Positions 1 to 64,000 of a DNA stretch of 64,000 bases are shown one piece after another. Origin of the DNA: an uncultured Gemmatimonadales bacterium (GTDB taxonomy: Bacteria > Actinomycetota > Acidimicrobiia > Spongiisociales > UBA5794). Every line of letters starts with the position of its first letter. The first letter of the stretch is position 1. The DNA lies in contig CAXMRC010000150.1 of NCBI GenBank assembly GCA_964195945.1, forward strand, positions 16,400 to 80,399, given 5' to 3'. The position numbers and the translations under genes were made by a program. A model generated the notes under the pieces. That model did no database searches. It was not told where the DNA came from and saw only the letters and a program-made list of their open reading frames with translations.

Positions 1-115
1 CGGCGTCGCATTCCGCGACGAGACGGTCGCCCCAATCGCCATCGTCGGTGTCGCTCTGGTCCTGTCCGGAGCGTTCCTTGCCAGCCGCGCCATCACATCC
101 TCAAAGCCAGTCTGA
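1..115 (+). CDS. 3' end of a membrane protein gene (EamA/DMT-like C-terminal TM helix), 5'-truncated by the window edge
   Basis: In-frame translation from nt 2 gives ...PIAIVGVALVLSGAFLASRAITSSKPV*, a hydrophobic helix followed by a stop at 113-115. It is too short to classify further. Confidence 0.35.
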   Translation, partial: GVAFRDETVAPIAIVGVALVLSGAFLASRAITSSKPV

Positions 116-242
116 CCACAACTCAAGGGAATATCCAGCCGCTGGATTCGTTGTGTTCGATAGCTAGAGAGGGAGAGCAAATGTCCGACTGGAATACCCA
201 GATCATCGATGAATTCCGCGCCAACGAGGGAAGGTCGGTGGG

Positions 243-584
243 ATGTTCGCCGGTGCACCTCTGCTGATTCTGCACACCACAGGTGCCAAAAGTGGCCAAC
301 CGAGGGTCAGCCCACTGATGTACCAGGCTCTTGATGGCGGCTATGCCATCTTCGCCTCCAAGGCAGGGGCCCCGTCCAACCCCGACTGGTATCACAACGT
401 CATTGCCAACCCGGAGGTTTCACTAGAGGTCGGAACCGAGACGATCACGGCAACCGCTCGAGTCACCGACGCCGCTGAGCGGCAACCGATCTGGGATCGT
501 CAGAAGACCACGTACCCGCAGTTTGCCGAGTATGAGGCAAAGTCCGGTAGGGATATCCCGGTCATCATCGTCGAACCCAACTAG
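243..584 (+). CDS. F420H2-dependent nitroreductase / deazaflavin-dependent oxidoreductase (DUF385, Ddn-like). The SD-supported N-terminus (181-242) lies in a different frame.
   Basis: PLLILHTTGAKSGQPRVSPLMY...NPDWYHNVIANPEV...IPVIIVEP aligns along its full length with Ddn/DUF385 proteins. The N-terminal 20 aa (MSDWNTQIIDEFRANEGRSVG) are encoded from the ATG at 181, after a GAGGGAGAG SD, but in frame +1. Confidence 0.75.
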   Translation: MFAGAPLLILHTTGAKSGQPRVSPLMYQALDGGYAIFASKAGAPSNPDWYHNVIANPEVSLEVGTETITATARVTDAAERQPIWDRQKTTYPQFAEYEAKSGRDIPVIIVEPN

Positions 585-846
585 CCGCCGCGCAACGGGT
601 ATGTCGCGACCGGGCACCAAGGCGCCGAGCGTATACGACGTACGAGGTTCCCGTGTATTTCGAGATATCCAGCGAATCGGTGCCGATACCAAGCGCTCTG
701 CGGAACCCGCGTCATGGGTCGATAGCTGGTGATCCGGACGTGATTCTCTCGGCTCACTAGATAGTCGGGAAGGGCCAGAATCGGCGCTGTAGGAGCCAGC
801 TTGACGTGCCGATGGATATCTGTCGGCGATTCCTGCTGACACAAAC

Positions 847-1764
847 ATGATCAAGACACCAACGAGACGCTTGTTACGCACGCGGCGGTCTTTGGTACCG
901 CTGTTCTCGCTCGCCGGTGTCCTGGTGGTGGCTTCGCTTGGCATCGCGCTTGCGGCAACAACCACGACCTTCTATCTGAAGGGAGCCGGAGTACCCGTTG
1001 CACCTCTTGCCCAGACTGTCCCATCAAGCGGAATTCTTCCCAACTACGACGCTGGCCGAGACGATGCACCAGGCCTGCTAATCCAAAAAGGTGGTGGAGA
1101 GCAGGAAACTGATCCAACGAAGCACCAAACGTGGCTGGCAGCGGAGGGTGAGCTGATCTTGGATGGACCTGCGACTCTCACATTGTGGAGTGCGATGAAG
1201 GACTTCGACACCGATAAGAAGGGGCAGATAAAGGGCTATCTTCTGGATTGCAATCCTTCAGGGTCAGATTGCTCAGTGATCACCAGCGCGGCTCGTGGCG
1301 CCAACCCTTGGAACACAGAAACCGGCTGGGTTGCTCGAACTATCGACTTCGGAACGGTTCTTCACACGGTTGCTGTCGACCGCTCCTTGGCAGTGAAGCT
1401 GGTGGTGACCAACCAGGCTCACGACGACATGTGGTTCGCCTATGACACGGTTTCCTACGCCAGCGCCCTAAGCGTGCGGGTCATGTCGCCACCACCGACA
1501 GCCACCACGACAACAACCACAACCACGACACCGCCGTCCCCTACCACTACGACAACGACCACAGCGCCGTCCACTACCACGACGACAGCTACAACACCGC
1601 CGCCGTCCACTACCACGACGGCACCGGTTGTTGCTGCAGTAGAGGTCCCCCCTTCGACAACAGCGCCAGACGATCCGTTGCCTGCAGAAGACGTTGCGAT
1701 GGACCCACTTCCCGCTCGCGGCAGCGACGAGCGCCAAGGAGGGTTGCCAGGGAGGCCTCCTTGA
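847..1764 (+). CDS. Secreted or membrane-anchored hypothetical protein with a long Thr/Pro-rich linker
   Basis: N-terminal Arg-rich region followed by a hydrophobic helix (LFSLAGVLVVASLGIALA). Thr/Pro tract PPPTATTTTTTTTTPPSPTTTTTTTAPSTTTTTATTPPPSTTTTAP, typical of actinobacterial O-glycosylated linkers. No recognisable catalytic domain. Confidence 0.55.
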   Translation: MIKTPTRRLLRTRRSLVPLFSLAGVLVVASLGIALAATTTTFYLKGAGVPVAPLAQTVPSSGILPNYDAGRDDAPGLLIQKGGGEQETDPTKHQTWLAAEGELILDGPATLTLWSAMKDFDTDKKGQIKGYLLDCNPSGSDCSVITSAARGANPWNTETGWVARTIDFGTVLHTVAVDRSLAVKLVVTNQAHDDMWFAYDTVSYASALSVRVMSPPPTATTTTTTTTTPPSPTTTTTTTAPSTTTTTATTPPPSTTTTAPVVAAVEVPPSTTAPDDPLPAEDVAMDPLPARGSDERQGGLPGRPP

Positions 1765-1971
1765 CTCGCTCGACTTGGCTATCCCGCCTGCGGTCGCGTC
1801 GTCGCTGCTCTCGCCGCTGTTGCTCCTTCAGTCGACCCTTAGGGCGTTCGTCGCAACCGGGCTGGATCTCTTGATCCCGGGGCTACTCCTCTTGGTTGGG
1901 GTGCTGCTAAGCGAAGGGCGGCGGCGACGCCATGGCTCTCCACCACTTGCAGACAGTGTGGAGGCTTCGCC

Positions 1972-3567
1972 ATGAGCCGTCACACACCGGGAAAGGCCGA
2001 ATTCGTGCCCGGCGCTGACGAGGCAAGGGCGTCGTTCGATCGTCCGTCACGGCTTGGTCTCGCCGCGGCCGTGACAGCCACCATCGCGATCGCCTTGATC
2101 GCAACCGCCATGGTCTTCGCCATCGCCACGGGAACCACCGAGACGGCGGACCAGGGAGAGATCGGAATCCTTAGCGAAGCATCGCTCAGCGCCGCGTCGG
2201 TTGTCAGAAACGGGACAGTGCAGGCTCAGGTTCTGGCTGAGGCAAACGAGTTGGGCATCGCCACAACAAGAGAGTTGGATGAAGCGGTACGGCAAGTAGA
2301 GACTGCAGCATCCGAGCTAGCCGCTCGCGTTAGTCGCCTCGCCGCTGCGGCAGACGACCCCGCGTTCGCTGAACCGATTCGGATCCAGACGGAAGGTCTC
2401 GTGCTGCAGGTAGGCACGGCACTCGAGCTCATCCGCGGTGGGGACCTTGTTGGCTCGGCGACGCTCATCGACGGAGGACTGGACAACACGTATCGTCGAC
2501 TCGCCGGCCAACTGGCGACTGAACGTGACGCCGCCATGGCGAGAATCGCGCTCGCCGGACAGGATTCTGGCCGGATAGCCGATGCAGCTCGGTTCCTAGT
2601 TGTGCTGCTCGTACCGTTGGCCGTGCTACTCGCATATCGAAAGCGAGTGCGGCGTGAGCAGGTGCAGCGTGACCTGGAACACCGACTGGAGAAGCAGCAG
2701 GCGGTGAGTCAAGCGCAAGACGAATTCATCGCAAACCTCTCCCATGAGCTGCGTACTCCGCTGACCGCCATCTACGGGTTCTCGCTCGAGCTGATCGAGC
2801 CGACAACCAACAAAGATGCCTCGTTCGAACGAGAGTTGGCGACGTATATCGCCAGCGAGTCGGCAGACCTGAGCCGGATGGTCGAAGACATCCTGACTGC
2901 GGCCTCAGCGGATCACGATGGTCTTGTGATAGCAGTTGAGACAGTTGATGTTGGAGCCGAAGTTGAGTCAGTCCTTGGCCCGATGCGTGCTACCGGTGCG
3001 AGGATCGAGTCAGATATCGTCCCCGCGACAATCAAGACCGATCCGCTGCGGTTCCGTCAGGTGATTCGCAACCTTGTCTCCAATGCGCTTCGTCACGGTG
3101 GACCCAATAACCTCGTGGCCGGCCGGGTCGACGGCTCGTATTACACGCTCCAGGTAAGAGACGACGGAGCTGGCATACCGGCAACGCTCGAGGATCGGCT
3201 GTTCACTCGGTTTTTCCATAAAGGAAGTGAGCCGCTGCTCACCGGGAGCGTCGGCCTGGGGTTGGCCATTGCGCAACTTCTCACCACTCTGACCGGAGGC
3301 ACCATCTCCTATAGGAGAGAGCTCGACGAAACCGTCTTTGCAGTCAGGTTCCCTGTTGTCAGTTCCGAAGTCAGCCCAGCCGAGCGGGTCTCCGCCATCG
3401 CTCGGTCACTCTCGGATCGCAAAGACCTCAATCCCGCGGCATCTACGCGACCGGCGTCGAAGCCTGACCTGAAGACACTCAGACTGCCGCCGCCAACCCG
3501 AATTGATCAGCAGTACCCCATGACGAGCGACGCCACTCACCAGCGCCGAAGGAACCGCCGAAGCTGA
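1972..3567 (+). CDS. Membrane sensor histidine kinase (two TM helices, HisKA plus HATPase_c). No response regulator is adjacent.
   Basis: H-box FIANLSHELRTPLTAIYGF; N, G1 and G2 boxes (VSNALRHGG, VRDDGAGIP, GLGLAIAQ); TM helices at aa 30-55 and 205-225. Confidence 0.85.
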   Translation: MSRHTPGKAEFVPGADEARASFDRPSRLGLAAAVTATIAIALIATAMVFAIATGTTETADQGEIGILSEASLSAASVVRNGTVQAQVLAEANELGIATTRELDEAVRQVETAASELAARVSRLAAAADDPAFAEPIRIQTEGLVLQVGTALELIRGGDLVGSATLIDGGLDNTYRRLAGQLATERDAAMARIALAGQDSGRIADAARFLVVLLVPLAVLLAYRKRVRREQVQRDLEHRLEKQQAVSQAQDEFIANLSHELRTPLTAIYGFSLELIEPTTNKDASFERELATYIASESADLSRMVEDILTAASADHDGLVIAVETVDVGAEVESVLGPMRATGARIESDIVPATIKTDPLRFRQVIRNLVSNALRHGGPNNLVAGRVDGSYYTLQVRDDGAGIPATLEDRLFTRFFHKGSEPLLTGSVGLGLAIAQLLTTLTGGTISYRRELDETVFAVRFPVVSSEVSPAERVSAIARSLSDRKDLNPAASTRPASKPDLKTLRLPPPTRIDQQYPMTSDATHQRRRNRRS

Positions 3568-3874
3568 ATCCAGCAGCCCCGTAGAGTTGACTGGACGGTG
3601 AAACTGACGCCACATCGGGCCGTGCCGGTGTCGACGAACGCAACAAAGCCATCGCTGAAGCCGACGTCGAATGGCTTCGTCTGCTCGACGAGATCACCGG
3701 CCTGATCCGCAACGATCGCCTCGACAACACCGGCGTTGGAAGACAACTCTGAGGACCGGGCAAAGATTGACTCGCCGCTGCTCAACGCACGCCCGCCGAA
3801 CAGCTGCCGGGCGATGGCGGCCATCTCGAGTAGTCACAACGGATAGGAATGGCTCGTTGTATCGCCGCGGATCA

Positions 3875-5332
3875 CTATTCGATCGTCGAATTGATGACTT
3901 GGATGGGTCCGCTGCCCAAATAGAAGATCCCAGGGAACCCACTTGTCTCGAACCCGTCGCTTGGATTGCGGGCCAGCGTGGAATCCTCAATGCGCAGGGT
4001 GCCGCTGCGGTCGTTGCTCACAAAGAAGATAGCGCCCCCACCTTCGTTCGCATGGTTGTCTGCGATGACGGTATCGATGATCGTTAGTGTGAACGTGTTC
4101 CCGTCGTTGTAGATAGCTCCCCCGCTGCCACCACCAGGGGTGCCCCCTTGGGCTGGGTTGGCCCCGTCACCGATCGCCAGATTGTGGGTAAACAGGCTGT
4201 TGATCACGGTGTACGACACGCCGATGCTGCTGAGGCCACCCCCATTTGAACATACATTGCCGTAGCCCTCTCCCCCACCGAAGGTGCTGTTGACGATATA
4301 CACGGGTAGCCCTTCGTATTGGCTGAAGACACGGACGGCGGCACCGCCAACGTCAGGGCCGACATCGTCACAGACATTGTTGAAGAACCGAGAGTTGACG
4401 ATCTTGAATCGTCCCCCGCGAACCCAGATCGCACCGCCGCCGTCTGGCTCGTCACCCTTGGAATTGCCGTCGATGAAGGTCAGGTTCTGTACGGTGAGCC
4501 GAGGATGGTCCTGGTTCTGGCAATGCGACGTTGTCCAGACAAGATCCTGGTCGCACGTATTCATGTAGAGGATCCGGTTCTGGCCTCTGCCGCTGAGTGT
4601 GACCAGGCCACCGCCATCAATCACGATCTCAGGCCCCGTGTCGTTGAATACCTTGGCCTCCTCCACCATCTCGATCGTTACGGGGTCGGGACCGCAATCG
4701 AACACGATGATGCCCCCTTGGCCGACGGCCGCAACCACCGCTTGCGAGGTGCAACTCTCCGACGTGCCGTCCCCGATGACAATGCCTGGGTTGGTTACGT
4801 CCTCGGCCCGTCCTTCGGCCGGCACCGGAGCGGTCCCATCTGGATTTCCGGTTGGTGGCCCCGGCCGCGGCAGCGGGACTATTGGAGTGAGTCCTAGACC
4901 GCGCGTGAGAAACGTTGCCATCTGCTCTCGCAACACCGGATCTGATGGGCAGAACAGGTCGTTGTCCGGCGGGTTGCACCCTTTGGTGATGCCTGCTGCG
5001 GCGAGACGGTTGATGGAGTCCTCAAAGACTCCCTCGGCATCTGCAAACGGGGTGGCTGCGGTGGCGGGCAGGTCGAGCGCCCGAACCAAGAATGCCGCCA
5101 TCTGACCACGGGTCACCGAGTCTGATGGGCAGAACAGGTTATTGTCCGGCGGATTGCAGCCCTTGGTAATCCCCTGGGCGGCGATCGCTTCTATTGCGCC
5201 CTCATGTGCGCTGTTGTCGTCATCGAGAAACGATCCGCCGGGTGCGAGGTCAGCCACTGCTGCACCACCAGCCACGACTGCCGTCACAACCAAAACGAGA
5301 GCTGCCAAACCGGAGCGGAATCTGTTGATCAT
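3875..5332 (-). CDS. Secreted right-handed beta-helix protein (Pmp-type GGAI/FxxN repeats) with two N-terminal Cys-containing SLH-like repeats
   Basis: Start moved to MINRFRSGLAALVLVVTAVVAGGAAVA (signal peptide). Two repeats ...AAxGITKGCNPPDNxLFCPSDxVxRxQMAxFLxRxL. Pro-rich linker. Many GGAI...FxxN / NSxF repeats (GGGAIWVRGG, GGAIYNDGN, GGGAIFFVSN), as in polymorphic-membrane-protein or pectate-lyase-like beta-helices. Confidence 0.8.
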   Translation of the reverse strand: MINRFRSGLAALVLVVTAVVAGGAAVADLAPGGSFLDDDNSAHEGAIEAIAAQGITKGCNPPDNNLFCPSDSVTRGQMAAFLVRALDLPATAATPFADAEGVFEDSINRLAAAGITKGCNPPDNDLFCPSDPVLREQMATFLTRGLGLTPIVPLPRPGPPTGNPDGTAPVPAEGRAEDVTNPGIVIGDGTSESCTSQAVVAAVGQGGIIVFDCGPDPVTIEMVEEAKVFNDTGPEIVIDGGGLVTLSGRGQNRILYMNTCDQDLVWTTSHCQNQDHPRLTVQNLTFIDGNSKGDEPDGGGAIWVRGGRFKIVNSRFFNNVCDDVGPDVGGAAVRVFSQYEGLPVYIVNSTFGGGEGYGNVCSNGGGLSSIGVSYTVINSLFTHNLAIGDGANPAQGGTPGGGSGGAIYNDGNTFTLTIIDTVIADNHANEGGGAIFFVSNDRSGTLRIEDSTLARNPSDGFETSGFPGIFYLGSGPIQVINSTIE

Positions 5333-5370
5333 GAGCGAGAGGCTAATAGCGGACCAGGCGCTATCACCCA

Positions 5371-6540
5371 CTAGTCGCTGAGCCGTTGCTCCGTGGGGGT
5401 GCGGAAGCGTGGGATGAACCGCCGCTCGCCCAGCCACTGTTGCAGCTTCTCGGCCTGCGACTCGACCAGCACCCCTTCATCCCTGCTGACCTCTTCGAGA
5501 TAGGCCAAACGAATCTCGCCGTCAGTCGCTTGAACCCACCCGCCAACTACTCGACCATTCAGCCAGATTGTCGGGCCGGCGTTCCCGTTCCGGTCAAAAA
5601 GATGGCCCCGATGCGGACCTAGATACCAGCCGCGGTCTTTCCAACCCATCACCGTCGAGTCGAGCGACGGCAACAGAGCCGCCCAGGGCTCAACCACGGC
5701 AGGCGCCTCGAGATCGTCTGGCAACACGTAGCCGACTCCGCCGTCCAGCTCGACTTCAATGGCGCCACAGTCCGATAGAGCGGAGCGGGTGACCCTGACT
5801 CCCCACCCCGTCCACCACTTGACGTCGTCCAAGGTGCCCGGTCCGTACGCTCGCAGCCATTTCTTGGCGAGGGTGCTCTGCGCCTCCGCCGAATCGAGAG
5901 CCGCCCAGGGCTCATGCACCCACCTGTCGGTGCGAGCCCATCGGTATTGGGTCGACGTCCAGCTGCCGAGGGGTCTGGCACGGACAATCCGGCTCGCGGT
6001 CGCCAGCAGGAAGAGGACCCGTGTCGACAGCCCAACCTGTCCCGCCCATTTCTTACCCTCACCGAACGAGAGCTTGATACCCAGCTCAGGGACCTGTGTC
6101 TTTAGTTCCCTTGCAGTCGCCTCGCCCAGCTCTGCGATTGCTGCCATGGTCCGTTGTTCGATGCCCGCCAACCATATGTCACCATCTGCGGTGACCTCCT
6201 GAGCCTCCAGATAGCCAATCAGACGTTGTCTCTCGCCGGGAAGGAGGTGGCGGGTACACGCGGCGTCCATCACCGCGCCGAGATCTGTTGGCACCACGAA
6301 CATGGTGCGACGCATCCCGAGCATCCGGAGCAGGGAACGGTCTTCGTACAGCGATTGTTCCAGATCCTCCACCTTGAACCCGACTACACGGCTTTGGCAG
6401 CTCAGATATACCGTGGCTGGATCGCTCGAGTGCAACCCGACCAGGGCATCGGCTGCTCGGTCAACCCTATCGGTCGGTCCGGCAAGGTAGTGGCGCCGGC
6501 CGAGTCGTGCCCTGCGTTCCGCAATGGTGATCTTGTGCAT
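5371..6540 (-). CDS. Winged-helix DNA-binding domain protein of the YcaQ/AlkZ family (putative interstrand-crosslink DNA glycosylase)
   Basis: About 390 aa; LLRMLGMRRTMFVVP, KWWTGWG, GRVVGGW match DUF1006/HTH_42 AlkZ-like proteins. Start chosen at MHKITIAERRARL (6540), because the table ORF start at 6606 would overlap the divergent thioesterase gene. Confidence 0.6.
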   Translation of the reverse strand: MHKITIAERRARLGRRHYLAGPTDRVDRAADALVGLHSSDPATVYLSCQSRVVGFKVEDLEQSLYEDRSLLRMLGMRRTMFVVPTDLGAVMDAACTRHLLPGERQRLIGYLEAQEVTADGDIWLAGIEQRTMAAIAELGEATARELKTQVPELGIKLSFGEGKKWAGQVGLSTRVLFLLATASRIVRARPLGSWTSTQYRWARTDRWVHEPWAALDSAEAQSTLAKKWLRAYGPGTLDDVKWWTGWGVRVTRSALSDCGAIEVELDGGVGYVLPDDLEAPAVVEPWAALLPSLDSTVMGWKDRGWYLGPHRGHLFDRNGNAGPTIWLNGRVVGGWVQATDGEIRLAYLEEVSRDEGVLVESQAEKLQQWLGERRFIPRFRTPTEQRLSD

Positions 6541-6586
6541 CCCGGTCAACAGTACCGATGAAGCGGGTGTCATATACTCGTCCGCT

Positions 6587-7030
6587 ATGGAGCTAACCCC
6601 TGACATTGTGAACGACTTCGTTGCCGAAACCTTCCCCTTAACGGTCCAGAGTGGCTATTCATGCGCTGAACTCGGCGACGGGACCGCAGTCGCAAGGCTT
6701 GAGTTTGATCCAGTCAACGTCCGGCCGGGCGGCATTGTGCCGGGACCCGCAGTATTCGGCGTTGCCGACATATCGCTCTGGTATGCGATCTTCACCAAGA
6801 TCGGCTTCCAACCCATGGCAGTCACCAGCGACCTGACCATCCACTTTCTGCGGCCCGCTATCGGCGCCGCACTCTTGGCCAAATGCACGCTCACCAAAGT
6901 TGGCAAGCGCCTGGCCCACGGCGAGATCCGCATCTGGGAGGAGGGTGGCGATCCGGACCGGCTCATCGCCTTTGCTTCGGGCGCGTATGCCTTGCCCGAC
7001 CGCAGCGAACCGAATCACCTTCTGCACTAG
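6587..7030 (+). CDS. PaaI/hotdog-fold thioesterase
   Basis: About 147 aa; GGIVPGPAVFGVADISLWYAI...GKRLAHGEIRIWEE is the typical PaaI-family 4HBT pattern. Start at MELTPDIV. Confidence 0.8.
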   Translation: MELTPDIVNDFVAETFPLTVQSGYSCAELGDGTAVARLEFDPVNVRPGGIVPGPAVFGVADISLWYAIFTKIGFQPMAVTSDLTIHFLRPAIGAALLAKCTLTKVGKRLAHGEIRIWEEGGDPDRLIAFASGAYALPDRSEPNHLLH

Positions 7031-7040
7031 GTTGCACATC

Positions 7041-8261
7041 ATGCGGACAGATACCCTCTCGCTGCGCCAGCAAAGCCAATTACACGACGATTGGCTCATT
7101 GCCAGGTTGACCACCATCGTTCCGATGCTCATGGAGAGGGCGGGAATCGATTGTTGGGTCCTGATCGCTCGCGAATATAACGAAGACCCCGTGGTCAAGA
7201 CCATGCTGCCCGCAACGTGGCTGAACGCCCGCCGTCGCACCATCTTGGCCTTCACCGCTTATGGCGCTGAACGGGCGGCCATTTCTCGCTACGGCGTTGG
7301 CGCCGCGTTCCCAGCCGGGTGGTCGCCGGAGGAACAGCCAGACCAGTGGGTGCGCCTTGCTGACTATCTCCGCGAGAAGAATCCGCAACGGATCGCGATC
7401 AATCGATCGGCTACGTTCGCACTCGCTGATGGAATGAGCTCTGCAGAGTATGAGGCTATGGCTGCTGCGCTCCCAACGGATCTTCGATCTCGACTCGAAC
7501 CTGGCGACGAACTAGCAATCGGGTGGTTGGAGACGAGGACGCCGGAAGAGATGGACGTCTATCCCGATGTTTGTTCACGGGCTCACGAAATCCTGAGAAC
7601 GGCATTGTCGGCAGAGGTCATTCAGCCGGGAGTCACCACGACTCGCGACGTCGAATGGTGGTTGCGCCAGGAGGTGGAATATAGGGGCTATGGCACCTGG
7701 TTCCATCCATCGGTGTCTCGTCAACACCCGACTCCCAGTGCAGATGAGATCATTCAGCCGGGCGACTTCGTTCACATCGACTTCGGAATCGTCTACCTAG
7801 GTCTGCACACTGATCAGCAGCAGCACGCATACGTTCTGCGCCCTGGTGAAACCGGTCCCCCCGATGGGCTACTGAGGGGCATGGCTGCGGGCAACCGGCT
7901 CCAGGACATTGTGCTGAGCCACTTTCGTAGCGGGGCCACGGGCAATGACATCCTGCGGGATGCGCTCCACGAAGCTCACGCTGCAGGGCTGGAGGCGACC
8001 ATATACAGCCACCCCATTGGGGTACACGGGCACGGTGCCGGTCCCACGATTGGTCTGTGGGATCAGCAAGATGGTGTCCCCGGCGCCGGCGACCATCCGG
8101 TAGCGGCGGACACTGCCTACTCGATCGAGTTGTCGGTTCTGGTTGATGTCGCAGAGTGGGGCGACCAGAAGGTACGCATCATGCTTGAAGAGGACGCCTA
8201 CTTTGATGGCGAGAGCATCCAGTTCCTCGACGGGCGGCAAACGGATCTCTGGCTGATCTAA
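7041..8261 (+). CDS. M24 family metallopeptidase (Xaa-Pro aminopeptidase/creatinase-like)
   Basis: HIDFGIVYLGLHTDQQ, IYSHPIGVHGHGAGP, EEDAYF are the pita-bread fold metal-ligand motifs. The ORF upstream of the M at 7041 overlaps the thioesterase and was trimmed. Confidence 0.8.
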   Translation: MRTDTLSLRQQSQLHDDWLIARLTTIVPMLMERAGIDCWVLIAREYNEDPVVKTMLPATWLNARRRTILAFTAYGAERAAISRYGVGAAFPAGWSPEEQPDQWVRLADYLREKNPQRIAINRSATFALADGMSSAEYEAMAAALPTDLRSRLEPGDELAIGWLETRTPEEMDVYPDVCSRAHEILRTALSAEVIQPGVTTTRDVEWWLRQEVEYRGYGTWFHPSVSRQHPTPSADEIIQPGDFVHIDFGIVYLGLHTDQQQHAYVLRPGETGPPDGLLRGMAAGNRLQDIVLSHFRSGATGNDILRDALHEAHAAGLEATIYSHPIGVHGHGAGPTIGLWDQQDGVPGAGDHPVAADTAYSIELSVLVDVAEWGDQKVRIMLEEDAYFDGESIQFLDGRQTDLWLI

Positions 8262-8359
8262 GACACAGCCGCAAGCTAGCCATGTCGGCTAGGGCTCAAC
8301 GTCACCAAAGGTTCCACCCTTCGCGCCGGGATTCTTCTCGGTTTGTCAGATACGATCTT

Positions 8360-9145
8360 TCAATGTTCAGACCCGCCGACAGTGAGCCAGCCGAGACACT
8401 CCGCGTCGTTCGCGAGGCAATGGGAACTGCCGTGACCATGGCCTTTCGGTCACCGGTGACCGATGATCTAGTCGACGGTGCCTATGCCCGGATCGAGCAG
8501 ATTGAGGCCTCCTTCAGCACATTCCGACCCGATAGCGAGATCAGTCGGATCTCTCGCGGCGATCTTGCCGAGAGCGACGCTAGCGCCGAAGTACAAGGAG
8601 TCCTGCAGAGCTGCGCATCACTGCGTGTCCGTACCAACGGATGGTTCGAATTCGAACCCATGGACAAGGATGGTCGACGACTCGACCCTGCCGGCTACGT
8701 AAAGGGCTGGGCGGTAGAGCAGGCGATGGATTCGCTCACCGCGTCCGGGATAGCCGACGTCTTCATCTCGGCCGGGGGCGACATCGTTGCCCGATCATCC
8801 AGTGCGCCATGGCGTATAGGCATCCAGCATCCACACGACCAAACCGCGACGGCGGCAACTCTCCTCATCAGCAACGAGGCGGTCGCAACATCCGGCCTCT
8901 ACGAACGGGGTGCCCACATATGGGGAAAGACCGGTAGCCCCATTGCCGGTCTCCTCAGCGTCACGGTTGTTGGACCCGAGCTTGGAATTGCCGATGCGGC
9001 AGCTACCGCCCTGTTTGCCGCCGGCGACTCGCTCACTCCCGTGCTATCGAGATTTCCGGGATACGAGGCGTTGGTGATTACCGACAACGATGAGGTGCGG
9101 TGGACGACGGGGCTCTCCTCGAAGCTGGCGTCGTCAGCCGACTGA
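8360..9145 (+). CDS. apbE: FAD:protein FMN transferase (ApbE family)
   Basis: MGTAVTM, DPAGYVKGWAVEQA, SAGGDIV, ATSGLYERG, ADAAATALF are conserved ApbE motifs. Confidence 0.75.
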   Translation, partial: SMFRPADSEPAETLRVVREAMGTAVTMAFRSPVTDDLVDGAYARIEQIEASFSTFRPDSEISRISRGDLAESDASAEVQGVLQSCASLRVRTNGWFEFEPMDKDGRRLDPAGYVKGWAVEQAMDSLTASGIADVFISAGGDIVARSSSAPWRIGIQHPHDQTATAATLLISNEAVATSGLYERGAHIWGKTGSPIAGLLSVTVVGPELGIADAAATALFAAGDSLTPVLSRFPGYEALVITDNDEVRWTTGLSSKLASSAD

Positions 9146-9203
9146 CCACAACCCATCGGCCCACAGTTGGTTACGCTCCAAGCACGCCTGCCAGGAGCAT
9201 GAC

Positions 9204-10487
9204 ATGCCCGGAATACCACTTGGCCCGTTTGCGGATGACTCTGCTTATGCCGAAGCAGTCGCCCGCGACGGCACCGACCCGTTGCGCCAGTTCCGATCAG
9301 AGTTTGCGGCACAAGATCCCAGCCTGATCTACCTGGACGGGAACTCGCTGGGGCGCTTGCCGAACAGGACCGTGGAACTGATCCGGGACACGGTAGAGAA
9401 CCAGTGGGGAACGCGACTGAATCGATCTTGGCGAGAACGCTGGTGGACCCAAGCCGACGCCATCGGCAGCATGATTGCACCCATCGTTGGCGCCGGCGGA
9501 AGCGACGTGATCGTCGCCGACTCAACATCAGTGGCTCTGTTCAAGCTGACTGTTGGTGCGTTGCGAGCGCGTCCCGATCGCGGCCGCATACTGACCGACG
9601 ATCTCAATTTCCCGACTGATCTCTATGTCACGTCGGCAGCCGCGGACCTTGCCGGCGGCCGCGAGGTTGTGATGGTTCCCTCGGCCGATGGCATCGCCGG
9701 GCCAGAAGATGCTCTGCTTGCGGCCCTCGATGACGACACAGCCCTCCTTACTCTCTCCCATGTCGCCTTCAAGAGTGGCTATCTCTACGACATGGAACGT
9801 CTTACGAAGGCTGCCCACGATGTCGGCGCACTGGTGCTGTGGGATTTGAGCCATTCCGTTGGCGCCGTCCCGATCGATCTCACCGCAGCCGGGGTTGACC
9901 TGGCTGTCGGGTGTACGTACAAGTATCTGAACGGCGGCCCAGGGTCCCCGGCGTTCCTATATGTCTCCCGCTCCCTCGATATCGAGAATCCTCTTTCTGG
10001 CTGGTGGGGCCATACCGACCCGTTTGCCTTCGACACAGAATACGAACCGGCCGCTTCCATCAAACGGTTCCAGACCGGAACGATGCCGATCATTTCCATG
10101 GTCGCCATCGAACCCGGCGTGACCTTGACCGCCAGGGCTGGGATGGATGCGATAAGGACCAAGTCCGTTGCGCTGAGCGAGTTCTTTGTTCAGCTCAGTG
10201 ATCGACTTCTAGAACCGCTCGGTTTCACGGTTGCCTCTCCGCGAGACCCGGAGCAAAGAGGTTCCCACGTCTCGATGCGACACGCCGACGGCTGGCGCGT
10301 AAGCCAGGTGATGATTGACCACGCCAACCTGATCCCCGATTTCCGTCCTCCCGACAACATCCGCTTCGGGTTCGCACCGCTGTACACCAGCTTCCTGGAT
10401 GTCCACACAGCAGTCCTCCGCATCACTGAGCTGTTCGCAGCAGGCACTATGGCGCGGTATTCGTCGACGCGCGACACGGTGTCGTAG
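9204..10487 (+). CDS. kynU: Kynureninase
   Basis: CTYKYLNGGPGSPAFLYV and the PLP-enzyme fold. Start at MPGIPLGPF. Confidence 0.85.
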   Translation: MPGIPLGPFADDSAYAEAVARDGTDPLRQFRSEFAAQDPSLIYLDGNSLGRLPNRTVELIRDTVENQWGTRLNRSWRERWWTQADAIGSMIAPIVGAGGSDVIVADSTSVALFKLTVGALRARPDRGRILTDDLNFPTDLYVTSAAADLAGGREVVMVPSADGIAGPEDALLAALDDDTALLTLSHVAFKSGYLYDMERLTKAAHDVGALVLWDLSHSVGAVPIDLTAAGVDLAVGCTYKYLNGGPGSPAFLYVSRSLDIENPLSGWWGHTDPFAFDTEYEPAASIKRFQTGTMPIISMVAIEPGVTLTARAGMDAIRTKSVALSEFFVQLSDRLLEPLGFTVASPRDPEQRGSHVSMRHADGWRVSQVMIDHANLIPDFRPPDNIRFGFAPLYTSFLDVHTAVLRITELFAAGTMARYSSTRDTVS

Positions 10488-10531
10488 GAGAACGTCTGCA
10501 ATGTCCGTCGCGACCGGTAACGTCATCGACC

Positions 10532-11143
10532 ATGCATCCCAACGACGCCGTCACTCTCGCCGATTACCGACGTCAAGTTGCCGCGCTCTACGCAGAGGTA
10601 CGCAATGGCGGATCTGACCGAGAGACTTGGGTCCAGTGGAGAAACGAGCGCGACCGGCTCTTCAAGTATCACCCGCAGAGCGCCGTCCCTGTTGCCGAGC
10701 GGGCAACCTTCGCTGGTCTTGAGTATTTCGACCACGATCCGGCGATGCGCTTTGAGGTGGCTCTCGAACCCGCCAACGCGATGCAGATAGACATCGGCCA
10801 CAGCGGAGCGGGCAACACACCGTTCCTCCCGATCGGGGCTATCGCTCTGGAGGCACTCGGTAGCAAAGAGACGCTGACCGTCTACTGGCTTGACGCCTAT
10901 GGGGGTGGGCTGTTCCTACCCTTTCGCGACGCAACGGCGGGAGACACGACATACGGCGGAGGTCGCTACCTTCTCGACACTGTGAAGGGAGCCGACCTTG
11001 GCGGAGACGGCAGCACCAGCCTCGTCATCGATTTCAACTATGCCTACCACCCGAGTTGCGTTCACAACACCGAGTGGAGCTGTCCGCTGGCTCCGCCACA
11101 GAACCGCGTCGCATTAGCGATACCGGCGGGAGAGCGGCTCTAG
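10532..11143 (+). CDS. DUF1684 domain protein
   Basis: GGGRYLLD...DFNYAYHPSCVHNTEWSCPLAPPQNRVALAIPAGE is the signature C-terminus of DUF1684. Confidence 0.8.
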   Translation: MHPNDAVTLADYRRQVAALYAEVRNGGSDRETWVQWRNERDRLFKYHPQSAVPVAERATFAGLEYFDHDPAMRFEVALEPANAMQIDIGHSGAGNTPFLPIGAIALEALGSKETLTVYWLDAYGGGLFLPFRDATAGDTTYGGGRYLLDTVKGADLGGDGSTSLVIDFNYAYHPSCVHNTEWSCPLAPPQNRVALAIPAGERL

Positions 11144-12006
11144 CCCAGCCCGAACAGCACGACTGCTGCAATCCCGAGCCCGAAGCCTGTCATTTGCAGT
11201 GGTTTGATCTTCTCTTTGGCCAGGAGCCAGGCGAGCAACACCGTGGGCCCAGGAGCTAAACCAATCACCGCCGCAACTACCGCAACTGGTCCCAGCTGAT
11301 ACGCCAGAACACTGAGCAGGACTGCAAGGGCCGCAAGCAAGCCGACGCCAAGATCTGGCCAAATCGCGGCTCGCCTGGGGCGCACGAGCCGGCCCGAGAA
11401 TCCCGCCACGGTGAGCAACAGCAGCGTGGCCGTTATCTGCGAAACGACGCCTGGGGCGATTCCACTATCAGGGTGGGTCTGGCCAAAGAAGATGCCTGCA
11501 GACCCAAGAAACAGCCCGGCCAGTACGGCGATCCCCACCGCTTGTGGGACAGGAAACGCATCCTCCGAGGTATGACTTGAAGCGGCCACCAATGCCGCGG
11601 CGGGGAACGCAATGAGCAATCCGAAAACCTCCAACTGAGACAACCGGTCGCCCAGCAAAGGACCGACGACCGCGGGAACAGCCATCGAGACCAGCCCGAG
11701 AACCGGGGCGACCACGGCCATTGGTCCCTTGCCCATGCCGACCATGATTAGGGGCAGCGCAACACCGATGGCGACACCGGCCGCGACGGCCCACCAGAAG
11801 TCGCTGCGCGTGAAGTGGTCGGGTAGGGCCAGGGGTATCACGGCTACCACCACCAGGACACCCAGGAGCGAACTGATCAGCGTGTAGGTAAGGGCACTGC
11901 TGGTTCTGCCATCCCTACGCAGGGTGACACCAGCTAGATAATCGGCAATGCCCAGCGAAATCGCGGACGCGATTGCGAGACTTAGCACCATCGGCGCGGT
12001 CTCCAT
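11140..12006 (-). CDS. EamA/DMT-family membrane transporter (about 10 TM)
   Basis: Entirely hydrophobic 288 aa with internal duplication typical of DMT permeases. Confidence 0.7.
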   Translation of the reverse strand: METAPMVLSLAIASAISLGIADYLAGVTLRRDGRTSSALTYTLISSLLGVLVVVAVIPLALPDHFTRSDFWWAVAAGVAIGVALPLIMVGMGKGPMAVVAPVLGLVSMAVPAVVGPLLGDRLSQLEVFGLLIAFPAAALVAASSHTSEDAFPVPQAVGIAVLAGLFLGSAGIFFGQTHPDSGIAPGVVSQITATLLLLTVAGFSGRLVRPRRAAIWPDLGVGLLAALAVLLSVLAYQLGPVAVVAAVIGLAPGPTVLLAWLLAKEKIKPLQMTGFGLGIAAVVLFGLG

Positions 12007-12110
12007 TTCCCGTCGACTCCGCGACTGCTGGCTAGAAGCTAGCGTTTTCTGCGACGACCGACGAGTCTCCGCAGCTACACCTGCATGTGCGTCGCTCTAG
12101 TATTCCGTCT

Positions 12111-13019
12111 ATGTCAATTGTTGTTGTTGGAAGTATTGGAATCGATTTCGTCGCAGTTGCCCCTCGTCTGCCCAAGGTAGGCGAGACCGTTCTCGCATCA
12201 CAGCCGTTATACATCGGCCCTGGTGGCAAGGGATTCAATCAAGCTGTCGGCGTCGCCCGCCTCGGTGGAGCCGTGCGGTTCGCCACCAAGACCGGCAAAG
12301 GAGACCTAGGAAGACAGGCTCGGTCGTTTCTGGAAGGCGAAGGCCTGCTGGGTCCCCTCGCTCGCGAGTCTCAAACCGACAATCAGGTGGCATTGATCCT
12401 GGTCGATGACAGCGGCCGAAACATGATCTCTGTCACACCAGGCGCGAGTACCGATGTTCTTCCATCTGATGTCGCCGACCTCGGCCTCAGCAGCGGGGAC
12501 ATTTTGTTGGCGCAGCTGGAGATACCCGTGCCCACCGTCACCGCAGCCGCTAACCATGCCAAAGGAGCTGGGGCAATGGTGGTTCTAAACCCCGCCCCAG
12601 CCACTCCCCTCCCCGATGATTTGTTGAGCCTCGTCGACATCGCAACACCCAATGAGACTGAACTATCGATTCTTACCGGAATGCCAACCGACACCACGAA
12701 CCAGGTCGTTGCGGCAGGTGAACGTTTGCTTGAGATGGGTGTCGGTGCGGTAATAGCGACGATCGGCAGCAAGGGGTCCATCCACATCGACCACGCCGGG
12801 AGCACGAAATACGATTCTATGCTGGTCGACGCGATTGACACCACGGGGGCTGGCGATGCGTTCAACGCTGGATTGGTAGTCGGGATGAGCCAGGATCTAT
12901 CGCTTGCTGAGTCCATTGGCCTCGGTAATCGGGCTGGTGCCTACTGCGTGACCCACCTCGGTGTGCTCGACGGGCTGGCTACTGCCACGCAGCTTGCTGA
13001 GTTCACCAGCCGCCACTGA
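12111..13019 (+). CDS. rbsK: Ribokinase (PfkB family)
   Basis: VVVGSIGIDFV, GGKGFNQAVGVARLG, DTTGAGDAFNAGLVVG. Start at MSIVVVGS. Confidence 0.8.
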   Translation: MSIVVVGSIGIDFVAVAPRLPKVGETVLASQPLYIGPGGKGFNQAVGVARLGGAVRFATKTGKGDLGRQARSFLEGEGLLGPLARESQTDNQVALILVDDSGRNMISVTPGASTDVLPSDVADLGLSSGDILLAQLEIPVPTVTAAANHAKGAGAMVVLNPAPATPLPDDLLSLVDIATPNETELSILTGMPTDTTNQVVAAGERLLEMGVGAVIATIGSKGSIHIDHAGSTKYDSMLVDAIDTTGAGDAFNAGLVVGMSQDLSLAESIGLGNRAGAYCVTHLGVLDGLATATQLAEFTSRH

Positions 13020-13134
13020 ATGGCTAGCTTTCCCGGGTCCGAACGGACCGCAGCGGGGCCGCCATCGGGACGCAATACCGGGGACCTTTGCCCCTTGTCC
13101 GGGACATGGCACCTTTGCGATTCTGTGTTCTCAC

Positions 13135-14451
13135 ATGAAATCCCTCATCGCCACTGCATTTCTGACCGCAAGTCTCTTTGTGATCGCCCCCTTGGCCACG
13201 GCACAAGCCGCAGACTCTGAGCCGGCAAGCACGGAGGACCTGTGGTACCCACCGTCGTCTAACGGGTCAACCAACATTGCGTTCTACTTCGTGTTCTCGG
13301 AGACATGCTCCCATTGCGCTGAAGCAGAGCCGTTTATTGATCACCTCGAGTCCACCTATGACTGGCTCGAGATCAGCAGGGTCAGCACCCAGGAGGCGAC
13401 AGATGAAGAAATCGACACGGCTCTAACGCTTGCAGACGATGTCGGCGAAGATATCGTTGGCGTGCCAACATTTCTGTTTTGCGAACGTATGGAAGTGGGT
13501 TTCGACACAATTGAGACCACGGGTGCCAGCATGGAAGAGGCTCTAGTTGGCTGTCACAACGCGGTCGCGGGCGCAGTCACCGAGGCGGACGCAACCGACG
13601 AGGACGATCTCCACGTTCCCATTCTTGGCGACATCGACGCCAACGCAGTCTCGCTGCCACTCTTTACGGTGGCGATAGCCAGTCTCGACGCGTTCAACCC
13701 ATGTGCGTTCTTTGTGCTCCTATTCCTTCTCAGCCTCCTGGTGCACGCAAGAAGCAGATGGCGGATGGCGCTGGTGGGTGGGGTTTTCGTCGTGATCTCG
13801 GGTGTTATGTACTTTGCGTTCATGGCGGCGTGGCTCAATGTGTTCCTGGTGACTGGACAGCTGCGCTGGGTAACCACGGTCGCCGGCCTCATTGCGGTGA
13901 CCCTTGCAGTGTTCAATATGAAGGATTACTTCTTCCCTGACACCGCGGGATCTCTCTCCATCCCTGAATCCGCCAAACCGGGTTTGTTCGCCCGGATGCG
14001 GAAGCTGACGACCGGCGATGCCATGCCAACAGTTCTGTTGGGAACCATCGCATTGGCAGCCGTCGCCAATAGCTATGAACTCCTCTGCACAGCAGGCTTT
14101 CCTCTCGTCTTTACTCGAGTGCTCACACTGAATGATCTGCCAACGTCGACCTACTACGGCTACCTGGCGCTCTACAACGTTGTATACGTGATCCCTCTGA
14201 TGACAATTGTCGGCGTATTTGTGTGGACGCTGGGATCTCGCAAGCTGTCCGAGAACGAGGGCAAGTTCCTCAAGTTGATGTCGGGGACCATGATGCTGGG
14301 GCTGGGACTGTTGCTCCTCCTCAAGCCAGATCTCCTCGAAAACATGCTGGCCGCAGTCGGCATCATGGGACTCGCCATCGTCGTGGCTATTGCGATCTCA
14401 TACGTTGAGCGCCGCCGACGCCGGGCTGCAGCAGACGTAAAGGCCGGATAG
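13135..14451 (+). CDS. Fusion protein: secreted thioredoxin-fold domain (CSHC) joined to a CcdA/DsbD-like transmembrane thiol-disulfide transfer domain
   Basis: Signal peptide MKSLIATAFLTASLFVIAPLATAQA. CxxC motif (ETCSHCAEAEPF) and VGVPTFLF. Then 6 TM helices with Cys in TM1 (FNPCAFFVLLFLL) and a later TM (LLCTAGFPLV), as in DsbD_2/CcdA. Confidence 0.6.
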   Translation: MKSLIATAFLTASLFVIAPLATAQAADSEPASTEDLWYPPSSNGSTNIAFYFVFSETCSHCAEAEPFIDHLESTYDWLEISRVSTQEATDEEIDTALTLADDVGEDIVGVPTFLFCERMEVGFDTIETTGASMEEALVGCHNAVAGAVTEADATDEDDLHVPILGDIDANAVSLPLFTVAIASLDAFNPCAFFVLLFLLSLLVHARSRWRMALVGGVFVVISGVMYFAFMAAWLNVFLVTGQLRWVTTVAGLIAVTLAVFNMKDYFFPDTAGSLSIPESAKPGLFARMRKLTTGDAMPTVLLGTIALAAVANSYELLCTAGFPLVFTRVLTLNDLPTSTYYGYLALYNVVYVIPLMTIVGVFVWTLGSRKLSENEGKFLKLMSGTMMLGLGLLLLLKPDLLENMLAAVGIMGLAIVVAIAISYVERRRRRAAADVKAG

Positions 14452-14535
14452 GCGCGCCAAACCGTCGAGTCCCTGTGAACATGCGCACAAACCGCAGTGG
14501 TAGCGTGGAGATATCCCTCAGAACCGAGATTGCAG

Positions 14536-15909
14536 CTAGCCGAGAGCGCGGTGCAAAAAGGCTGCCATCTCGGCCCTGGTCACTATTGAGTTGGGACAGA
14601 ACCGATCATTCTCGGGCGGGTTGCACCCCTTGGTAACGCCCGCGGCCGCCAGCGCCTCGATCGCCGATTCGAAGATCGAACCATCGTCGTCTGTGAAGCT
14701 GTCCCCGCCCGGGTCAACGTAGGAGAATGCACGCACCAAGAACGTGGCCATCTCGGCTCGGGTCAGGTTGCGATCAGGGCAGAAATTGGTGTTGGCGGGT
14801 GGATTGCAACCTTTTGTGATGCCAGCCGCGGCCAATGATTCGATCGCTCTCTCAAACAGCGAATCGTTGTCATCGGCAAACTGATCAGTCCCACCCGGGT
14901 CGGGTAACGACAATGCACGAGTGAGGAACGCGGCCATCTCGCCCCTGGTCACACCGTCCGTAGGGCAGAACCGGTCATTGGTGGGCGGGTTGCACCCTTG
15001 TGTGATGTTGGCGCTCGCCAACCAAATGATGTCGGACTCAAAGACGGAACTCTCGTCGTCGCGGAATGGCGGCACAAAGAACTCGGTGTCGTTACAGCCG
15101 ACGCGTTCCGGGCCAAAGGCCAAGGAATCGAAGTGGATTTCGTTGTCGACCAACGATGCCTCTCCGCCGTAGTAGATGTCGAACCAGAAGCTTTTGATGT
15201 CAATGTCAGGTTCAGTCGCTCTTCGGAACGCGATGTCACTCTTCGCAAAGGCTTCGGTGCCATCGACCCAGCCTTGCAACGTTCCGTCGTGTACCCCTGG
15301 CGTGTTGAGATCGATGCGACCCTCGACGCAATACCACCTGCCGTGGTCGAGGGTCGCCACATCGGGATCCCATGTCCAGATATCCCCGCGCGTTGCCGGA
15401 CTGTCGAGGTGATAGACGTAGAAACCGATCAAAGTCTTGTCATCCGGCCCATTCGGATACCCCGGCTGACCAAAGCTGGGATATGTACGAGAGAACAGCA
15501 TCCTGGCCGAGAAACAGGGCTCCTCGGGTGTTGAGGGGCGGCCCCCCAGACAGTTGTAGTTGTAGAGCCCAGCGACACCGGGAAGCTTGCCTCGATTGGG
15601 CGGCTCAACATAGAAACCCTCGGGGAACTGCACCCAGTAACGCCACCACAGCTCCTCAGGATCGCTGAGCCCGTGATCGGAAAAATCCCAATGACCGCTG
15701 CTCCCCCAGTGCTCGCCCGCGGGGATTACCGAGAGCAGTCCCGGTCCATCATGGCCAGCGGCGAGCGGAAGCATCCCCCAGCCGCCTGAGAAGACGTTCG
15801 CCGTACCGTCGCTAAATGACTCGTCAACCACAGTATTCGGGGCGTCGGCGCTGGCAGGTACAAGGCCAAGGAGCATGACGGCCAGTGCCACCGGAATCAT
15901 CCGTCTCAT
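14536..15909 (-). CDS. Secreted jelly-roll (concanavalin/polysaccharide-lyase-like) domain protein with three C-terminal Cys-containing SLH-like repeats
   Basis: Signal peptide MRRMIPVALAVMLLGLVPASA with GGGAGA SD. Unclassified N-terminal domain (GTLQGWVDG, FWFDIYYGG). Three repeats F.DD..S.FE..I..LA.AGITKGCNPPxNxxFCPxxxVTRxEMAxFLxRAL. Confidence 0.8.
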   Translation of the reverse strand: MRRMIPVALAVMLLGLVPASADAPNTVVDESFSDGTANVFSGGWGMLPLAAGHDGPGLLSVIPAGEHWGSSGHWDFSDHGLSDPEELWWRYWVQFPEGFYVEPPNRGKLPGVAGLYNYNCLGGRPSTPEEPCFSARMLFSRTYPSFGQPGYPNGPDDKTLIGFYVYHLDSPATRGDIWTWDPDVATLDHGRWYCVEGRIDLNTPGVHDGTLQGWVDGTEAFAKSDIAFRRATEPDIDIKSFWFDIYYGGEASLVDNEIHFDSLAFGPERVGCNDTEFFVPPFRDDESSVFESDIIWLASANITQGCNPPTNDRFCPTDGVTRGEMAAFLTRALSLPDPGGTDQFADDNDSLFERAIESLAAAGITKGCNPPANTNFCPDRNLTRAEMATFLVRAFSYVDPGGDSFTDDDGSIFESAIEALAAAGVTKGCNPPENDRFCPNSIVTRAEMAAFLHRALG

Positions 15910-16053
15910 CGATCTCCCTAACCACGATTGTGGCTGAGCGTAGACATACCCGGCCGGTAAGCGGAGGACCGAAATGCCAGCCAATAAGACAATGACTACA
16001 ACGGCGACGGTACATATTGATCAGACCGTCGCCCACTCAGAGTCCGACGTCGG

Positions 16054-16554
16054 TCAGAAGCGGCGCTCCATGATGAGAACGGAGTGGAAGCTATCGAGCT
16101 TGTACCCAACCTCGTCGAGGACTCCAACCTCTTGGTAGCCGAGCCGACGATGCAAAGTCACCGAGGGTTGGTTCGGCAGCGCTATCGATGCATAGGCCCG
16201 GTGCGCTCCAGAGGCGGCAACCTGGTCGAGTAATGCTTCGAGTAGCGGCCCCCCGAAACCACGGCCTACTGCCTCTCCCCCAAGAACCACCGTTGTCTCG
16301 ACCGACCTGGCGTATCCGGCTTTCTCATGAAACGGACTGCTTACGGCAAATCCAACGACGCGCCCGGAAAGCCCAAGAACCATCACCCCGTACCGGCCCT
16401 GCGCATCGTTGTAGCGCTCGAACCAGTTCTGTCTCTTTTCAAGCGTCCAGGGTTCTGTGTCAAAGGACGTGTGGCGATCAATGATGTACTCGTTGTAGAT
16501 TTCATTGATGCGTGCCAGGTCAGCGAGCTTTGCATGTCGAATGGTCGATTCCAT
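16054..16554 (-). CDS. GNAT N-acetyltransferase (phosphinothricin-acetyltransferase-like)
   Basis: RGFGGPLLEALL, HRAYASIALPNQPSVTLHRRLGYQEVG. Confidence 0.8.
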   Translation of the reverse strand: MESTIRHAKLADLARINEIYNEYIIDRHTSFDTEPWTLEKRQNWFERYNDAQGRYGVMVLGLSGRVVGFAVSSPFHEKAGYARSVETTVVLGGEAVGRGFGGPLLEALLDQVAASGAHRAYASIALPNQPSVTLHRRLGYQEVGVLDEVGYKLDSFHSVLIMERRF

Positions 16555-16698
16555 CGCCGAAGACAGTACAACCACAGCGGCGCCGCAGACCCGCGCGGAT
16601 CACCGATCAGAGTTACGTCGGTGTAATTGATCCTCCCGGCCCATTCACGGTAACGGCCATATGACCGACACTTCTATAACGCTCTACGAAGGTTTCCG

Positions 16699-17292
16699 GT
16701 GCACCGACTCATACGGTTTCTCGATGCCACAGACCCCGAGCTCGCTGCACACAGTCGACGAGCATCGCGGTTGGCCGGCGACATCGCGGCCCAGATGTCT
16801 CTTGACCCGGGCACCGTAGAAAGACTTAGATTCGCGGCGCGGCTCCACGACATCGGCAAGGTCTTCATCCCGAGGGACATCCTTGACGAACCCGGTCCGC
16901 TTTCCGAGGCGCAGTGGGTGGAGCTCCGGCGTCATCCACTCATGGGGTATGAGCTCGTCCGCGACCGTGTGCCTGCTGAAGTGGCGCGAATTGTCCTGAC
17001 CCATCACGAGCGTTTTGACGGAACCGGGTACCCCAACGCAATCTCGGCCGCGGCAATACCGCTCGAGGCCCGCGTGCTGCAGGTAGCCGATGCGTTTGAT
17101 GCGATTACGAGTGCCCGGCCCTACCAACCGGCGCTGTCGGTTGACTACGCCCTCAGCGAACTGGTTCGCTGCTCCGGGACCCAATTCGACCCAAGCGTGG
17201 TCGAGGCCACCGTTGCTATAGCGTCGCGGGCTACCGCGATGCCGACCCAAGCCGGTGATCCCCGATCTCTAATCGACGAGATTGCCGTCTAG
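16699..17292 (+). CDS. Stand-alone HD-GYP domain phosphodiesterase (GTG start)
   Basis: HDIGKVFIP...HPLMGYEL...LTHHERFDGTGYPN. No receiver domain. Confidence 0.8.
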   Translation: MHRLIRFLDATDPELAAHSRRASRLAGDIAAQMSLDPGTVERLRFAARLHDIGKVFIPRDILDEPGPLSEAQWVELRRHPLMGYELVRDRVPAEVARIVLTHHERFDGTGYPNAISAAAIPLEARVLQVADAFDAITSARPYQPALSVDYALSELVRCSGTQFDPSVVEATVAIASRATAMPTQAGDPRSLIDEIAV

Positions 17293-17335
17293 CCTCAGGT
17301 CATAGGCATCCCTGCTCCCGCAGGCACGCAGCCGT

Positions 17336-19015
17336 TTAGCTTTCAGGACGCTCGGCAGTCGGCACGGCGACTCGCGCGGTGCGTCTCGCGAAATAGAAGA
17401 TGCGCTTGAGATGGGCGATCAAGTCGGTCTCAAGACCATAGGTTTGGATTCGATTCGGCTCATCGGCAACCAGCCGTTCTGCCTGGTGGCGGTCCGCCTT
17501 TTTGGCGATGGAGTTGATCTCGCTCTTCATAGCCGCCACTCGCCGCGCCGCATTCTCGTTCTTCTGCGTTACGGCAAGCATCGCAAGCTCGAAAGCCTCC
17601 TTGACACCGTCATGCAGTTCAAATATATATTCGGCGGTTTCCCGGCTTACCACGATGTCCTGTTCGATACGCGAGACACCGAGCTGAACGAGGTTCGTTT
17701 CGATGATGTCGCCAATCGCCTCGAGGTTATTGGTCGCCTCCATCAACTGGAGCAACTCCTCAGAGTCGCGTGATCCCAGCTCTTCCTTGCTCAACTGCCC
17801 CAGGTAATGAAGAATCGAGCCATACAGCGAGTCGACCTCATCGTCCATCGCTTCGATGGTCACGAGATCGGCGTTGCTCCCTGAGATGACCGCGGGAACG
17901 ACGTCTGTGAGCATCCTGCGAACCCGCTCTGCCAGACGCAACAACTCGAGTCTTGCTCTATCCAACGCCAGACTCGGCGTGCTCATCAGGCCCTTATCCA
18001 GGTACCGGGGGCGCACGATCTCTGGTTCGATTCGATCGGGAACGAGGCGCACAACGAGAGCCGCAAACTGTTTGCTAAAGCCCAAGAACAGCACCGTATT
18101 CGCGACGTTGAAGATGGTGTGGGCATTGGCAATCTGCCGGGCGAGGCCTCCGCCGAGGCCTTCGACGAAACTTGCTAACTGCGGGATAAACAGCAGCCAC
18201 AGCAACACACCAAGGACATTGACGATGGTATGCACCCACGCAGCTCGCAGCGCATCGCGGGGCTTGCCGATGGCGGCGAGTTGGGCGGTTACGCTGGTAC
18301 CCACGTTGGCACCCATGATAAGGGCGATACCCGCTTCGATCCCGATCAGGCCCTGGAACGCAAGGGCCAGGACCACCCCGGTTGTTGCCGACGATGACTG
18401 GATCACCGCGGTGAAGATGGCGCCGGCAACGACACCTGCCAGCGGGTTGGACATCCCGGCCATCCAATTCTGGAAGGGCTCGTAGTCGCTGAGGGGCACC
18501 ATGGCATCACCCATGACGGACATCCCGAAAAAGATCATGCCCAACCCGAGTATCAGCCCCCCTTGGGCGCGACGTTCCTCGTTCTTCGATAGGAACCGGA
18601 TCCCGAACCCGACCGCAAGAAGCGCCAGGGCGTAGCGGGACACCTTGAACGCAATGATTTGCGCGGTGATCGTGGTGCCGATATTGGCACCCATGATTAC
18701 GCCGACCGACTGTTCGAGGGTCAGCAGTCCCGCAGTGATAAAGCCGACGACGAGCACAGTAGTGACCGATGACGATTGAATCACCGCAGTCAGTCCGGCA
18801 CCAGTGGAGGCCGCAGCAATGCGGTTCGATGTCAACTTGTTAAGGATGCCTCGCATGCGGTCGCCGGCCAGCGTCCGCAGCGAACGCGTCATCCGGTCCA
18901 TGCCCATTAGGAAGAGAGCCAACCCTCCAAAGAGACCGCTGAGCACCAAGAACGAATCGATCGAAACAGCCGCGCTGGTCGCATCCGCATATGAGAGAAT
19001 CACTGATCCCACCAC
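17336..19015 (-). CDS. Na+/phosphate cotransporter (NptA family) with C-terminal PhoU-like domain
   Basis: Duplicated MGANIGTT/MGANVGTS motifs. C-terminal helical PhoU-like region. Confidence 0.85.
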   Translation of the reverse strand: MVGSVILSYADATSAAVSIDSFLVLSGLFGGLALFLMGMDRMTRSLRTLAGDRMRGILNKLTSNRIAAASTGAGLTAVIQSSSVTTVLVVGFITAGLLTLEQSVGVIMGANIGTTITAQIIAFKVSRYALALLAVGFGIRFLSKNEERRAQGGLILGLGMIFFGMSVMGDAMVPLSDYEPFQNWMAGMSNPLAGVVAGAIFTAVIQSSSATTGVVLALAFQGLIGIEAGIALIMGANVGTSVTAQLAAIGKPRDALRAAWVHTIVNVLGVLLWLLFIPQLASFVEGLGGGLARQIANAHTIFNVANTVLFLGFSKQFAALVVRLVPDRIEPEIVRPRYLDKGLMSTPSLALDRARLELLRLAERVRRMLTDVVPAVISGSNADLVTIEAMDDEVDSLYGSILHYLGQLSKEELGSRDSEELLQLMEATNNLEAIGDIIETNLVQLGVSRIEQDIVVSRETAEYIFELHDGVKEAFELAMLAVTQKNENAARRVAAMKSEINSIAKKADRHQAERLVADEPNRIQTYGLETDLIAHLKRIFYFARRTARVAVPTAERPES

Positions 19016-19092
19016 TAGCCAGACTCCTCCCCGGACGCGATCTGCCGCTCACGTTAACCGCACGAACTCGATTGCTGCTGACGATCCGATGT

Positions 19093-20235
19093 CTACAAGA
19101 CGGGGAGCCCCAAGCTACGGCTGATCACCAACCGCTGGATTTCGGAGGTTCCTTCGCCAATCTCGAGGATCTTGGCGTCCCGATAGAAACGAGCCACAGG
19201 TGAACTCTCCATGAACCCTGCTCCACCGTAGATCTGGGTCGCGATCCGAGTTGCCGAGACCGCCGCCTCGCTTGCGTAGAGCTTGGCCACCGCGGCAGCT
19301 TCTTTGATTGGTCGGCCTGCATCTTTCAATGCCGCGGCACGGTAAGTCAGCATCCGGGCTCCGTCGACCATGACTTTCAGGTCGGCACATTGGAAAGCAA
19401 CACCCTGATTGGCCCCGATTGGCCGGCCAAACGCGTGGCGCGTCTTGGCATAGTCAACCGAAAGCTCCAGACAAGCCTGGGCGAGCCCGACCGCAAGAGC
19501 AGCAATCGCAATCCTGCCGTCATCCAACGTCGCAAGAAACTGGTGAAAGCCGCGCCCCCTGGTACCAAGCAAGTTGTCGGCCGGCACGCGGCAATCCTCA
19601 AAGACGAGGCCTCGGGTGTCGGAGGCGTGCCAACCCATCTTCTTGTAGGCGGGCTCGACAATGAACCCGTCGCTACCCGCGGGCACGATGATCGACGAGA
19701 TCTCGCTGTCTCCGGTCCGCGCCGTGATGGTCACAACTGAAGTCATCTCGGTGCCGGCGTTCGTGATGAAGGCCTTTGACCCATTGATGATCCATTCCTC
19801 GCCGTCGCTGATCGCCTTGGTTCTCGTGGCTCCAGCGTCGGAGCCAGCCTCTGCCTCTGTTAGCCCAAAACCGGCAAGAGCCTGCCCCGCCAGCAGATCG
19901 GGAAGAAACCGTTCTTTCTGTTCCTTGGTTCCGTAGTTGAAAATCGGGTTGATACCGAGCCCAACACCGGCTTCAAGGGTGATTCCCATCGATTGATCAA
20001 CGCGACCAATCTCCTCTATGGCCACGCACAAGGACGTGAAGTCACCGCCCATGCCGCCAACATCCTCAGGAAATGGCAGAGCGAATAGACCAAGCTCCCC
20101 CATTCTCCGCACGGTGTCCGCAGGAAACGTCCCGGACTCGTCCCACTGTGCGGCATAGGGGGCTATCTCGCCTTCGGCAAAGTCGCGCACGACCTTGCGA
20201 AAGGCCTCGTGTTCCTCGCTCAGCTCAAATCTCAC
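19093..20235 (-). CDS. Acyl-CoA dehydrogenase (short/branched-chain type)
   Basis: QIYGGAGFMESSPVARFYRDAKILEIGEGTSEIQR and the ACAD fold throughout. Confidence 0.85.
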   Translation of the reverse strand: MRFELSEEHEAFRKVVRDFAEGEIAPYAAQWDESGTFPADTVRRMGELGLFALPFPEDVGGMGGDFTSLCVAIEEIGRVDQSMGITLEAGVGLGINPIFNYGTKEQKERFLPDLLAGQALAGFGLTEAEAGSDAGATRTKAISDGEEWIINGSKAFITNAGTEMTSVVTITARTGDSEISSIIVPAGSDGFIVEPAYKKMGWHASDTRGLVFEDCRVPADNLLGTRGRGFHQFLATLDDGRIAIAALAVGLAQACLELSVDYAKTRHAFGRPIGANQGVAFQCADLKVMVDGARMLTYRAAALKDAGRPIKEAAAVAKLYASEAAVSATRIATQIYGGAGFMESSPVARFYRDAKILEIGEGTSEIQRLVISRSLGLPVL

Positions 20236-20246
20236 GCTTTTCCCTC

Positions 20247-20861
20247 TCAGCCACGTGTTGGCACGATCCCGTTCCGAATCAGCAAGTCAACAATGTGTTC
20301 CAGCGGTAGCCCGATCACGGTCGAGCGCAAGCCTTCAACCGACTCAACAAACCCCTTGCCCTCCCCTTGCAGCGCATAGGCGCCCGCTTTGTCCAATGGC
20401 TCCCCTGTGGCCGCATATGCCTCGGCCTCCTCGATGGCCACCGGCCGCATCGTCACCCGAGCTGCGTCGATCCCGCTCTCGGTGGGCTGCCCTGCTCTCG
20501 CAAACGCATATCCGGTGTAGACAGTGTGAGTCTTGCCTGCCAGCGACAAGAGCATCGCGGCGGCGTCTGCCTCGTCAGTTGGTTTGCCGTAGATTCGCTC
20601 GCCGAGGACGACGGTTGTGTCGAAGCCCAAAATGCACACGCCGGGGTCCTGCGTGACGGCGACAGCGGCGGTCTTTTCGACGGCCATGCGTACAACGAAG
20701 TCTTCTGGCGGTTCGCCCGGCAGATGAGCTTCATCGATGTCGGGAGCGACCACCCCAAACTCGAATCCAGCCATGCTGAGTAGGAGCCTCCGCCGCGGCG
20801 ATCCGCTTGCGAGCACCAGCGCAGGTTGGGCGATATCAGTCGTATCGGAGTTGGACACCAT
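20247..20861 (-). CDS. maf: Maf-family nucleoside triphosphate pyrophosphatase
   Basis: LVLASGSPRRRLLL, YGKPTDEADA, the Maf fold. Start chosen at MVSNSD; an upstream ATG at 20903 is possible. Confidence 0.8.
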   Translation of the reverse strand: MVSNSDTTDIAQPALVLASGSPRRRLLLSMAGFEFGVVAPDIDEAHLPGEPPEDFVVRMAVEKTAAVAVTQDPGVCILGFDTTVVLGERIYGKPTDEADAAAMLLSLAGKTHTVYTGYAFARAGQPTESGIDAARVTMRPVAIEEAEAYAATGEPLDKAGAYALQGEGKGFVESVEGLRSTVIGLPLEHIVDLLIRNGIVPTRG

Positions 20862-21132
20862 GGCCGCCACGCTAGCGCGATGTCTCGGTCGCGATCGCAA
20901 CAATCGACCAGAATCCCCTCACAAAAACGGAAGTTCCCCCTTGGCTATCGTGTCCTTGGGGGCCACTAATCGCGAAGCAGATGATGTCCGCGAGATCCAG
21001 CAGTCGCGGCTAGACGACGCCAATGAGTACTCCGTCAACACCGTATTGCCTGGTTCAACGTCGGGTATGAGACCGGCGATCCGGCCGCCTGCGAGACGTT
21101 TAACGGCGACATCCAAATCCGCGAGCCGGCGG

Positions 21133-22320
21133 CTATTCGAATGCAGGAATACCGGTAATCGCCTGGCCCAGGATCAGCGTATGGACCTCGTTGGTGCCCT
21201 CGTAGGTGAAAACAGACTCCAGGTTGTTCATATGCCTGATCACCGGGTACTCGAGAGTGATCCCGTTCGCACCAAGCACCGAGCGAGCCTCCCTGGCGAC
21301 ATCGAGCGCCATCCGCACGTTGTCCATCTTGCCGAAACTGATGTCCTCGACACCGGCGGTTCCAGCGTCCTTCATCCGTCCGATATGGATGGCGACGAGC
21401 ATCGCGCGGTTGACCGCGACCATCATTTCGACAAGCTTGCGTTGCGTGAGTTGGAATGCAGCAATCGGCTTCCCGAACTGTTGGCGCTCCTTGGAATAGT
21501 CGAGCGCAGCTTCGTAGCAAGCGCGTGCCGCGCCAACAGCGCCAAACAGAATCCCGAATCGAGCTTCGTTCAGGCACGCCAGGGGCCCCTTGAGACCGAC
21601 GACATCGGAAAGCATCGCGGCGTCAGGCAACCTCACGTCATCAAGAACTAGCTCCGACGTCACAGATGCTCGCAAGGAAAGCTTCTTGTGGATGTCATTT
21701 GTAGAGAACCCAGGGGTATCCCGAGGCACTATGAAACCACGGACACCATCCTCGGTCTGTGCCCAGACGATGGCCACATCGGAGACGCCGCCGTTGGTGA
21801 TCCACATCTTGGACCCGTTGATAACCCAGTCACCTCCATCGCGCCTGGCATGGGTTTTCATGCTTGCCGGGTCACTACCCGAATCGGCTTCTGTCAAGCC
21901 AAAACAGCCGATCAAATCACCGGCCGCCATACCGGGGAGCCACTGTTGCTTCTGCTCTTCCGATCCAAAAGCCCAGATCGGGAACATCGACAGTGAACCC
22001 TGGACAGAAACAAAGCTGCGGGCCCCGGAGTCGCCTGCCTCCAACTCGGTGCAGGCCAAGCCGTACTGGACGGCACTGGTTCCGGCACAGCCGTAACCGT
22101 CGAGATGCATGCCGAGCAGACCCAGGTCTCCCATTTCTTTCGCAAGCTCCTGTGGGAAATAGCCTTCCTCGAACCAGTCGGCCACATATGGCAAGATTCG
22201 ATCGCCGACCCAGGCGCGAACGGTATCTCTCATGAGCCGATCTTCACCGTCAAGAAGTGCATCAACGTTCAGGAAATCTTGCGGATTCGGCTTCCGCGGT
22301 CCTACTGCGCCTTTGGTCAT
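21133..22320 (-). CDS. Acyl-CoA dehydrogenase, glutaryl-CoA dehydrogenase-like
   Basis: GCFGLTEADSGSDPASMKT, ACAD C-terminal motifs. Start at MTKGAVGP with AGGAG SD. Confidence 0.8.
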   Translation of the reverse strand: MTKGAVGPRKPNPQDFLNVDALLDGEDRLMRDTVRAWVGDRILPYVADWFEEGYFPQELAKEMGDLGLLGMHLDGYGCAGTSAVQYGLACTELEAGDSGARSFVSVQGSLSMFPIWAFGSEEQKQQWLPGMAAGDLIGCFGLTEADSGSDPASMKTHARRDGGDWVINGSKMWITNGGVSDVAIVWAQTEDGVRGFIVPRDTPGFSTNDIHKKLSLRASVTSELVLDDVRLPDAAMLSDVVGLKGPLACLNEARFGILFGAVGAARACYEAALDYSKERQQFGKPIAAFQLTQRKLVEMMVAVNRAMLVAIHIGRMKDAGTAGVEDISFGKMDNVRMALDVAREARSVLGANGITLEYPVIRHMNNLESVFTYEGTNEVHTLILGQAITGIPAFE

Positions 22321-22421
22321 TGCCACTCCTGCTCGTTGAGACGACACTGCAATGCTAGAAGTATCCCCACCCAATTCTGACATCATCAGTCCGACGGTGT
22401 CGATCCGGTTATGGTCACCGA

Positions 22422-23444
22422 ATGACTCTAGAACTCCCTAAGCGCACACCACTGGCGTCGCTCCCGACACCACTGGAGCATGCACACCGATTGTCCGACC
22501 ACTGGGGTGGACCTCAGATCTGGATCAAACGGGACGACCTCACGGGGTTCGGGCTTTCTGGAAACAAGGTACGCAAGCTTGAGTTCCACTTTGCGGCTGC
22601 GGCCGAGGCAGGTGCGGACACGGTCATCACCTGTGGCGCTGTCCAGTCGAATCATTCCAGAGCTACTGCATTGGCCGCAGCTCGACTCGGATACCGGGCC
22701 ATCCTCTACCTGAGGAAACCTGCTGAGGTCACCAACCCGGCTCTCCGCGGCAACTACTTGCTCGATAGGCTCGCAGGGGCTGAGATTCGCTTCATCACAC
22801 CAAGCGAATGGGAATTCCGCAATGAGCTGATGGCAGCTGAGGCGGCGGCGGAGGCAAACGCCGGCCATCGATGCTGGGTGATTCCGGAAGGAGCGTCCGA
22901 CGCACTGGGTATGTGGGGATTCGTCGTCGCCATGCGAGAGCTGGCAGATCAGGTGGTGCGGATCCAAGGACGCCCCGTCACGATATGGCACGCCGCGTCA
23001 TCCGGCGGAACTACTGCAGGTATCGGCTGGGCCGCGGACCGGCTCGGCTTGGACATCGGCATCGCGGCATGCTCGATCGGCGATCCAGCAGCCGACATCA
23101 GGGGCAAGGTTGCAGAGATCTGGGCACAGGCAGCGGCAGACGTCGGAGCGAAGGTCCCGACGATTGGCATTGAATACATCGAGCGGCACATCGGTGGAGG
23201 GTACGGCATAGTGAGCGACGAGGATCTACGTATCCAGGCCGAAGCAACATCATTGACGGGTCTTGTCTTTGATCCCACCTACACCGGCAAAGCGCTCAGT
23301 GGGCTGCGGCGCGACATCTCATCTGGCATATACGGGCCGGACGACACCGTCGTGTTCTGGCACACCGGTGGCGGGTTTGCCGTCTTCTCCCACGACTTCA
23401 GCCGAATAGTCGCTGCTGAGGATCGGGACGTTGACTCCTCCTGA
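22422..23444 (+). CDS. PLP-dependent D-cysteine desulfhydrase / ACC deaminase family enzyme
   Basis: LPTPLE, IKRDDLTG, SGNKVRKLEF, GAVQSNHSRATA. Confidence 0.8.
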   Translation: MTLELPKRTPLASLPTPLEHAHRLSDHWGGPQIWIKRDDLTGFGLSGNKVRKLEFHFAAAAEAGADTVITCGAVQSNHSRATALAAARLGYRAILYLRKPAEVTNPALRGNYLLDRLAGAEIRFITPSEWEFRNELMAAEAAAEANAGHRCWVIPEGASDALGMWGFVVAMRELADQVVRIQGRPVTIWHAASSGGTTAGIGWAADRLGLDIGIAACSIGDPAADIRGKVAEIWAQAAADVGAKVPTIGIEYIERHIGGGYGIVSDEDLRIQAEATSLTGLVFDPTYTGKALSGLRRDISSGIYGPDDTVVFWHTGGGFAVFSHDFSRIVAAEDRDVDSS

Positions 23445-24099
23445 CACCGCTCCACGGCAGACCGTCCATATACGCCCAAGATGTCCGGTGGATGGTCGAC
23501 GGCCCGAGGGCATGCAACGCTGCCTTGTGAACGGGACCCGGATAACCCTTGTTCCCGTCGAAGGCATACGCAGGGAAATCCTCCGCCGCGGCCCTCATGA
23601 GACGATCCCGTGTCACCTTCGCCAGTATCGACGCAGTCGCGATCGACAGTGATCTCGAATCACCGCGGACCAACAGGTCTGTTTCACCGCCGCGTGCGAA
23701 ATCCCAGTTTCCATCTAGAAGCAAGTGGTCGTACTCGATAGCAAGGCCGTCCAGCGCCCGCCGTGCCGCCAAAGTCATTGCAGCCGACATCCCCAATTCA
23801 TCGCATTCGCACGGGGAAGCATGCCCCACTGCCCACGACACGCACCAATGGCTGAGGCGATCAAACATTGACTCTCGCTCCCGCTCGGTAAGCATCTTCG
23901 AGTCGCGGACTTTGTAGACCCTCTTCCCTTGCGGCAGGATCGCAGCCCCGACCGTCAGCGGACCGGCCCAGGCTCCTCGCCCGACCTCATCCATACCCAC
24001 TATGGAGGTCTTGCCCTCTGCCCACAGCCTGCGCTCGTGGCGTAGAGAAGGCGACTTCCCCCGGAGCGCGGAACGTAGCGGCGGAACGGTTGTGGCCAT
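23398..24099 (-). CDS. rnhB: Ribonuclease HII
   Basis: IVGMDEVGRGAWAGPLTVGAAIL, D-E-D-D catalytic pattern. Start trimmed to MATTVPPL (ATG 1 nt after the yqgE stop); the long in-frame ORF upstream overlaps yqgE. Confidence 0.8.
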   Translation of the reverse strand: MATTVPPLRSALRGKSPSLRHERRLWAEGKTSIVGMDEVGRGAWAGPLTVGAAILPQGKRVYKVRDSKMLTERERESMFDRLSHWCVSWAVGHASPCECDELGMSAAMTLAARRALDGLAIEYDHLLLDGNWDFARGGETDLLVRGDSRSLSIATASILAKVTRDRLMRAAAEDFPAYAFDGNKGYPGPVHKAALHALGPSTIHRTSWAYMDGLPWSGVRRSQRPDPQQRLFG

Positions 24100-24100
24100 C

Positions 24101-24646
24101 TCAGTTCGTCGAGAGATCATGCGGATATTGGGCATAGACGCGCAGCCGCCCTGGCTGGCGACGCAACACCCGCACCCACAGATCCGCAGGGTCGCCGAAG
24201 ACATCTGCAACGATTGGGTCGAGAATGAACCAAGAATCGATAGCCAGCTCCACTTCGAGCTGACCCGCATCCCAACCGGAATAGCCTGCATACACACGGA
24301 CTCGCTCGGGAAGAGCCTCGGGGTCGGGGGCATCTGTCAAGTCGATGAAACCGACGCCCGAAAATAGGTTCCCGCCTCCGGAGTCTGTCGCATCTGACCA
24401 TTCGGCCACTCCAACGGCAATCTCATTGTTGACAGGACCGCCGACGTAAACCACCGCCGGCTCAGCGAACAACTCGGCCCAAGCAGGAAGATGTTCGGCT
24501 GCGGATTCTTCAGTTGGCCGGTTCAAGATCGTGCCGAGCGCACCGTCTTCGCCGTGCTCGAAGACAAGCACAACAGTCCTATAGAAATTGGGATCCCGCA
24601 TCTCGGGGTTCGCCACCAAGAGTTTCCCGGTAAATGATGCTGCCAT
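24101..24646 (-). CDS. YqgE/AlgH family protein (UPF0301)
   Basis: LLVANPEMRDPNFYRTVVLVFEHGEDGALGTILNRP. Confidence 0.8.
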   Translation of the reverse strand: MAASFTGKLLVANPEMRDPNFYRTVVLVFEHGEDGALGTILNRPTEESAAEHLPAWAELFAEPAVVYVGGPVNNEIAVGVAEWSDATDSGGGNLFSGVGFIDLTDAPDPEALPERVRVYAGYSGWDAGQLEVELAIDSWFILDPIVADVFGDPADLWVRVLRRQPGRLRVYAQYPHDLSTN

Positions 24647-24732
24647 ATCAGTTCTCCGTCGCCACTCGACCCTACCTCAAGTCCAGAGTGTGTACTTGTG
24701 TCAGAGTATTGTGACCCAAAGGAGGTGGCGAC

Positions 24733-25362
24733 ATGGAATTGACGAGTACAAGCTTTGCCGACGGCGCAAAGGTTCTCGGTGAGTTTGCGTTCTGCGTACC
24801 AGATCCCGACACCCACGCGACTTTTGGAGGCAATCGAAATCCACAACTCGCATGGACTGGCGCTCCGAAGGAAACGCAGTCGTTCGCTCTGATCTGCCAC
24901 GACCCAGATGTCCCGACTAAACCAGACGATGTGAATCAAGAAGGTCGCGAGGTTCCAAGCGATCTGCCGCGAACCGACTTTTTCCACTGGCTGGTGGCGA
25001 ACCTCCCTCGCGACCTATCCGAGATCGGTGCCGGTGCCTTTGCCGATGGTGTCGTACCGAGAGGACAGCAGGTTGCTGCAGGACCACACGGCAGCCACCA
25101 AGGACTCAATGATTACACAAGTTGGTTCGCCGGCGACCCGGACATGGAGGGCGACTACTTCGGATACGACGGCCCATGCCCGCCGTGGAACGACAGCATC
25201 ATCCACCGCTACGTGTTCACCGTCTATGCACTGGATGTTTCGCATCTAGAGCTCCCAGATGCGTACCACGGCGCAGCTTTGCGAGCGGCGATCGAGGGCG
25301 ACGTTCTCAGCGAGGCATCGATAACCGGGACCTACACACTCAACCCCCGCCTGGGCGCTTAG
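24733..25362 (+). CDS. YbhB/YbcL family PEBP (Raf-kinase-inhibitor-like) protein
   Basis: NPQLAWTGAP, ALICHDPDVP, HRYVFTVYALD. Confidence 0.85.
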   Translation: MELTSTSFADGAKVLGEFAFCVPDPDTHATFGGNRNPQLAWTGAPKETQSFALICHDPDVPTKPDDVNQEGREVPSDLPRTDFFHWLVANLPRDLSEIGAGAFADGVVPRGQQVAAGPHGSHQGLNDYTSWFAGDPDMEGDYFGYDGPCPPWNDSIIHRYVFTVYALDVSHLELPDAYHGAALRAAIEGDVLSEASITGTYTLNPRLGA

Positions 25363-25405
25363 TCCCGCAGAATTGCGTTCGCCAAGCGCTAGGGTTCCAC
25401 GCCTT

Positions 25406-26449
25406 ATGCAACAGACAGATCTTTCCTCCCTCCCCAAAGTGGAGCTGCACAACCATCTCGACGGAGGTCTACGCGTCGAGACTGTGATCACGCTCGCAGC
25501 CGCTATCAACTATGACCACTTGCCGAGCACAGATACCACCGAACTCGCGGCTTGGTTCCTCCAGGACGAATCAGGATCCCTCGAGCAATACCTGGCCGGT
25601 TTTGAGCACACCATCGCCGTCATGCAGACCAAGCCAGCGATCGAGCAGGTCGCATTCGAATCAGGGCTCGATCTGTCGGCCGACGGGGTTGTCTATGCAG
25701 AGATTCGGTTCGCACCGAGCCTCAACACTCGTCTTGGCCTAGCGCGGGAAGATGCGATCGAAGCTGCATTGCTGGGTTTTGAGCGCGCCGAAGCAGCAAC
25801 CGGAATCAAGATGCGTCTCCTTGTGGACGCTATGCGCAATGAGCCGGACTCCATTGCGGCCGCCAAAGCTGCGGTGCGCTTTGCCGATCAAGGTGTCGTC
25901 GGCTTCGATCTTGCCGGCCCTGAATTCGGGTTTCCTGCTGACGACCACGCCAACGCATGCCACCTGGCAAGCGACAATGGCCTCGGCCTGACCATCCACG
26001 CCGGCGAAGCCGACGGCCCCGACAGTATCCGTAGGGCCATCGATGGCTGTGGCGCACAGAGGATTGGACACGGGATTCGTATCGTGGACGACATTGACGC
26101 CGAGGATGACGTTATTGCGCGGATCGGCGATGTTGCCGCCATGGTGCGTGACCGCCAGATACCGCTCGAAGTGTGTCCGACATCCAACCTCCACACGCTC
26201 GGCATCCAACCGACCAGTCATCCCCTCGGGTTCTTGGCCCGCAACGGGTTCAATGTCACACTCAATACCGACAATCGTTTGATGAGTGCGGTAACCCTCA
26301 CCGATGAGTTTGCGTTTGCTGCTGAACACCACGGATTCGGTCTTGCGGATTTCCGGCGGGTGACGCTTGCTGCGCTGGACGCGGCATTCATCGACGAGAG
26401 CGTTAGATCACCCCTGCGCTCCATCGTGCTCGCAGGCTACGTCAGCTGA
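25406..26449 (+). CDS. add: Adenosine deaminase
   Basis: VELHNHLDGGLR, HAGE, SLNTDN. Start at MQQTDLSSLPK. Confidence 0.85.
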   Translation: MQQTDLSSLPKVELHNHLDGGLRVETVITLAAAINYDHLPSTDTTELAAWFLQDESGSLEQYLAGFEHTIAVMQTKPAIEQVAFESGLDLSADGVVYAEIRFAPSLNTRLGLAREDAIEAALLGFERAEAATGIKMRLLVDAMRNEPDSIAAAKAAVRFADQGVVGFDLAGPEFGFPADDHANACHLASDNGLGLTIHAGEADGPDSIRRAIDGCGAQRIGHGIRIVDDIDAEDDVIARIGDVAAMVRDRQIPLEVCPTSNLHTLGIQPTSHPLGFLARNGFNVTLNTDNRLMSAVTLTDEFAFAAEHHGFGLADFRRVTLAALDAAFIDESVRSPLRSIVLAGYVS

Positions 26450-27246
26450 GCCCTTAACCAGGTCGCCACGAACCCCATCACATCCTCTTGTTCCGGTTCG
26501 TTGTGGGTTTCGTGGCGCAGGCCTGCAAACAGCTTCCGTTCCACCCCGGGGAGTGCCGCCAAGGGCGCCGACGCACGAGGAGGAACCAGTTCATCGTCGG
26601 CGCCATGAATGACGAGGGTCGGTGTGGTGAGGCGGTTGAGCTTGTCTTTGATGTTGTCCATCTGACTCAAGAACACGGCGCCAAAGCGAGCAGTTGTTTT
26701 CGTTTGAACGAGCGGGTCTGCGAAGTACTTCTTTCCAACCGCAGGGTCACGGGAGAGTTGTTCGCCTTTGATCGAGCTGGGAAAGTACATCCCGGGCCGG
26801 ATCCGGCTCATGACTTTGGCAGCGAGACGAAGCGGAGCAGGTACATCGGCCGACAGTGCCGGGGCTGACAACACAAACAGGTCAGGCTGTGGTCTAACAC
26901 TTACCCCATAGGAGGCAGCCACCAACCCGCCCATCGAGTGACCGTAGATGACCGAGGGGACGTCCTTTGGCATCTCGCCAAGCACCACCTCCACGTCATC
27001 CAGGTACTCATCGAATGACCCGAGGTCCATCCTGTCGCCACCGGATGCCCCATGACCACGCTGGTCGAACGCCAAGACGCAGAAGCCCTGGGCGACGAGA
27101 TAATCACCGACATGTTCGTACCGTCCGGAGTGCTCACCGAGACCGTGCACGATCAGCACCCGTGCGATGGGGTTCTCGCAGGCCCAATGCCTGATGAGAA
27201 GGCCCAAACCGTCGTTCGCCATCAGTTGCGACGTCGTGCTGGTCAT
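26437..27246 (-). CDS. Alpha/beta hydrolase (lysophospholipase/monoglyceride-lipase-like)
   Basis: GHSMGG nucleophile elbow, HG oxyanion motif (LIVHGLGEHSGRY). Confidence 0.8.
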   Translation of the reverse strand: MTSTTSQLMANDGLGLLIRHWACENPIARVLIVHGLGEHSGRYEHVGDYLVAQGFCVLAFDQRGHGASGGDRMDLGSFDEYLDDVEVVLGEMPKDVPSVIYGHSMGGLVAASYGVSVRPQPDLFVLSAPALSADVPAPLRLAAKVMSRIRPGMYFPSSIKGEQLSRDPAVGKKYFADPLVQTKTTARFGAVFLSQMDNIKDKLNRLTTPTLVIHGADDELVPPRASAPLAALPGVERKLFAGLRHETHNEPEQEDVMGFVATWLRAQLT

Positions 27247-27977
27247 ACCGTTCCTCCGGTTGCGAGTGCTGCGCCGATGATGCCCGCACGGTTCCGGAAT
27301 CGCGCAGGAGCGATGGTTGCTCTCGTGTCCAACAAATCCGAGTAGCGATCAAAGTTCTTCGAGATTCCTCCGCCAAGGATGATGTGATCCGGGGGTACCA
27401 CCCGTTCCAAATAGTTCAAGAACTCATTCAGGCGAACCGCCCACTCCCGTTCCGCGAGACCCTCATTTACGAGACGGGCCGCCGCGTAGAGCTCGGCATC
27501 CTCGCCTTTGAATTCCAGATGGCCTAGCTCGGTGTTAGGTACGAGGGCCCCGTCGATGAACAAGGCGCTGCCGATACCCGTCCCCAAGGTCAACAAGAGG
27601 ACAACGCCAAAGCGATCTCGGGCCGCTCCCCACATGTTCTCTGCTAGCCCGGCTGCATCCGCATCATTCAGGACGGTGACGGGCAACCCCAGCCGTCCGG
27701 TCAGGTCCGCCCCGGCGTCGGTGCCTATCCACGAGTCGTCGATATTGGCAGCCGTATAGGCCACCCCTGATCGGACGATTGCGGGCAAAGCGCAACCAAC
27801 CGGCCCCGTCCAGCCGAAATGAGAAACCAACTCGCCGATGACGTCGTAGACGGCCTCTGGAGTCGACGGTTGCGGCGTGGGTATACGCATGCGTTTCACC
27901 ACGCGTTTTCCTGTTGCGAGCTCAACGGGAGCAGCCTTGATCCCGCTACCCCCTACATCGATTCCCAGGGCCTCCAT
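27243..27977 (-). CDS. ppgK: Polyphosphate glucokinase (ROK family)
   Basis: MEALGIDVGGSGIK at the N-terminus, ROK fold. GAGAGGA SD before the ATG at 27977. Confidence 0.8.
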   Translation of the reverse strand: MEALGIDVGGSGIKAAPVELATGKRVVKRMRIPTPQPSTPEAVYDVIGELVSHFGWTGPVGCALPAIVRSGVAYTAANIDDSWIGTDAGADLTGRLGLPVTVLNDADAAGLAENMWGAARDRFGVVLLLTLGTGIGSALFIDGALVPNTELGHLEFKGEDAELYAAARLVNEGLAEREWAVRLNEFLNYLERVVPPDHIILGGGISKNFDRYSDLLDTRATIAPARFRNRAGIIGAALATGGTV

Positions 27978-27987
27978 GATGTCCTCT

Positions 27988-28527
27988 CTACGTGCCCGAT
28001 CGCACAATCGTACAAAACCGGGCATTCTCTTGCTGCGGCCACGCTACCTGGACGCGTAGCCCACCGGGGTATTCGGGGAAATCTCGACCGAGAGGGGTGC
28101 AACCGACGAACCCGTTCGCTGTCAACCGTTGCGCTGCGCTCTCCGCCGAACTGGGAAGGCTGGCAACGAACCACGGCGATTCCGGTTGCCCATGGGGCAG
28201 GCGTAACCCTGGTACCTGGGTGAGGCTGGCGGCCAGATGTCGTGCGTCGCGAACCGTCGACCCAGTAAGACCGTGCGGGAGGTCATGCGAGATTTCGAGC
28301 ACCACAGCCGGGGGCGGCGGGCTGGCCTCAAACCGGCCGAAGTAATTGGGCTCTTCCACGATGAACAGTCGGTTCGTGGGAGCCGCGATCGTCTCCCATA
28401 CGGTGCGACCGCCGACCACAGGGACCTCGACCACCCCCGCCAGCCCGGCAAGGTCGCGGAACCATGATGCTCGCGACAGCGCGACTCCATCCATTCCCTG
28501 TTCTGTGGCGATCGCAAGGAGGTCCAC
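27988..28527 (-). pseudogene. Remnant of the glycine dehydrogenase N-terminal subunit (gcvPA-like), internally and N-terminally truncated
   Basis: 179-aa ORF. ...LFIVEEPNYFGRFEA matches the GcvPA (V)QxPNFFG block, and PWFVASLP...ANGFVGCTPLGRDFP...LRVQVAW matches the GcvPA C-terminal block PFFNEFVV...HGIIGGYDLG...LIAVTE. About 270 aa of the 450-aa protein, including the PLP region, are absent. No gcvPB follows. Confidence 0.45.
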
Positions 28528-28541
28528 TCGGCGTCACGGAA

Positions 28542-29585
28542 TCAGCGGTCGAGGAACGGCGGGTTGACCATTTCCACTGCTTGCCACTTGCCTCTCACCT
28601 CTAACTCGAGAGGCGACCGATCAGCAATGGGGGGTGATATGAAGCCCATGCCGATGCCGACCTCGAGCACCGGGCTGAAGTTGCCGGAGGCGACGACCCC
28701 TGTTGCGGCGCCGGAGCGGAGCGGATACCCATGGCGCGGTGGGCGTCGATCGGCGGTGCGAAAGGCGACCAACTGCTTGTTGAGACCGCCATCGCGTTGC
28801 GCCAACAACGCACCACGTCCGACGAATTCGTGATCCCAATCGACCACCCAGGCGAGACCGGCTTCAAGCGGACTCGTCTCCTCATCAAGGTCCTGGCCCC
28901 AAAGCGGATAGCCCATCTCGAGTCGCAGGGTGTCGCGCGCACCGAGGCCAGATGCCACGGCCCCCGCCTCAAGGAGCGCTCTCAGAAGAGCAGCGCCGTT
29001 CTCGTTGGGTACCGCTACCTCGGCGCCTCTCTCACCGGTATACCCGGTGCCTGCAGTCCACATCGGGCCACCGGCAAACTCGCCGGTCTCAACCCGGAAG
29101 CGGCCGGGAACAAGTCCAATTGCGGCCTCTAGCACTTCGGCGCTGTCCGGTCCCTGAACGGCAAGAAGCACCGTGTCGGATCGCACCGGCACTGCTTGAG
29201 CGTCCGAGGAAGCTGTGAACCGCGCAAGCAAATCGTCGAAATTCACACCGTTCGGCATGACCCAGTAGTCATCTTCGGCGAATCGCCAGATGATGATGTC
29301 GTCGACAACACCACCACTTTCGTTGAGGGCCATTGTGTACTGGGCTCGGCCAGGTTTGATCTTGGTGATGTCGTTGCAGAGCTCGCGTCCTATAGCTGCG
29401 GTGGCGCCGGGGCCGCTTAGGTGGAAGCGGCCGAGGTGGGTTACGTCAAAGACCCCAACAGACTGGCGCACCGCCATGTGCTCTGCGATGACACTCTGGT
29501 ATTGGAGAGGCATCTCCCAACCGCCAAAGTCGGTGAAGCGAGCCCCTAGTGCTTCATGTTCAGAGCGCAACGGCGTACCGGGCAT
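28542..29585 (-). CDS. gcvT: Aminomethyltransferase (glycine cleavage T protein)
   Basis: GARFTDFGGWEMPLQY, GVFDVTHLGRF. Start trimmed to MPGTPLRS with GGAGG SD. Confidence 0.85.
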   Translation of the reverse strand: MPGTPLRSEHEALGARFTDFGGWEMPLQYQSVIAEHMAVRQSVGVFDVTHLGRFHLSGPGATAAIGRELCNDITKIKPGRAQYTMALNESGGVVDDIIIWRFAEDDYWVMPNGVNFDDLLARFTASSDAQAVPVRSDTVLLAVQGPDSAEVLEAAIGLVPGRFRVETGEFAGGPMWTAGTGYTGERGAEVAVPNENGAALLRALLEAGAVASGLGARDTLRLEMGYPLWGQDLDEETSPLEAGLAWVVDWDHEFVGRGALLAQRDGGLNKQLVAFRTADRRPPRHGYPLRSGAATGVVASGNFSPVLEVGIGMGFISPPIADRSPLELEVRGKWQAVEMVNPPFLDR

Positions 29586-29661
29586 TTGGGAGACCTCCAG
29601 AGTCAAAGTACCGATTGAGCCTAACCCGACCCGGGTGTCTGCACGCAGCGGGAGGAGTCCG

Positions 29662-30012
29662 TCAGCCGACGGCCCGCGTGTCATCTTCGCCGAGGTCTTC
29701 GATGCGCGGAGCACCAGGCATTCTGGTTGGGACCGTTGGCAGGCCCTGATCTGGTGGCTCTTCCAGACCGTATTTGACCAGCAGGTTGAGATAGTCACGC
29801 TGGTAGAAGACTTTGCACACGATCTCGGGATGGACTTCGTGAAGGAGACGAGCCTTACGGTTCTTCTTTGTGACAAGCTTCTGGCTCATCGTCGTGATCT
29901 CGATGTAGAGATCATCCCCAGGAAGATAGAAGTCCGGGCGGAAGAACTGGACCGGGTTGTTGTCGGCATCGAATTCAATCGCAAACTCGCGCGGCTCGTA
30001 CTCCCAGTCCAC
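29662..30012 (-). CDS. Conserved hypothetical protein (116 aa), in the position of the small gene between gcvT and the MerR gene in actinobacteria
   Basis: Protein-like composition (FRPDFYLPGDDLYIEI, FYQRDYLNLLVKYGLE). No recognisable domain. Confidence 0.45.
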   Translation of the reverse strand: MDWEYEPREFAIEFDADNNPVQFFRPDFYLPGDDLYIEITTMSQKLVTKKNRKARLLHEVHPEIVCKVFYQRDYLNLLVKYGLEEPPDQGLPTVPTRMPGAPRIEDLGEDDTRAVG

Positions 30013-30107
30013 TTCGTAGAAATCCAGGAGTCGTGCAAACTGCCGTTCGCTCTCGTGAGCGAAGTCGACTGAATCTGCCGGTTGCGGCTCGTCGAGAAGG
30101 TCGTAGC

Positions 30108-30581
30108 TCAGTTGGCCGTCGCCTCCGTGATTGCGGTGACCGGCGCAGCCTCGCCTGGGAACAACTTGTGGATCTCTCCTTGAAGCTCCGCTTGGACAGG
30201 GCCCACGGCGATTCCAAAAACGCCCTGGCCTTTTTGGAAAACGTCAACAACCTCGTCCGGGCTGTGTGCGGCAAAAATGGTGGCGCCATCCGAGAGCAAG
30301 GTCACGTCGTTGAGCGGGTTATTGCTCTCGAGTTGCTCTCGCAGGATTGTCATGGCACTGCGGATCTTCTTGAGGCTCATGCCTGCGTCGAGCAGACGTT
30401 TGACGACCTTCAACTGCACGATGTCGGAAAAGGAGTAGCGGCGCTGTGTCCCTGAGCCTTGGGCCGATTGGACCGAGGGTTGAATCAGCCCGGTGCGCGC
30501 CCAATAGTCGAGCTGGCGATATGTGATCCCAACCAAACTGCACACCTGTGGGGCGCGATATCCGACGTCCTGCTTATTCAC
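30108..30581 (-). CDS. MerR family transcriptional regulator
   Basis: N-terminal HTH VCSLVGITYRQLDYWARTGLI. Confidence 0.8.
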   Translation of the reverse strand: MNKQDVGYRAPQVCSLVGITYRQLDYWARTGLIQPSVQSAQGSGTQRRYSFSDIVQLKVVKRLLDAGMSLKKIRSAMTILREQLESNNPLNDVTLLSDGATIFAAHSPDEVVDVFQKGQGVFGIAVGPVQAELQGEIHKLFPGEAAPVTAITEATAN

Positions 30582-30713
30582 AGCAAGCCTCCTTATGGCT
30601 TGTAGCTTACATCGACGTAATTCCGCCCGTCGAACTACGCCTGTGAAGTTACTGATGACAATCGCGACTTGTCAACAACCCTTGTGGATAACTCAATGAA
30701 TCCGGCATGTCTG

Positions 30714-31214
30714 CTACGACCCTTGGGAGTGCCCAGAATCGAAATCCTCGGGGGTGATGTCTTCGAGGAACTCACGGAAGCGCTCGATCTCTTCCTCTTG
30801 GCCATCCTCTTCGATCTCAACGCCCGCTTCCTCGAGCAAGCCACGGTCCGCAAAAATCGGGGCATCTGCTCTGGCAGCCACAGCTATCGCATCCGATGGC
30901 CGTGCCGAGATCACAGTCTCACCGCCATCTCGATCCAACACGAGGTTGGCAAAGAACGTACCGACGACCAGCTCGGTAACGTCAACACGCACCACCGTGG
31001 CCCCGAGCGACTCGATCACTAGTGCTAGCAAATCGTGTGTCATCGGCCGCTGCGGTTCTACGCCCTGAAGTGCCAAGGCGATGGCGGTAGCTTCGTTGGG
31101 CCCGATCCAAATCGGCAAGTATCGGGAGCCATCGCTCTCGCGAAGCAGCAAGATGGGCACGTTGGTTGGGAGCTCGATGCGTACTCCGACCAGTTGCATT
31201 GCTACGGGATCCAT
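30714..31214 (-). CDS. Bifunctional nuclease family protein (DUF151)
   Basis: PILLLRESDGSRYLPIWIGPNEATAIA, THDLL. Confidence 0.8.
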   Translation of the reverse strand: MDPVAMQLVGVRIELPTNVPILLLRESDGSRYLPIWIGPNEATAIALALQGVEPQRPMTHDLLALVIESLGATVVRVDVTELVVGTFFANLVLDRDGGETVISARPSDAIAVAARADAPIFADRGLLEEAGVEIEEDGQEEEIERFREFLEDITPEDFDSGHSQGS

Positions 31215-31226
31215 TGCGCCAGCCTA

Positions 31227-31823
31227 TCACCGAGGGTGAGATGAACCGTCGCCGCTTTGGCGCTCTACAAATGCCACTTGTGGAAACGTTTCGTGGAGGT
31301 CCTGGAGCCTGTTCATGTCCATCACGGCCCATAGACCAGGCAGATTCCTATAGCGACCTTCCCAATCGAGACCATATCCAAGCAAGAACTCGTCGCCGAT
31401 CTCGAAGCCGCGGTATTCCAAAGGCACGTCGACTATTCGGCGTGGCACTTTGTCCAAGAGGGCCACCGTCTTCAGACTCTCCAGGTTCCGCACCTCGAGG
31501 TTGCGACGCAACGTGCTCAGCGTGAGCCCGGTGTCAACGATGTCTTCAACGAGTAAGACGTGTCTGTTTTCCAGGGAGATCGCCGTATCCATGGCAACGG
31601 CCACTCTGCCCTCGCTTCCGAAGCGCGTCAACAGCAGGAAGTCCACTTCGTGCGGCTCGCTGATACTCCGGATGAGGTCGGCGACAAAGGGGATGGATCC
31701 TTTGAGGACTCCTACGAGGACCGGATTGAGACCGGCATAGTCAGAGGCGATCGCCGCCCCGAGTTCACCGACGCGCTTTTGCAGAGCGGCAGGGCCTACG
31801 ACCTCGAGATATGGAGTGTTCAA
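31227..31823 (-). CDS. hpt: Hypoxanthine-guanine phosphoribosyltransferase
   Basis: PRPP-binding LLVEDIVDTGLTL, VGVLKGS. Confidence 0.85.
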   Translation of the reverse strand: MNTPYLEVVGPAALQKRVGELGAAIASDYAGLNPVLVGVLKGSIPFVADLIRSISEPHEVDFLLLTRFGSEGRVAVAMDTAISLENRHVLLVEDIVDTGLTLSTLRRNLEVRNLESLKTVALLDKVPRRIVDVPLEYRGFEIGDEFLLGYGLDWEGRYRNLPGLWAVMDMNRLQDLHETFPQVAFVERQSGDGSSHPR

Positions 31824-32851
31824 CCCGTCCCACCGAGCGTGATTGGCAGCATCTCGCGGACCATGTCTTCAATCGCCCGAGTACCAGGCGTTTCCCCCCA
31901 TACTGAGGTGGCCTCGAGTCCGGTTGCGAGCGGTTGTCTGGTCTTGATGACCTTCTGGGTCTCCAAATCGAGTGGTGCGATCGCGGCGCCGCCACCTTCT
32001 TGTTCGATCAATGGGGCAAGGAAACGGTCGCGGATTGTTAGACGGCCGGTGACATAGTCAAACATCGCGGCAGTGTCGGCGAAATGATTCTCGCTGCCCA
32101 TAACCACCCCAACAAAGGTTTGTCCGTCCGCCTCCACCGCGGACACCAAGACCCGACCGGCTTCGCCCGTATATCCCGTCTTCATCCCGACAACGCCTGG
32201 ATACTTGTTGAGAAGGAGGTTCGTATTGGCTGCTATCCGGTCTGCTCCGTTTGGCGCGGGTTTGAATCTGATGAAGCCAGTCCGCGTCAACTGTTTCAGC
32301 ACCTCGTCTTTGAGAACGGCCACCGCAATAGCGGTCAGGTCGCGGGCCGATGTGTAGTGACCTTCTGCGTCGAGGCCATGCGGGTTGACGAAGTGGGAGT
32401 GTGCAAGGCCCATCTCCGCTGCGGTCTCGTTCATCAGCGCCGCAAAACCCTCCACGCTCCCGCCAACGTGCTCAGCCAGTGCATACGCTGCATCGTTTCC
32501 CGACCGGATCAACACGGCCCCGAGCAAGTCTCTGATGCTCCAGACCTCCCCGGCGACGAGCCCGACTTCGGCCTCCCCCACGTCTGCGGCTGTTTCTGAA
32601 ATACGGACCCGGTCGTCGAGCTCGGCGTGTTCTCGCACAACCAGCGCCGTCATCAGCTTTGTCACTGACGCCATCGCCAGTTCCTCGTCGGCATTGTTTT
32701 CGAGGAGGCTTATCCCTGTTCCCACATCGACGACGATCCACGCTGCCGCCTCCAGCGCCGGGGGTTGCGGTATCGAAGGGAATTGCACAGGTGAAGAGAG
32801 CATGCTCAACGCAGCCAGCACAGCGATTGGTGAAAGCAGCCGCTGCATCAT
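31820..32851 (-). CDS. D-alanyl-D-alanine carboxypeptidase (peptidase S11)
   Basis: SVTKLMT (SxxK), IRSGNDAA (SxN), KTGYT (KTG), signal peptide. Confidence 0.85.
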   Translation of the reverse strand: MMQRLLSPIAVLAALSMLSSPVQFPSIPQPPALEAAAWIVVDVGTGISLLENNADEELAMASVTKLMTALVVREHAELDDRVRISETAADVGEAEVGLVAGEVWSIRDLLGAVLIRSGNDAAYALAEHVGGSVEGFAALMNETAAEMGLAHSHFVNPHGLDAEGHYTSARDLTAIAVAVLKDEVLKQLTRTGFIRFKPAPNGADRIAANTNLLLNKYPGVVGMKTGYTGEAGRVLVSAVEADGQTFVGVVMGSENHFADTAAMFDYVTGRLTIRDRFLAPLIEQEGGGAAIAPLDLETQKVIKTRQPLATGLEATSVWGETPGTRAIEDMVREMLPITLGGTG

Positions 32852-33573
32852 CCCTCGAGCAGTCGACGGAGCCTCGACCTGACCAGGTTCTCTTGAAGCT
32901 GGGCGCCGGCACTCGCCCCATCGGCGAGCACCTCGGCGGCACGACGTCGATTCTTTGGATTGCGGTGACGCAATAGCGGCGTGACGAGCTGTGCCAGCAG
33001 ATCGACCTCGCGATCAGCGGCGAGCCGCAGGGACCGAATATGGCGTCCCTCAAAGCCACGGCCAAACAATCGATATGCCGAGCGGGCAATCGCTAGGTCC
33101 TCGTCGCGAAACACCTGGCGCCCATCGGGCAATTCGAGCGGGCTTAGTACACCCTGGGTAATCAGTTCCTCTACCTGTTCGCGGCTGAGGCCGCTGGCCC
33201 TGCATAGTTCATCAATAGCCATCGAGACACCGGCGCTGCCAAAGTAGGCTTCTGGCGCCGGACCGCTGTCCCGCGGTGTTGTGGTGTCTTCGCCTCGATC
33301 CCATGATGTCAGCTTCGATTTGATTACCTTGAGCGGCAGGAAGTGGTCGCGTTGCTCACTAAGAACGTAGCGAAGGCGTTCGACATCTTCCTCAGCAAAC
33401 ATCCGATACCCGGAAGGGCTTCTCGTCGGCGCGATCAAGCCCTGAGCCTCGAGGAAGCGCACCTTCGATACCGAGATATCAGGGAAATCCGCACGCAGAC
33501 TGTTGATGACCTCGCCAATGGAACGGGTCTTGCGAGCAGCGAATTGAGCCGGGGCGCTGGCTTCGTCAGCCAT
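32848..33573 (-). CDS. MerR family transcriptional regulator (GarA-neighbour type)
   Basis: HTH SIGEVINSLRADFPDISVSKVRFLEAQGLI. Confidence 0.75.
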   Translation of the reverse strand: MADEASAPAQFAARKTRSIGEVINSLRADFPDISVSKVRFLEAQGLIAPTRSPSGYRMFAEEDVERLRYVLSEQRDHFLPLKVIKSKLTSWDRGEDTTTPRDSGPAPEAYFGSAGVSMAIDELCRASGLSREQVEELITQGVLSPLELPDGRQVFRDEDLAIARSAYRLFGRGFEGRHIRSLRLAADREVDLLAQLVTPLLRHRNPKNRRRAAEVLADGASAGAQLQENLVRSRLRRLLEG

Positions 33574-33979
33574 GTCCGCCGGCCACGACCAGGTGGAACT
33601 TGCCGATGATCACCTCGTCGCCGGGCTGCAACCTGGCACTGTCATGTCGTTCGGCGTTGACATAGGTTCCGTTCGTGGACCGTAGGTCTTCCACATTTAG
33701 CCCATCTTCATCGACAGTGAAACGGGCATGATGGCGGGAAACGGTTACGTCTCCTAAGAAGATCGCGACGTCTTCAGATCGGCCGGCGAGGGTCTTCCCT
33801 TCCCCGAGAACATAAGTCAGACCGGCCCGGGGCCCGCGCTCCACAATCAAGGCGTAGCGAAATGCTCCCTCGATTTTTCCAACCATCTCTCCGACGTCGC
33901 CGGCGCCGCCGTCCGGGTCGTAGTAAACGGTCTTTTCAGCGTCGGGGATGTCGTCGGGCGCGTTGTATTGATCGGCCAT
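33566..33979 (-). CDS. garA: FHA-domain regulator GarA/OdhI
   Basis: N-terminal phospho-acceptor region and C-terminal FHA (GRSEDVAIFLGDVTVSRHHARF...STNGTYVN). Confidence 0.85.
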   Translation of the reverse strand: MADQYNAPDDIPDAEKTVYYDPDGGAGDVGEMVGKIEGAFRYALIVERGPRAGLTYVLGEGKTLAGRSEDVAIFLGDVTVSRHHARFTVDEDGLNVEDLRSTNGTYVNAERHDSARLQPGDEVIIGKFHLVVAGGHG

Positions 33980-34050
33980 AACAATATGGTAGCCGCAAGC
34001 CTCGATAACAGGTTGAGACTTATCGTCGACTGATGAGATAGCTCTCGGCG

Positions 34051-34428
34051 CTACTCGCTAAAGGTCGCGTAGGCGGCAGAATCCATGAGTGCTTCGACAC
34101 CGCTGACGTCACCCTCGATGACAACAAACCACGCCGACTCGTAGGGATCGGAATTGATGGTCTCAGGCGCGTCGACAAGCACCTCGTTAGCAGCCACAAC
34201 CGTTCCAGCGATGGGCGAATAAACGTCTGCCACCGATTTCGTCGACTCGATCTCTGCGAAGGCTTCCCCCGCCGCCAGTTCGGCACCCACCTCGGGAAGG
34301 TCGACGAAGACGACATCTCCGAGAGCATCCTGGGCGAAATCGGTTATTCCGACGCGGACCTTGCCATCGTCTTCAATCGCTACCCATTCATGGTTCTCGG
34401 TGTAACGGAGTCCCTCTGGAATCTGCAC
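34051..34428 (-). CDS. gcvH: Glycine cleavage system H protein
   Basis: YTENHEWV, lipoyl-Lys motif EIESTKSVADVY. Confidence 0.9.
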   Translation of the reverse strand: MQIPEGLRYTENHEWVAIEDDGKVRVGITDFAQDALGDVVFVDLPEVGAELAAGEAFAEIESTKSVADVYSPIAGTVVAANEVLVDAPETINSDPYESAWFVVIEGDVSGVEALMDSAAYATFSE

Positions 34429-34461
34429 GGTGTCTCCTGTGTATTCGATCTTGGCCAGAGC

Positions 34462-35070
34462 TTAACTTGTCGATCGATTTGACGATCGCCTTGTGCGGAT
34501 CGCTTCTGCCGCATCGCCTGCATATTGCACAGCCACGATGTAATAGAGGATCAGACCGGGCACGCCTGCCAGCCAACCGATAGTGATCCCCCAACTCCAC
34601 TCGGAACCGACAAAGAACCATCCGACGGCCGCATACAGCAGCAACGTCGCCAGCTTCCCCATATCTCGAACATCGAGTTTGGTGTGGCCTTTGAATGCAA
34701 CGACGCCGGCGCCAATCGCGACTATTACCTCGCGCACGATTAGCGGCCATGCAAACCACACGGAAAGATCCCCTGAGATGAGACCACCGATCACTGCAGT
34801 CGTTACGGCAAGACGGTCGGCCAGAGGGTCGAGAAACTTGCCGACCTCAGACACTTGATTCAATCGACGTGCAAGGTAACCGTCAATCCAATCGGTCGAC
34901 CCAATCACACCCAACAGCCAGCCGGCCGCAAAAGGGTTGTCCTTCCCAAACAGGAGCCATAGGAAGACAGGAATCAGTCCGAGACGGACCAGTGAAATCA
35001 GATTTGGAATGGTAAGCACGAGGCTTACGGTATCAGCCGACCCGCACGACTCGGAAGCGGATCCGGTCAA
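34462..35070 (-). CDS. pgsA: CDP-alcohol phosphatidyltransferase (PgsA-like)
   Basis: IPNLISLVRL, DGYLARRLNQVSEVGKFLDPLADR. An alternative GTG start at about 35019 would remove the 38-nt overlap with the next gene. Confidence 0.8.
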   Translation of the reverse strand: MTGSASESCGSADTVSLVLTIPNLISLVRLGLIPVFLWLLFGKDNPFAAGWLLGVIGSTDWIDGYLARRLNQVSEVGKFLDPLADRLAVTTAVIGGLISGDLSVWFAWPLIVREVIVAIGAGVVAFKGHTKLDVRDMGKLATLLLYAAVGWFFVGSEWSWGITIGWLAGVPGLILYYIVAVQYAGDAAEAIRTRRSSNRSTS

Positions 35071-35440
35071 GTTCCTGATCCTCGAAGGTCACGACGAACG
35101 CATAGCCCTTGGCGTCGGGGAACTCGATGCCGTGAAATGGGCTCACAATTGGCACGATGCTCGAAGAACCGGGAGGAAGGTTTGGCGGTGCGCCAACACG
35201 CAGCTTGCCCTTGGCCTCGACACCCATGTCGACGCCGTCTTCATCAATCAGACGCAGCGATATCTCGAGATCGCGATGACGCTCATCCGGCTCAATTTCG
35301 GCAACGAGGGCGACGGTCAAGCTGCGGTGGATGACAGGAAGTTTGCGGGCGCTGATGGTATCGAACCCGCCCCCGAGGACGAAAAGCTTCCCGCCCTGAA
35401 CTTGGGCCGAATCGGCCAGCATCGCCGTGGTCAAACGCAC
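35033..35440 (-). CDS. Hypothetical protein (135 aa)
   Basis: Protein-like ORF with no recognisable motif. Lies inside the conserved pgsA-gcvH locus. Confidence 0.5.
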   Translation of the reverse strand: MRLTTAMLADSAQVQGGKLFVLGGGFDTISARKLPVIHRSLTVALVAEIEPDERHRDLEISLRLIDEDGVDMGVEAKGKLRVGAPPNLPPGSSSIVPIVSPFHGIEFPDAKGYAFVVTFEDQELDRIRFRVVRVG

Positions 35441-35606
35441 CGTTGTCTCCTCATCTTGCAGGCATATCCAAGGTTAATACCCGCACCGGTCACTTCTGTT
35501 CCATCTCCTACCCCCCTGTATCGGTCGGTTGTCCCTATGACTCAACCACTGTTTCTGAGCCGTTTCTACTCTTTTTGAGGGACAGAGCGGACCGGGTCTC
35601 GCACGA

Positions 35607-36296
35607 TTGTCGTATTGTCGCCCGATGTCGTTACGGATCCTCACAATCAACCTATTCAATGGCAGGGCAGAATGCGACTCCCTAGCCTCTGCTCTACGGG
35701 AGCACTCCCCCGATGTCGTCGCTGTGCAGGAGTTGTCAGCCAACGCTACGAGCGTCCTGGCCGACTGGGGCACCAATCATCTTCTTGATCCGCGTGATGA
35801 CATAACGGGCATGGGGATTGCCACGAGCCGGAGCGCACAGTTCTCTCGCCCCGACTTTCCCAATCGCAATCCGATCTTGGCGCACATAGAGGGAGCCGAA
35901 TTGGGTTTCCCCGATGGCATCGACGTGATCAATGCTCATCTGGTCAATCCGATTGCCAGGCCCCTGCGAACTTCACGACAGCTCCGCAGGCGTGAGTTGG
36001 CTGCCCTGGAACAGCTGCTAACGGGAGGGGGCACGTTAGGCACAAAAGTCCTGGTTGGAGACTTGAACTCGTCGCCGGCATGGCCTCTCTACCGCCGATT
36101 GTCCGGCCTTGCCACTGACGCCGCCGTCGAGGCAGGAACCGCAAAACGGAGCTGGGGACCAACCACGCGGTCTCCGCGGATGCTCCGGATCGATCATGCC
36201 TTCACCCAGGGGGCCCGGTGCGTCTCCACCCGGCTAGTCCACGTAGAGGGATCGGATCATCGCGGGCTGCTGGTCGATCTAGAGCCGAGCCGGTAG
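35607..36296 (+). CDS. Endonuclease/exonuclease/phosphatase (EEP) family protein
   Basis: LRILTINLFNG, VVAVQE, GDLNS, IDHAF. Confidence 0.75.
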   Translation: MSYCRPMSLRILTINLFNGRAECDSLASALREHSPDVVAVQELSANATSVLADWGTNHLLDPRDDITGMGIATSRSAQFSRPDFPNRNPILAHIEGAELGFPDGIDVINAHLVNPIARPLRTSRQLRRRELAALEQLLTGGGTLGTKVLVGDLNSSPAWPLYRRLSGLATDAAVEAGTAKRSWGPTTRSPRMLRIDHAFTQGARCVSTRLVHVEGSDHRGLLVDLEPSR

Positions 36297-36676
36297 CCGC
36301 GCGCCAGCATCCAACCGAGGGCCACCCGCCACATGACTAGACCGAACCCGTTCACCAAGATGGTGACGATGACGAATGTCGGTGGGACATCCCGCGCCAA
36401 AATGGCGCCTCTCAAGAACGTCGCCAACGGTGCTGCGATGAGCCAGGCCCACCCTATTCGCCAAACGGCTTTTGGGTCATCAATAACGGTGGGGCTGTAG
36501 ACGTCAAGGAAGGGAGCGACGGCGGCCCAGGCAAGGAGGGAGGCCACGAGTGTCGCCGCCATGCGACCGAAGGCATCAAGGGTCAGGTGGGTCGCAAAGC
36601 CGACGATGGTTAGCAAAACAAGAACGGTTACATCGCCGATGATGGCCTTGCGTTGGGTTGGCGTGAAGTACGGCAC
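36257..36676 (-). CDS. Small integral membrane protein (DUF3054-like, 4 TM)
   Basis: Four hydrophobic helices. A 40-nt convergent overlap with the EEP gene makes the true 3' end of one of them uncertain. Confidence 0.55.
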   Translation of the reverse strand: MPYFTPTQRKAIIGDVTVLVLLTIVGFATHLTLDAFGRMAATLVASLLAWAAVAPFLDVYSPTVIDDPKAVWRIGWAWLIAAPLATFLRGAILARDVPPTFVIVTILVNGFGLVMWRVALGWMLARGYRLGSRSTSSPR

Positions 36677-36852
36677 ATGAACTCAGATTCTCGCGAGCCG
36701 AGACCTTAGCCTCAATCCACCGACCCGGATCCGCTGCTGAAACGCCCTAAGGAGCAGGGGCGTCGCCCGATCACGCCATTGTTGGAGAAAGGCGCTTGGC
36801 TTCCACTCGTCACCACTGCAGATCTAGTTCAGGATCGGCTCAAGTCGATCGG

Positions 36853-37524
36853 TCATGACCGGTTCCACGGTGCACGGCCTGTAGGCCCGGTGACGCTGAT
36901 GACTTCTTCTCGCCCCCGCAGCGACATGATGATTCCATCCATCGCTTCTGCGCCAACTCCGACTAGCTCGCAGCTGAGGCGTCTTCTCCCGTCGTCTTCG
37001 ATCATGGAAATCCGGTGCACCTGGGCGCCCATGGCGTTGAGCGTCTCGAACAACGGGGTCAAGGTGCCATGACCGGGTTGGTATTCGATTTCGAGCGGCT
37101 GGACTGTGCCTCTACGGAGGTAGCCCCGTATCGGCGCAAAGCCGACCATCGCGAACAATGCCATCATCAATGCAGCAGGGGCAACGAGGTACAAGCCAAA
37201 ACCCGCAGCCACGCCGAGAGCGGCAGCAAACCACAGCGTTGCTGCGGTGGTGATCCCGGTCATCGTGAAGCCGCTTTTGATCATACCGCCGGCCCCAATA
37301 AAGCCGATCCCGGTCACCACTTGCGCGGCGACTCTGGTCAGGTCGGTTCCGTCTGCTGAGACCGAGGCCCCGGCAACAGAAAACAGCGCGGCGCCGGCAG
37401 CCACCAGAGTGTGGGTGCGAAGGCCAGCGGTCTTGTTTTGGACTTCTCTCTCAATGCCCAGGGCAGCCCCAAGGATCGCAGCTAGCGCGACGCGCGCGAT
37501 CATTTCAAGATCTGTCAACTGCAT
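36853..37524 (-). CDS. mgtC: MgtC/SapB family membrane protein
   Basis: ARVALAAILGAALGIEREVQNKTAGLRTHTLVAAGAALF. Confidence 0.85.
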   Translation of the reverse strand: MQLTDLEMIARVALAAILGAALGIEREVQNKTAGLRTHTLVAAGAALFSVAGASVSADGTDLTRVAAQVVTGIGFIGAGGMIKSGFTMTGITTAATLWFAAALGVAAGFGLYLVAPAALMMALFAMVGFAPIRGYLRRGTVQPLEIEYQPGHGTLTPLFETLNAMGAQVHRISMIEDDGRRRLSCELVGVGAEAMDGIIMSLRGREEVISVTGPTGRAPWNRS

Positions 37525-37563
37525 CGATATCTCACTTGGCTAGCCGAGCCACTGCTGGGGCGG

Positions 37564-37662
37564 CTAGCTGCTCTGCTTGGATTTCTTGGCGGCGCGCTTT
37601 TCTTTCAGGCTCTTTGCCGCGACCTTTTTGGTCGCCCTGCCGCCTTTGTCTTTCGATGCCAT
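37564..37662 (-). CDS. Unannotated 32-aa lysine-rich small ORF (MASKDKGGRATKKVAAKSLKEKRAAKKSKQSS) immediately upstream of mgtC
   Basis: ATG at 37662 preceded by GGAGGT at a 5-nt spacing; TAG at 37564-37566. It is below the 60-aa cutoff of the ORF track, and the table lists a different frame (37532..37744). Confidence 0.4.
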   Translation of the reverse strand: MASKDKGGRATKKVAAKSLKEKRAAKKSKQSS

Positions 37663-37869
37663 GATTACCTCCAGGCCGGCCACTGGAGTTAGTGGCCGTC
37701 ACCATTCTCCCACGGTGAGACCGCAACTGGCCCCATTTTGTCAAACGCGAGCCACACGCCGCCGCGTCGAAGGCGACGTTGGGCGTCTAATTGGATCAAC
37801 AATCCGCACCATGATTGGGTCGCGATTCTGTGCTGCGAGTAACATCGTCTCAAGCGATCGGAGGGGAAG

Positions 37870-38907
37870 ATGAGAAGGATCTCGACACGTTGGCCTAATG
37901 GAATCATCCTATTAGTGGTGGTCGCAACTCTTAGCCTTGCTGCCTGTGGTGGTGATGACGACAGTGCTGCGGGCGACGGAGGCACAATCTCGGTCTTTGG
38001 TGCTTTCGCCACTCAGATCGAAGAGCCATGGGACGGTGTGATCCATCGAGCGCTGCTCGCTGAGGCCGAGGCAGGCAACATCGAGTACGACTTCACAGAT
38101 GACATCGGCTACAGCGGCGACATGGAACGGATCCTCACTGAGGTGGCCGAGCAGGACAAACCGGACATCATCTTTGGTGATGCGTTTGGCAATGAGGATG
38201 CGGTGCGCCGTGTGGCGTCGAACTATCCGGATATCGCTTTTGCGTTTGGTTCAGGCGGCGGACCGGCAGATCCCAATTTCTCGGTATTTGACAACTGGAT
38301 CCACGAGCCGGCCTACCTCGCCGGGATGCTGGCCGGGGGTCTGACCGAGACCAACGTGGTTGGCGTGGTCGGCGGGTATCCCGTCCCAGAGGTAAACCGG
38401 ATCACAAACGCGTTTGTGGCCGGTGCCCAGGAAACCAATCCCAATGTCGAGGTGAAGGTCACCTTCATCAATAGCTGGTTCGACCCCGCCGCAGCCAAGG
38501 AGGCTGCACTTGCTCAGATCGATGCCGGAGCCGACGTGATGTACGCCGAGCGGTTTGGCGTAATCGAAGCATCGCAAGAGCGCGGAGCATTCTCGTTCGG
38601 GAACATGTCCGACCAAGTGGATCTCGCTCCTGACAGCGTCATCTCCAGCGTCGTATGGGACATGGCGCCAACTGTGGCTTATGTCATCGATCAGGTTGGC
38701 GCCGGTGCGTACACCTCACAGGATCTGAAAGATTTCAGCATGCTGGCCAAAGGCGGTGCGTCACTTGCGAGCATCAATACGGATCTAGCCGTTCCCCAGG
38801 ATCTTCTCGATCTGGTTACCCAGAGAGAGGCTGAGATCAGGAGCGGTGCGTTCCGCGTCAATATCAACGAGGCTGAGCCAGCCGGGTCGGTCCTTGTTGG
38901 CGGGTGA
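37870..38907 (+). CDS. BMP-family (PnrA-like) nucleoside-binding lipoprotein, ABC substrate-binding component
   Basis: Lipobox LSLAAC. NWIHEPAYLAGMLAG, VVGVVGGYPVPEV, INSWFDP. Confidence 0.85.
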   Translation: MRRISTRWPNGIILLVVVATLSLAACGGDDDSAAGDGGTISVFGAFATQIEEPWDGVIHRALLAEAEAGNIEYDFTDDIGYSGDMERILTEVAEQDKPDIIFGDAFGNEDAVRRVASNYPDIAFAFGSGGGPADPNFSVFDNWIHEPAYLAGMLAGGLTETNVVGVVGGYPVPEVNRITNAFVAGAQETNPNVEVKVTFINSWFDPAAAKEAALAQIDAGADVMYAERFGVIEASQERGAFSFGNMSDQVDLAPDSVISSVVWDMAPTVAYVIDQVGAGAYTSQDLKDFSMLAKGGASLASINTDLAVPQDLLDLVTQREAEIRSGAFRVNINEAEPAGSVLVGG

Positions 38908-40411
38908 GGCTTCCGCTGTTCCGGTAGTCGAGCTCAAGTCGATCAGTAAGAGCTTTGGCTCGCTCCTAGCGAACGATCGAATCGATCTTTCGCTACGACG
39001 CGGCGAGGTCCATGGGGTGCTCGGTGAGAACGGTGCGGGTAAGACCACCCTGATGCGGGTGCTCTACGGACTGACCCGACCCGAGAGCGGAGAGATCAGA
39101 GTCGACGGTGCGGCGGTAACTATCGCGTCACCGAAGGACGCGATCCGTGTCGGAATCGGGATGGTCACTCAGCACTTTGCTCTGGTAAAACCCATGACCG
39201 TTACCGAGAACGTAATCCTCGGTCGTGCCGGTGGCCCGGTTCTTGATCTCGATCGCGCAAGACGGCTGGTCGGTGAAGCGGCCGAGAAATACGGGCTTCA
39301 CGTCGACCCCGAGCAGCGGCTGGGAGATCTCTCGGTCGGCGAGCAGCAGCGGGTTGAGATCCTGAAAGCACTGTATCGCGAGTGCCGGGTCTTGATTCTT
39401 GACGAGCCGACCGCAGTGCTCACACCTCAGGAAATCCGCGCTCTGTTCGAGACGCTCAACAAACTGCGGGAAACCGGCATGGCGATCGTATTCATCAGCC
39501 ATAAGCTTCCCGAGGTGATGGCGCTGACCGACCGTGTCACGGTCCTTCGTCGGGGAAAGGTTGTCAACACTGTGGTGACCGCAGCCACAGATGCTGCCGG
39601 TCTGGCCTCCTTGATGGTGGGGAGGCCGGCAACAGCGCCCGAGCAGAAAGTTGCGAGCGACCCCGGACCCGTGGTTCTTGAGGTCGTCGGTCTCTCCGCA
39701 TTGGGGAAGTTGGGACGCCCTGCGCTATCGAATGTCAGTTTTGCGGTTGGTTCGGGCGAGATCCTCGGTTTCGCAGGGGTCTCGGGCAACGGCCAAACGG
39801 AATTGGCGGAGGTGCTCTCAGGCATGAGGACCGCAACCTTCGGTTCGGTTCTGTTGGAGGCACATGACATCGCCGGTTCTACCCCACGGCAGATTGTGGC
39901 CGCCGGCATGGGCCGCATCCCCGAGGATCGCCACGAGGCTCTCGTCGGGGAGATGTCCGTTGCCCACAATCTCATCCTCGAGCATCTGGATGAGGTCGGA
40001 AGCCGCTCGGTTCTCGACCGGCAAGGCATTCGCTCAAATGCCGTGGATCTGATCGACCGTTTTGCGATCAAAGCTGGGCCCGACGACCTGGTCAAGACAC
40101 TCTCCGGTGGCAACATTCAGAAAGTTCTTCTTGCTCGAGTGTTGGCTAGAGACCCGAAAGCCCTCGTCATCTCTCAGCCGACGCGCGGACTCGATGTCGG
40201 GGCCACGGAATACGTGCGCTCTGAGCTCTTGGCGCAGCGGGCCCGCGGGGCCGCGATCGTCTTGATCAGCGAGGACCTCGACGAACTCATGGAACTGTCG
40301 GACCGGTTGGTGGTGCTGTACAGCGGACGCATCGTCGGCGAACTATCGGCTGCGGCAGCAGATCGCGATCACATCGGGCTCTTGATGGCAGGCCATACGG
40401 AGGTGGCTTGA
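38846..40411 (+). CDS. ABC transporter ATP-binding protein with duplicated ATPase domains
   Basis: Two Walker A (GENGAGKTT; GVSGNGQTE), signature LSVGEQQR/LSGGNIQK, Walker B ILDEPT. The start is uncertain: the ATG at 38846 overlaps the BMP gene by 62 nt, and in-frame TTG codons lie at 38894 and 38897. Confidence 0.85.
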   Translation: MRSASISTRLSQPGRSLLAGEASAVPVVELKSISKSFGSLLANDRIDLSLRRGEVHGVLGENGAGKTTLMRVLYGLTRPESGEIRVDGAAVTIASPKDAIRVGIGMVTQHFALVKPMTVTENVILGRAGGPVLDLDRARRLVGEAAEKYGLHVDPEQRLGDLSVGEQQRVEILKALYRECRVLILDEPTAVLTPQEIRALFETLNKLRETGMAIVFISHKLPEVMALTDRVTVLRRGKVVNTVVTAATDAAGLASLMVGRPATAPEQKVASDPGPVVLEVVGLSALGKLGRPALSNVSFAVGSGEILGFAGVSGNGQTELAEVLSGMRTATFGSVLLEAHDIAGSTPRQIVAAGMGRIPEDRHEALVGEMSVAHNLILEHLDEVGSRSVLDRQGIRSNAVDLIDRFAIKAGPDDLVKTLSGGNIQKVLLARVLARDPKALVISQPTRGLDVGATEYVRSELLAQRARGAAIVLISEDLDELMELSDRLVVLYSGRIVGELSAAAADRDHIGLLMAGHTEVA

Positions 40412-40412
40412 T

Positions 40413-41498
40413 ATGGGGGCGTTGCGACGCGGCTCGATTACAGCTGGCATCATCCTCGGCGCGACCTTCGTCATAACAACCCCGTTCATACTGATGGCGG
40501 GGGCCAACCCCTTTGCCGCCTACGCCGAGTTCTTGGTTCTGCCGTTGACGTCGCGGTTCTCGTTCCTAGAGGTTTTGGTCGCTTCGATTCCTCTTATTCT
40601 CACTGGTCTTGCGGTCGCCCTGGCGTTCCGTGCGGGCTATTGGAACATCGGAGCCGAGGGACAGCTGCTGATGGGTGCGGTGGCCGCGGCCGGCGTGGGG
40701 ATGGCGGCTGGCGATCAGCCACGGGTTCTGGTGCTTCTGGCGGTCGTTGTTGCCGGTGCTCTGGCCGGTGCACTGTGGGCGCTGGTTCCCGCTTTGTTGC
40801 GGGTAAAGCTTGGCATAGATGAAGTGGTGACAACGCTACTTCTCAACCCGGTTGCCTTGCTGGTGGTCACCGCGCTGCTCAACGGTCCATGGCGGGACTC
40901 GGAGACCGGGTTCCCCGAATCAGACCGTATCGCTGAATCGGCTCAATTCCCGGTGTTGGTCAGCCGTTCCCGAGTCCACCTTGGTTTTCTCATCGGGGTT
41001 GCTATCGCCGGCATCTTGTGGTTTGTCCTGGCTCGCACGGTGGCTGGTCTTCGCATCTCAGCTGTCGGACTCAGTCCCAACGCCGCTCGCTTCGCTGGTA
41101 TCGATGTGGGGAGGACACTGCTCGTTGCCGCTCTCGTCAGCGGCGCCATTGCCGGCATTGCAGGAGCCAGCGAGGTAGGCGGCATCCAGTACCGACTGAC
41201 TGGTGGCCTCTCCCCCGGTTTCGGCTACACCGGGATTGTGGTTGCAACGCTCGGGGGTTTGGCTATGCCAACCGTTGTTCTTGCTGCGATCCTGCTCGGC
41301 GACCTCAACGTGGGTGCAGGCACCGCCGGCCGCGTTCTTGACATTCCGTCGCAGCTTGGCGACGTCGTGCAAGCCACTGTGTTGCTCGTCACTGTCGGAG
41401 TCTTGGTCTACCGCCGGTATCGGCAGCGTCGCCCGACAGTCGCTCTTCCCGAAGTGCCACTCCCCGAAGTGTCAGTTCCCGAGGCGGAGGCACCATGA
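40413..41498 (+). CDS. ABC transporter permease
   Basis: 10-TM BPD-type permease, translationally coupled to the ATPase gene. Confidence 0.85.
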   Translation: MGALRRGSITAGIILGATFVITTPFILMAGANPFAAYAEFLVLPLTSRFSFLEVLVASIPLILTGLAVALAFRAGYWNIGAEGQLLMGAVAAAGVGMAAGDQPRVLVLLAVVVAGALAGALWALVPALLRVKLGIDEVVTTLLLNPVALLVVTALLNGPWRDSETGFPESDRIAESAQFPVLVSRSRVHLGFLIGVAIAGILWFVLARTVAGLRISAVGLSPNAARFAGIDVGRTLLVAALVSGAIAGIAGASEVGGIQYRLTGGLSPGFGYTGIVVATLGGLAMPTVVLAAILLGDLNVGAGTAGRVLDIPSQLGDVVQATVLLVTVGVLVYRRYRQRRPTVALPEVPLPEVSVPEAEAP

Positions 41499-42400
41499 GC
41501 TTTGTCTTTGAGGTGCTTGCAGCGACGTTCCGCATTGCCACTCCCCTGGTTTATGGGACGATCGGCGAAACCTACGCAGAAAAGGCCGGGATTCTGAATC
41601 TCGGGATCGAGGGCACGATGTATGCCGGGGCGTTCTTTGGTTTCGCCGCAGCCTCACAAACTGGCTCACTCGGACTTGGAATCCTTGCCGCTGTCGGTGT
41701 CGGGCTCCTCGCCGGCGCGCTCATGGCATTCCTGAGCGTGACAGTTGGTACCAGCCAGCATGTTGCCGGTATCGGCATCACCCTGGGCCTTATCGGTCTC
41801 TCCGAGTTCATCAACCGGCTCTACTTCGGCAGCTCCGAGGGCATACGTCGCATTGAGCCATACCGGCTGTTGGAACCGTTCGGGTCAAACAACCTCTTCA
41901 GCCAATACGCGATGACGTACGTTGCGTTTCTGATTGTTGCCCCGCTGGCGTGGTGGGTGCTGCGTTCCACCTCGTTCGGTCTTGCGGTACGTGCGGTCGG
42001 GGAGAACCCGGAGGCTGCCGATGCTGCCGGGCTATCGGTTGCCCTATATCGATATGCCGCACTGATGATCGGTGGTGCATTGATGGCGGTCGGCGGAGCC
42101 TTTCTTACTCTGGCGACGCTCGGCACGTTCACGCTCGACATAATCGCGGGCAGGGGCTGGGTTTGTATCGCGCTTGTTATCTTCGGACGATGGCGGATAT
42201 GGCGGGGAGTCTTTGGGGCCCTGGTGTTTGCTGCCGTTTTCTCGCTGCAGTTGCGGCTCCGGATTCTGGCGGGGTGGGACGCAATTCCGTTCGAGTTGCT
42301 CTTGGCGCTCCCCTATCTGGTCGTGATCGCGGCTCTGGCAGCCTCCGGTCGTAACGTTGAATACCCCGGAGCCTATCTGAAGCACTACAGGAGAGAATGA
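41495..42400 (+). CDS. ABC transporter permease
   Basis: Second permease, ATGA overlap with the first. Confidence 0.85.
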   Translation: MSFVFEVLAATFRIATPLVYGTIGETYAEKAGILNLGIEGTMYAGAFFGFAAASQTGSLGLGILAAVGVGLLAGALMAFLSVTVGTSQHVAGIGITLGLIGLSEFINRLYFGSSEGIRRIEPYRLLEPFGSNNLFSQYAMTYVAFLIVAPLAWWVLRSTSFGLAVRAVGENPEAADAAGLSVALYRYAALMIGGALMAVGGAFLTLATLGTFTLDIIAGRGWVCIALVIFGRWRIWRGVFGALVFAAVFSLQLRLRILAGWDAIPFELLLALPYLVVIAALAASGRNVEYPGAYLKHYRRE

Positions 42401-42849
42401 TGAACGATTGGGACGTCCGTTGTCTAGATGAAGCGATTGCCCAGGCGAAAACTGGGTTGGCGGAGGGTGGCATTCCGATCGGGGCTGCGCTCGCCACCGC
42501 GGAGGAAATCCTCGGAGCCGGGCACAACCGGCGAGTTCAGCTTGGCTCGGCGATTCGCCATGGGGAGACCGACGCGCTGGAGGTTGCGGGTCGGCAGCCG
42601 GCATCTGTGTACCGCACCGCAACTATGTACACCACCCTGTCGCCTTGCGATATGTGCACCGGTGCGATTCTTCTCTATGGAATTCCAAGGGTTGTCATCG
42701 GCGAAAACCGAACCTTCATGGGGGCCGAAGACTTGCTGCGCAGCCGCGGGGTCGAGGTCGTCATCGCCGACAACTCCGAGTGCATAGCCATGATGGAGGG
42801 CTTCATCGCAGAGAGCCCCGCGCTGTGGAATGAGGACATCGGAGAGTAA
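42397..42849 (+). CDS. Cytosine deaminase of the yeast Fcy1 type (CDA-fold, zinc)
   Basis: HGETDALE (Zn ligand His and catalytic Glu), TMYTTLSPCDMCTGAILLYGIPRVVIGEN, and C-terminal ALWNEDIGE closely match Fcy1 (TLYTTLSPCDMCTGAI..., WFEDIGE). Confidence 0.85.
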   Translation: MMNDWDVRCLDEAIAQAKTGLAEGGIPIGAALATAEEILGAGHNRRVQLGSAIRHGETDALEVAGRQPASVYRTATMYTTLSPCDMCTGAILLYGIPRVVIGENRTFMGAEDLLRSRGVEVVIADNSECIAMMEGFIAESPALWNEDIGE

Positions 42850-42865
42850 AACCTGGTTGTTCCGG

Positions 42866-43450
42866 TCAGGGTGTTTGCGAAGCGGACCCATCGCGCAGCC
42901 ACGGAGGACCACCGCCACCACCGCTGGGTGTTGTTGCTACCGCCACCTCGGGTGCGTCCGCTTCCCACGATCTGAGCAGGCCTACGACCGCCTGGATCTC
43001 CGACTCGGTCATTCGGTCTCCCCACGGTGGCATCGCGGTATCAGGTACGCCGAGCGTGATGATCTGCTGGATCGCTCCGTCGGGTGTCTCCTCGAGGAAC
43101 CCTTTGACGTTGAGTGCGGGCGCACGTGGGGTCCCTTGCCCGAGCGGTCCATGACACTGTGCGCAATTGGTCGAATAGAGAGCTCCCCCCAGCTCCAAGG
43201 ACTCCGCAGGGGTGTAGTTGATTTGCAAAAACACCCCGGTGGTCACGAGCATCATGACTAGGAGAGCCGCAAGACCTCCAAGGCCCCAGGTGTAGCTAAA
43301 GCGGAGCGTCCTTTTCGGGATGCGCGACGGGTGCAGGTGCAGTACCAACGTGTCGAGCACCATCCGCGTACGACCACGATCGTCCTTCGGCACCGGTGGT
43401 GGTGCCAGCCTCTCCCGGATTCGCTGCAGGCTTGAGTCGTCACGCTCCAT
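42866..43450 (-). CDS. Membrane-anchored mono-haem class I cytochrome c
   Basis: CAQCHG haem-binding site and a distal Met (DTAMPPW). One TM helix preceded by LHLHPSRIPKRTLRFSYTWGLGG, which resembles cytochrome b helix A. Start uncertain (ATG at 43450 or 43363, or upstream at 43603). Confidence 0.7.
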   Translation of the reverse strand: MERDDSSLQRIRERLAPPPVPKDDRGRTRMVLDTLVLHLHPSRIPKRTLRFSYTWGLGGLAALLVMMLVTTGVFLQINYTPAESLELGGALYSTNCAQCHGPLGQGTPRAPALNVKGFLEETPDGAIQQIITLGVPDTAMPPWGDRMTESEIQAVVGLLRSWEADAPEVAVATTPSGGGGGPPWLRDGSASQTP

Positions 43451-43609
43451 GTGGCGGGGATATTGGCTTGCGCGAATACCCGGCGGCTTGCCAGGCTTGC
43501 AACTTTGGCGGCTCGTGCTGGCGTTCCTGCACCCGCGAGCGACTGCCGCGCCCGCGGCCAGCTCCACGTCTACGGACCGGCCAGAGTTCGAGTCGGCGGC
43601 CATGTGGTC

Positions 43610-44695
43610 CTAGCGGGTACCGGAACCGTTTCCCTCCTCGGCGATTAGCCGTTGCAGCAGAGATTCTGTCGACTCGAGATGCTGTTCACCCGACTCGCCC
43701 AGCAGTCCCCTCTGAGTCAATGTGTAGAGAAATCCGAGAGCTGGAACCGCCAGCAGTCCAGCCGCCATGAAGGCAACCATCAGAGCAACCAACACTGCAT
43801 CTGATGCGGCGTATTCATCTACTGTCGCCGACTTCTCGAGTAGATAGGGGTATTGACCCGCCCCCCATCCCCACAACACAGTCGCGGTCGCCACCACCGC
43901 GGCCAGACGGGCCTGGACATACTGTCTTCGCTGCAACAGGACCAGGGCCGCCACTCCACCTGCCGCGGACGCGATCATGAGCGGTATGCCACGTACCGAA
44001 ACGAGTCCGTCGAATAGGTCGGGGGCGTCGATGGCGAGTACCGCGATGCCACCGACGGCGAGGACCCCCATCGCCACTCCGGTCGCCATGGCCCGCTTGC
44101 GAAAGTACTCAGCGATGTCTACCGATCCCTCTGAGATGGCGTCCCTTCCAGCCAGAACAGCCGCAAGGAATGCCGTCGCACCGACGGCGAGCGCACCTCC
44201 CAGCAGCGAGGTTGGGTTGAACCAAGAGGTAAGAGGATCGCCCAGCGCGTTTCCCAACGGGACCCGCCCGGAGGCCACTCCCCCGGCGACGGTGCCCAAG
44301 AAGAATGGCGTGAGTATCGATGATGCGGCAAAAGTCGCACCGAGGGCGCGCCGACGACCCAATGTGGCTGCCCATTTTCGGAACGCAAAAGCCGCACCGC
44401 GCAAGATGATCCCGATGGCCGCGATGGTCAGCGGGATGTACATAGTTGTGGCAATGGCGACGAAAGGCTCGGGAAACGCGGTCCATAGATAGACCAGTAC
44501 AAATATCAGCCAGACGTGGTTCGCCTCCCATACCGGTCCGATAATTCGTTCCAGGAATGACCGCACCCTGGAACCCTTTTCGGCATCTCCGGCGAGGAGA
44601 TCCCAGAACCCCGCGCCGAAGTCTGCCCCGCCAAAGATGCCGTAGGCGGTGATACCGAGCCAGATAACAACGAGTACGACATCTGCAAGCGTCAT
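43610..44695 (-). CDS. cydB: Cytochrome bd ubiquinol oxidase subunit II
   Basis: MTLADVVLVVIWLGITAYGIFGGADFGAGFWDLL at the N-terminus, 8 TM. ATGA overlap with cydA. Confidence 0.85.
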   Translation of the reverse strand: MTLADVVLVVIWLGITAYGIFGGADFGAGFWDLLAGDAEKGSRVRSFLERIIGPVWEANHVWLIFVLVYLWTAFPEPFVAIATTMYIPLTIAAIGIILRGAAFAFRKWAATLGRRRALGATFAASSILTPFFLGTVAGGVASGRVPLGNALGDPLTSWFNPTSLLGGALAVGATAFLAAVLAGRDAISEGSVDIAEYFRKRAMATGVAMGVLAVGGIAVLAIDAPDLFDGLVSVRGIPLMIASAAGGVAALVLLQRRQYVQARLAAVVATATVLWGWGAGQYPYLLEKSATVDEYAASDAVLVALMVAFMAAGLLAVPALGFLYTLTQRGLLGESGEQHLESTESLLQRLIAEEGNGSGTR

Positions 44696-46062
44696 AGTGA
44701 CACCGGAGGGTTGGGACCATACGGCACTGGGGCTTCCTCTCCAGCCGCGAACCGAACGGCGATTCGCCGCAGGACGGCGACTGTAATGATCCCGAGACCG
44801 ACGTAGATCATGCTGATGACTGTTGCCGACACCGCAATGCCGTCGGCTGCTGTGACGGCGTCAGTCGTCCGCACGACGCCGTACACAATCCAGGGCTGAC
44901 GTCCAACCTCTGTTGTTATCCAGCCCATCTCCATGGCGACAATGGCCGCTAGTCCGGCACCAGACGCCAATCGCCAGAACCACATCGATCCGGGCAGGCG
45001 CCGTCGTCGCCACCACACGAATGCAAACCAGGCCGAGAGGCCCACAAGCCCGGTGCCGAGGCCGACCATCACCTGGAACGCCAGGTGTACGACGTTGGCG
45101 GGAGGCCGCTCGTCTTCGGGAACTGAATCGAGTCCCGGTACCTCTCCGTTGAAATCCCTGGTACCCAGCCATGACGCCAGTTTCGGGATCTCTATGGCAC
45201 CAACTACCTCCCCGTCAACGAGGACGCCGCCTAAAGCTAGCGGCGCACCTTCCTGGGTCTCGGGTAGCAGCTCGATAGCTGCAAACTTGGCAGGTTGCGC
45301 CTCGATGAGCCGGCGGGTAGCGACATCGCCTACCAGGACCTGCAGCGGTGCGGCGATCGACGCCAGCACAAACGGAATGACGAACCCCAGCCGGTGAATC
45401 CGGTCGCGTCTCCCTTTGAGCCAACCCACCGCATAGACGCTCGCCACCATAAAACCGGAAACCATGTAGGCCGCGAGCAGCATGTGGGCATACTGAATCC
45501 CGACCGCCGGATTGAACATGGCAGCCAGCGGATTGACATCGACGATCGAGCCATCAGTTGCGATCGTGAATCCGGCCGGCGAGTTCATCCATGCGTTGGC
45601 CGACAGGATGAAGAACGACCCGGCGATTCCTGCGAGAACGATGGGAAACAGGGTCAAGTAGTGCACCCGGGCGGACAGGCGTTTCCAGTCGTATAGGTAG
45701 ATCCCGATGAAGATGGCCTCTAGGAAGAAGGAGACGCCCTCCAGCGCGAACGGCAATCCGATCACGTCCCCATACGGTCCCATCAGGCCCGGCCACAGGA
45801 TCCCCATTTCGAAGCTGAGAATCGTCCCCGAAACGGCGCCTACCGCGAACAGAACCGCCATCACCTTCGACCAGCGCTTTGCCAGAATGAGAGCAGCTGC
45901 ATCTCCACGCCTGAGCCCACGCCGGTGGGCGATGAGTGTGATCAGTGGGAAGCCGATCCCCAGCGCAGCGAAGATGATGTGGAACCCGAGACTGATCGCC
46001 ATTTGATAGCGGGCCGCGGCCAAATTGGTGTCGGCGGCAAGAGCGACTAACCCATCAGTCAT
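44692..46062 (-). CDS. cydA: Cytochrome bd ubiquinol oxidase subunit I
   Basis: ARYQMAISLGFHIIFA, Q-loop, GRQPW. Start at MTDGLVAL with GGAGG SD; the upstream extension in the table was trimmed. Confidence 0.9.
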   Translation of the reverse strand: MTDGLVALAADTNLAAARYQMAISLGFHIIFAALGIGFPLITLIAHRRGLRRGDAAALILAKRWSKVMAVLFAVGAVSGTILSFEMGILWPGLMGPYGDVIGLPFALEGVSFFLEAIFIGIYLYDWKRLSARVHYLTLFPIVLAGIAGSFFILSANAWMNSPAGFTIATDGSIVDVNPLAAMFNPAVGIQYAHMLLAAYMVSGFMVASVYAVGWLKGRRDRIHRLGFVIPFVLASIAAPLQVLVGDVATRRLIEAQPAKFAAIELLPETQEGAPLALGGVLVDGEVVGAIEIPKLASWLGTRDFNGEVPGLDSVPEDERPPANVVHLAFQVMVGLGTGLVGLSAWFAFVWWRRRRLPGSMWFWRLASGAGLAAIVAMEMGWITTEVGRQPWIVYGVVRTTDAVTAADGIAVSATVISMIYVGLGIITVAVLRRIAVRFAAGEEAPVPYGPNPPVSL

Positions 46063-46329
46063 TGCAATAGCCTCCGCGAGACAGGACGACCGTCGGTAAG
46101 CCCGGCAGTCGATCTGATGACCACGGTAGCCTGGCGCCGGTGCTACAAAATCCGCGACATTCCGGTGCAATGGACAAACCATCGCGTTGAGCGGCACGCT
46201 CCGCTACATCGCCCAAAACGTTGCCAGAGCCTTCTGGCGGACCATGCCCGCCAGAAATCGGCACGAGCGTTCGCTGGTCGGCGCTTGGATGTTGACACGC
46301 TCGAAGAAGTCGCAATCGCCGGGATATGT

Positions 46330-46560
46330 CTAGTTCTTCAATTGTGCCGCCGAGCCCGACAGCACGATCGTCGTTTCGATTCCCGAACCATTCCGGGACT
46401 CCACGAGTCGGCGGAGTGCTTGGATGAGGGCGAGGTCCTCCGGACTGAAATCGAGCTCAGAGATGCGGTGCCCGAACATGGCTGGGTCAGCATCGACGAC
46501 GATCTCACCAACAGGCAGCGTCATGGCTGTCAGCCAACGAGTCGCCTCCTCCTGGTTCAT
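46330..46560 (-). CDS. Small hypothetical protein (76 aa from MNQEEATRWL)
   Basis: Protein-like C-terminal 76 aa. The N-terminal 25 codons of the table ORF cover a perfect hairpin and are low-complexity, so the start was moved to 46560. Weak overall. Confidence 0.3.
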   Translation of the reverse strand: MNQEEATRWLTAMTLPVGEIVVDADPAMFGHRISELDFSPEDLALIQALRRLVESRNGSGIETTIVLSGSAAQLKN

Positions 46561-46565
46561 TCCGA

Positions 46566-46592
46566 TATCGAATCGCCTCCCCCGATTCGATA
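46566..46592 (-). promoter_or_regulatory. Perfect 10-bp inverted repeat TATCGAATCG-N7-CGATTCGATA. The loop carries GGGGAGG on the minus-strand transcript.
   Basis: Read directly from the sequence. Lies 6-32 nt upstream of the ATG at 46560 and 108 nt downstream of the stop of the lipoprotein gene. Confidence 0.5.
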
Positions 46593-46699
46593 ATCCGCTG
46601 CAGATCATGGACTCTCGATCTCGCATCGGCCCCAAGCCCGGTGCCTATCTCACTTGCGGCCACAGCACTCCTCACCCAGTCACGACCTGTCACAACGGC

Positions 46700-47605
46700 T
46701 CAATAGCCCACTAGCCCGACACAGCTGAATGTCGCTTCAATGGACGCAGGCGGGTCCGCAACCGAGGCCGAGAAGCTCCCGGTGAACAGCCACTCTTCAT
46801 TCGACACGGACTCTGCCTGATTCAGGACGAACGCGCCATCGATCTCCTGGAGATCCCACACGGATTCGTCAAGAGCAGGGTCTGCGGCGAACACCCAGAC
46901 CTGGCCTTCATAGGCCCCGGGTTCGACACCTGAGTCGTAGCTGGAGACCGAGGACTGAAAGTCGGGGCCTTCCAGGTAGATGTTTATCGAGCCGGTCTCG
47001 AGGTCGCCATACATGTCGCACGACACCTCATACTCTCCGCTCAGGGTCTCTTCGTAGGTGCCGCCCCCGGCTGAGATCGTCTGGGTGGCCGCAGATGACA
47101 CGTCACCACTGCTGTCGGAATCGTCAACGGCAGCTGAAGATTCCGGCTCCTCGTCGAACGAAATCCCGCATTCGCGCACCATATATCCTTCGACGCGGAC
47201 GGTTGCCTCCTCGAATGCCAGAAGTTCGACCTCGTCGAGTGGCTCGGGTCCGGTGGGATCCTTTGCCCACTCGCCGAAACTCGTCATGGCGGAGATCATC
47301 AGGGCAAAATCGGCCTCTAGTTCGGCGGGGGCGGCGCTGCCCAGGCGAAGGTAGATGTCCTTGAGAAATTCGTACAGGTCAAGGGCTTCCAGAGTCGGAT
47401 CATCCTCATCCAGGGCACCCAGTTCCTCCGATAGATTCACGACTGTTTGACAGAAGTCGGATCCCCCTCCGGTCGGAAGAGCTGCGCTCTCGGCTGCCGC
47501 ACTGACACCGGCATCAGAATCAGCAGCAACCGCATCACTCGAACCTCCCCCGCACGCCGCCAGTATTAGGGCGACTACCACGGCCACCAATCGCGTCCGT
47601 GCCAT
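46700..47605 (-). CDS. Hypothetical lipoprotein (acidic, Asp/Ser/Glu-rich)
   Basis: MARTRLVAVVVALILAACGGGSS lipobox. No domain recognised. Start trimmed from the table ORF. Confidence 0.6.
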   Translation of the reverse strand: MARTRLVAVVVALILAACGGGSSDAVAADSDAGVSAAAESAALPTGGGSDFCQTVVNLSEELGALDEDDPTLEALDLYEFLKDIYLRLGSAAPAELEADFALMISAMTSFGEWAKDPTGPEPLDEVELLAFEEATVRVEGYMVRECGISFDEEPESSAAVDDSDSSGDVSSAATQTISAGGGTYEETLSGEYEVSCDMYGDLETGSINIYLEGPDFQSSVSSYDSGVEPGAYEGQVWVFAADPALDESVWDLQEIDGAFVLNQAESVSNEEWLFTGSFSASVADPPASIEATFSCVGLVGY

Positions 47606-47697
47606 CACTCTGTCCCCTGGCGGAGATTGTTCGGGTTGCCTCAGCTTCAATGATTTCATCGCTTGCCTCTCTTTCTGTGCCGAAAGGTCTCGGGACC

Positions 47698-47718
47698 GTG
47701 CACAAACGAGTGTGCAAC
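47698..47718. promoter_or_regulatory. Inverted repeat TGCACA-N6-TGTGCA upstream of the lipoprotein gene 46700..47605
   Basis: Sequence gTGCACAaacgagTGTGCAac, about 95 nt upstream of the ATG at 47605, in the 299-nt intergenic region after the USP gene. Confidence 0.3.
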
Positions 47719-47904
47719 AGAGTCCCAAACGATCACCAAACTCTGCAGGACCTTCCACCTGGCTGCTGGTAACCAGCGCTCCGGCTCCCGATGGCTAGCG
47801 ACGGGCTCGTGGCGCGACCATGCAGAATCCCCGATACCCACTCGGGGACGTTCGATGGTCGGCCCGACGGGTTTAGAGCCCGCTCTCGACTCCTCCAGCC
47901 GCCA

Positions 47905-48747
47905 TCAGGGGATGACCGCAAGAGGCAGCGGCGAGTGGCGGACGAGGTACGAGGCGGTGTCGCCAAGCCCACTGAATTGACCGGCACCTCTGCTGCCGAT
48001 CACGATCAGCCCGGCACCATCGCTTGCGGCAGCCTCGGGGAGCCCGACCCGGGGATCGGTGTTGCAAACTACGACCTTGTACTCAACATCGTTATCGCGG
48101 AATTGCACCAAGGCTTCCTCGGCGTCGGCTCTGACGTCTTCGTCAAAACGTTCGACGTGTCCCGGAGGCTTCTCACACCCAGGGTCGGCGCATCGAACAA
48201 TCGTGGCCGGCAAGCCTAGATCGGCACAGAACGCAGCCGACCATGAAAGGACGCGGCGGGCAACTGCCGAACAGTCCACACCAACGAGAATCCGGGTCAG
48301 GGGCGGAGGGCTCATGGTCCACCGCCTCGGGACGAGAACAAGCGGTCGGTCGGTCGTGAACAGGAGGCGTCGACTGACCGAACCAAGCAGCAGTCCGGAC
48401 AGCGGCCCCAGGCCCCGGGTACCCACCACCAGAATCGATGCGTCCAGCTCATTGACAGCGTCGAGCAGCACCGTGGCAGCCGGTCCCCGCCGGGCAACGA
48501 TGTCAACGTCATCAAGCCCGACGTCACGGAGGGATTGCGCCGCGGCAGATGCCACATGGGTATTCATCTCTGAGACATCGTCATCGACCCCTGGCAAGGC
48601 TTTCGAGGCCACCCGGGTCCACGCCGCCACCGCCCTTACCGGCACACCCAATCGGCGTCCGATCGCCACGGCCCACGCGGCCGCGATATTGGCATTGAGG
48701 GAATCGTCGACGCCGACGAGGACGGCGCTTCGTGTGTAGTCATTCAT
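47905..48747 (-). CDS. Universal stress protein, tandem UspA domains
   Basis: Two Usp ATP-binding G-x2-G-x9-G-S/T motifs (VVGTRGLGPLSGLLLGSVS; IVIGSRGAGQFSGLGDTAS). GGAGG SD. Confidence 0.85.
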   Translation of the reverse strand: MNDYTRSAVLVGVDDSLNANIAAAWAVAIGRRLGVPVRAVAAWTRVASKALPGVDDDVSEMNTHVASAAAQSLRDVGLDDVDIVARRGPAATVLLDAVNELDASILVVGTRGLGPLSGLLLGSVSRRLLFTTDRPLVLVPRRWTMSPPPLTRILVGVDCSAVARRVLSWSAAFCADLGLPATIVRCADPGCEKPPGHVERFDEDVRADAEEALVQFRDNDVEYKVVVCNTDPRVGLPEAAASDGAGLIVIGSRGAGQFSGLGDTASYLVRHSPLPLAVIP

Positions 48748-48866
48748 GTGGGCCTCCAGTCATGTCTCGGCGAGCGAGGCTGCCGGATACGGAGCCTGGC
48801 GAGCGCGATCGCCAGCAGCTCTCTCGGTTTGGGCGCTGATCTGTAGATGTAGTGTCGATTTGCCGG

Positions 48867-51407
48867 TCATGAGCCATCGTTTCTTTGAGCCGCGCGGCGC
48901 GACCAGATCTCGGCACCGGCGATAGTGACGATGAGCGCCGCGGCCACGAAGCCCAAGCCGGCCCCATCGAGAGGGACGAGGCCGAGCATCGTGCGGAGTG
49001 CGGGGACTGTGATTGTGAGTATTTGCAGCCCGACACTGGCGACGATGATGACGTTGAGCGTCCGGTTGCGGATGGGCTTGGCTGCTATCCGGCGAGCCGG
49101 GTACACAAATGCCAACTGGGCGAGCGATTCGTAGAGAAACACTGCGGTCTGGGTCGCGGCACCTGCGTAGGCCAGCGCCGGAAACGTGAAGAACAGCAGC
49201 AGCCCGATCCCGGCCTTGAGGAACCCCGTTGTCAGGATAAATCGGATGCCGGCTCGGGTGAGAAGCGGCGCCGACGGGGGCCGGGGGCGCTGTGTCATCA
49301 TCCCCGCGTTACGGTCCATCCCCAGCGCCAGAGCGGGTGGCCCGTCGGCGATGATATTGATCCACAGCAACTGGACGGCAATAAGAGGGACAAGGAGGTT
49401 GCCGCCCTCGTCGCGCAGATTGAACAGGGCTGCGCCGGTTACGCCGATCGCGATCAGCAGTACCAGCGCCACGTTGGTAGAGAATAGGAAGCGGATGAAT
49501 TTGAGGATGTTGGCGTAGATGCTCCGACCTTCTTCGACCGCGGCGGTGATCGTGGCGAAGTTGTCGTCGAGGAGCACGAGATCAGCGACTTCACGGCTGA
49601 CGTCGCTCCCTCGTTGGCCCATCGCCACTCCGATGTCTGCCCGTTTCAGCGCTGGTGCATCGTTGACACCGTCTCCAGTCATGGCAACGATTTCACCGTT
49701 TGCCTTGAGTGCTTCCACCAGCGCCAGTTTGTGTTCCGGATTGACGCGGGCGAAGACGTCAACGTAGTTCACTTCGCGGGCCAACTCTTCACTGCTCAGT
49801 TGGTCGAGTTGTTCTCCGGTCATCACCGTGTCGGTGGCTATCCCGACGGTGTTGGCGATGGCCAACGCGGTGGCGGGATGGTCTCCCGTAATCATCAGCA
49901 CCCGAATACCCGCCTCCTGAGTAGCGTTGATGGCGCCAACTACCTCGGAGCGTGGCGGATCCCACAGCGAGACGGAACCGAGCCACTCGATGTCAGAGTC
50001 AGTTTCACCCGGTGCCCAGGCCAGCCCAAGGACTCGGTAGCCCTCTGCGGCGCCGGCTTCGATCTTGTCTTCCCAGATCGACCGCTCCTCCGGTGTCAGT
50101 CGGCTTCGCTCCAATAGCGCCTCAGGTGCCCCTTTGAGATAGGACACCGGCCCTTCCTGGTCACCCACGGTGACCCGCATAAACCGCCAGGCTGAATCGA
50201 AGGGTCGTACCGATTGCCGCTGGTAGCGGCTTCGGGTCTCGGCGGGGTCTACACCATGTTGTGCGGCGTAGGTGTACAGACCGATCTCGAGGGGATCCCC
50301 GGAACCACCCCCAGGCTCAGCATCGGCTGCGAGCACCATCGCAAGCAGCGCTCGCTCATCGTCCGATGAGTCCAGATCGCTGACAGTCATCGTGTTTTCG
50401 GTGAGGGTCCCGGTTTTGTCGGTGGCGATCACGGTCACCGAACCGAGCGCTTCCACAGCGGCGAGTCGTCTCACGACGGCCTTGCGCGATGCCATTCGCT
50501 CGGTGCCAAGTGCCAACGTCAGGGTCAAGACGGCGGGCAGACCTTCCGGTACCGCCGCGACCGCTACCGCAACGGCAAAGAGCAGAGCCTCGTCTATTCG
50601 GTCGATCCCTTCGATCCCGACACCGGCCACCACCAGCACTACGGCGAGGGCAGCCACCCAGCGGGCGATGCGATGGCCAAAATGCGCCATCCGACGCTCT
50701 AGGGGTGTCCCTTCGACCTCGACGTCGGCCAACATGCTCGCGATCCGCCCCATGGCAGATGCTGACCCTGTTCTGGTGACCACCAGCCAGGCATGGCCAC
50801 GCACTGCGAGCGTTCCTGAGAAGACCTCCTGTCCGACAGCCTTTTCGACTGGAACCGACTCGCCGGTCAGCATCGACTCGTCAACCATGAGACCCTGGTC
50901 ACCGGTCAGTTCCCCATCGGCGGGAACCCGGTCACCTGCCTCGACTCGAACCAGGTCCCCAGGGACCACCTCGGCCGCCGGGAGGTGCACCAAACGACCA
51001 TCGCGACGGACCGATACCAGCGGCGCGGCCAATTCTTTCAGACGTGCCAGTGCGTCTTCCGCCCGGTACTCCTGCCACACTCCCATGACCGTGTTGAACG
51101 CCAGGATCACCAGGATCGCTATCGACTCAATTGGCCATCCGGTCGCTCCTTCAAAAACCCAAACAACGGCGTCGAACGCCAAAGCGAACAACAAGATGTA
51201 GATGATTGGGCTACGTAGTTGCCGCAGCACTCGCTCCCACCACGGCGTCGGCCGAGCTTCGGGTAGCACGTTGGCGCCAACCTCGACCAGAAGCACAGCT
51301 GCCTGGTCCGAGCTCAACCCCCCGCCGCTCCATGGGGTCGCATAGTCGACCGGGTCGGCCCTCAATGTGGAATCGTCTCGATATTCGAACGGTGGCAACG
51401 AGTCCAT
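48867..51407 (-). CDS. P-type cation-transporting ATPase, type II (SERCA/CtpF-like, probable Ca2+ or Mg2+)
   Basis: [50 protein letters not shown]. 10 TM. Confidence 0.9.
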
Positions 51408-51413
51408 GCGGTT

Positions 51414-52370
51414 TCAGCGCGCATCTCGGCGCGGCTTCACTGGAGTGACGAACCCTTCGGGCTTGACCGCCAACACCGAGCACCGCACCGACTGCAAGAT
51501 GGTCTCGGCCGTGTTGCCCATGATGAGACCGCTCAGCCCGGCCCGAGCCACTGTTCCCATGACAATGAGTCCGATGTCGAGCCGCTCAGCCAGGAGCGGC
51601 AACTCGCGACGTGGTTCGCCCGACACCATATGGATCGTCGCTCTCATCTCGTCCACATGGTGGCGTGCCACCAGTGCGCTGAGCTGTTCGCTATGTGCAG
51701 CCTCGGCTTCGCGAACCATCACATCGACAATGGCTCCCGGCATTTGCACGTATGGCGAGGTACGCAGCGTGGCCTCGCCGTCCAAGCTCCAGGCGTGTCC
51801 CACATGCAGCTCACCATCTTTCCGGCTACACAGCGAAGTCGCCAGGTCCATCGCTAGGTCGTTGAGGCCATCACGAATCGGGTCTTCCGGATCGGGGTCC
51901 ACCAGGGCCAGTACCTGCAGCTTGCGGGCTTGAGACGGTCGCATCACCCAGACCGGTACCGGGCACTTCCGCAGCACATGCATCACGCCGCTGCTCAGTT
52001 GACAAGTGTTCCCTGTCTCGGGACCAGGCTCCCCCAACATCACGAGGTCGTGGCCAAATTCGAGGACCCGCTGAATGACCTCGATAAACGGCTCACCAAC
52101 CGCGGCCATCACCTTCACTTCACTCCCACCCCGAGCGTTCTCGACCATGCGCCGCAGCTGCTGTTCCCGCTCACCAACCAGCGCCGCCTCGACATCGACA
52201 ACCCGACCCTCAACCTCGACTCGCCGATGCCGTCGAGGTATCCGCGCAACTACGTCCATCACCGTCAATTCAGCCTGGTTGACATCGGCGAGCTCGACGG
52301 CGGCCCGAAGGGTCAGCGGCTCCAGATGCCCCGGAGATCCCGCTACCAGAATGCTCTTGAACCTATCCAT
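51414..52370 (-). CDS. Universal stress protein, tandem UspA domains
   Basis: Two Usp domains (SILVAGSPG...; ...MGTVARAGLSGLIMGNTAE). AAAGGA SD. Stop 6 nt before the ATPase ATG. Confidence 0.85.
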   Translation of the reverse strand: MDRFKSILVAGSPGHLEPLTLRAAVELADVNQAELTVMDVVARIPRRHRRVEVEGRVVDVEAALVGEREQQLRRMVENARGGSEVKVMAAVGEPFIEVIQRVLEFGHDLVMLGEPGPETGNTCQLSSGVMHVLRKCPVPVWVMRPSQARKLQVLALVDPDPEDPIRDGLNDLAMDLATSLCSRKDGELHVGHAWSLDGEATLRTSPYVQMPGAIVDVMVREAEAAHSEQLSALVARHHVDEMRATIHMVSGEPRRELPLLAERLDIGLIVMGTVARAGLSGLIMGNTAETILQSVRCSVLAVKPEGFVTPVKPRRDAR

Positions 52371-52409
52371 CGCAACACCATCCTTTCGACGCTCGATCAG
52401 CTATGAGCG

Positions 52410-52724
52410 TTATCCAGCGCAAGCTCGGCACAGAGCTGTTGCGGGCAAGGCTGCGAGTCGTTCGGCCGCAATCGACGTTCCGCACGTCTCGCACGAGCCG
52501 TAGCGACCGGAGTCAATCCGGTCGAGCGCTTCATCTAGCGCAGCGAGCCGGCCCTCGATGGCATCGGCTTGGAGCGCCGCTTCGTCATCGGTGACATCAT
52601 GCGGCTCGTAGTCGAGTCGACTGGTTGAAGCCACCCTCAGATCCCGATGCAACCGCGTCAATCGGTCGCGCTCATCTAGGAGAAGGGATTGCCGCCTCCA
52701 CGCGGATTGGGAGCGCACTCTCAT
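52410..52724 (-). CDS. TraR/DksA-family C4-type zinc-finger protein
   Basis: GSCETCGTSIAAERLAALPATALCRACA, a CxxC-x17-CxxC finger after a coiled-coil region. Confidence 0.75.
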   Translation of the reverse strand: MRVRSQSAWRRQSLLLDERDRLTRLHRDLRVASTSRLDYEPHDVTDDEAALQADAIEGRLAALDEALDRIDSGRYGSCETCGTSIAAERLAALPATALCRACAG

Positions 52725-53194
52725 TGCTCACCGCCCTCGGTCGACAAACCGCATCCGGCGCTCGATCGACTCCGGATCTGCCTCAGCCTCAGATATTCGT
52801 GGTCGAGCCCTTCGTCCACCCCTCGCGATGACCGCCGGCTACATTCAATACAATTTGCGGCGGCCGGCAGCGCCCGCAGCCGAATTAGCGGGATCCCCTC
52901 ACCGCAGGCTGTGCAGTACCCATAGGTGCCGTCCGCAAGGCGATCCAGTGCCTCTTCGATACGCCGGAGCCGGGCCTCGGCCTGTTGCACGAGGATCAAG
53001 ACTGTTGCTGCATCGGAATCAGTCGAGGGGTCTTCCGCATCCAATAGATCGCTGATATCGCGCTGGCTCAGAGCGTCCGTTGCCTCTGTGTGCAGCGATT
53101 CCGCAGATCGGGCGGCCGACTCTCGGTGGCTCGCAAGAACGGCAACGAGCGCTGCCAGGGTCTTCGCTGCAAACCGCGTGGTTGTGGTGGCCAT
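52721..53194 (-). CDS. TraR/DksA-family C4-type zinc-finger protein (tandem paralog)
   Basis: GYCTACGEGIPLIRLRALPAAANCIECS. ATGA overlap with the downstream paralog. Confidence 0.75.
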   Translation of the reverse strand: MATTTTRFAAKTLAALVAVLASHRESAARSAESLHTEATDALSQRDISDLLDAEDPSTDSDAATVLILVQQAEARLRRIEEALDRLADGTYGYCTACGEGIPLIRLRALPAAANCIECSRRSSRGVDEGLDHEYLRLRQIRSRSSAGCGLSTEGGEQ

Positions 53195-53319
53195 GACGTC
53201 CTCCGGAGACCTAGAAACCGCTTCACTCTGTGAAGGTCTCTCCCACCCCGGAGGGGGCGACGCACCGGGTCCGAAGACCGTGTTGACGGCAACGTACGTT
53301 GGGGGGATACTCCCCTTTC

Positions 53320-53344
53320 CCTGTCAAATATATCACGACACAGG
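53320..53344. promoter_or_regulatory. Palindromic element CCTGTC-aaatatatcacga-GACAGG in the divergent promoter region between the TraR/DksA operon and the wHTH regulator gene
   Basis: Inverted 5-6 bp arms around an AT-rich core in otherwise GC-rich DNA. Lies 90-110 nt upstream of both divergent start codons. Coordinates +/-1. Confidence 0.35.
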
Positions 53345-53431
53345 TGGCGTGCATAGGACCATTGAAGACAATAGGCGCCCAAGGTATCATGACATTGGTA
53401 GCGTACGTCGGTGCGAAGCGAAAGGGAGGCG

Positions 53432-53755
53432 ATGACCAACCACGAACGGCGACCTTGGACGTTTCTCACGAACCATGCCCGTGTATTGATTCTGATCGCG
53501 CAGAACCCCAGCATTCGCGGACGTGATGTAGCCGGCATCGTCGGCATCACCGAGCGCTCGACGCAGCGCATCATCGCCGAACTGGAGGAAGCGGGCTACC
53601 TGACCCACAAAAGGATTGGTCGCCGCAACCACTACGACGTGAGTTCGACCGCCCCCCTCCGTCACCCCCATGAAGAAGACATCGAGGTCGGTCTTTTGTT
53701 GGATCTGTTCGGGAAGACCGAGGTTGACCTCCCTACGAGCAAACCTCAGTCGTAG
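53432..53755 (+). CDS. Small winged-HTH transcriptional regulator
   Basis: MTNHERRPWTFLTNHARVLILIAQNPSIRGRDVAGIVGITERSTQRIIAELEEAGYL. AAGGGAGG SD. The table ORF starts at an upstream GTG at 53411. Confidence 0.7.
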   Translation: MTNHERRPWTFLTNHARVLILIAQNPSIRGRDVAGIVGITERSTQRIIAELEEAGYLTHKRIGRRNHYDVSSTAPLRHPHEEDIEVGLLLDLFGKTEVDLPTSKPQS

Positions 53756-53906
53756 GATCGGATTGCGGGGCCATTCTCCCGATCTTTGATCCGGCTCCAA
53801 TCCGAAACGGGCGCTTGGCCGGCTTCACGGAAGCTTCATATGCGCGACATGGTCGCTCGACATTCGCATTGGATAATGCGTATATGTTCGAGAAAGGAAC
53901 AACATC

Positions 53907-54314
53907 ATGAAAAAGGCATTCGGTCTCCTCCTCGTAGTTGGTTTGCTTGTTGCAGCCATGGCAACGGCAGCCTTTGCTGCGGTTCCTGGTGACGGAACCC
54001 GCGACTATGTCGGTGCGGGGTCCCAGGCAGGCAACGGCTACAGCCAGAACTTCGTCGACGTCGATCCGGTAGACGGGATCAACGACAACTTCGTCGATGT
54101 CGATGGTGACAAGATCTGTGACAACTTCGTGGACGAAGATGGCGACGGATTCAGCGACCTGCGCGTCCCCCGCAGTGAGGGTGCCCAGGGTCCCCACGGC
54201 AATGGCACCGGCGTTTGTGACGCCGAGAACTTCGTCGACGCTAACAACGACGGCATCTGCGACACCGCTGGCAGCGGTGGCGGTCAGCAGCGGATGGGTG
54301 GACGCTCCCTGTAG
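53907..54314 (+). CDS. Small secreted protein with thrombospondin-type-3-like calcium-binding repeats (NFVDxDxDGxCD)
   Basis: AAAGGAA SD. Signal peptide MKKAFGLLLVVGLLVAAMATAAFA. Five repeats: NFVDVDPVDGINDNFVDVDGDKICDNFVDEDGDGFSD and ENFVDANNDGICD. The longer ORF on the opposite strand (53733..54326) was rejected. Confidence 0.7.
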   Translation: MKKAFGLLLVVGLLVAAMATAAFAAVPGDGTRDYVGAGSQAGNGYSQNFVDVDPVDGINDNFVDVDGDKICDNFVDEDGDGFSDLRVPRSEGAQGPHGNGTGVCDAENFVDANNDGICDTAGSGGGQQRMGGRSL

Positions 54315-54517
54315 CTCCACCGACATACCACCGGCCTTCGGGACGGTAATGAATGCTCCCCCGCCTCAACTCGGGGGAGCATTCTTGTGAGTGGAACCCC
54401 CAACATCCGGTTGGGGGTTCCCTGATTACGTCACAATCCCGCGGCCCGCCAATCGAGATAGCGGGGACGGCATCCGTTGCCCACGGTGTGGGGCCGCGTC
54501 GGATAACATGACTTTCC

Positions 54518-56470
54518 ATGCGATGGCAGCCATCAGCTGGAGTCGCCGCAGGGTTCATGCTGGTTCTTGCGGCGTGCACCGGCGGAGTAGCTCCAACCAC
54601 GACCTTGGAGACCGGCTCTACTACCACCACCGCGCCTGCTATCGCTTCTTCCACTCCACCGAGCGACTCAACGACGAGTCCTCCTCCGACCCGGGTGCCC
54701 GTCGAGCCTGCCGACGTCGTCCTCTACAACGGCAGCATCGTCACGATGGACGATGCGTTCACAATTGCCGAGTCCGTCGCGATTCGAGACGGGACTGTGG
54801 TCGCCGTCGGCGCCTCTGACGAAGTCCTCGCCTATGTCGGCGGTGCCACCACTTCGGTCGACCTCGAAGGCCGCGTTCTGATGCCGGGGTTCGTGGACCC
54901 CCATACCCACCTACTGCAAGACCCCGCTCCAGATGTCGCCGCGATGCGTATCGCTCAGGAGCTCATGCTCGCCGGCGGGACCACGACGGCGGGGACTCCA
55001 AGCATCGAACCTGACGAGCTGGCGGCCTACCAGGCCATGGATGCAGCCGGAGAGCTGGCGGTGCGCAGCCACCTCTACGTTCTCTACAACACAGTGTGCG
55101 GTGGTCGAGAGTTCGGCGACTTCTATCTGGAGAACGAATTCTCCCGCGACCCCGACCTCAACCTTGCGGTAGCGGGCGTCAAAGTCTTCACTGACGGCGG
55201 TGCGTGTAATGCCCCGGCAATGTCGCTCGAGTACCTAGCGACGGCGCCGGACTACCTCAAGGAGGTCGGCTGGACGGGTCAAGGCACGTTGTATGTCGAC
55301 GCCGCCGAGGTAGCGAGCGTCGTCTCAGCCGTTGACGCTGCCGGCGGAATGACCGTGATCCATGCTATCGGCGACCGGGGAATCTCGACCGCGCTCGCCG
55401 GCCTGGCCGACGCGCTTGACGGCCAACCGTCAGCCAACCGGCACCGCATCGACTACAACAGCATGTCGACACTGCTCACGCCCGCCGAACTCGCCACATA
55501 CGGCGCCATCGACATGATCCCGGTCGTGATGTTGATGCCCTGGGGGTCGGCTTGTGACGAAGGTGTAGCCGAACTGTGGCAGGCGATCCTCCCCGAGCGT
55601 GCCGTCAATTCGATCGAGGACCGTCGAGCCATCCAGTCCGCCAACCCCGGCATCCGCCTTTCCTGGCACGGGGACTTCCCGTCCCTGCCGCACCTGCCGT
55701 TCCAGCAAATGTTCTCTGTGGTGGCGGGCGGCGCCGTCCACGTCGACACTTGGGAGCCGTGCCATCCAACGGCGTGGGATTGGTTCCCCACTGTCCCCCT
55801 CGAAGAGGCACTGAGAATGATGACAATCAACGCCGCCGCCGCCATGGGAATCGAGGAGAAAGTCGGTTCCATTCAAGTCAGCAAGGTCGCCGACCTCCTC
55901 GTCCTGGCAAACGACCTATTCGATCCAGACCCCGAAATCGCCATCGCCACCAACTATCCGCTGGTGACCATGATCGACGGTGTTGTCCAATACTGCACCG
56001 GAGACCTATGCGAGCGTCTGACCGGCGCCGCCGCGTCCCCCGTTCCCACCACCGAGGCGCCACCGCTCCACGCCGGCTGGACGCCGGTGGACCACCCAGT
56101 TGTCGATGCGGTGAGAGCGTCTCGAGAGTTCGAACCGGCGTCCCTGGCAGTAGATCAAGACCGGGATACGGCATGGATCGCCGGTGAGGGCCCACCCCAG
56201 TGGATCGAACTCGACCTGGGATCGTCGGACCGGGTCGAAAGCATCCGCCTGCTAGTCAGCCAGGATCCGGCCGGATTCACGGTCCACCAAATCTACGCCG
56301 GCCCCAGTCCGGATCCAACAAAGCTTGTAGCGGAGATCAAGGGCGAGACCGTTTCCGGGCAGTGGCTCGAGATCGATCTCGGCGTCGAAGCGCAGTTCAT
56401 CCGCATTCTCACGCCCGACACGCCGTCATGGGCCGCCTGGTTCGAGATCGAAATCCTGTTGTCGAGCTAG
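54518..56470 (+). CDS. Amidohydrolase-3 family lipoprotein with C-terminal F5/8 type C (discoidin/CBM32-like) domain
   Basis: Lipobox LVLAAC. Thr/Pro-rich linker. Metal-dependent hydrolase motifs (MPGFVDPHTHLL, HAIGD). C-terminal DRDTAWIAGEGPPQWIELDLG...FIRIL...FEIEIL is a discoidin jelly-roll. Confidence 0.8.
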   Translation: MRWQPSAGVAAGFMLVLAACTGGVAPTTTLETGSTTTTAPAIASSTPPSDSTTSPPPTRVPVEPADVVLYNGSIVTMDDAFTIAESVAIRDGTVVAVGASDEVLAYVGGATTSVDLEGRVLMPGFVDPHTHLLQDPAPDVAAMRIAQELMLAGGTTTAGTPSIEPDELAAYQAMDAAGELAVRSHLYVLYNTVCGGREFGDFYLENEFSRDPDLNLAVAGVKVFTDGGACNAPAMSLEYLATAPDYLKEVGWTGQGTLYVDAAEVASVVSAVDAAGGMTVIHAIGDRGISTALAGLADALDGQPSANRHRIDYNSMSTLLTPAELATYGAIDMIPVVMLMPWGSACDEGVAELWQAILPERAVNSIEDRRAIQSANPGIRLSWHGDFPSLPHLPFQQMFSVVAGGAVHVDTWEPCHPTAWDWFPTVPLEEALRMMTINAAAAMGIEEKVGSIQVSKVADLLVLANDLFDPDPEIAIATNYPLVTMIDGVVQYCTGDLCERLTGAAASPVPTTEAPPLHAGWTPVDHPVVDAVRASREFEPASLAVDQDRDTAWIAGEGPPQWIELDLGSSDRVESIRLLVSQDPAGFTVHQIYAGPSPDPTKLVAEIKGETVSGQWLEIDLGVEAQFIRILTPDTPSWAAWFEIEILLSS

Positions 56471-56624
56471 AGCGACCCCTCTCTCTCCAAATCACGCCTC
56501 CATCCTCCCCGAGCGCTGCCAATGAGACCGCAGCGGTCGTCGATTCCGAGCCCAACCCCTTGATCCACCGTCGGCCCCCAAGTTGCCGCGTTCGGTGCGA
56601 CGCTTCCACCACCGGCCAGACCGG

Positions 56625-57167
56625 TCAGGGGCACAAGCCCTCCGCTCCGGAGGCGCAGAACTCGGCGTGGCCGCCGATGATCGTGGCGAGAACGTCTATT
56701 TCCGGGATCGCATCGACCGCGACTTCGAGCGGGTTCGCTGAAAGCACGACGAAGTCGGCGTATTTCCCAGCCACGATGCTGCCGATGACGTCCTCCTGAT
56801 GCGCGGCGTACGCGCCTCTGATGGTCAGCATCTCAAACGCCTCTTGTACGGTGAGCCGTTGCGAAGCCTGCCATAGCTCGGGGACACGGCCGTCGTATGT
56901 CGTTCGGGTCACGCCTTGGTGCAACGCATCCATCGCGCGCCCGGTATAGCTTTCCCCCTCGCCGCCGGTACGCCACGGGGTACAGCACCACGGTACGTCG
57001 GTGTTGGCGATCAAGTAGATCCCGGAGTCGATCAAGTCCCGCCATCGGTTGGCCAACTGCTGTTGCTCGAGTGGGATCATCCGTGCGAACGACTCGTCCT
57101 GGATAGAGGCTGACGAGTTGAGCAGCTGGATGGAACCAAGGATTCCGAGCTCGGCCGTGTTCTTCAT
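56625..57167 (-). pseudogene. C-terminal fragment (about 180 aa) of an amidohydrolase-3 paralog; N-terminal catalytic half absent
   Basis: GSIVAGKYADFVVLSANPLEVAVDAIPEIDVLATIIGGHAEF parallels the C-terminus of the neighbouring amidohydrolase (GSIQVSKVADLLVLANDLFD...VTMIDGVVQY). Only 66 nt separate it from the upstream gene, so there is no room for the missing 350 aa. Confidence 0.55.
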
Positions 57168-57232
57168 TCTCTCGCGACCTTTTCGCGGACTCTTGCGTTA
57201 GAGCGAGCCTCCAACAAATCCAGTACGCACCA

Positions 57233-58219
57233 CTAAAGGTCCAGGCGTGATTGGAGCTGTCGCTCGATCTCCGCGACGGTCCACAAGCCCTCGAGGCGAT
57301 ACACGACCTTGCCATCGGGGTCGAGGAAGAAGAGCCAGGGCTCAGATTCCAACCCGAAGGCGGTCATGGCCGGTGACGGCTGGAAGCCGGCGAGCGCCGG
57401 ATCGGGCAAGCCGCTGAATGCCTCGGCGTACACGAAGTTCACCCGGTCGGCGTAGCGGGTCTGCACGTCGCCAACCATGTCGTATACCGGGCCGCAGAAC
57501 CTCGTCTCGCAAAACGCCGGCGTGGCGAGGAGAAACAGCGTGGGGTCGTCGTTGGCAAGAGCCTGGGCGAGACTCTGGCGATGCAGCTCAGGATTAGGCG
57601 ACTCCGCCGAGGTCAGCAGAGCTATGTCGCCGTCAACGTCCTCCAGCGTCGGTGTGTCGAGAGCGGGCGCCACCTCGCCCGGACCGAGAGTGTCCGTGTC
57701 CTCAGCTACCCGGAATCCGATGCTCTGGAACGCAGCCCCGCCATCGCTGAATCGGGCCTCCACCTCCAGCCCCCAGTCGCCGGCCCGGTTGAAGTCACGT
57801 TCGTGGGCGAAGATGGTGGTCAGGCCGTCTGGAGCCACGATTCGCTCGGCATCGACTTCGGATTCCAGGATCGCATTCTCAGGGTCGGTGAGGTCCCAGT
57901 AATGGAAGTGAACGGTGGCATCCGTTATCAGTACACCCTCCGCATCGAAGAGCCCCACGGCGAAGCGCGATGGGCCGACGACCAATTCCGACGGTACCAG
58001 TGCGACCGTCAGAGCGGCGGTCACCTCCTCGGGCGCCAGGTGGACATGCCCATCGTCGCTGTCTTCGTGTGCGTCGACGGTGTTCGACAATGGCTCTCCA
58101 AACTCGTTGCCGCCTTCGTCTGCAGATCCACACGCCGCAACGCTGAGCATCAGGGCGACCAGGATGACGTGTAAAGGTCCGGAGATGGACCGCCTCGATT
58201 GGGGAAGATGGGCTCTCAT
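57233..58219 (-). CDS. Two-domain lipoprotein with C-terminal thioredoxin-fold (SCO/TlpA-like) region
   Basis: Lipobox LMLSVAAC. C-terminal FLLATPAFCETRFCGPV...WLFFLDPDGKVV resembles SCO1/TlpA-type thiol or metal-binding folds. The N-terminal domain is unassigned. 4-nt overlap with the upstream gene. Confidence 0.65.
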   Translation of the reverse strand: MRAHLPQSRRSISGPLHVILVALMLSVAACGSADEGGNEFGEPLSNTVDAHEDSDDGHVHLAPEEVTAALTVALVPSELVVGPSRFAVGLFDAEGVLITDATVHFHYWDLTDPENAILESEVDAERIVAPDGLTTIFAHERDFNRAGDWGLEVEARFSDGGAAFQSIGFRVAEDTDTLGPGEVAPALDTPTLEDVDGDIALLTSAESPNPELHRQSLAQALANDDPTLFLLATPAFCETRFCGPVYDMVGDVQTRYADRVNFVYAEAFSGLPDPALAGFQPSPAMTAFGLESEPWLFFLDPDGKVVYRLEGLWTVAEIERQLQSRLDL

Positions 58220-60291
58220 GTCGCCTCGACGAGGGCAGTCGGGAAAGTCTCAACGGTGGCGTCCAACGAGGCGGCCTCAAAGAACAGTCGGTAAAAGCCG
58301 GCACTCGGTACGTTGAGGGCGATCTCGTAGACGCCGCCTCCGACCGGTGTGGCGGTGAAGCGCTCACTCCAGTTACCGCCTGTTGCGCTGGCTACGACCC
58401 GCAGGTCGGAGACGTCGTCAATCGGCTCGCTGGTCGAAGCGTCCGATAGTTTCACCCGCACTGCGAGAGACTGACCCGCCTCCACCTTGAGCGTTTCCGT
58501 CACGACCTCGAGCTCGGGCGGTCCCGCCGCGCCTGCTGCAGTCGTTAGATCGCTGGGGTTGGCGGTAAATTCGAAGCAGTGCACCACCCTGGGGGAGTCC
58601 AGCAGGAACGCCACCTGGAAAGTGCCTGCGGTCGGAATTCGCAGCTTGCCGGTGAACACGCCGGGTGCGGTCTCGTGCAAGCTGCGGTTGACTAGCTGTG
58701 TTGCTCGCGGGATCAAACCGTGACCCTGGAAGCTGCCGGACGGCCCTTGCGCCCCTTCCGGCAGCAAGTAGATCTGATCATCGGCCGGATTAGCAACGAA
58801 TACTCCGCCCGCGGCGGGAGCCGCCAGCATGGCGCCGGCCGTGGACCTGATCGGAGTGCTAGCCGGAGCCTGCTGTCCGACGGGGATAGTCGCCACCTCG
58901 ACGCCCGCTGCCTCGCCGAGGTCTTGCAGCGAGATGGCCGTAACCTCGGCCGCACCCCGGGACCTGACATAGGCGGTGGTGTCACTGAACGAGATCTCGT
59001 CCGGCGCGCCAGGCACCGGAACCTCGTGGGTGATCGTGCCGCTGGCGACATCGAAGATGAAGACCTTCCCGGCGGCGGGGCTGGCGGCGAATCCCCACCT
59101 CCCGCCCGGTGCAAACTCGACGGAGGTGAGGCCCGGGGCGGCGGCGTACCGTCCGATGACCTCGTGCGACAGGCCGTCCACGATGGCTATGTCGCCGGTC
59201 CCGGCGCTCGCGACGTAGGCGTTGCCGTCGGCCGTTGAGACGGCGACGGCAACCGGAGCGTTCCCAACATCGATCTCGGCGACTTCTTCAAACAGAGAGG
59301 TATCGATTACGGAAAGCGTTCCAGCCGCGCTGTTGGTCGCGAAGGCAAAGCGGCCATCGGGCGAGAAGGCCAACTCGTGATGCCCGGCCCCCGTGGGAAC
59401 ACTCCCGACCACCTCGAGAGTGTTGGGATCGATGGCGGTGACCCCACCGTCGCTGCCGGCAGTGTCATTGCCCACCCAAACTGTGCGCCCGTCTGCAGCC
59501 AGCGCCACCCGCACCGGGTTGGGACCCGCATCGAGATGGCTGAGCACTACAAACCCGTCGAGGTCGGCTATCGCCACCTGGCCGTTGCTGGGAATTGAAA
59601 CGACCAACCGCGATTGGTCATCGGTAATCGCCCAGTCCTCGCCACGCCCGGTAAGCATCATGGACGTGAAAAGCTGGGTGTAGCCGCCGACGTCCACGGT
59701 GGGATCGATCACAGAGATCGATGGACTGTCATTGAGCGCCAGCAGGAAGAAGCCATTGAAGTCGACCAGGGGTCGTTCGGTGAGAGCCCCCGACAGGAAC
59801 CCCGCCACCTGAGCTTCACAGCTCCTCCCTTCTCCGGCGGATTTGTAGTCCATCCACGCCAACGGACGGACCTCGGGGATCGGCTGGCCGGCGTCGTCGG
59901 TGATGTTGAAGATCACCGACGAGTTGGCTCCCTCGACGATCTCTGAAGCGAGATCGGCGCCCCGGCCTCCGATGCCGAGGAAGCTCTGCATGGTGAACTC
60001 GACGGACACCCCGTCCTTGGTCACCTTCTCGTAGTACAGGTCGTCATGGATGGGCTGGCCGTGGTGGTCGAATTCCGCGCCCTCGGCGACCGGCTCCCCG
60101 TGGTCGCCGTGTCCGTCATCGACAGCTTGACCGTCGGTGGTGGCTTCATTTTCGTGGTCGTGGTCGTCTGCGGCGGCGGTGAGCGTATCCGTCTCTTCGT
60201 GATCATGAGCCGCGGGGTCGGGCCCGCCGCAAGCGGCGACCACCAGGGCCAGGGCTAGTAACGCTATTACAGGTCTTGTCGGCTTGGGCAT
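58216..60291 (-). CDS. Lipoprotein with a His-rich N-terminal tract, a YVTN-type beta-propeller and a C-terminal Ig-like domain
   Basis: Lipobox LVVAAC. His-rich region (AAHDHEETD, DDHDHENE, GHGDHGE, FDHHGQPIHDD). Repeated propeller blades (GNAPVAVAVS..NAYVAS, SVEFAPGGRWGFAAS, LAFSPDGRFAFATN). Confidence 0.75.
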   Translation of the reverse strand: MPKPTRPVIALLALALVVAACGGPDPAAHDHEETDTLTAAADDHDHENEATTDGQAVDDGHGDHGEPVAEGAEFDHHGQPIHDDLYYEKVTKDGVSVEFTMQSFLGIGGRGADLASEIVEGANSSVIFNITDDAGQPIPEVRPLAWMDYKSAGEGRSCEAQVAGFLSGALTERPLVDFNGFFLLALNDSPSISVIDPTVDVGGYTQLFTSMMLTGRGEDWAITDDQSRLVVSIPSNGQVAIADLDGFVVLSHLDAGPNPVRVALAADGRTVWVGNDTAGSDGGVTAIDPNTLEVVGSVPTGAGHHELAFSPDGRFAFATNSAAGTLSVIDTSLFEEVAEIDVGNAPVAVAVSTADGNAYVASAGTGDIAIVDGLSHEVIGRYAAAPGLTSVEFAPGGRWGFAASPAAGKVFIFDVASGTITHEVPVPGAPDEISFSDTTAYVRSRGAAEVTAISLQDLGEAAGVEVATIPVGQQAPASTPIRSTAGAMLAAPAAGGVFVANPADDQIYLLPEGAQGPSGSFQGHGLIPRATQLVNRSLHETAPGVFTGKLRIPTAGTFQVAFLLDSPRVVHCFEFTANPSDLTTAAGAAGPPELEVVTETLKVEAGQSLAVRVKLSDASTSEPIDDVSDLRVVASATGGNWSERFTATPVGGGVYEIALNVPSAGFYRLFFEAASLDATVETFPTALVEAT

Positions 60292-60361
60292 AGCTCTTAT
60301 AATCCCAGAATCGTGGGGTGGGTACAGCCCCGCGGAGCTGCACCCACCATCGATCCTTGTG

Positions 60362-63300
60362 TCACTTGACGTCCAGGGTCACCGTGGCGATGTTCGACAC
60401 CGCCCCCGGACTGGTCACCTGGTAGGTGAAGGTGTCCTCGCCGAAGAACGCGTTTCGTCCGTCCGTCGGCAGATATGTGAAGGACCCGTCTGCATTGAGG
60501 GTCACCGTACCGTGTGTGGCGTCGGAGACGAGCTCCGCTGTCATCGGGTCACCTTCCGGGTCGGAGTCGTTGGCCAACACCCCAGGTGCCGACACGTTGG
60601 TGCGCTGCGGGTTTCGCCTGGTCCACGCATTTGCATCGAAGCCGTCGTCCACCGCCGTCGGTGGAAGGTTGGGGTTGTCCGCCGGGTCGGCGAAGCGCAC
60701 GATGCCCCACAGCCCCTGGAACCGGCCAAACGAGCCGATGTCGCTGAATAGGTAGTCACCGGGTACCGCAAACGTGCCACCCGTCTTTCTGGGCACGAAG
60801 TCGAAGTGGCTGGAAGCGCCGATACCTTCCTGGGCACCAGTCCACCACGACCGCATGTTGTGGCGGTTGGCGTTGTGGGTGCTCGCCGACAGGTCCAGGT
60901 GATTGTGGGTGCGGAAATCGTCGCCAATGTCCGCACTGCCGTTCACATACGGTTCCCGCTGCCAGGCATGGCCGTTGATGGTCATCACAATGCCGCGGGC
61001 ATGGCCGCCCGGCTGCACCACCCGCATCCGGAATTGCATGGCGTCCGCATTGCCGTCGCCATCGACGTCTGTGAACGGCTCCGTCGAGACGGTGAACACC
61101 GGCGTCTGCGGGTCTCCCACCGACGTCGGCGTCGGTGCGCCCAGCAGGGGCAGGCTGTTGGAGAACACGTCGAACTGGGTCGCTCCGCGCAGGTTCGCGT
61201 GCTCGAACGGCGTGTTGGGGGCGATACCCAGCCGGAACCACAGCGGCTCGGTGCCGTAGTTGATCCCCTTCTGTCCGGAGTCTTGCGGATCCTCGGGCAC
61301 TCCGCCGCCCTCGGCAGCCACGTTGGGTACGGCGCAGTCCATCGCCGTACCAACCCCGGGACAGCCTCCGCCGTAGCGGAGGTTGACGTCGGTCTGGAGG
61401 ACCGTGACAAACTCCCGGAACGCGGTATCGGTGCCGTCGTTCCACTTCTTGAATACCGTGGCCGAAGCCCGACTGTCGGCGTCTTCGATCCAGGTGGCGT
61501 CCTCGGGTTCGATCACCAGCGCACCCACCAGGCCCTTGTTGGAGCCGGTGATGCGGTCGGCCGGCATCAGGTTGACCACCCCGAACTCCACCGGAGTCGC
61601 CACCAGGGTGACCGAGCCGTCGGGATTGTTGGTCACGCCGATGTCGCCGGCATACCAGGTGTACTTCTTCGAAGCACCGGGTGGCACCAGTTGCGCATCG
61701 GATTGGGTCCCGGTCAAGAACCCGTCGCTGTCGCGAACGTTGTACTCGACAAGCTGGGCGTGGAGCCCGACCAGGCTGGAGGGCGTCAAGTCATTGGCGT
61801 TGAAGGTGGTGATTCCTTGGACACCGTTATTGAGGACGTTCTTGTCCTTGGCCACGATCGGCGGTAGGGCGCTGAACCCGGGCAGGTTCGGGACCACCGT
61901 GGGCAGGGCATTGGTTAGCTCCACCTCTACGCAGTCGCCCGCGTTGGCTCGCAATATGAGCGGCTCGACAGGCACGCCCGGTTTGAGGCCGTTGGGATTG
62001 CCGTCGCCGTCGTAGGTCAGGTCTTCGTTACGGACGTACATCAGCGCGGTCGGGTCGATCAGGGGACCGGCACCTTGCTCCAAACCGGTGGTCGGATCGG
62101 TCACTCCGTTGGTCCGGGTGTTGTACACCAGCCCGTCGGGTCCGAGTACATCTGCTGCCCGCACCGCGGTGACCCGGATGAATCGCTCGGGTGCGATGTT
62201 GGGGCACACTCTCGGCTGAGGATTTCCCCTACCCCTCTTCGGTGGCGTGAACTCGCCGATGTTGGTGATCGTCGGCGTCCCGTTAGCCGAGAAGTCGTTG
62301 TTGGGGAGCGGCAGCAGGTCGGCGCGGGCCCTCCCGTAGCTGCGCAGGATGCCCCACACGCCGTTCCACAGATCCTCGGTTTGGGCACCCATCGTCCACA
62401 TGTAGTCGAGTGTGGCCGGATTGCCGGACCCGATGTCGGGCACCACCGGCATCTCGATGTTGAAGTACTCAGAGATGCCCATGAACTGCGAGTTCCTCCA
62501 GCCGGAGTCGGCGCCGTGTTCCTCCTGACGCCACTTCAGGCCGTGGATGGTCATATTGTGTTCTTCCTCATGGGCCCCGGTCTGGACCCGGAAACGCACT
62601 TTGTCACCCATGTACACCCGCGCCAGTGGTGTGGCCGGGTCACCCGGAAGTACGCCACCGGTCAGCGCCGGATAGGGGATCTGGCCCTGAGTGGTGTTGA
62701 GGTCGGCGATGGCCCGGTCGGTCCGTGTCTCGAAGGCGCGGGCCAGGTCGCCGGCTTCGCCGGCCGTCTGGCCGGGTGCGGCCACGGGCAGACCCGTGTC
62801 CGGGTCGATCACCGTCTTGTCTGGATCGAACACGCGCAGTCCGATGGGCTCGTTGCGGTAATTGACCACATAGGTGCCGGGATCATCGGCCGAGATGGCC
62901 TCCGGACACGGCCGCGGCACCACGTTGCCGGGCACGCTGCCCGGGCACTGGTTCGGGAACCAGAACAGATCGGCCAGCCGATTTGCCGGGGGCTCCTGTC
63001 GCACCGACGGGTTAACGGCGTTGAAGAAGTCGGCATACGAGTTGATCAGGACACCGTCCCCGTTGTCGACCTGCGTCAAGGCACCTTGGCCGGCCTCATA
63101 GGCGTGCTGGAAGTCGGCGAACTCCATGAAGAACTCGCGATGGCTGTTGGCCGGATCCGGCGTAAGGATATCGGCGCGCCAGCTCGTCGGCCCGCCGTCT
63201 TGACGGGCGACGGTGTCGCTGGCTGTCACCTGCGAAGTTTCACCAGGCAGGAACTGCGGACCGGTCTCAGGCACATAGAGCGTGTCGTCGCCAGAGCCGT

Positions 63301-64000
63301 CGAACACGCCACCCATCGTTTCGCCGGTCTCCGGATCGCGCCACGTCGACCCCATTGGCTCGACCAGTACGGTCGAATACAGGCCCACCTGTTGGTGGGT
63401 GGAAGGGCCGTAGTGGTCGTGGGTGAACACCGTGCCCAGACCGCGGTCCCAGCTCTGGGACAGCAGCGGATCGGCGTACCAACGTTGCGCAGTGGTACGA
63501 GCACCCCAGGCGAGGTCACCCACGCCGGGCACATTCTTGAAGTACGGGTGCGCCACCGCCAGCGGGCACGCCGCGGTGGCGAAGTCGTTGACATCGAGCC
63601 GGCGATCGCCGTTGACGTCAACGAAGCCTTCGCCGCACCCGCCGTTGGCGGCCGCGTTGTTGGAGATGGCGTGGATACGCTCTTCCACCTCTTGCGGGCT
63701 CAGGGTGCCGTCCTCGTAGTTCCAACCATTGGCGGAGCCGTCGGCGGAAGTGACATCGAACTTCACCAGGTGGATGTGCTGACCGATGATGTCGGTCGGC
63801 GTCTTCACCTGATAGTCGTCGAGCTCGTAGACGTTGGGCACCAGGTTGGTGTGCCAGAACTCGGCACACTCGGTGGGGTTGAGCCGCATCACGAGCGGCT
63901 CCGGCGCCTTGGCCTCGGTCAACATCGGGCCGACGTCCTCCCACAGCGCCTCAAAGCGCTGCTGTTGGAAGTGCCAGCCGACCTTGTTGAGGGTGATGTC
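60362..64000 (-). CDS. Giant multicopper-oxidase-like secreted protein with non-canonical copper motifs and a C-terminal cadherin-like (VCBS/Big-type) domain. The 5' end runs off the window.
   Basis: The reading frame is open to nt 64000. IGQHIHLVKFDV aligns with the MCO L3 motif (HPxHLHGHxFxV), keeping the two T3 His. THDHYGPSTHQQVGLY aligns with the L4 motif (HCHxxxHxxxGM) with Cys to Asp. There is no HCH anywhere. HEEEHNMTIHGLKW is L1-like. C-terminal GVLANDSDPEGDPMTAELVSDATHGTVTLNADGSFTYLPTDG...DTFTYQV is a cadherin-like repeat. Confidence 0.8.
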   Translation of the reverse strand, partial: DITLNKVGWHFQQQRFEALWEDVGPMLTEAKAPEPLVMRLNPTECAEFWHTNLVPNVYELDDYQVKTPTDIIGQHIHLVKFDVTSADGSANGWNYEDGTLSPQEVEERIHAISNNAAANGGCGEGFVDVNGDRRLDVNDFATAACPLAVAHPYFKNVPGVGDLAWGARTTAQRWYADPLLSQSWDRGLGTVFTHDHYGPSTHQQVGLYSTVLVEPMGSTWRDPETGETMGGVFDGSGDDTLYVPETGPQFLPGETSQVTASDTVARQDGGPTSWRADILTPDPANSHREFFMEFADFQHAYEAGQGALTQVDNGDGVLINSYADFFNAVNPSVRQEPPANRLADLFWFPNQCPGSVPGNVVPRPCPEAISADDPGTYVVNYRNEPIGLRVFDPDKTVIDPDTGLPVAAPGQTAGEAGDLARAFETRTDRAIADLNTTQGQIPYPALTGGVLPGDPATPLARVYMGDKVRFRVQTGAHEEEHNMTIHGLKWRQEEHGADSGWRNSQFMGISEYFNIEMPVVPDIGSGNPATLDYMWTMGAQTEDLWNGVWGILRSYGRARADLLPLPNNDFSANGTPTITNIGEFTPPKRGRGNPQPRVCPNIAPERFIRVTAVRAADVLGPDGLVYNTRTNGVTDPTTGLEQGAGPLIDPTALMYVRNEDLTYDGDGNPNGLKPGVPVEPLILRANAGDCVEVELTNALPTVVPNLPGFSALPPIVAKDKNVLNNGVQGITTFNANDLTPSSLVGLHAQLVEYNVRDSDGFLTGTQSDAQLVPPGASKKYTWYAGDIGVTNNPDGSVTLVATPVEFGVVNLMPADRITGSNKGLVGALVIEPEDATWIEDADSRASATVFKKWNDGTDTAFREFVTVLQTDVNLRYGGGCPGVGTAMDCAVPNVAAEGGGVPEDPQDSGQKGINYGTEPLWFRLGIAPNTPFEHANLRGATQFDVFSNSLPLLGAPTPTSVGDPQTPVFTVSTEPFTDVDGDGNADAMQFRMRVVQPGGHARGIVMTINGHAWQREPYVNGSADIGDDFRTHNHLDLSASTHNANRHNMRSWWTGAQEGIGASSHFDFVPRKTGGTFAVPGDYLFSDIGSFGRFQGLWGIVRFADPADNPNLPPTAVDDGFDANAWTRRNPQRTNVSAPGVLANDSDPEGDPMTAELVSDATHGTVTLNADGSFTYLPTDGRNAFFGEDTFTYQVTSPGAVSNIATVTLDVK

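What the first reader, a model, noticed from the sequence alone, without database searches (positions are those of the whole stretch)
53907..54314. Small secreted protein made almost entirely of thrombospondin-type-3-like Ca2+-binding repeats
After a signal peptide, about 100 aa consist of five NFVD-x-D-x-DG-x-CD units with paired Cys. This is the D-x-D-x-DG-x-x-D-x-x-D calcium-binding repeat of thrombospondin type 3. It sits 6 kb from a SERCA/CtpF-type Ca2+/Mg2+ ATPase, next to the stress operon regulator. Such a protein could act as an extracytoplasmic calcium buffer or sensor.
Basis: partly seen in the sequence, partly recalled or inferred. Interest (0 to 1): 0.5.

Follow-up and report, generated by a model that had tools for sequence, protein, structure and literature searches.

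The report
Secreted acidic calcium-loop repeat protein
This is a real gene for a small secreted, aspartate-rich protein with four calcium-loop-like repeats, from a large unnamed family whose genes sit directly behind promoters controlled by cell-envelope sensing systems, which suggests an inducible metal-binding stress protein and not a partner of the nearby ion pump.

Summary
The ORF 53907..54314 (+) is a real gene. Third codon positions vary most among homologues, it has a conserved ribosome-binding site, and two terminator hairpins follow it. The product is a Sec signal peptide plus a 111-aa mature protein (pI 4.05, 18 Asp, 22 Gly).

- There are four NFVD units, not five.
- Only two fit the strict Dx[DN]xDG calcium-loop motif.
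- There are three conserved Cys, not pairs.

No Pfam model matches, including TSP_3, TSP3_bac, Excalibur and EF-hand. Similarity to thrombospondin type 3 repeats is at motif level only. Linkage to the P-type ATPase is not conserved.

The protein belongs to a large unannotated family: about 1,000 clusters at 50% identity, from Actinomycetota, Chloroflexota, Clostridia, Coriobacteriia, several Gram-negative candidate phyla and methanogens. In 28 of 39 evaluable genome loci a signalling module lies directly downstream. Each module type comes with its matching promoter upstream of the repeat gene:
- an ECF sigma factor with an RsgI-like anti-sigma factor, and an ECF-type promoter;
- an OmpR-type two-component system, and 11-bp-phased CTTCAY boxes;
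- an NtrC-type two-component system, and a sigma-54 promoter.

This window has the four phased boxes.

Best reading: an inducible extracytoplasmic divalent-cation (probably Ca2+) binding protein that is an output of envelope signalling, comparable to ZraP. Metal binding is untested.

The parts
53823..53861 (+). Four direct repeats in 11-nt phase: CTTCAC 53823-28, CTTCAT 53834-39, CGACAT 53845-50, CTCGAC 53856-61. Putative binding site for an OmpR/PhoB-family response regulator.
   Evidence: Conserved in 11 close-homologue loci whose neighbouring genes are unrelated. The same geometry occurs upstream of family genes in Chloroflexota. The two-box pattern gives 19 hits in 3.3 kb of upstream windows against 3 hits in 393 kb elsewhere. 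Binding by a regulator is inferred, not shown.
53872..53877 (+). -10-like hexamer GATAAT, 10 nt after the last box. No conserved -35, as expected for an activator-dependent promoter.
   Evidence: GATAcT is conserved in 11 of 11 aligned loci. Chloroflexota relatives show the same 10-nt spacing to TATCCT. The generic sigma-70 scan did not call it. The transcription start is not known.
53884..53906 (+). Conserved leader ATGTTCGAGAAAGGAACAACATC, with Shine-Dalgarno GAAAGGA at 53892-53898, 8 nt before the ATG.
   Evidence: Nearly invariant in 11 loci. RNAalifold finds no conserved RNA structure with covariation. No Rfam match.
53907..54314 (+). Coding sequence of the 135-aa precursor (stop codon included).
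   Evidence: ORF listed. 58 homologues. Variable codon columns at positions 1/2/3 are 68/66/108 of 118.
53907..53978 (+). Sec-type signal peptide, aa 1-24 (KK n-region, hydrophobic core, AFA|A cleavage motif). No lipobox and no twin-arginine motif.
   Evidence: Read from the sequence. Conserved across the family. Confident helix in AF2. The cleavage site is inferred.
54048..54158 (+). Three tandem NFVD-Dx[DN]xDG-type loop units: aa 48-60 (degenerate), 61-72 (G6->K, Cys71), 73-84 (canonical).
   Evidence: Family consensus is WGFxDxDGDGxNDNFVDADGDGVCDNFVDxDGDGINDL.
54159..54227 (+). Gly/Pro-rich linker, aa 85-107, containing the conserved Cys104.
   Evidence: Alignment A1. pLDDT below 50.
54228..54263 (+). 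Fourth loop unit, aa 108-119: NFVDANNDGICD (canonical Dx[DN]xDG, Cys118).
   Evidence: D111, D115, G116, C118 and D119 are at least 90% conserved.
54351..54384 (+). Terminator-like hairpin 1 (13-bp GC-rich stem).
   Evidence: RNA fold of 54310-54430 gives -60.4 kcal/mol, z = -5.9 against shuffles. A comparable hairpin follows the gene in L001 and L010, before the response-regulator gene.
54393..54421 (+). Terminator-like hairpin 2 (12-bp stem).
53411..53755 (+). Upstream neighbour: a 114-aa winged-helix regulator (HTH_24/MarR_2-like). Probably not part of the conserved unit.
   Evidence: Pfam result. Found next to the repeat gene only in this lineage and its closest relative L058 (70% identity).

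Best explanation
The gene encodes a Sec-secreted, Asp/Gly-rich protein of about 11 kDa. It probably has little fixed structure on its own. Its core is four short loops of the Dx[DN]xDG type, two canonical and two degenerate.

Inferred mechanism. Outside the cytoplasmic membrane the loops bind divalent cations, most likely Ca2+. Each loop would use the side chains of D1, D3/N3 and D5, the backbone oxygen of residue 7, and the invariant D9. The protein would fold or compact on binding.

Shown by comparison. The gene is a separate transcription unit. It has a conserved ribosome-binding site, two terminator hairpins, and a promoter in which four 11-bp-phased CTTCAY boxes end 10 bp upstream of the -10. 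This is the layout used by OmpR/PhoB-family response regulators. In relatives, an orthologous OmpR-type response regulator and histidine kinase lie directly downstream of the gene. Across the wider family the same kind of gene is the promoter-proximal target of three unrelated envelope-signalling systems:
- an ECF sigma factor with an RsgI-like SEAL-domain anti-sigma factor;
- an OmpR-type two-component system;
- a sigma-54/NtrC-type two-component system.

Proposed function. It is an inducible extracytoplasmic cation-binding effector of an envelope or cation stress response. It may also feed back on its sensor, as ZraP does for ZraSR and CpxP for CpxAR.
For: Real gene on the + strand:
- Codon-position variability is 68/66/108 of 118 columns, and 31-44 synonymous codon differences separate the window gene from each homologue.
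- The Shine-Dalgarno sequence and leader are conserved, and hairpins follow the stop codon.

Secreted and acidic: signal peptide and composition.

Loop motif:
- Loops 3 and 4 fit Dx[DN]xDGxxD. The family consensus is [FY]VDxDGDG[VI]CDN.
- The only Pfam families touched by relatives, all below threshold, are Dx[DN]xDG families: EF-hand_5, Excalibur, TSP3_bac, FG-GAP_3 and EF-hand_1.
- The motif binds Ca2+ in at least twelve structural contexts (PMC3123361). Excalibur-like motifs bind Ca2+ in disordered proteins (PMC8391695).

Disorder without metal: AF2 gives pLDDT 55-64 and no secondary structure beyond the signal peptide.

Regulation:
- The boxes are conserved in 11 loci with unrelated neighbours. 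The same geometry occurs in Chloroflexota, with about 750-fold enrichment upstream of the gene.
- The response regulator next to the gene in L001, L010 and L056 is 41-58% identical to the one next to the gene in Chloroflexota loci.

Family-wide link to signalling:
- 20 loci have an ECF sigma gene 6-49 nt downstream plus an RsgI_M anti-sigma gene. 8 loci have a two-component system downstream. That is 28 of 39 evaluable loci.
- An ECF-type promoter (TGAA[AT]GGAT, then about 14 nt, then TCGTAT) lies upstream of the repeat gene in 18 of 20 of the ECF loci.
- TGGCAC-N5-TTG sigma-54 promoters lie upstream of the repeat gene in all four NtrC-type loci.
Against: - No metal-binding measurement exists for any family member. 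Every database name found for sampled family members is 'hypothetical protein'.
- Two of the four loops in this particular protein deviate from the motif.
- The conserved Cys are not needed for Ca2+ coordination and hint at another metal or at disulfides.
- No response-regulator gene lies in the 64-kb window, so the regulator of this copy is unidentified.
- The boxes could in principle bind another protein.
- Adjacency and promoters show that the gene is an output of signalling. They do not show what it does or that it feeds back.
Confidence: 0.55

Rival explanations
1. It binds transition or heavy metals instead of Ca2+. The Asp-rich loops together with the conserved thiols would bind Zn2+, Cd2+, Pb2+, Cu or Ni. 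The protein would act as an inducible metal sponge or metallochaperone, a functional analogue of ZraP.
For: - Cys is conserved: three in this subfamily, and one per loop at position 8 in most relatives.
- Many relatives come from anaerobes, where secreted thiols stay reduced.
- Some relatives, and their partner anti-sigma factors, carry His-rich tails, for example L027/L029 and L044.
- The sigma-54/NtrC arrangement mirrors zraP-zraSR. ZraPSR is described as a metal-sensing envelope system in PMC12314577.
Against: - The dominant conserved feature is the oxygen-ligand Dx[DN]xDG loop, which favours hard cations.
- In EF-hand-type loops, position 8 points away from the ion (established knowledge of EF-hand geometry).
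- The window protein has a single His.
- Two loop units in this subfamily lack Cys altogether.
Confidence: 0.2
2. It is a structural or wall-associated polyanionic protein. It would cross-link or fill the cell wall, possibly with Ca2+ bridges, as part of cell-wall repair. The metal loops would have no buffering or sensing role of their own.
For: - Twenty relatives are the first gene of operons with RsgI-like anti-sigma factors that carry the DINPS SEAL motif and a Gly/Asn/Gln-rich tail.
- In B. subtilis this anti-sigma architecture monitors cell-wall defects (PMC9732909; bioRxiv 10.1101/2023.06.27.546760).
- The protein has low-complexity linkers and a basic Gly/Arg tail.
- The same loop units occur in giant surface proteins.
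Against: - There is no wall-anchoring signal: no LPXTG, lipobox, SLH or PG-binding domain in the window protein.
- The family also occurs in diderm phyla and archaea with different envelopes.
Confidence: 0.12
3. One reading: it is an extracytoplasmic Ca2+ buffer or sensor that works together with the neighbouring SERCA/CtpF-like P-type ATPase and stress genes.
For: - A P2-type ATPase whose best (sub-threshold) matches are Ca2+-ATPase models lies 2.5-5 kb away.
- A Usp gene also lies near the family gene in L061.
Against: - The ATPase is on the opposite strand, in a separate unit with the Usp gene and two DksA/TraR genes.
- None of the other close-homologue loci examined has a P-type ATPase near the gene.
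- The conserved partners are signalling modules instead.
Confidence: 0.05
4. It is a precursor of a modified peptide (RiPP or bacteriocin) or of a signalling peptide. The Cys-containing repeats would be core peptides.
For: It is small, repetitive, Cys-containing and unannotated. In many relatives it is adjacent to regulators.
Against: - It has a standard Sec signal peptide, not a leader peptide.
- No modifying enzymes, peptidase-transporters or immunity genes recur among neighbours in the neighbour clustering.
- The repeats match a metal-loop motif.
Confidence: 0.03
5. It is not a gene on this strand. The 197-aa antisense ORF 53733..54326 would be the real gene, or the region would be non-coding.
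For: - The antisense frame is open here and in 7 of 10 homologous loci.
- GC by codon position does not discriminate strongly: 0.69/0.44/0.70 for the + ORF against 0.65/0.47/0.65 for the antisense ORF.
Against: - Variation is concentrated at + strand third positions (108 of 118, against 68 and 66).
- The antisense frame has stop codons in 3 of 10 loci.
- The Shine-Dalgarno sequence, signal peptide and terminators all fit the + strand.
- An open antisense frame is expected from GAC/GGC/GTC-rich coding sequence.
Confidence: 0.02

Closest known systems
Thrombospondin type 3 repeats (Pfam TSP_3 PF02412) and bacterial TSP3 repeats (TSP3_bac PF18884)
   Same: - Both are extracellular, Asp-rich tandem repeats containing D-x-D-x-D-G-x-x-D.
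- Both have little regular secondary structure.
- A profile of this family cross-matches a protein with 17 TSP3_bac repeats.
- The peptide DADGDGV also occurs in a paper on COMP.
   Different: - Neither Pfam model gives a hit for the window protein. TSP3_bac gives sub-threshold hits in only 2 of 62 relatives.
- The period here is 12 aa, against about 22-36 aa.
- Position 12 is Val, not Asp.
- Cys sits at loop position 8, not after D12, and there are only three Cys.
- There is no flanking lectin-like or OmpA domain.
- PDB searches do not retrieve thrombospondin or COMP.
Excalibur domain (PF05901; DxDxDGxxCE)
   Same: - Both are bacterial and extracytoplasmic.
- Both have a DxDxDG loop followed closely by Cys and then an acidic residue.
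- 4 of 62 relatives give sub-threshold hits (best E 0.016).
- The Excalibur motif is described as a Ca2+ site that needs no flanking helices (PMC8391695).
   Different: - The motif here is one residue shorter (DxDxDGxCD).
- It is repeated in tandem, not embedded singly in a ~36-position domain (Pfam profile length 36) with upstream Cys.
- No hit passes threshold.
Generic Dx[DN]xDG calcium-loop class (EF-hand, dockerin, FG-GAP/VCBS 'calcium blade')
   Same: Loops 3 and 4 match the linear motif. The flanking hydrophobic residues (F-V before D1, I/V-C after G6) resemble calcium-blade strands. There are weak hits to EF-hand_5, EF-hand_1 and FG-GAP_3 (PMC3123361).
   Different: - No helix-loop-helix is predicted.
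- There is no bidentate Glu at position 12.
- The units are far too short to be propeller blades.
ZraP-ZraSR (also CpxP-CpxAR, Spy): a small periplasmic accessory or effector protein encoded beside the envelope two-component system that drives it
   Same: - All are small secreted proteins.
- At family level the gene is adjacent to a histidine kinase and response regulator, and has the matching promoter. This includes sigma-54 promoters next to NtrC-type regulators, the zraP arrangement (PMC12314577).
   Different: - There is no sequence relationship. No LTXXQ/CpxP Pfam hit was found.
- ZraP and CpxP are helical, oligomeric proteins. This one is a loop-repeat protein.
- Feedback on the kinase has not been shown here.
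SigI/RsgI-type signalling (SEAL-domain anti-sigma factor with a disordered tail). This applies to relatives, not to this window.
   Same: In 20 loci the anti-sigma factor downstream of the repeat gene carries Pfam RsgI_M with the DINPS autocleavage motif and a Gly/Asn/Gln-rich tail (bioRxiv 10.1101/2023.06.27.546760).
   Different: - The partner sigma factor scores as an ECF-type sigma-70 (Sigma70_r2/r4_2), not as SigI.
- This study found no description of a small repeat protein as the first gene of such operons, although no literature search targeted that point.
- The window itself has no sigma/anti-sigma pair nearby.
Pho-box-type promoters of OmpR/PhoB-family regulators
   Same: Both have direct repeats with an 11-bp period that reach to about 10 bp upstream of the -10 and replace the -35. 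The core TTCAC resembles actinobacterial PhoP/PhoR boxes (my own knowledge, not tested here).
   Different: - The adjacent response regulator and kinase in relatives do not reach any NCBIfam equivalog cut-off. PhoB scores 226 bits against a cut-off of 296, and the best kinase match is BaeS.
- No pst or pho genes are nearby.
- Binding has not been tested.

Membership tests
Thrombospondin type 3 repeat (Pfam TSP_3, PF02412) | Match to the family HMM | tested here: not met
   hmmscan of the window protein at E<=10 gave 0 families. TSP_3 is not among the 25 most-matched Pfam families listed for 62 relatives at E<=1 (36 families matched in all).
Thrombospondin type 3 repeat (Pfam TSP_3, PF02412) | Full D-x-D-x-D-G-x-x-D-x-x-D motif, with the second acidic pair (D9 and D12) | tested here: not met
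   D1, D3, D5, G6 and D9 are present in loops 3 and 4. Position 12 is Val (NFVD period of 12), and loops 1 and 2 are degenerate.
Thrombospondin type 3 repeat (Pfam TSP_3, PF02412) | Regular Cys pairs that form inter-repeat disulfides | tested here: not met
   There are only three Cys (71, 104, 118), at loop position 8 or in the linker. Disulfide status cannot be tested here.
Bacterial TSP3 repeat (Pfam TSP3_bac, PF18884) | Match to the 22-residue repeat HMM | tested here: not met
   No hit for the window protein. 2 of 62 relatives hit below threshold (best E 0.0013). The family profile does cross-hit a protein with 17 TSP3_bac repeats, which is motif-level similarity only.
Excalibur calcium-binding domain (PF05901) | HMM match and DxDxDGxxCE spacing | tested here: not met
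   No hit for the window protein. 4 of 62 relatives are sub-threshold. The motif here is DxDxDGxCD, one residue shorter.
EF-hand | Helix-loop-helix with a 12-residue loop ending in a bidentate Glu | tested here: not met
   No helices are predicted outside the signal peptide. Position 12 is Val. Only weak EF-hand_5 and EF-hand_1 hits appear, in 5 and 2 of 62 relatives.
Dx[DN]xDG linear calcium-binding motif class (Rigden et al., PMC3123361) | Presence of Dx[DN]xDG plus a nearby additional acidic ligand | tested here: met
   Loops 3 (DEDGDGFSD) and 4 (DANNDGICD) fit. Loops 1 and 2 are degenerate in this protein but canonical in the family consensus.
Dx[DN]xDG linear calcium-binding motif class (Rigden et al., PMC3123361) | Actual Ca2+ coordination | not testable with these tools
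   Needs ITC, 45Ca overlay, NMR or a structure. AF2 does not model ions.
Sec-secreted protein (signal peptidase I substrate) | Basic n-region, hydrophobic h-region, A-x-A cleavage motif, and no lipobox or twin-arginine motif | tested here: met
   MKK + 17 hydrophobic residues + AFA|A. The feature is conserved. No signal-peptide predictor was available, so this rests on inspection.
CpxP/ZraP/Spy (LTXXQ) periplasmic stress proteins | Sequence homology (Pfam LTXXQ, PF07813) | tested here: not met
   No Pfam hit for the window protein, and LTXXQ is not among the families listed for 62 relatives.
CpxP/ZraP/Spy (LTXXQ) periplasmic stress proteins | Gene is adjacent to the envelope signalling system that transcribes it | tested here: inconclusive
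   Met at family level: adjacency in 28 of 39 loci and matching promoters. In this window only the promoter boxes are present, and no response-regulator gene lies within 64 kb. Transcriptional dependence is inferred.

The most novel reading that the evidence does not exclude
The [FY]VDxDGDG[VI]CDN-repeat proteins would be a previously unrecognised, cross-phylum class of extracytoplasmic cation-sensing partner proteins. They would be disordered when metal-free and compact when metal-bound. Each would be both the main transcriptional output and a feedback co-sensor of its signalling system. Three mechanistically unrelated signalling systems would have recruited them independently: ECF sigma with SEAL-domain anti-sigma, OmpR-type two-component systems, and sigma-54/NtrC-type two-component systems. 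Their occurrence in monoderm bacteria, diderm bacteria and methanogenic archaea would make them a general route by which envelope Ca2+ or metal status is read.
Probability: 0.25. Interest if true: 0.8.

Novelty: new variant of a known kind. Interest (0 to 1): 0.55.

Why it matters
Calcium and divalent-metal handling outside the bacterial cytoplasm is poorly understood, and few dedicated extracytoplasmic Ca2+-binding proteins are characterised.

This gene is one member of a family of roughly a thousand sequence clusters. The family has no confident Pfam or NCBIfam assignment, no name and no solved structure.

The comparison made here shows that three different kinds of envelope-signalling systems each place this kind of gene directly behind their own promoter. 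That gives a concrete hypothesis to test: the family is an inducible metal-loop effector or co-sensor. It also points to cultured hosts in which to test it, including Oscillospiraceae and Ruminococcaceae isolates and possibly Methanohalophilus.

If the proteins bind metal and feed back on their sensors, they would be a Gram-positive and archaeal counterpart of ZraP or CpxP. Tandem minimal Ca2+/lanthanide-type loops are also of interest for metal capture.

Tried and rejected
- **Family HMM searches.** Pfam and NCBIfam scans of the window protein gave nothing or noise (floc_PepA E 0.018, XAC2610 E 0.097).
- **PF27309 (MJ0753_N).** This precomputed label on three distant relatives is only 'faint' for the one relative whose loci were looked up (P0047). 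The model is absent from the local Pfam copy, so it could not be evaluated.
- **PDB sequence searches.** Searches with the family profile and with a canonical relative gave only chance hits.
- **Structure prediction.** AF2 with 28 and then 62 sequences gave low-confidence coil. Foldseek against the PDB returned nothing. The remaining fold searches were not run, because the model is too weak to give meaningful matches.
- **RNA element in the conserved leader.** There is no Rfam match and no covarying structure, so this was rejected in favour of a promoter plus Shine-Dalgarno sequence.
- **Metagenome scan.** A scan with the conserved leader pattern found only 3 contigs.
- **ATPase linkage.** Rejected after comparing neighbourhoods.
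- **wHTH neighbour as the conserved regulator.** Rejected, because it occurs only in the closest relative.
- **Antisense ORF.** Rejected.
- **Literature searches.** Searches for the repeat peptide found only a COMP paper and an unrelated vaccine-design paper.
- **Response-regulator orthologue in the window.** None was found.
Full report
**1. Observation**

The window has an ATG ORF at 53907..54314 on the + strand that encodes 135 aa. The product starts with a classical Sec signal peptide, MKKAFGLLLVVGLLVAAMATAAFA|AVPGDG. The mature part is 111 aa, with pI 4.05, 18 Asp, 3 Glu, 22 Gly and only 6 Lys+Arg.

- There are four NFVD units, at aa 48, 61, 73 and 108. At DNA level they appear as four copies spaced 39, 36 and 105 nt.
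- Units 1-3 are tandem with a 12-13 aa period. Unit 4 follows a 23-aa Gly/Pro-rich linker.
- Only unit 3 (DEDGDGFSD) and unit 4 (DANNDGICD) fit Dx[DN]xDGxxD. Unit 1 has a one-residue insertion (DVDPVDGIND) and unit 2 has Lys at the Gly position (DVDGDKICD).
- There are three Cys (71, 104, 118), not a pair per unit.

**2. It is a real gene on this strand**

- In a codon alignment of ten homologous loci, 108 of 118 ungapped columns vary at + strand position 3. Positions 1 and 2 vary in 68 and 66 columns. The window gene differs from each homologue by 31-44 synonymous codons.
- The 197-aa antisense ORF stays open in 7 of 10 loci and has stop codons in 3. An open antisense frame is expected from GAC/GGC/GTC-rich coding sequence. 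GC by codon position does not discriminate by itself.
- A Shine-Dalgarno sequence, GAAAGGA, lies 8 nt upstream of the ATG inside a nearly invariant leader.
- Two strong hairpins follow the stop codon, at 54351-54384 and 54393-54421 (z = -5.9 against shuffles).
- The gene is therefore a separate, probably monocistronic, unit.

**3. Family**

- The word-indexed protein search found 58 proteins. About 44 are close relatives of 123-143 aa from Acidimicrobiia/Actinomycetota metagenome bins. The same layout recurs in distant hits, including Euryarchaeota (alignment A1).
- Nearly invariant features are the signal peptide, a PGDGxRD motif just after it, the loop aspartates and glycines, and three Cys.
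- An exhaustive profile search of 1.84 billion cluster representatives found 1,007 clusters at E<=1e-3 and 154 at E<=1e-10.
- A scan of one genome per species returned 43 loci. They come from Acidimicrobiia, Anaerolineae, Caldilineae, Ardenticatenaceae, Oscillospiraceae, Peptococcaceae, Lachnospiraceae, Coriobacteriia (Slackia, Raoultibacter), Hydrogenedentes, Kapaibacterium, Latescibacterota and Fibrobacterota.
- Almost all of these proteins have a signal peptide, then 2-8 copies of [FY]VDxDGDG[VI]CDN separated by Gly-rich linkers. Many end in a basic Gly/Arg tail.
- Wherever a source gives a name for the family members checked, it is 'hypothetical protein'.

**4. Relationship to known calcium motifs**

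- Pfam gives no hit for the window protein even at E<=10.
- Among 62 relatives, every hit is below threshold. The hits to characterised calcium-binding families all fall in families built around Dx[DN]xDG: EF-hand_5 (5 members), Excalibur (4, best E 0.016), TSP3_bac (2, best E 0.0013), FG-GAP_3 (2) and EF-hand_1 (2).
- The family profile does cross-hit a 2,026-aa OmpA-family protein that carries 17 TSP3_bac repeats, through the shared D-x-D-G-D-G-V-x-D core.
- PDB sequence searches retrieve no thrombospondin, COMP or any other significant structure.
Membership of TSP_3 fails on the HMM, on D12, on the Cys pattern and on the repeat period.
- The motif is closest in spacing to Excalibur (DxDxDGxxCE) but is one residue shorter.
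- The Dx[DN]xDG motif binds Ca2+ in near-identical fashion in at least twelve unrelated contexts (PMC3123361). Excalibur-like motifs bind Ca2+ with roughly 100 uM affinity in disordered proteins and compact them (PMC8391695).

**5. Structure**

AF2 with 28 sequences gave mean pLDDT 55. With 62 sequences it gave 64. Only the signal-peptide helix was confident. The loop regions reached 70-76 with essentially no regular secondary structure. Foldseek against the PDB found nothing. This fits a protein that is disordered without its ligand, but it is weak evidence.

**6. Context: not the ATPase**

- The neighbours in the window are:
  - a P2-type ATPase whose best matches are Ca2+-ATPase models, below cut-off (48867..51407, minus strand);
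  - a tandem Usp gene;
  - two DksA/TraR zinc-finger genes;
  - a 114-aa winged-helix regulator directly upstream on the same strand;
  - a secreted amidohydrolase downstream.
- No P-type ATPase lies near the gene in any of the other close-homologue loci that were examined.
- The winged-helix gene is kept only in the closest relative.

**7. Context: signalling systems**

*Promoter boxes.* Eleven close-homologue loci have otherwise unrelated neighbours but share about 85 nt upstream of the ATG. This stretch holds four direct repeats in 11-nt phase, then 10 nt, then GATAAT (53872-77), then the conserved leader. In the window the repeats are CTTCAC 53823, CTTCAT 53834, CGACAT 53845 and CTCGAC 53856.
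- No RNA structure explains this conservation.
- The same geometry occurs upstream of family genes in Chloroflexota. L016, L018 and L022 have CTTCAT-CTTCAG-CTTCAT-CTTCAC, then 10 nt, then TATCCT. L047, L045, L051, L015 and L011 also match the two-box pattern, and L046/L054 carry a near-match (CTTCAC-N5-CTTCAA).
- The two-box pattern occurs 19 times in the 3.3 kb of upstream windows and 3 times in the remaining 393 kb. It is present in 17 of 22 loci.
- Phased 11-bp direct repeats that abut the -10 are the hallmark of OmpR/PhoB-family activators (established knowledge).

*Orthologous two-component system.* In L001, L003, L004, L010 and L056 an OmpR-type response regulator and a HAMP histidine kinase follow the gene. 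That regulator is 41-52% identical to the one following the gene in four Chloroflexota loci. It reaches no NCBIfam equivalog cut-off. The best matches are PhoB and MtrA for the regulator and BaeS for the kinase. No orthologue lies in the 64-kb window.

*ECF sigma operons.* In 20 Clostridia and Coriobacteriia loci an ECF-type sigma gene starts 6-49 nt after the repeat gene.
- It is followed by an anti-sigma factor with the Pfam RsgI_M (SEAL) domain, the DINPS autocleavage motif and a Gly/Asn/Gln-rich tail (bioRxiv 10.1101/2023.06.27.546760; PMC9732909).
- In 18 of these 20 loci an ECF-type promoter (TGAA[AT]GGAT, then about 14 nt, then TCGTAT) precedes the repeat gene.
- The repeat gene is therefore the first gene of a probably autoregulated operon.

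*Sigma-54 loci.* In four loci (Hydrogenedentes, a metagenome-assembled chromosome of unstated taxon (L025), Kapaibacterium and Latescibacterota), NtrC-type kinase/regulator pairs lie downstream. The repeat gene is preceded by TGGCAC-N5-TTG sigma-54 promoters. This is the zraP-zraSR arrangement.

*Overall count.* A signalling module lies directly downstream in 28 of 39 evaluable genome loci. Some loci are near-duplicates (L027/L029, L016/18/22, L046/54), so the number of independent cases is smaller. The three-way convergence is still clear.

**8. Mechanism**

Shown:
- a secreted acidic loop-repeat protein;
- a separate transcription unit;
- conserved phased boxes;
- family-wide pairing with envelope-signalling systems and their cognate promoters.

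Inferred:
- The loops bind Ca2+ or another divalent cation outside the membrane, and the chain compacts on binding.
- The gene is switched on by a dedicated OmpR-type regulator in response to an envelope or cation signal.
- The protein buffers or presents the cation, and may feed back on the sensor as ZraP or CpxP do.

The conserved Cys, the His-rich tails in some relatives and the anaerobic hosts keep a softer-metal role open. The RsgI-like partners keep a cell-wall role open.

**9. Novelty**

The motif class is known. The family is not described in any library or paper that I could search. This includes its 12-residue tandem loop-plus-Cys architecture and its status as a shared output of three kinds of envelope-signalling systems.

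I rate it a new variant of a known kind, with moderate interest. The interest lies more in the family-level regulatory pattern than in this single copy.

Noticed in passing
window 48867..53194 (minus strand): An apparent stress unit: a P2-type cation ATPase (best NCBIfam matches are PMR1/SERCA-type Ca2+-ATPase models, below cut-off), a tandem-domain Usp protein, and two consecutive DksA/TraR C4 zinc-finger proteins of 104 and 157 aa.
   Followed up: partly
window 54518..56470 (+): A 650-aa amidohydrolase (Amidohydro_3) fused to a C-terminal F5/8 type C (discoidin) domain. Its N-terminus looks like a lipoprotein signal (…LVLAAC…).
   Followed up: no
window 58216..63925 (minus strand): Two large probable surface proteins. 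One is a 691-aa beta-propeller (Cytochrom_D1/YNCE-like) with a YtkA-like C-terminus. The other is a 1,187-aa protein ending in Big_9/cadherin-like domains. The second architecture also occurs fused to the loop repeats in giant relatives (P0060, P0092).
   Followed up: no
L005 2620-3420; L006 1601-2275; L060 6493-6912; both flanks of the P0021 gene (contigs without DNA): Class III adenylate/guanylate cyclase genes (Guanylate_cyc) recur within a few kb of the close-subfamily gene in at least four unrelated loci. In one case they lie on both sides of it, and in another next to a FIST sensor gene. This may be chance in cyclase-rich Actinomycetota or a further signalling link.
   Followed up: no
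L058 ~1700-2420; L060 5329-5964: A secreted DUF2202 (ferritin-like) protein lies directly downstream of the repeat gene in two close-homologue loci. This hints at a link to metals.
   Followed up: no
P0054; L051 5692-6261; L011 2068-2721: Some Chloroflexota members are fused to, or followed by, a helical domain containing 'LTQEQADAMLAAMxANVTAxLSQ'. Its LTxxQ-like signature recalls the CpxP/Spy/ZraP family. There is no Pfam hit on record for it, so this is only a resemblance.
   Followed up: no
L038 6427-7029: A second, Cys-free paralogue (repeats of DxNGDGIND) lies immediately after the Cys-containing repeat gene. It is followed by a probable outer-membrane protein and an NtrC-type kinase and regulator. 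L025 and L026 have a similar ~400-aa barrel-like protein between the repeat gene and the kinase gene.
   Followed up: no
L027 410-895 and 1405-2286 (also L029); L044 6001-6279: His-rich C-terminal tails occur in the repeat protein (…GGGMGHHNGGGHHGGRW; …HHHGHGHC). In L027 and L029 a His-rich tail also occurs in the partner anti-sigma factor (…HAAEHSQGAHHGNGHE). This suggests transition-metal binding in that branch.
   Followed up: no
P0059, P0063, P0065, P0067 (proteins): Proteins of 450-850 aa consist of a CarboxypepD_reg-like N-terminal domain followed by many 'GFGFVDxDGDGINDxFxDxDGDG[IV][CN]D' double-loop units. The loop pair therefore appears to be a modular building block beyond the small proteins.
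   Followed up: partly
L001 9208-10341: The histidine kinase next to the Acidimicrobiia repeat gene has only about 37 aa between its two transmembrane segments (read by eye). Kinases of this kind often depend on accessory proteins for sensing. The Chloroflexota orthologues have a longer extracytoplasmic segment.
   Followed up: no
window 53865-53880: A perfect 6-bp inverted repeat, CGCATT-GGAT-AATGCG, overlaps the -10-like hexamer. Partly palindromic sequence lies at the same place in some homologous loci, without clear covariation. It could be an operator for a second regulator, for example the adjacent winged-helix protein.
   Followed up: partly
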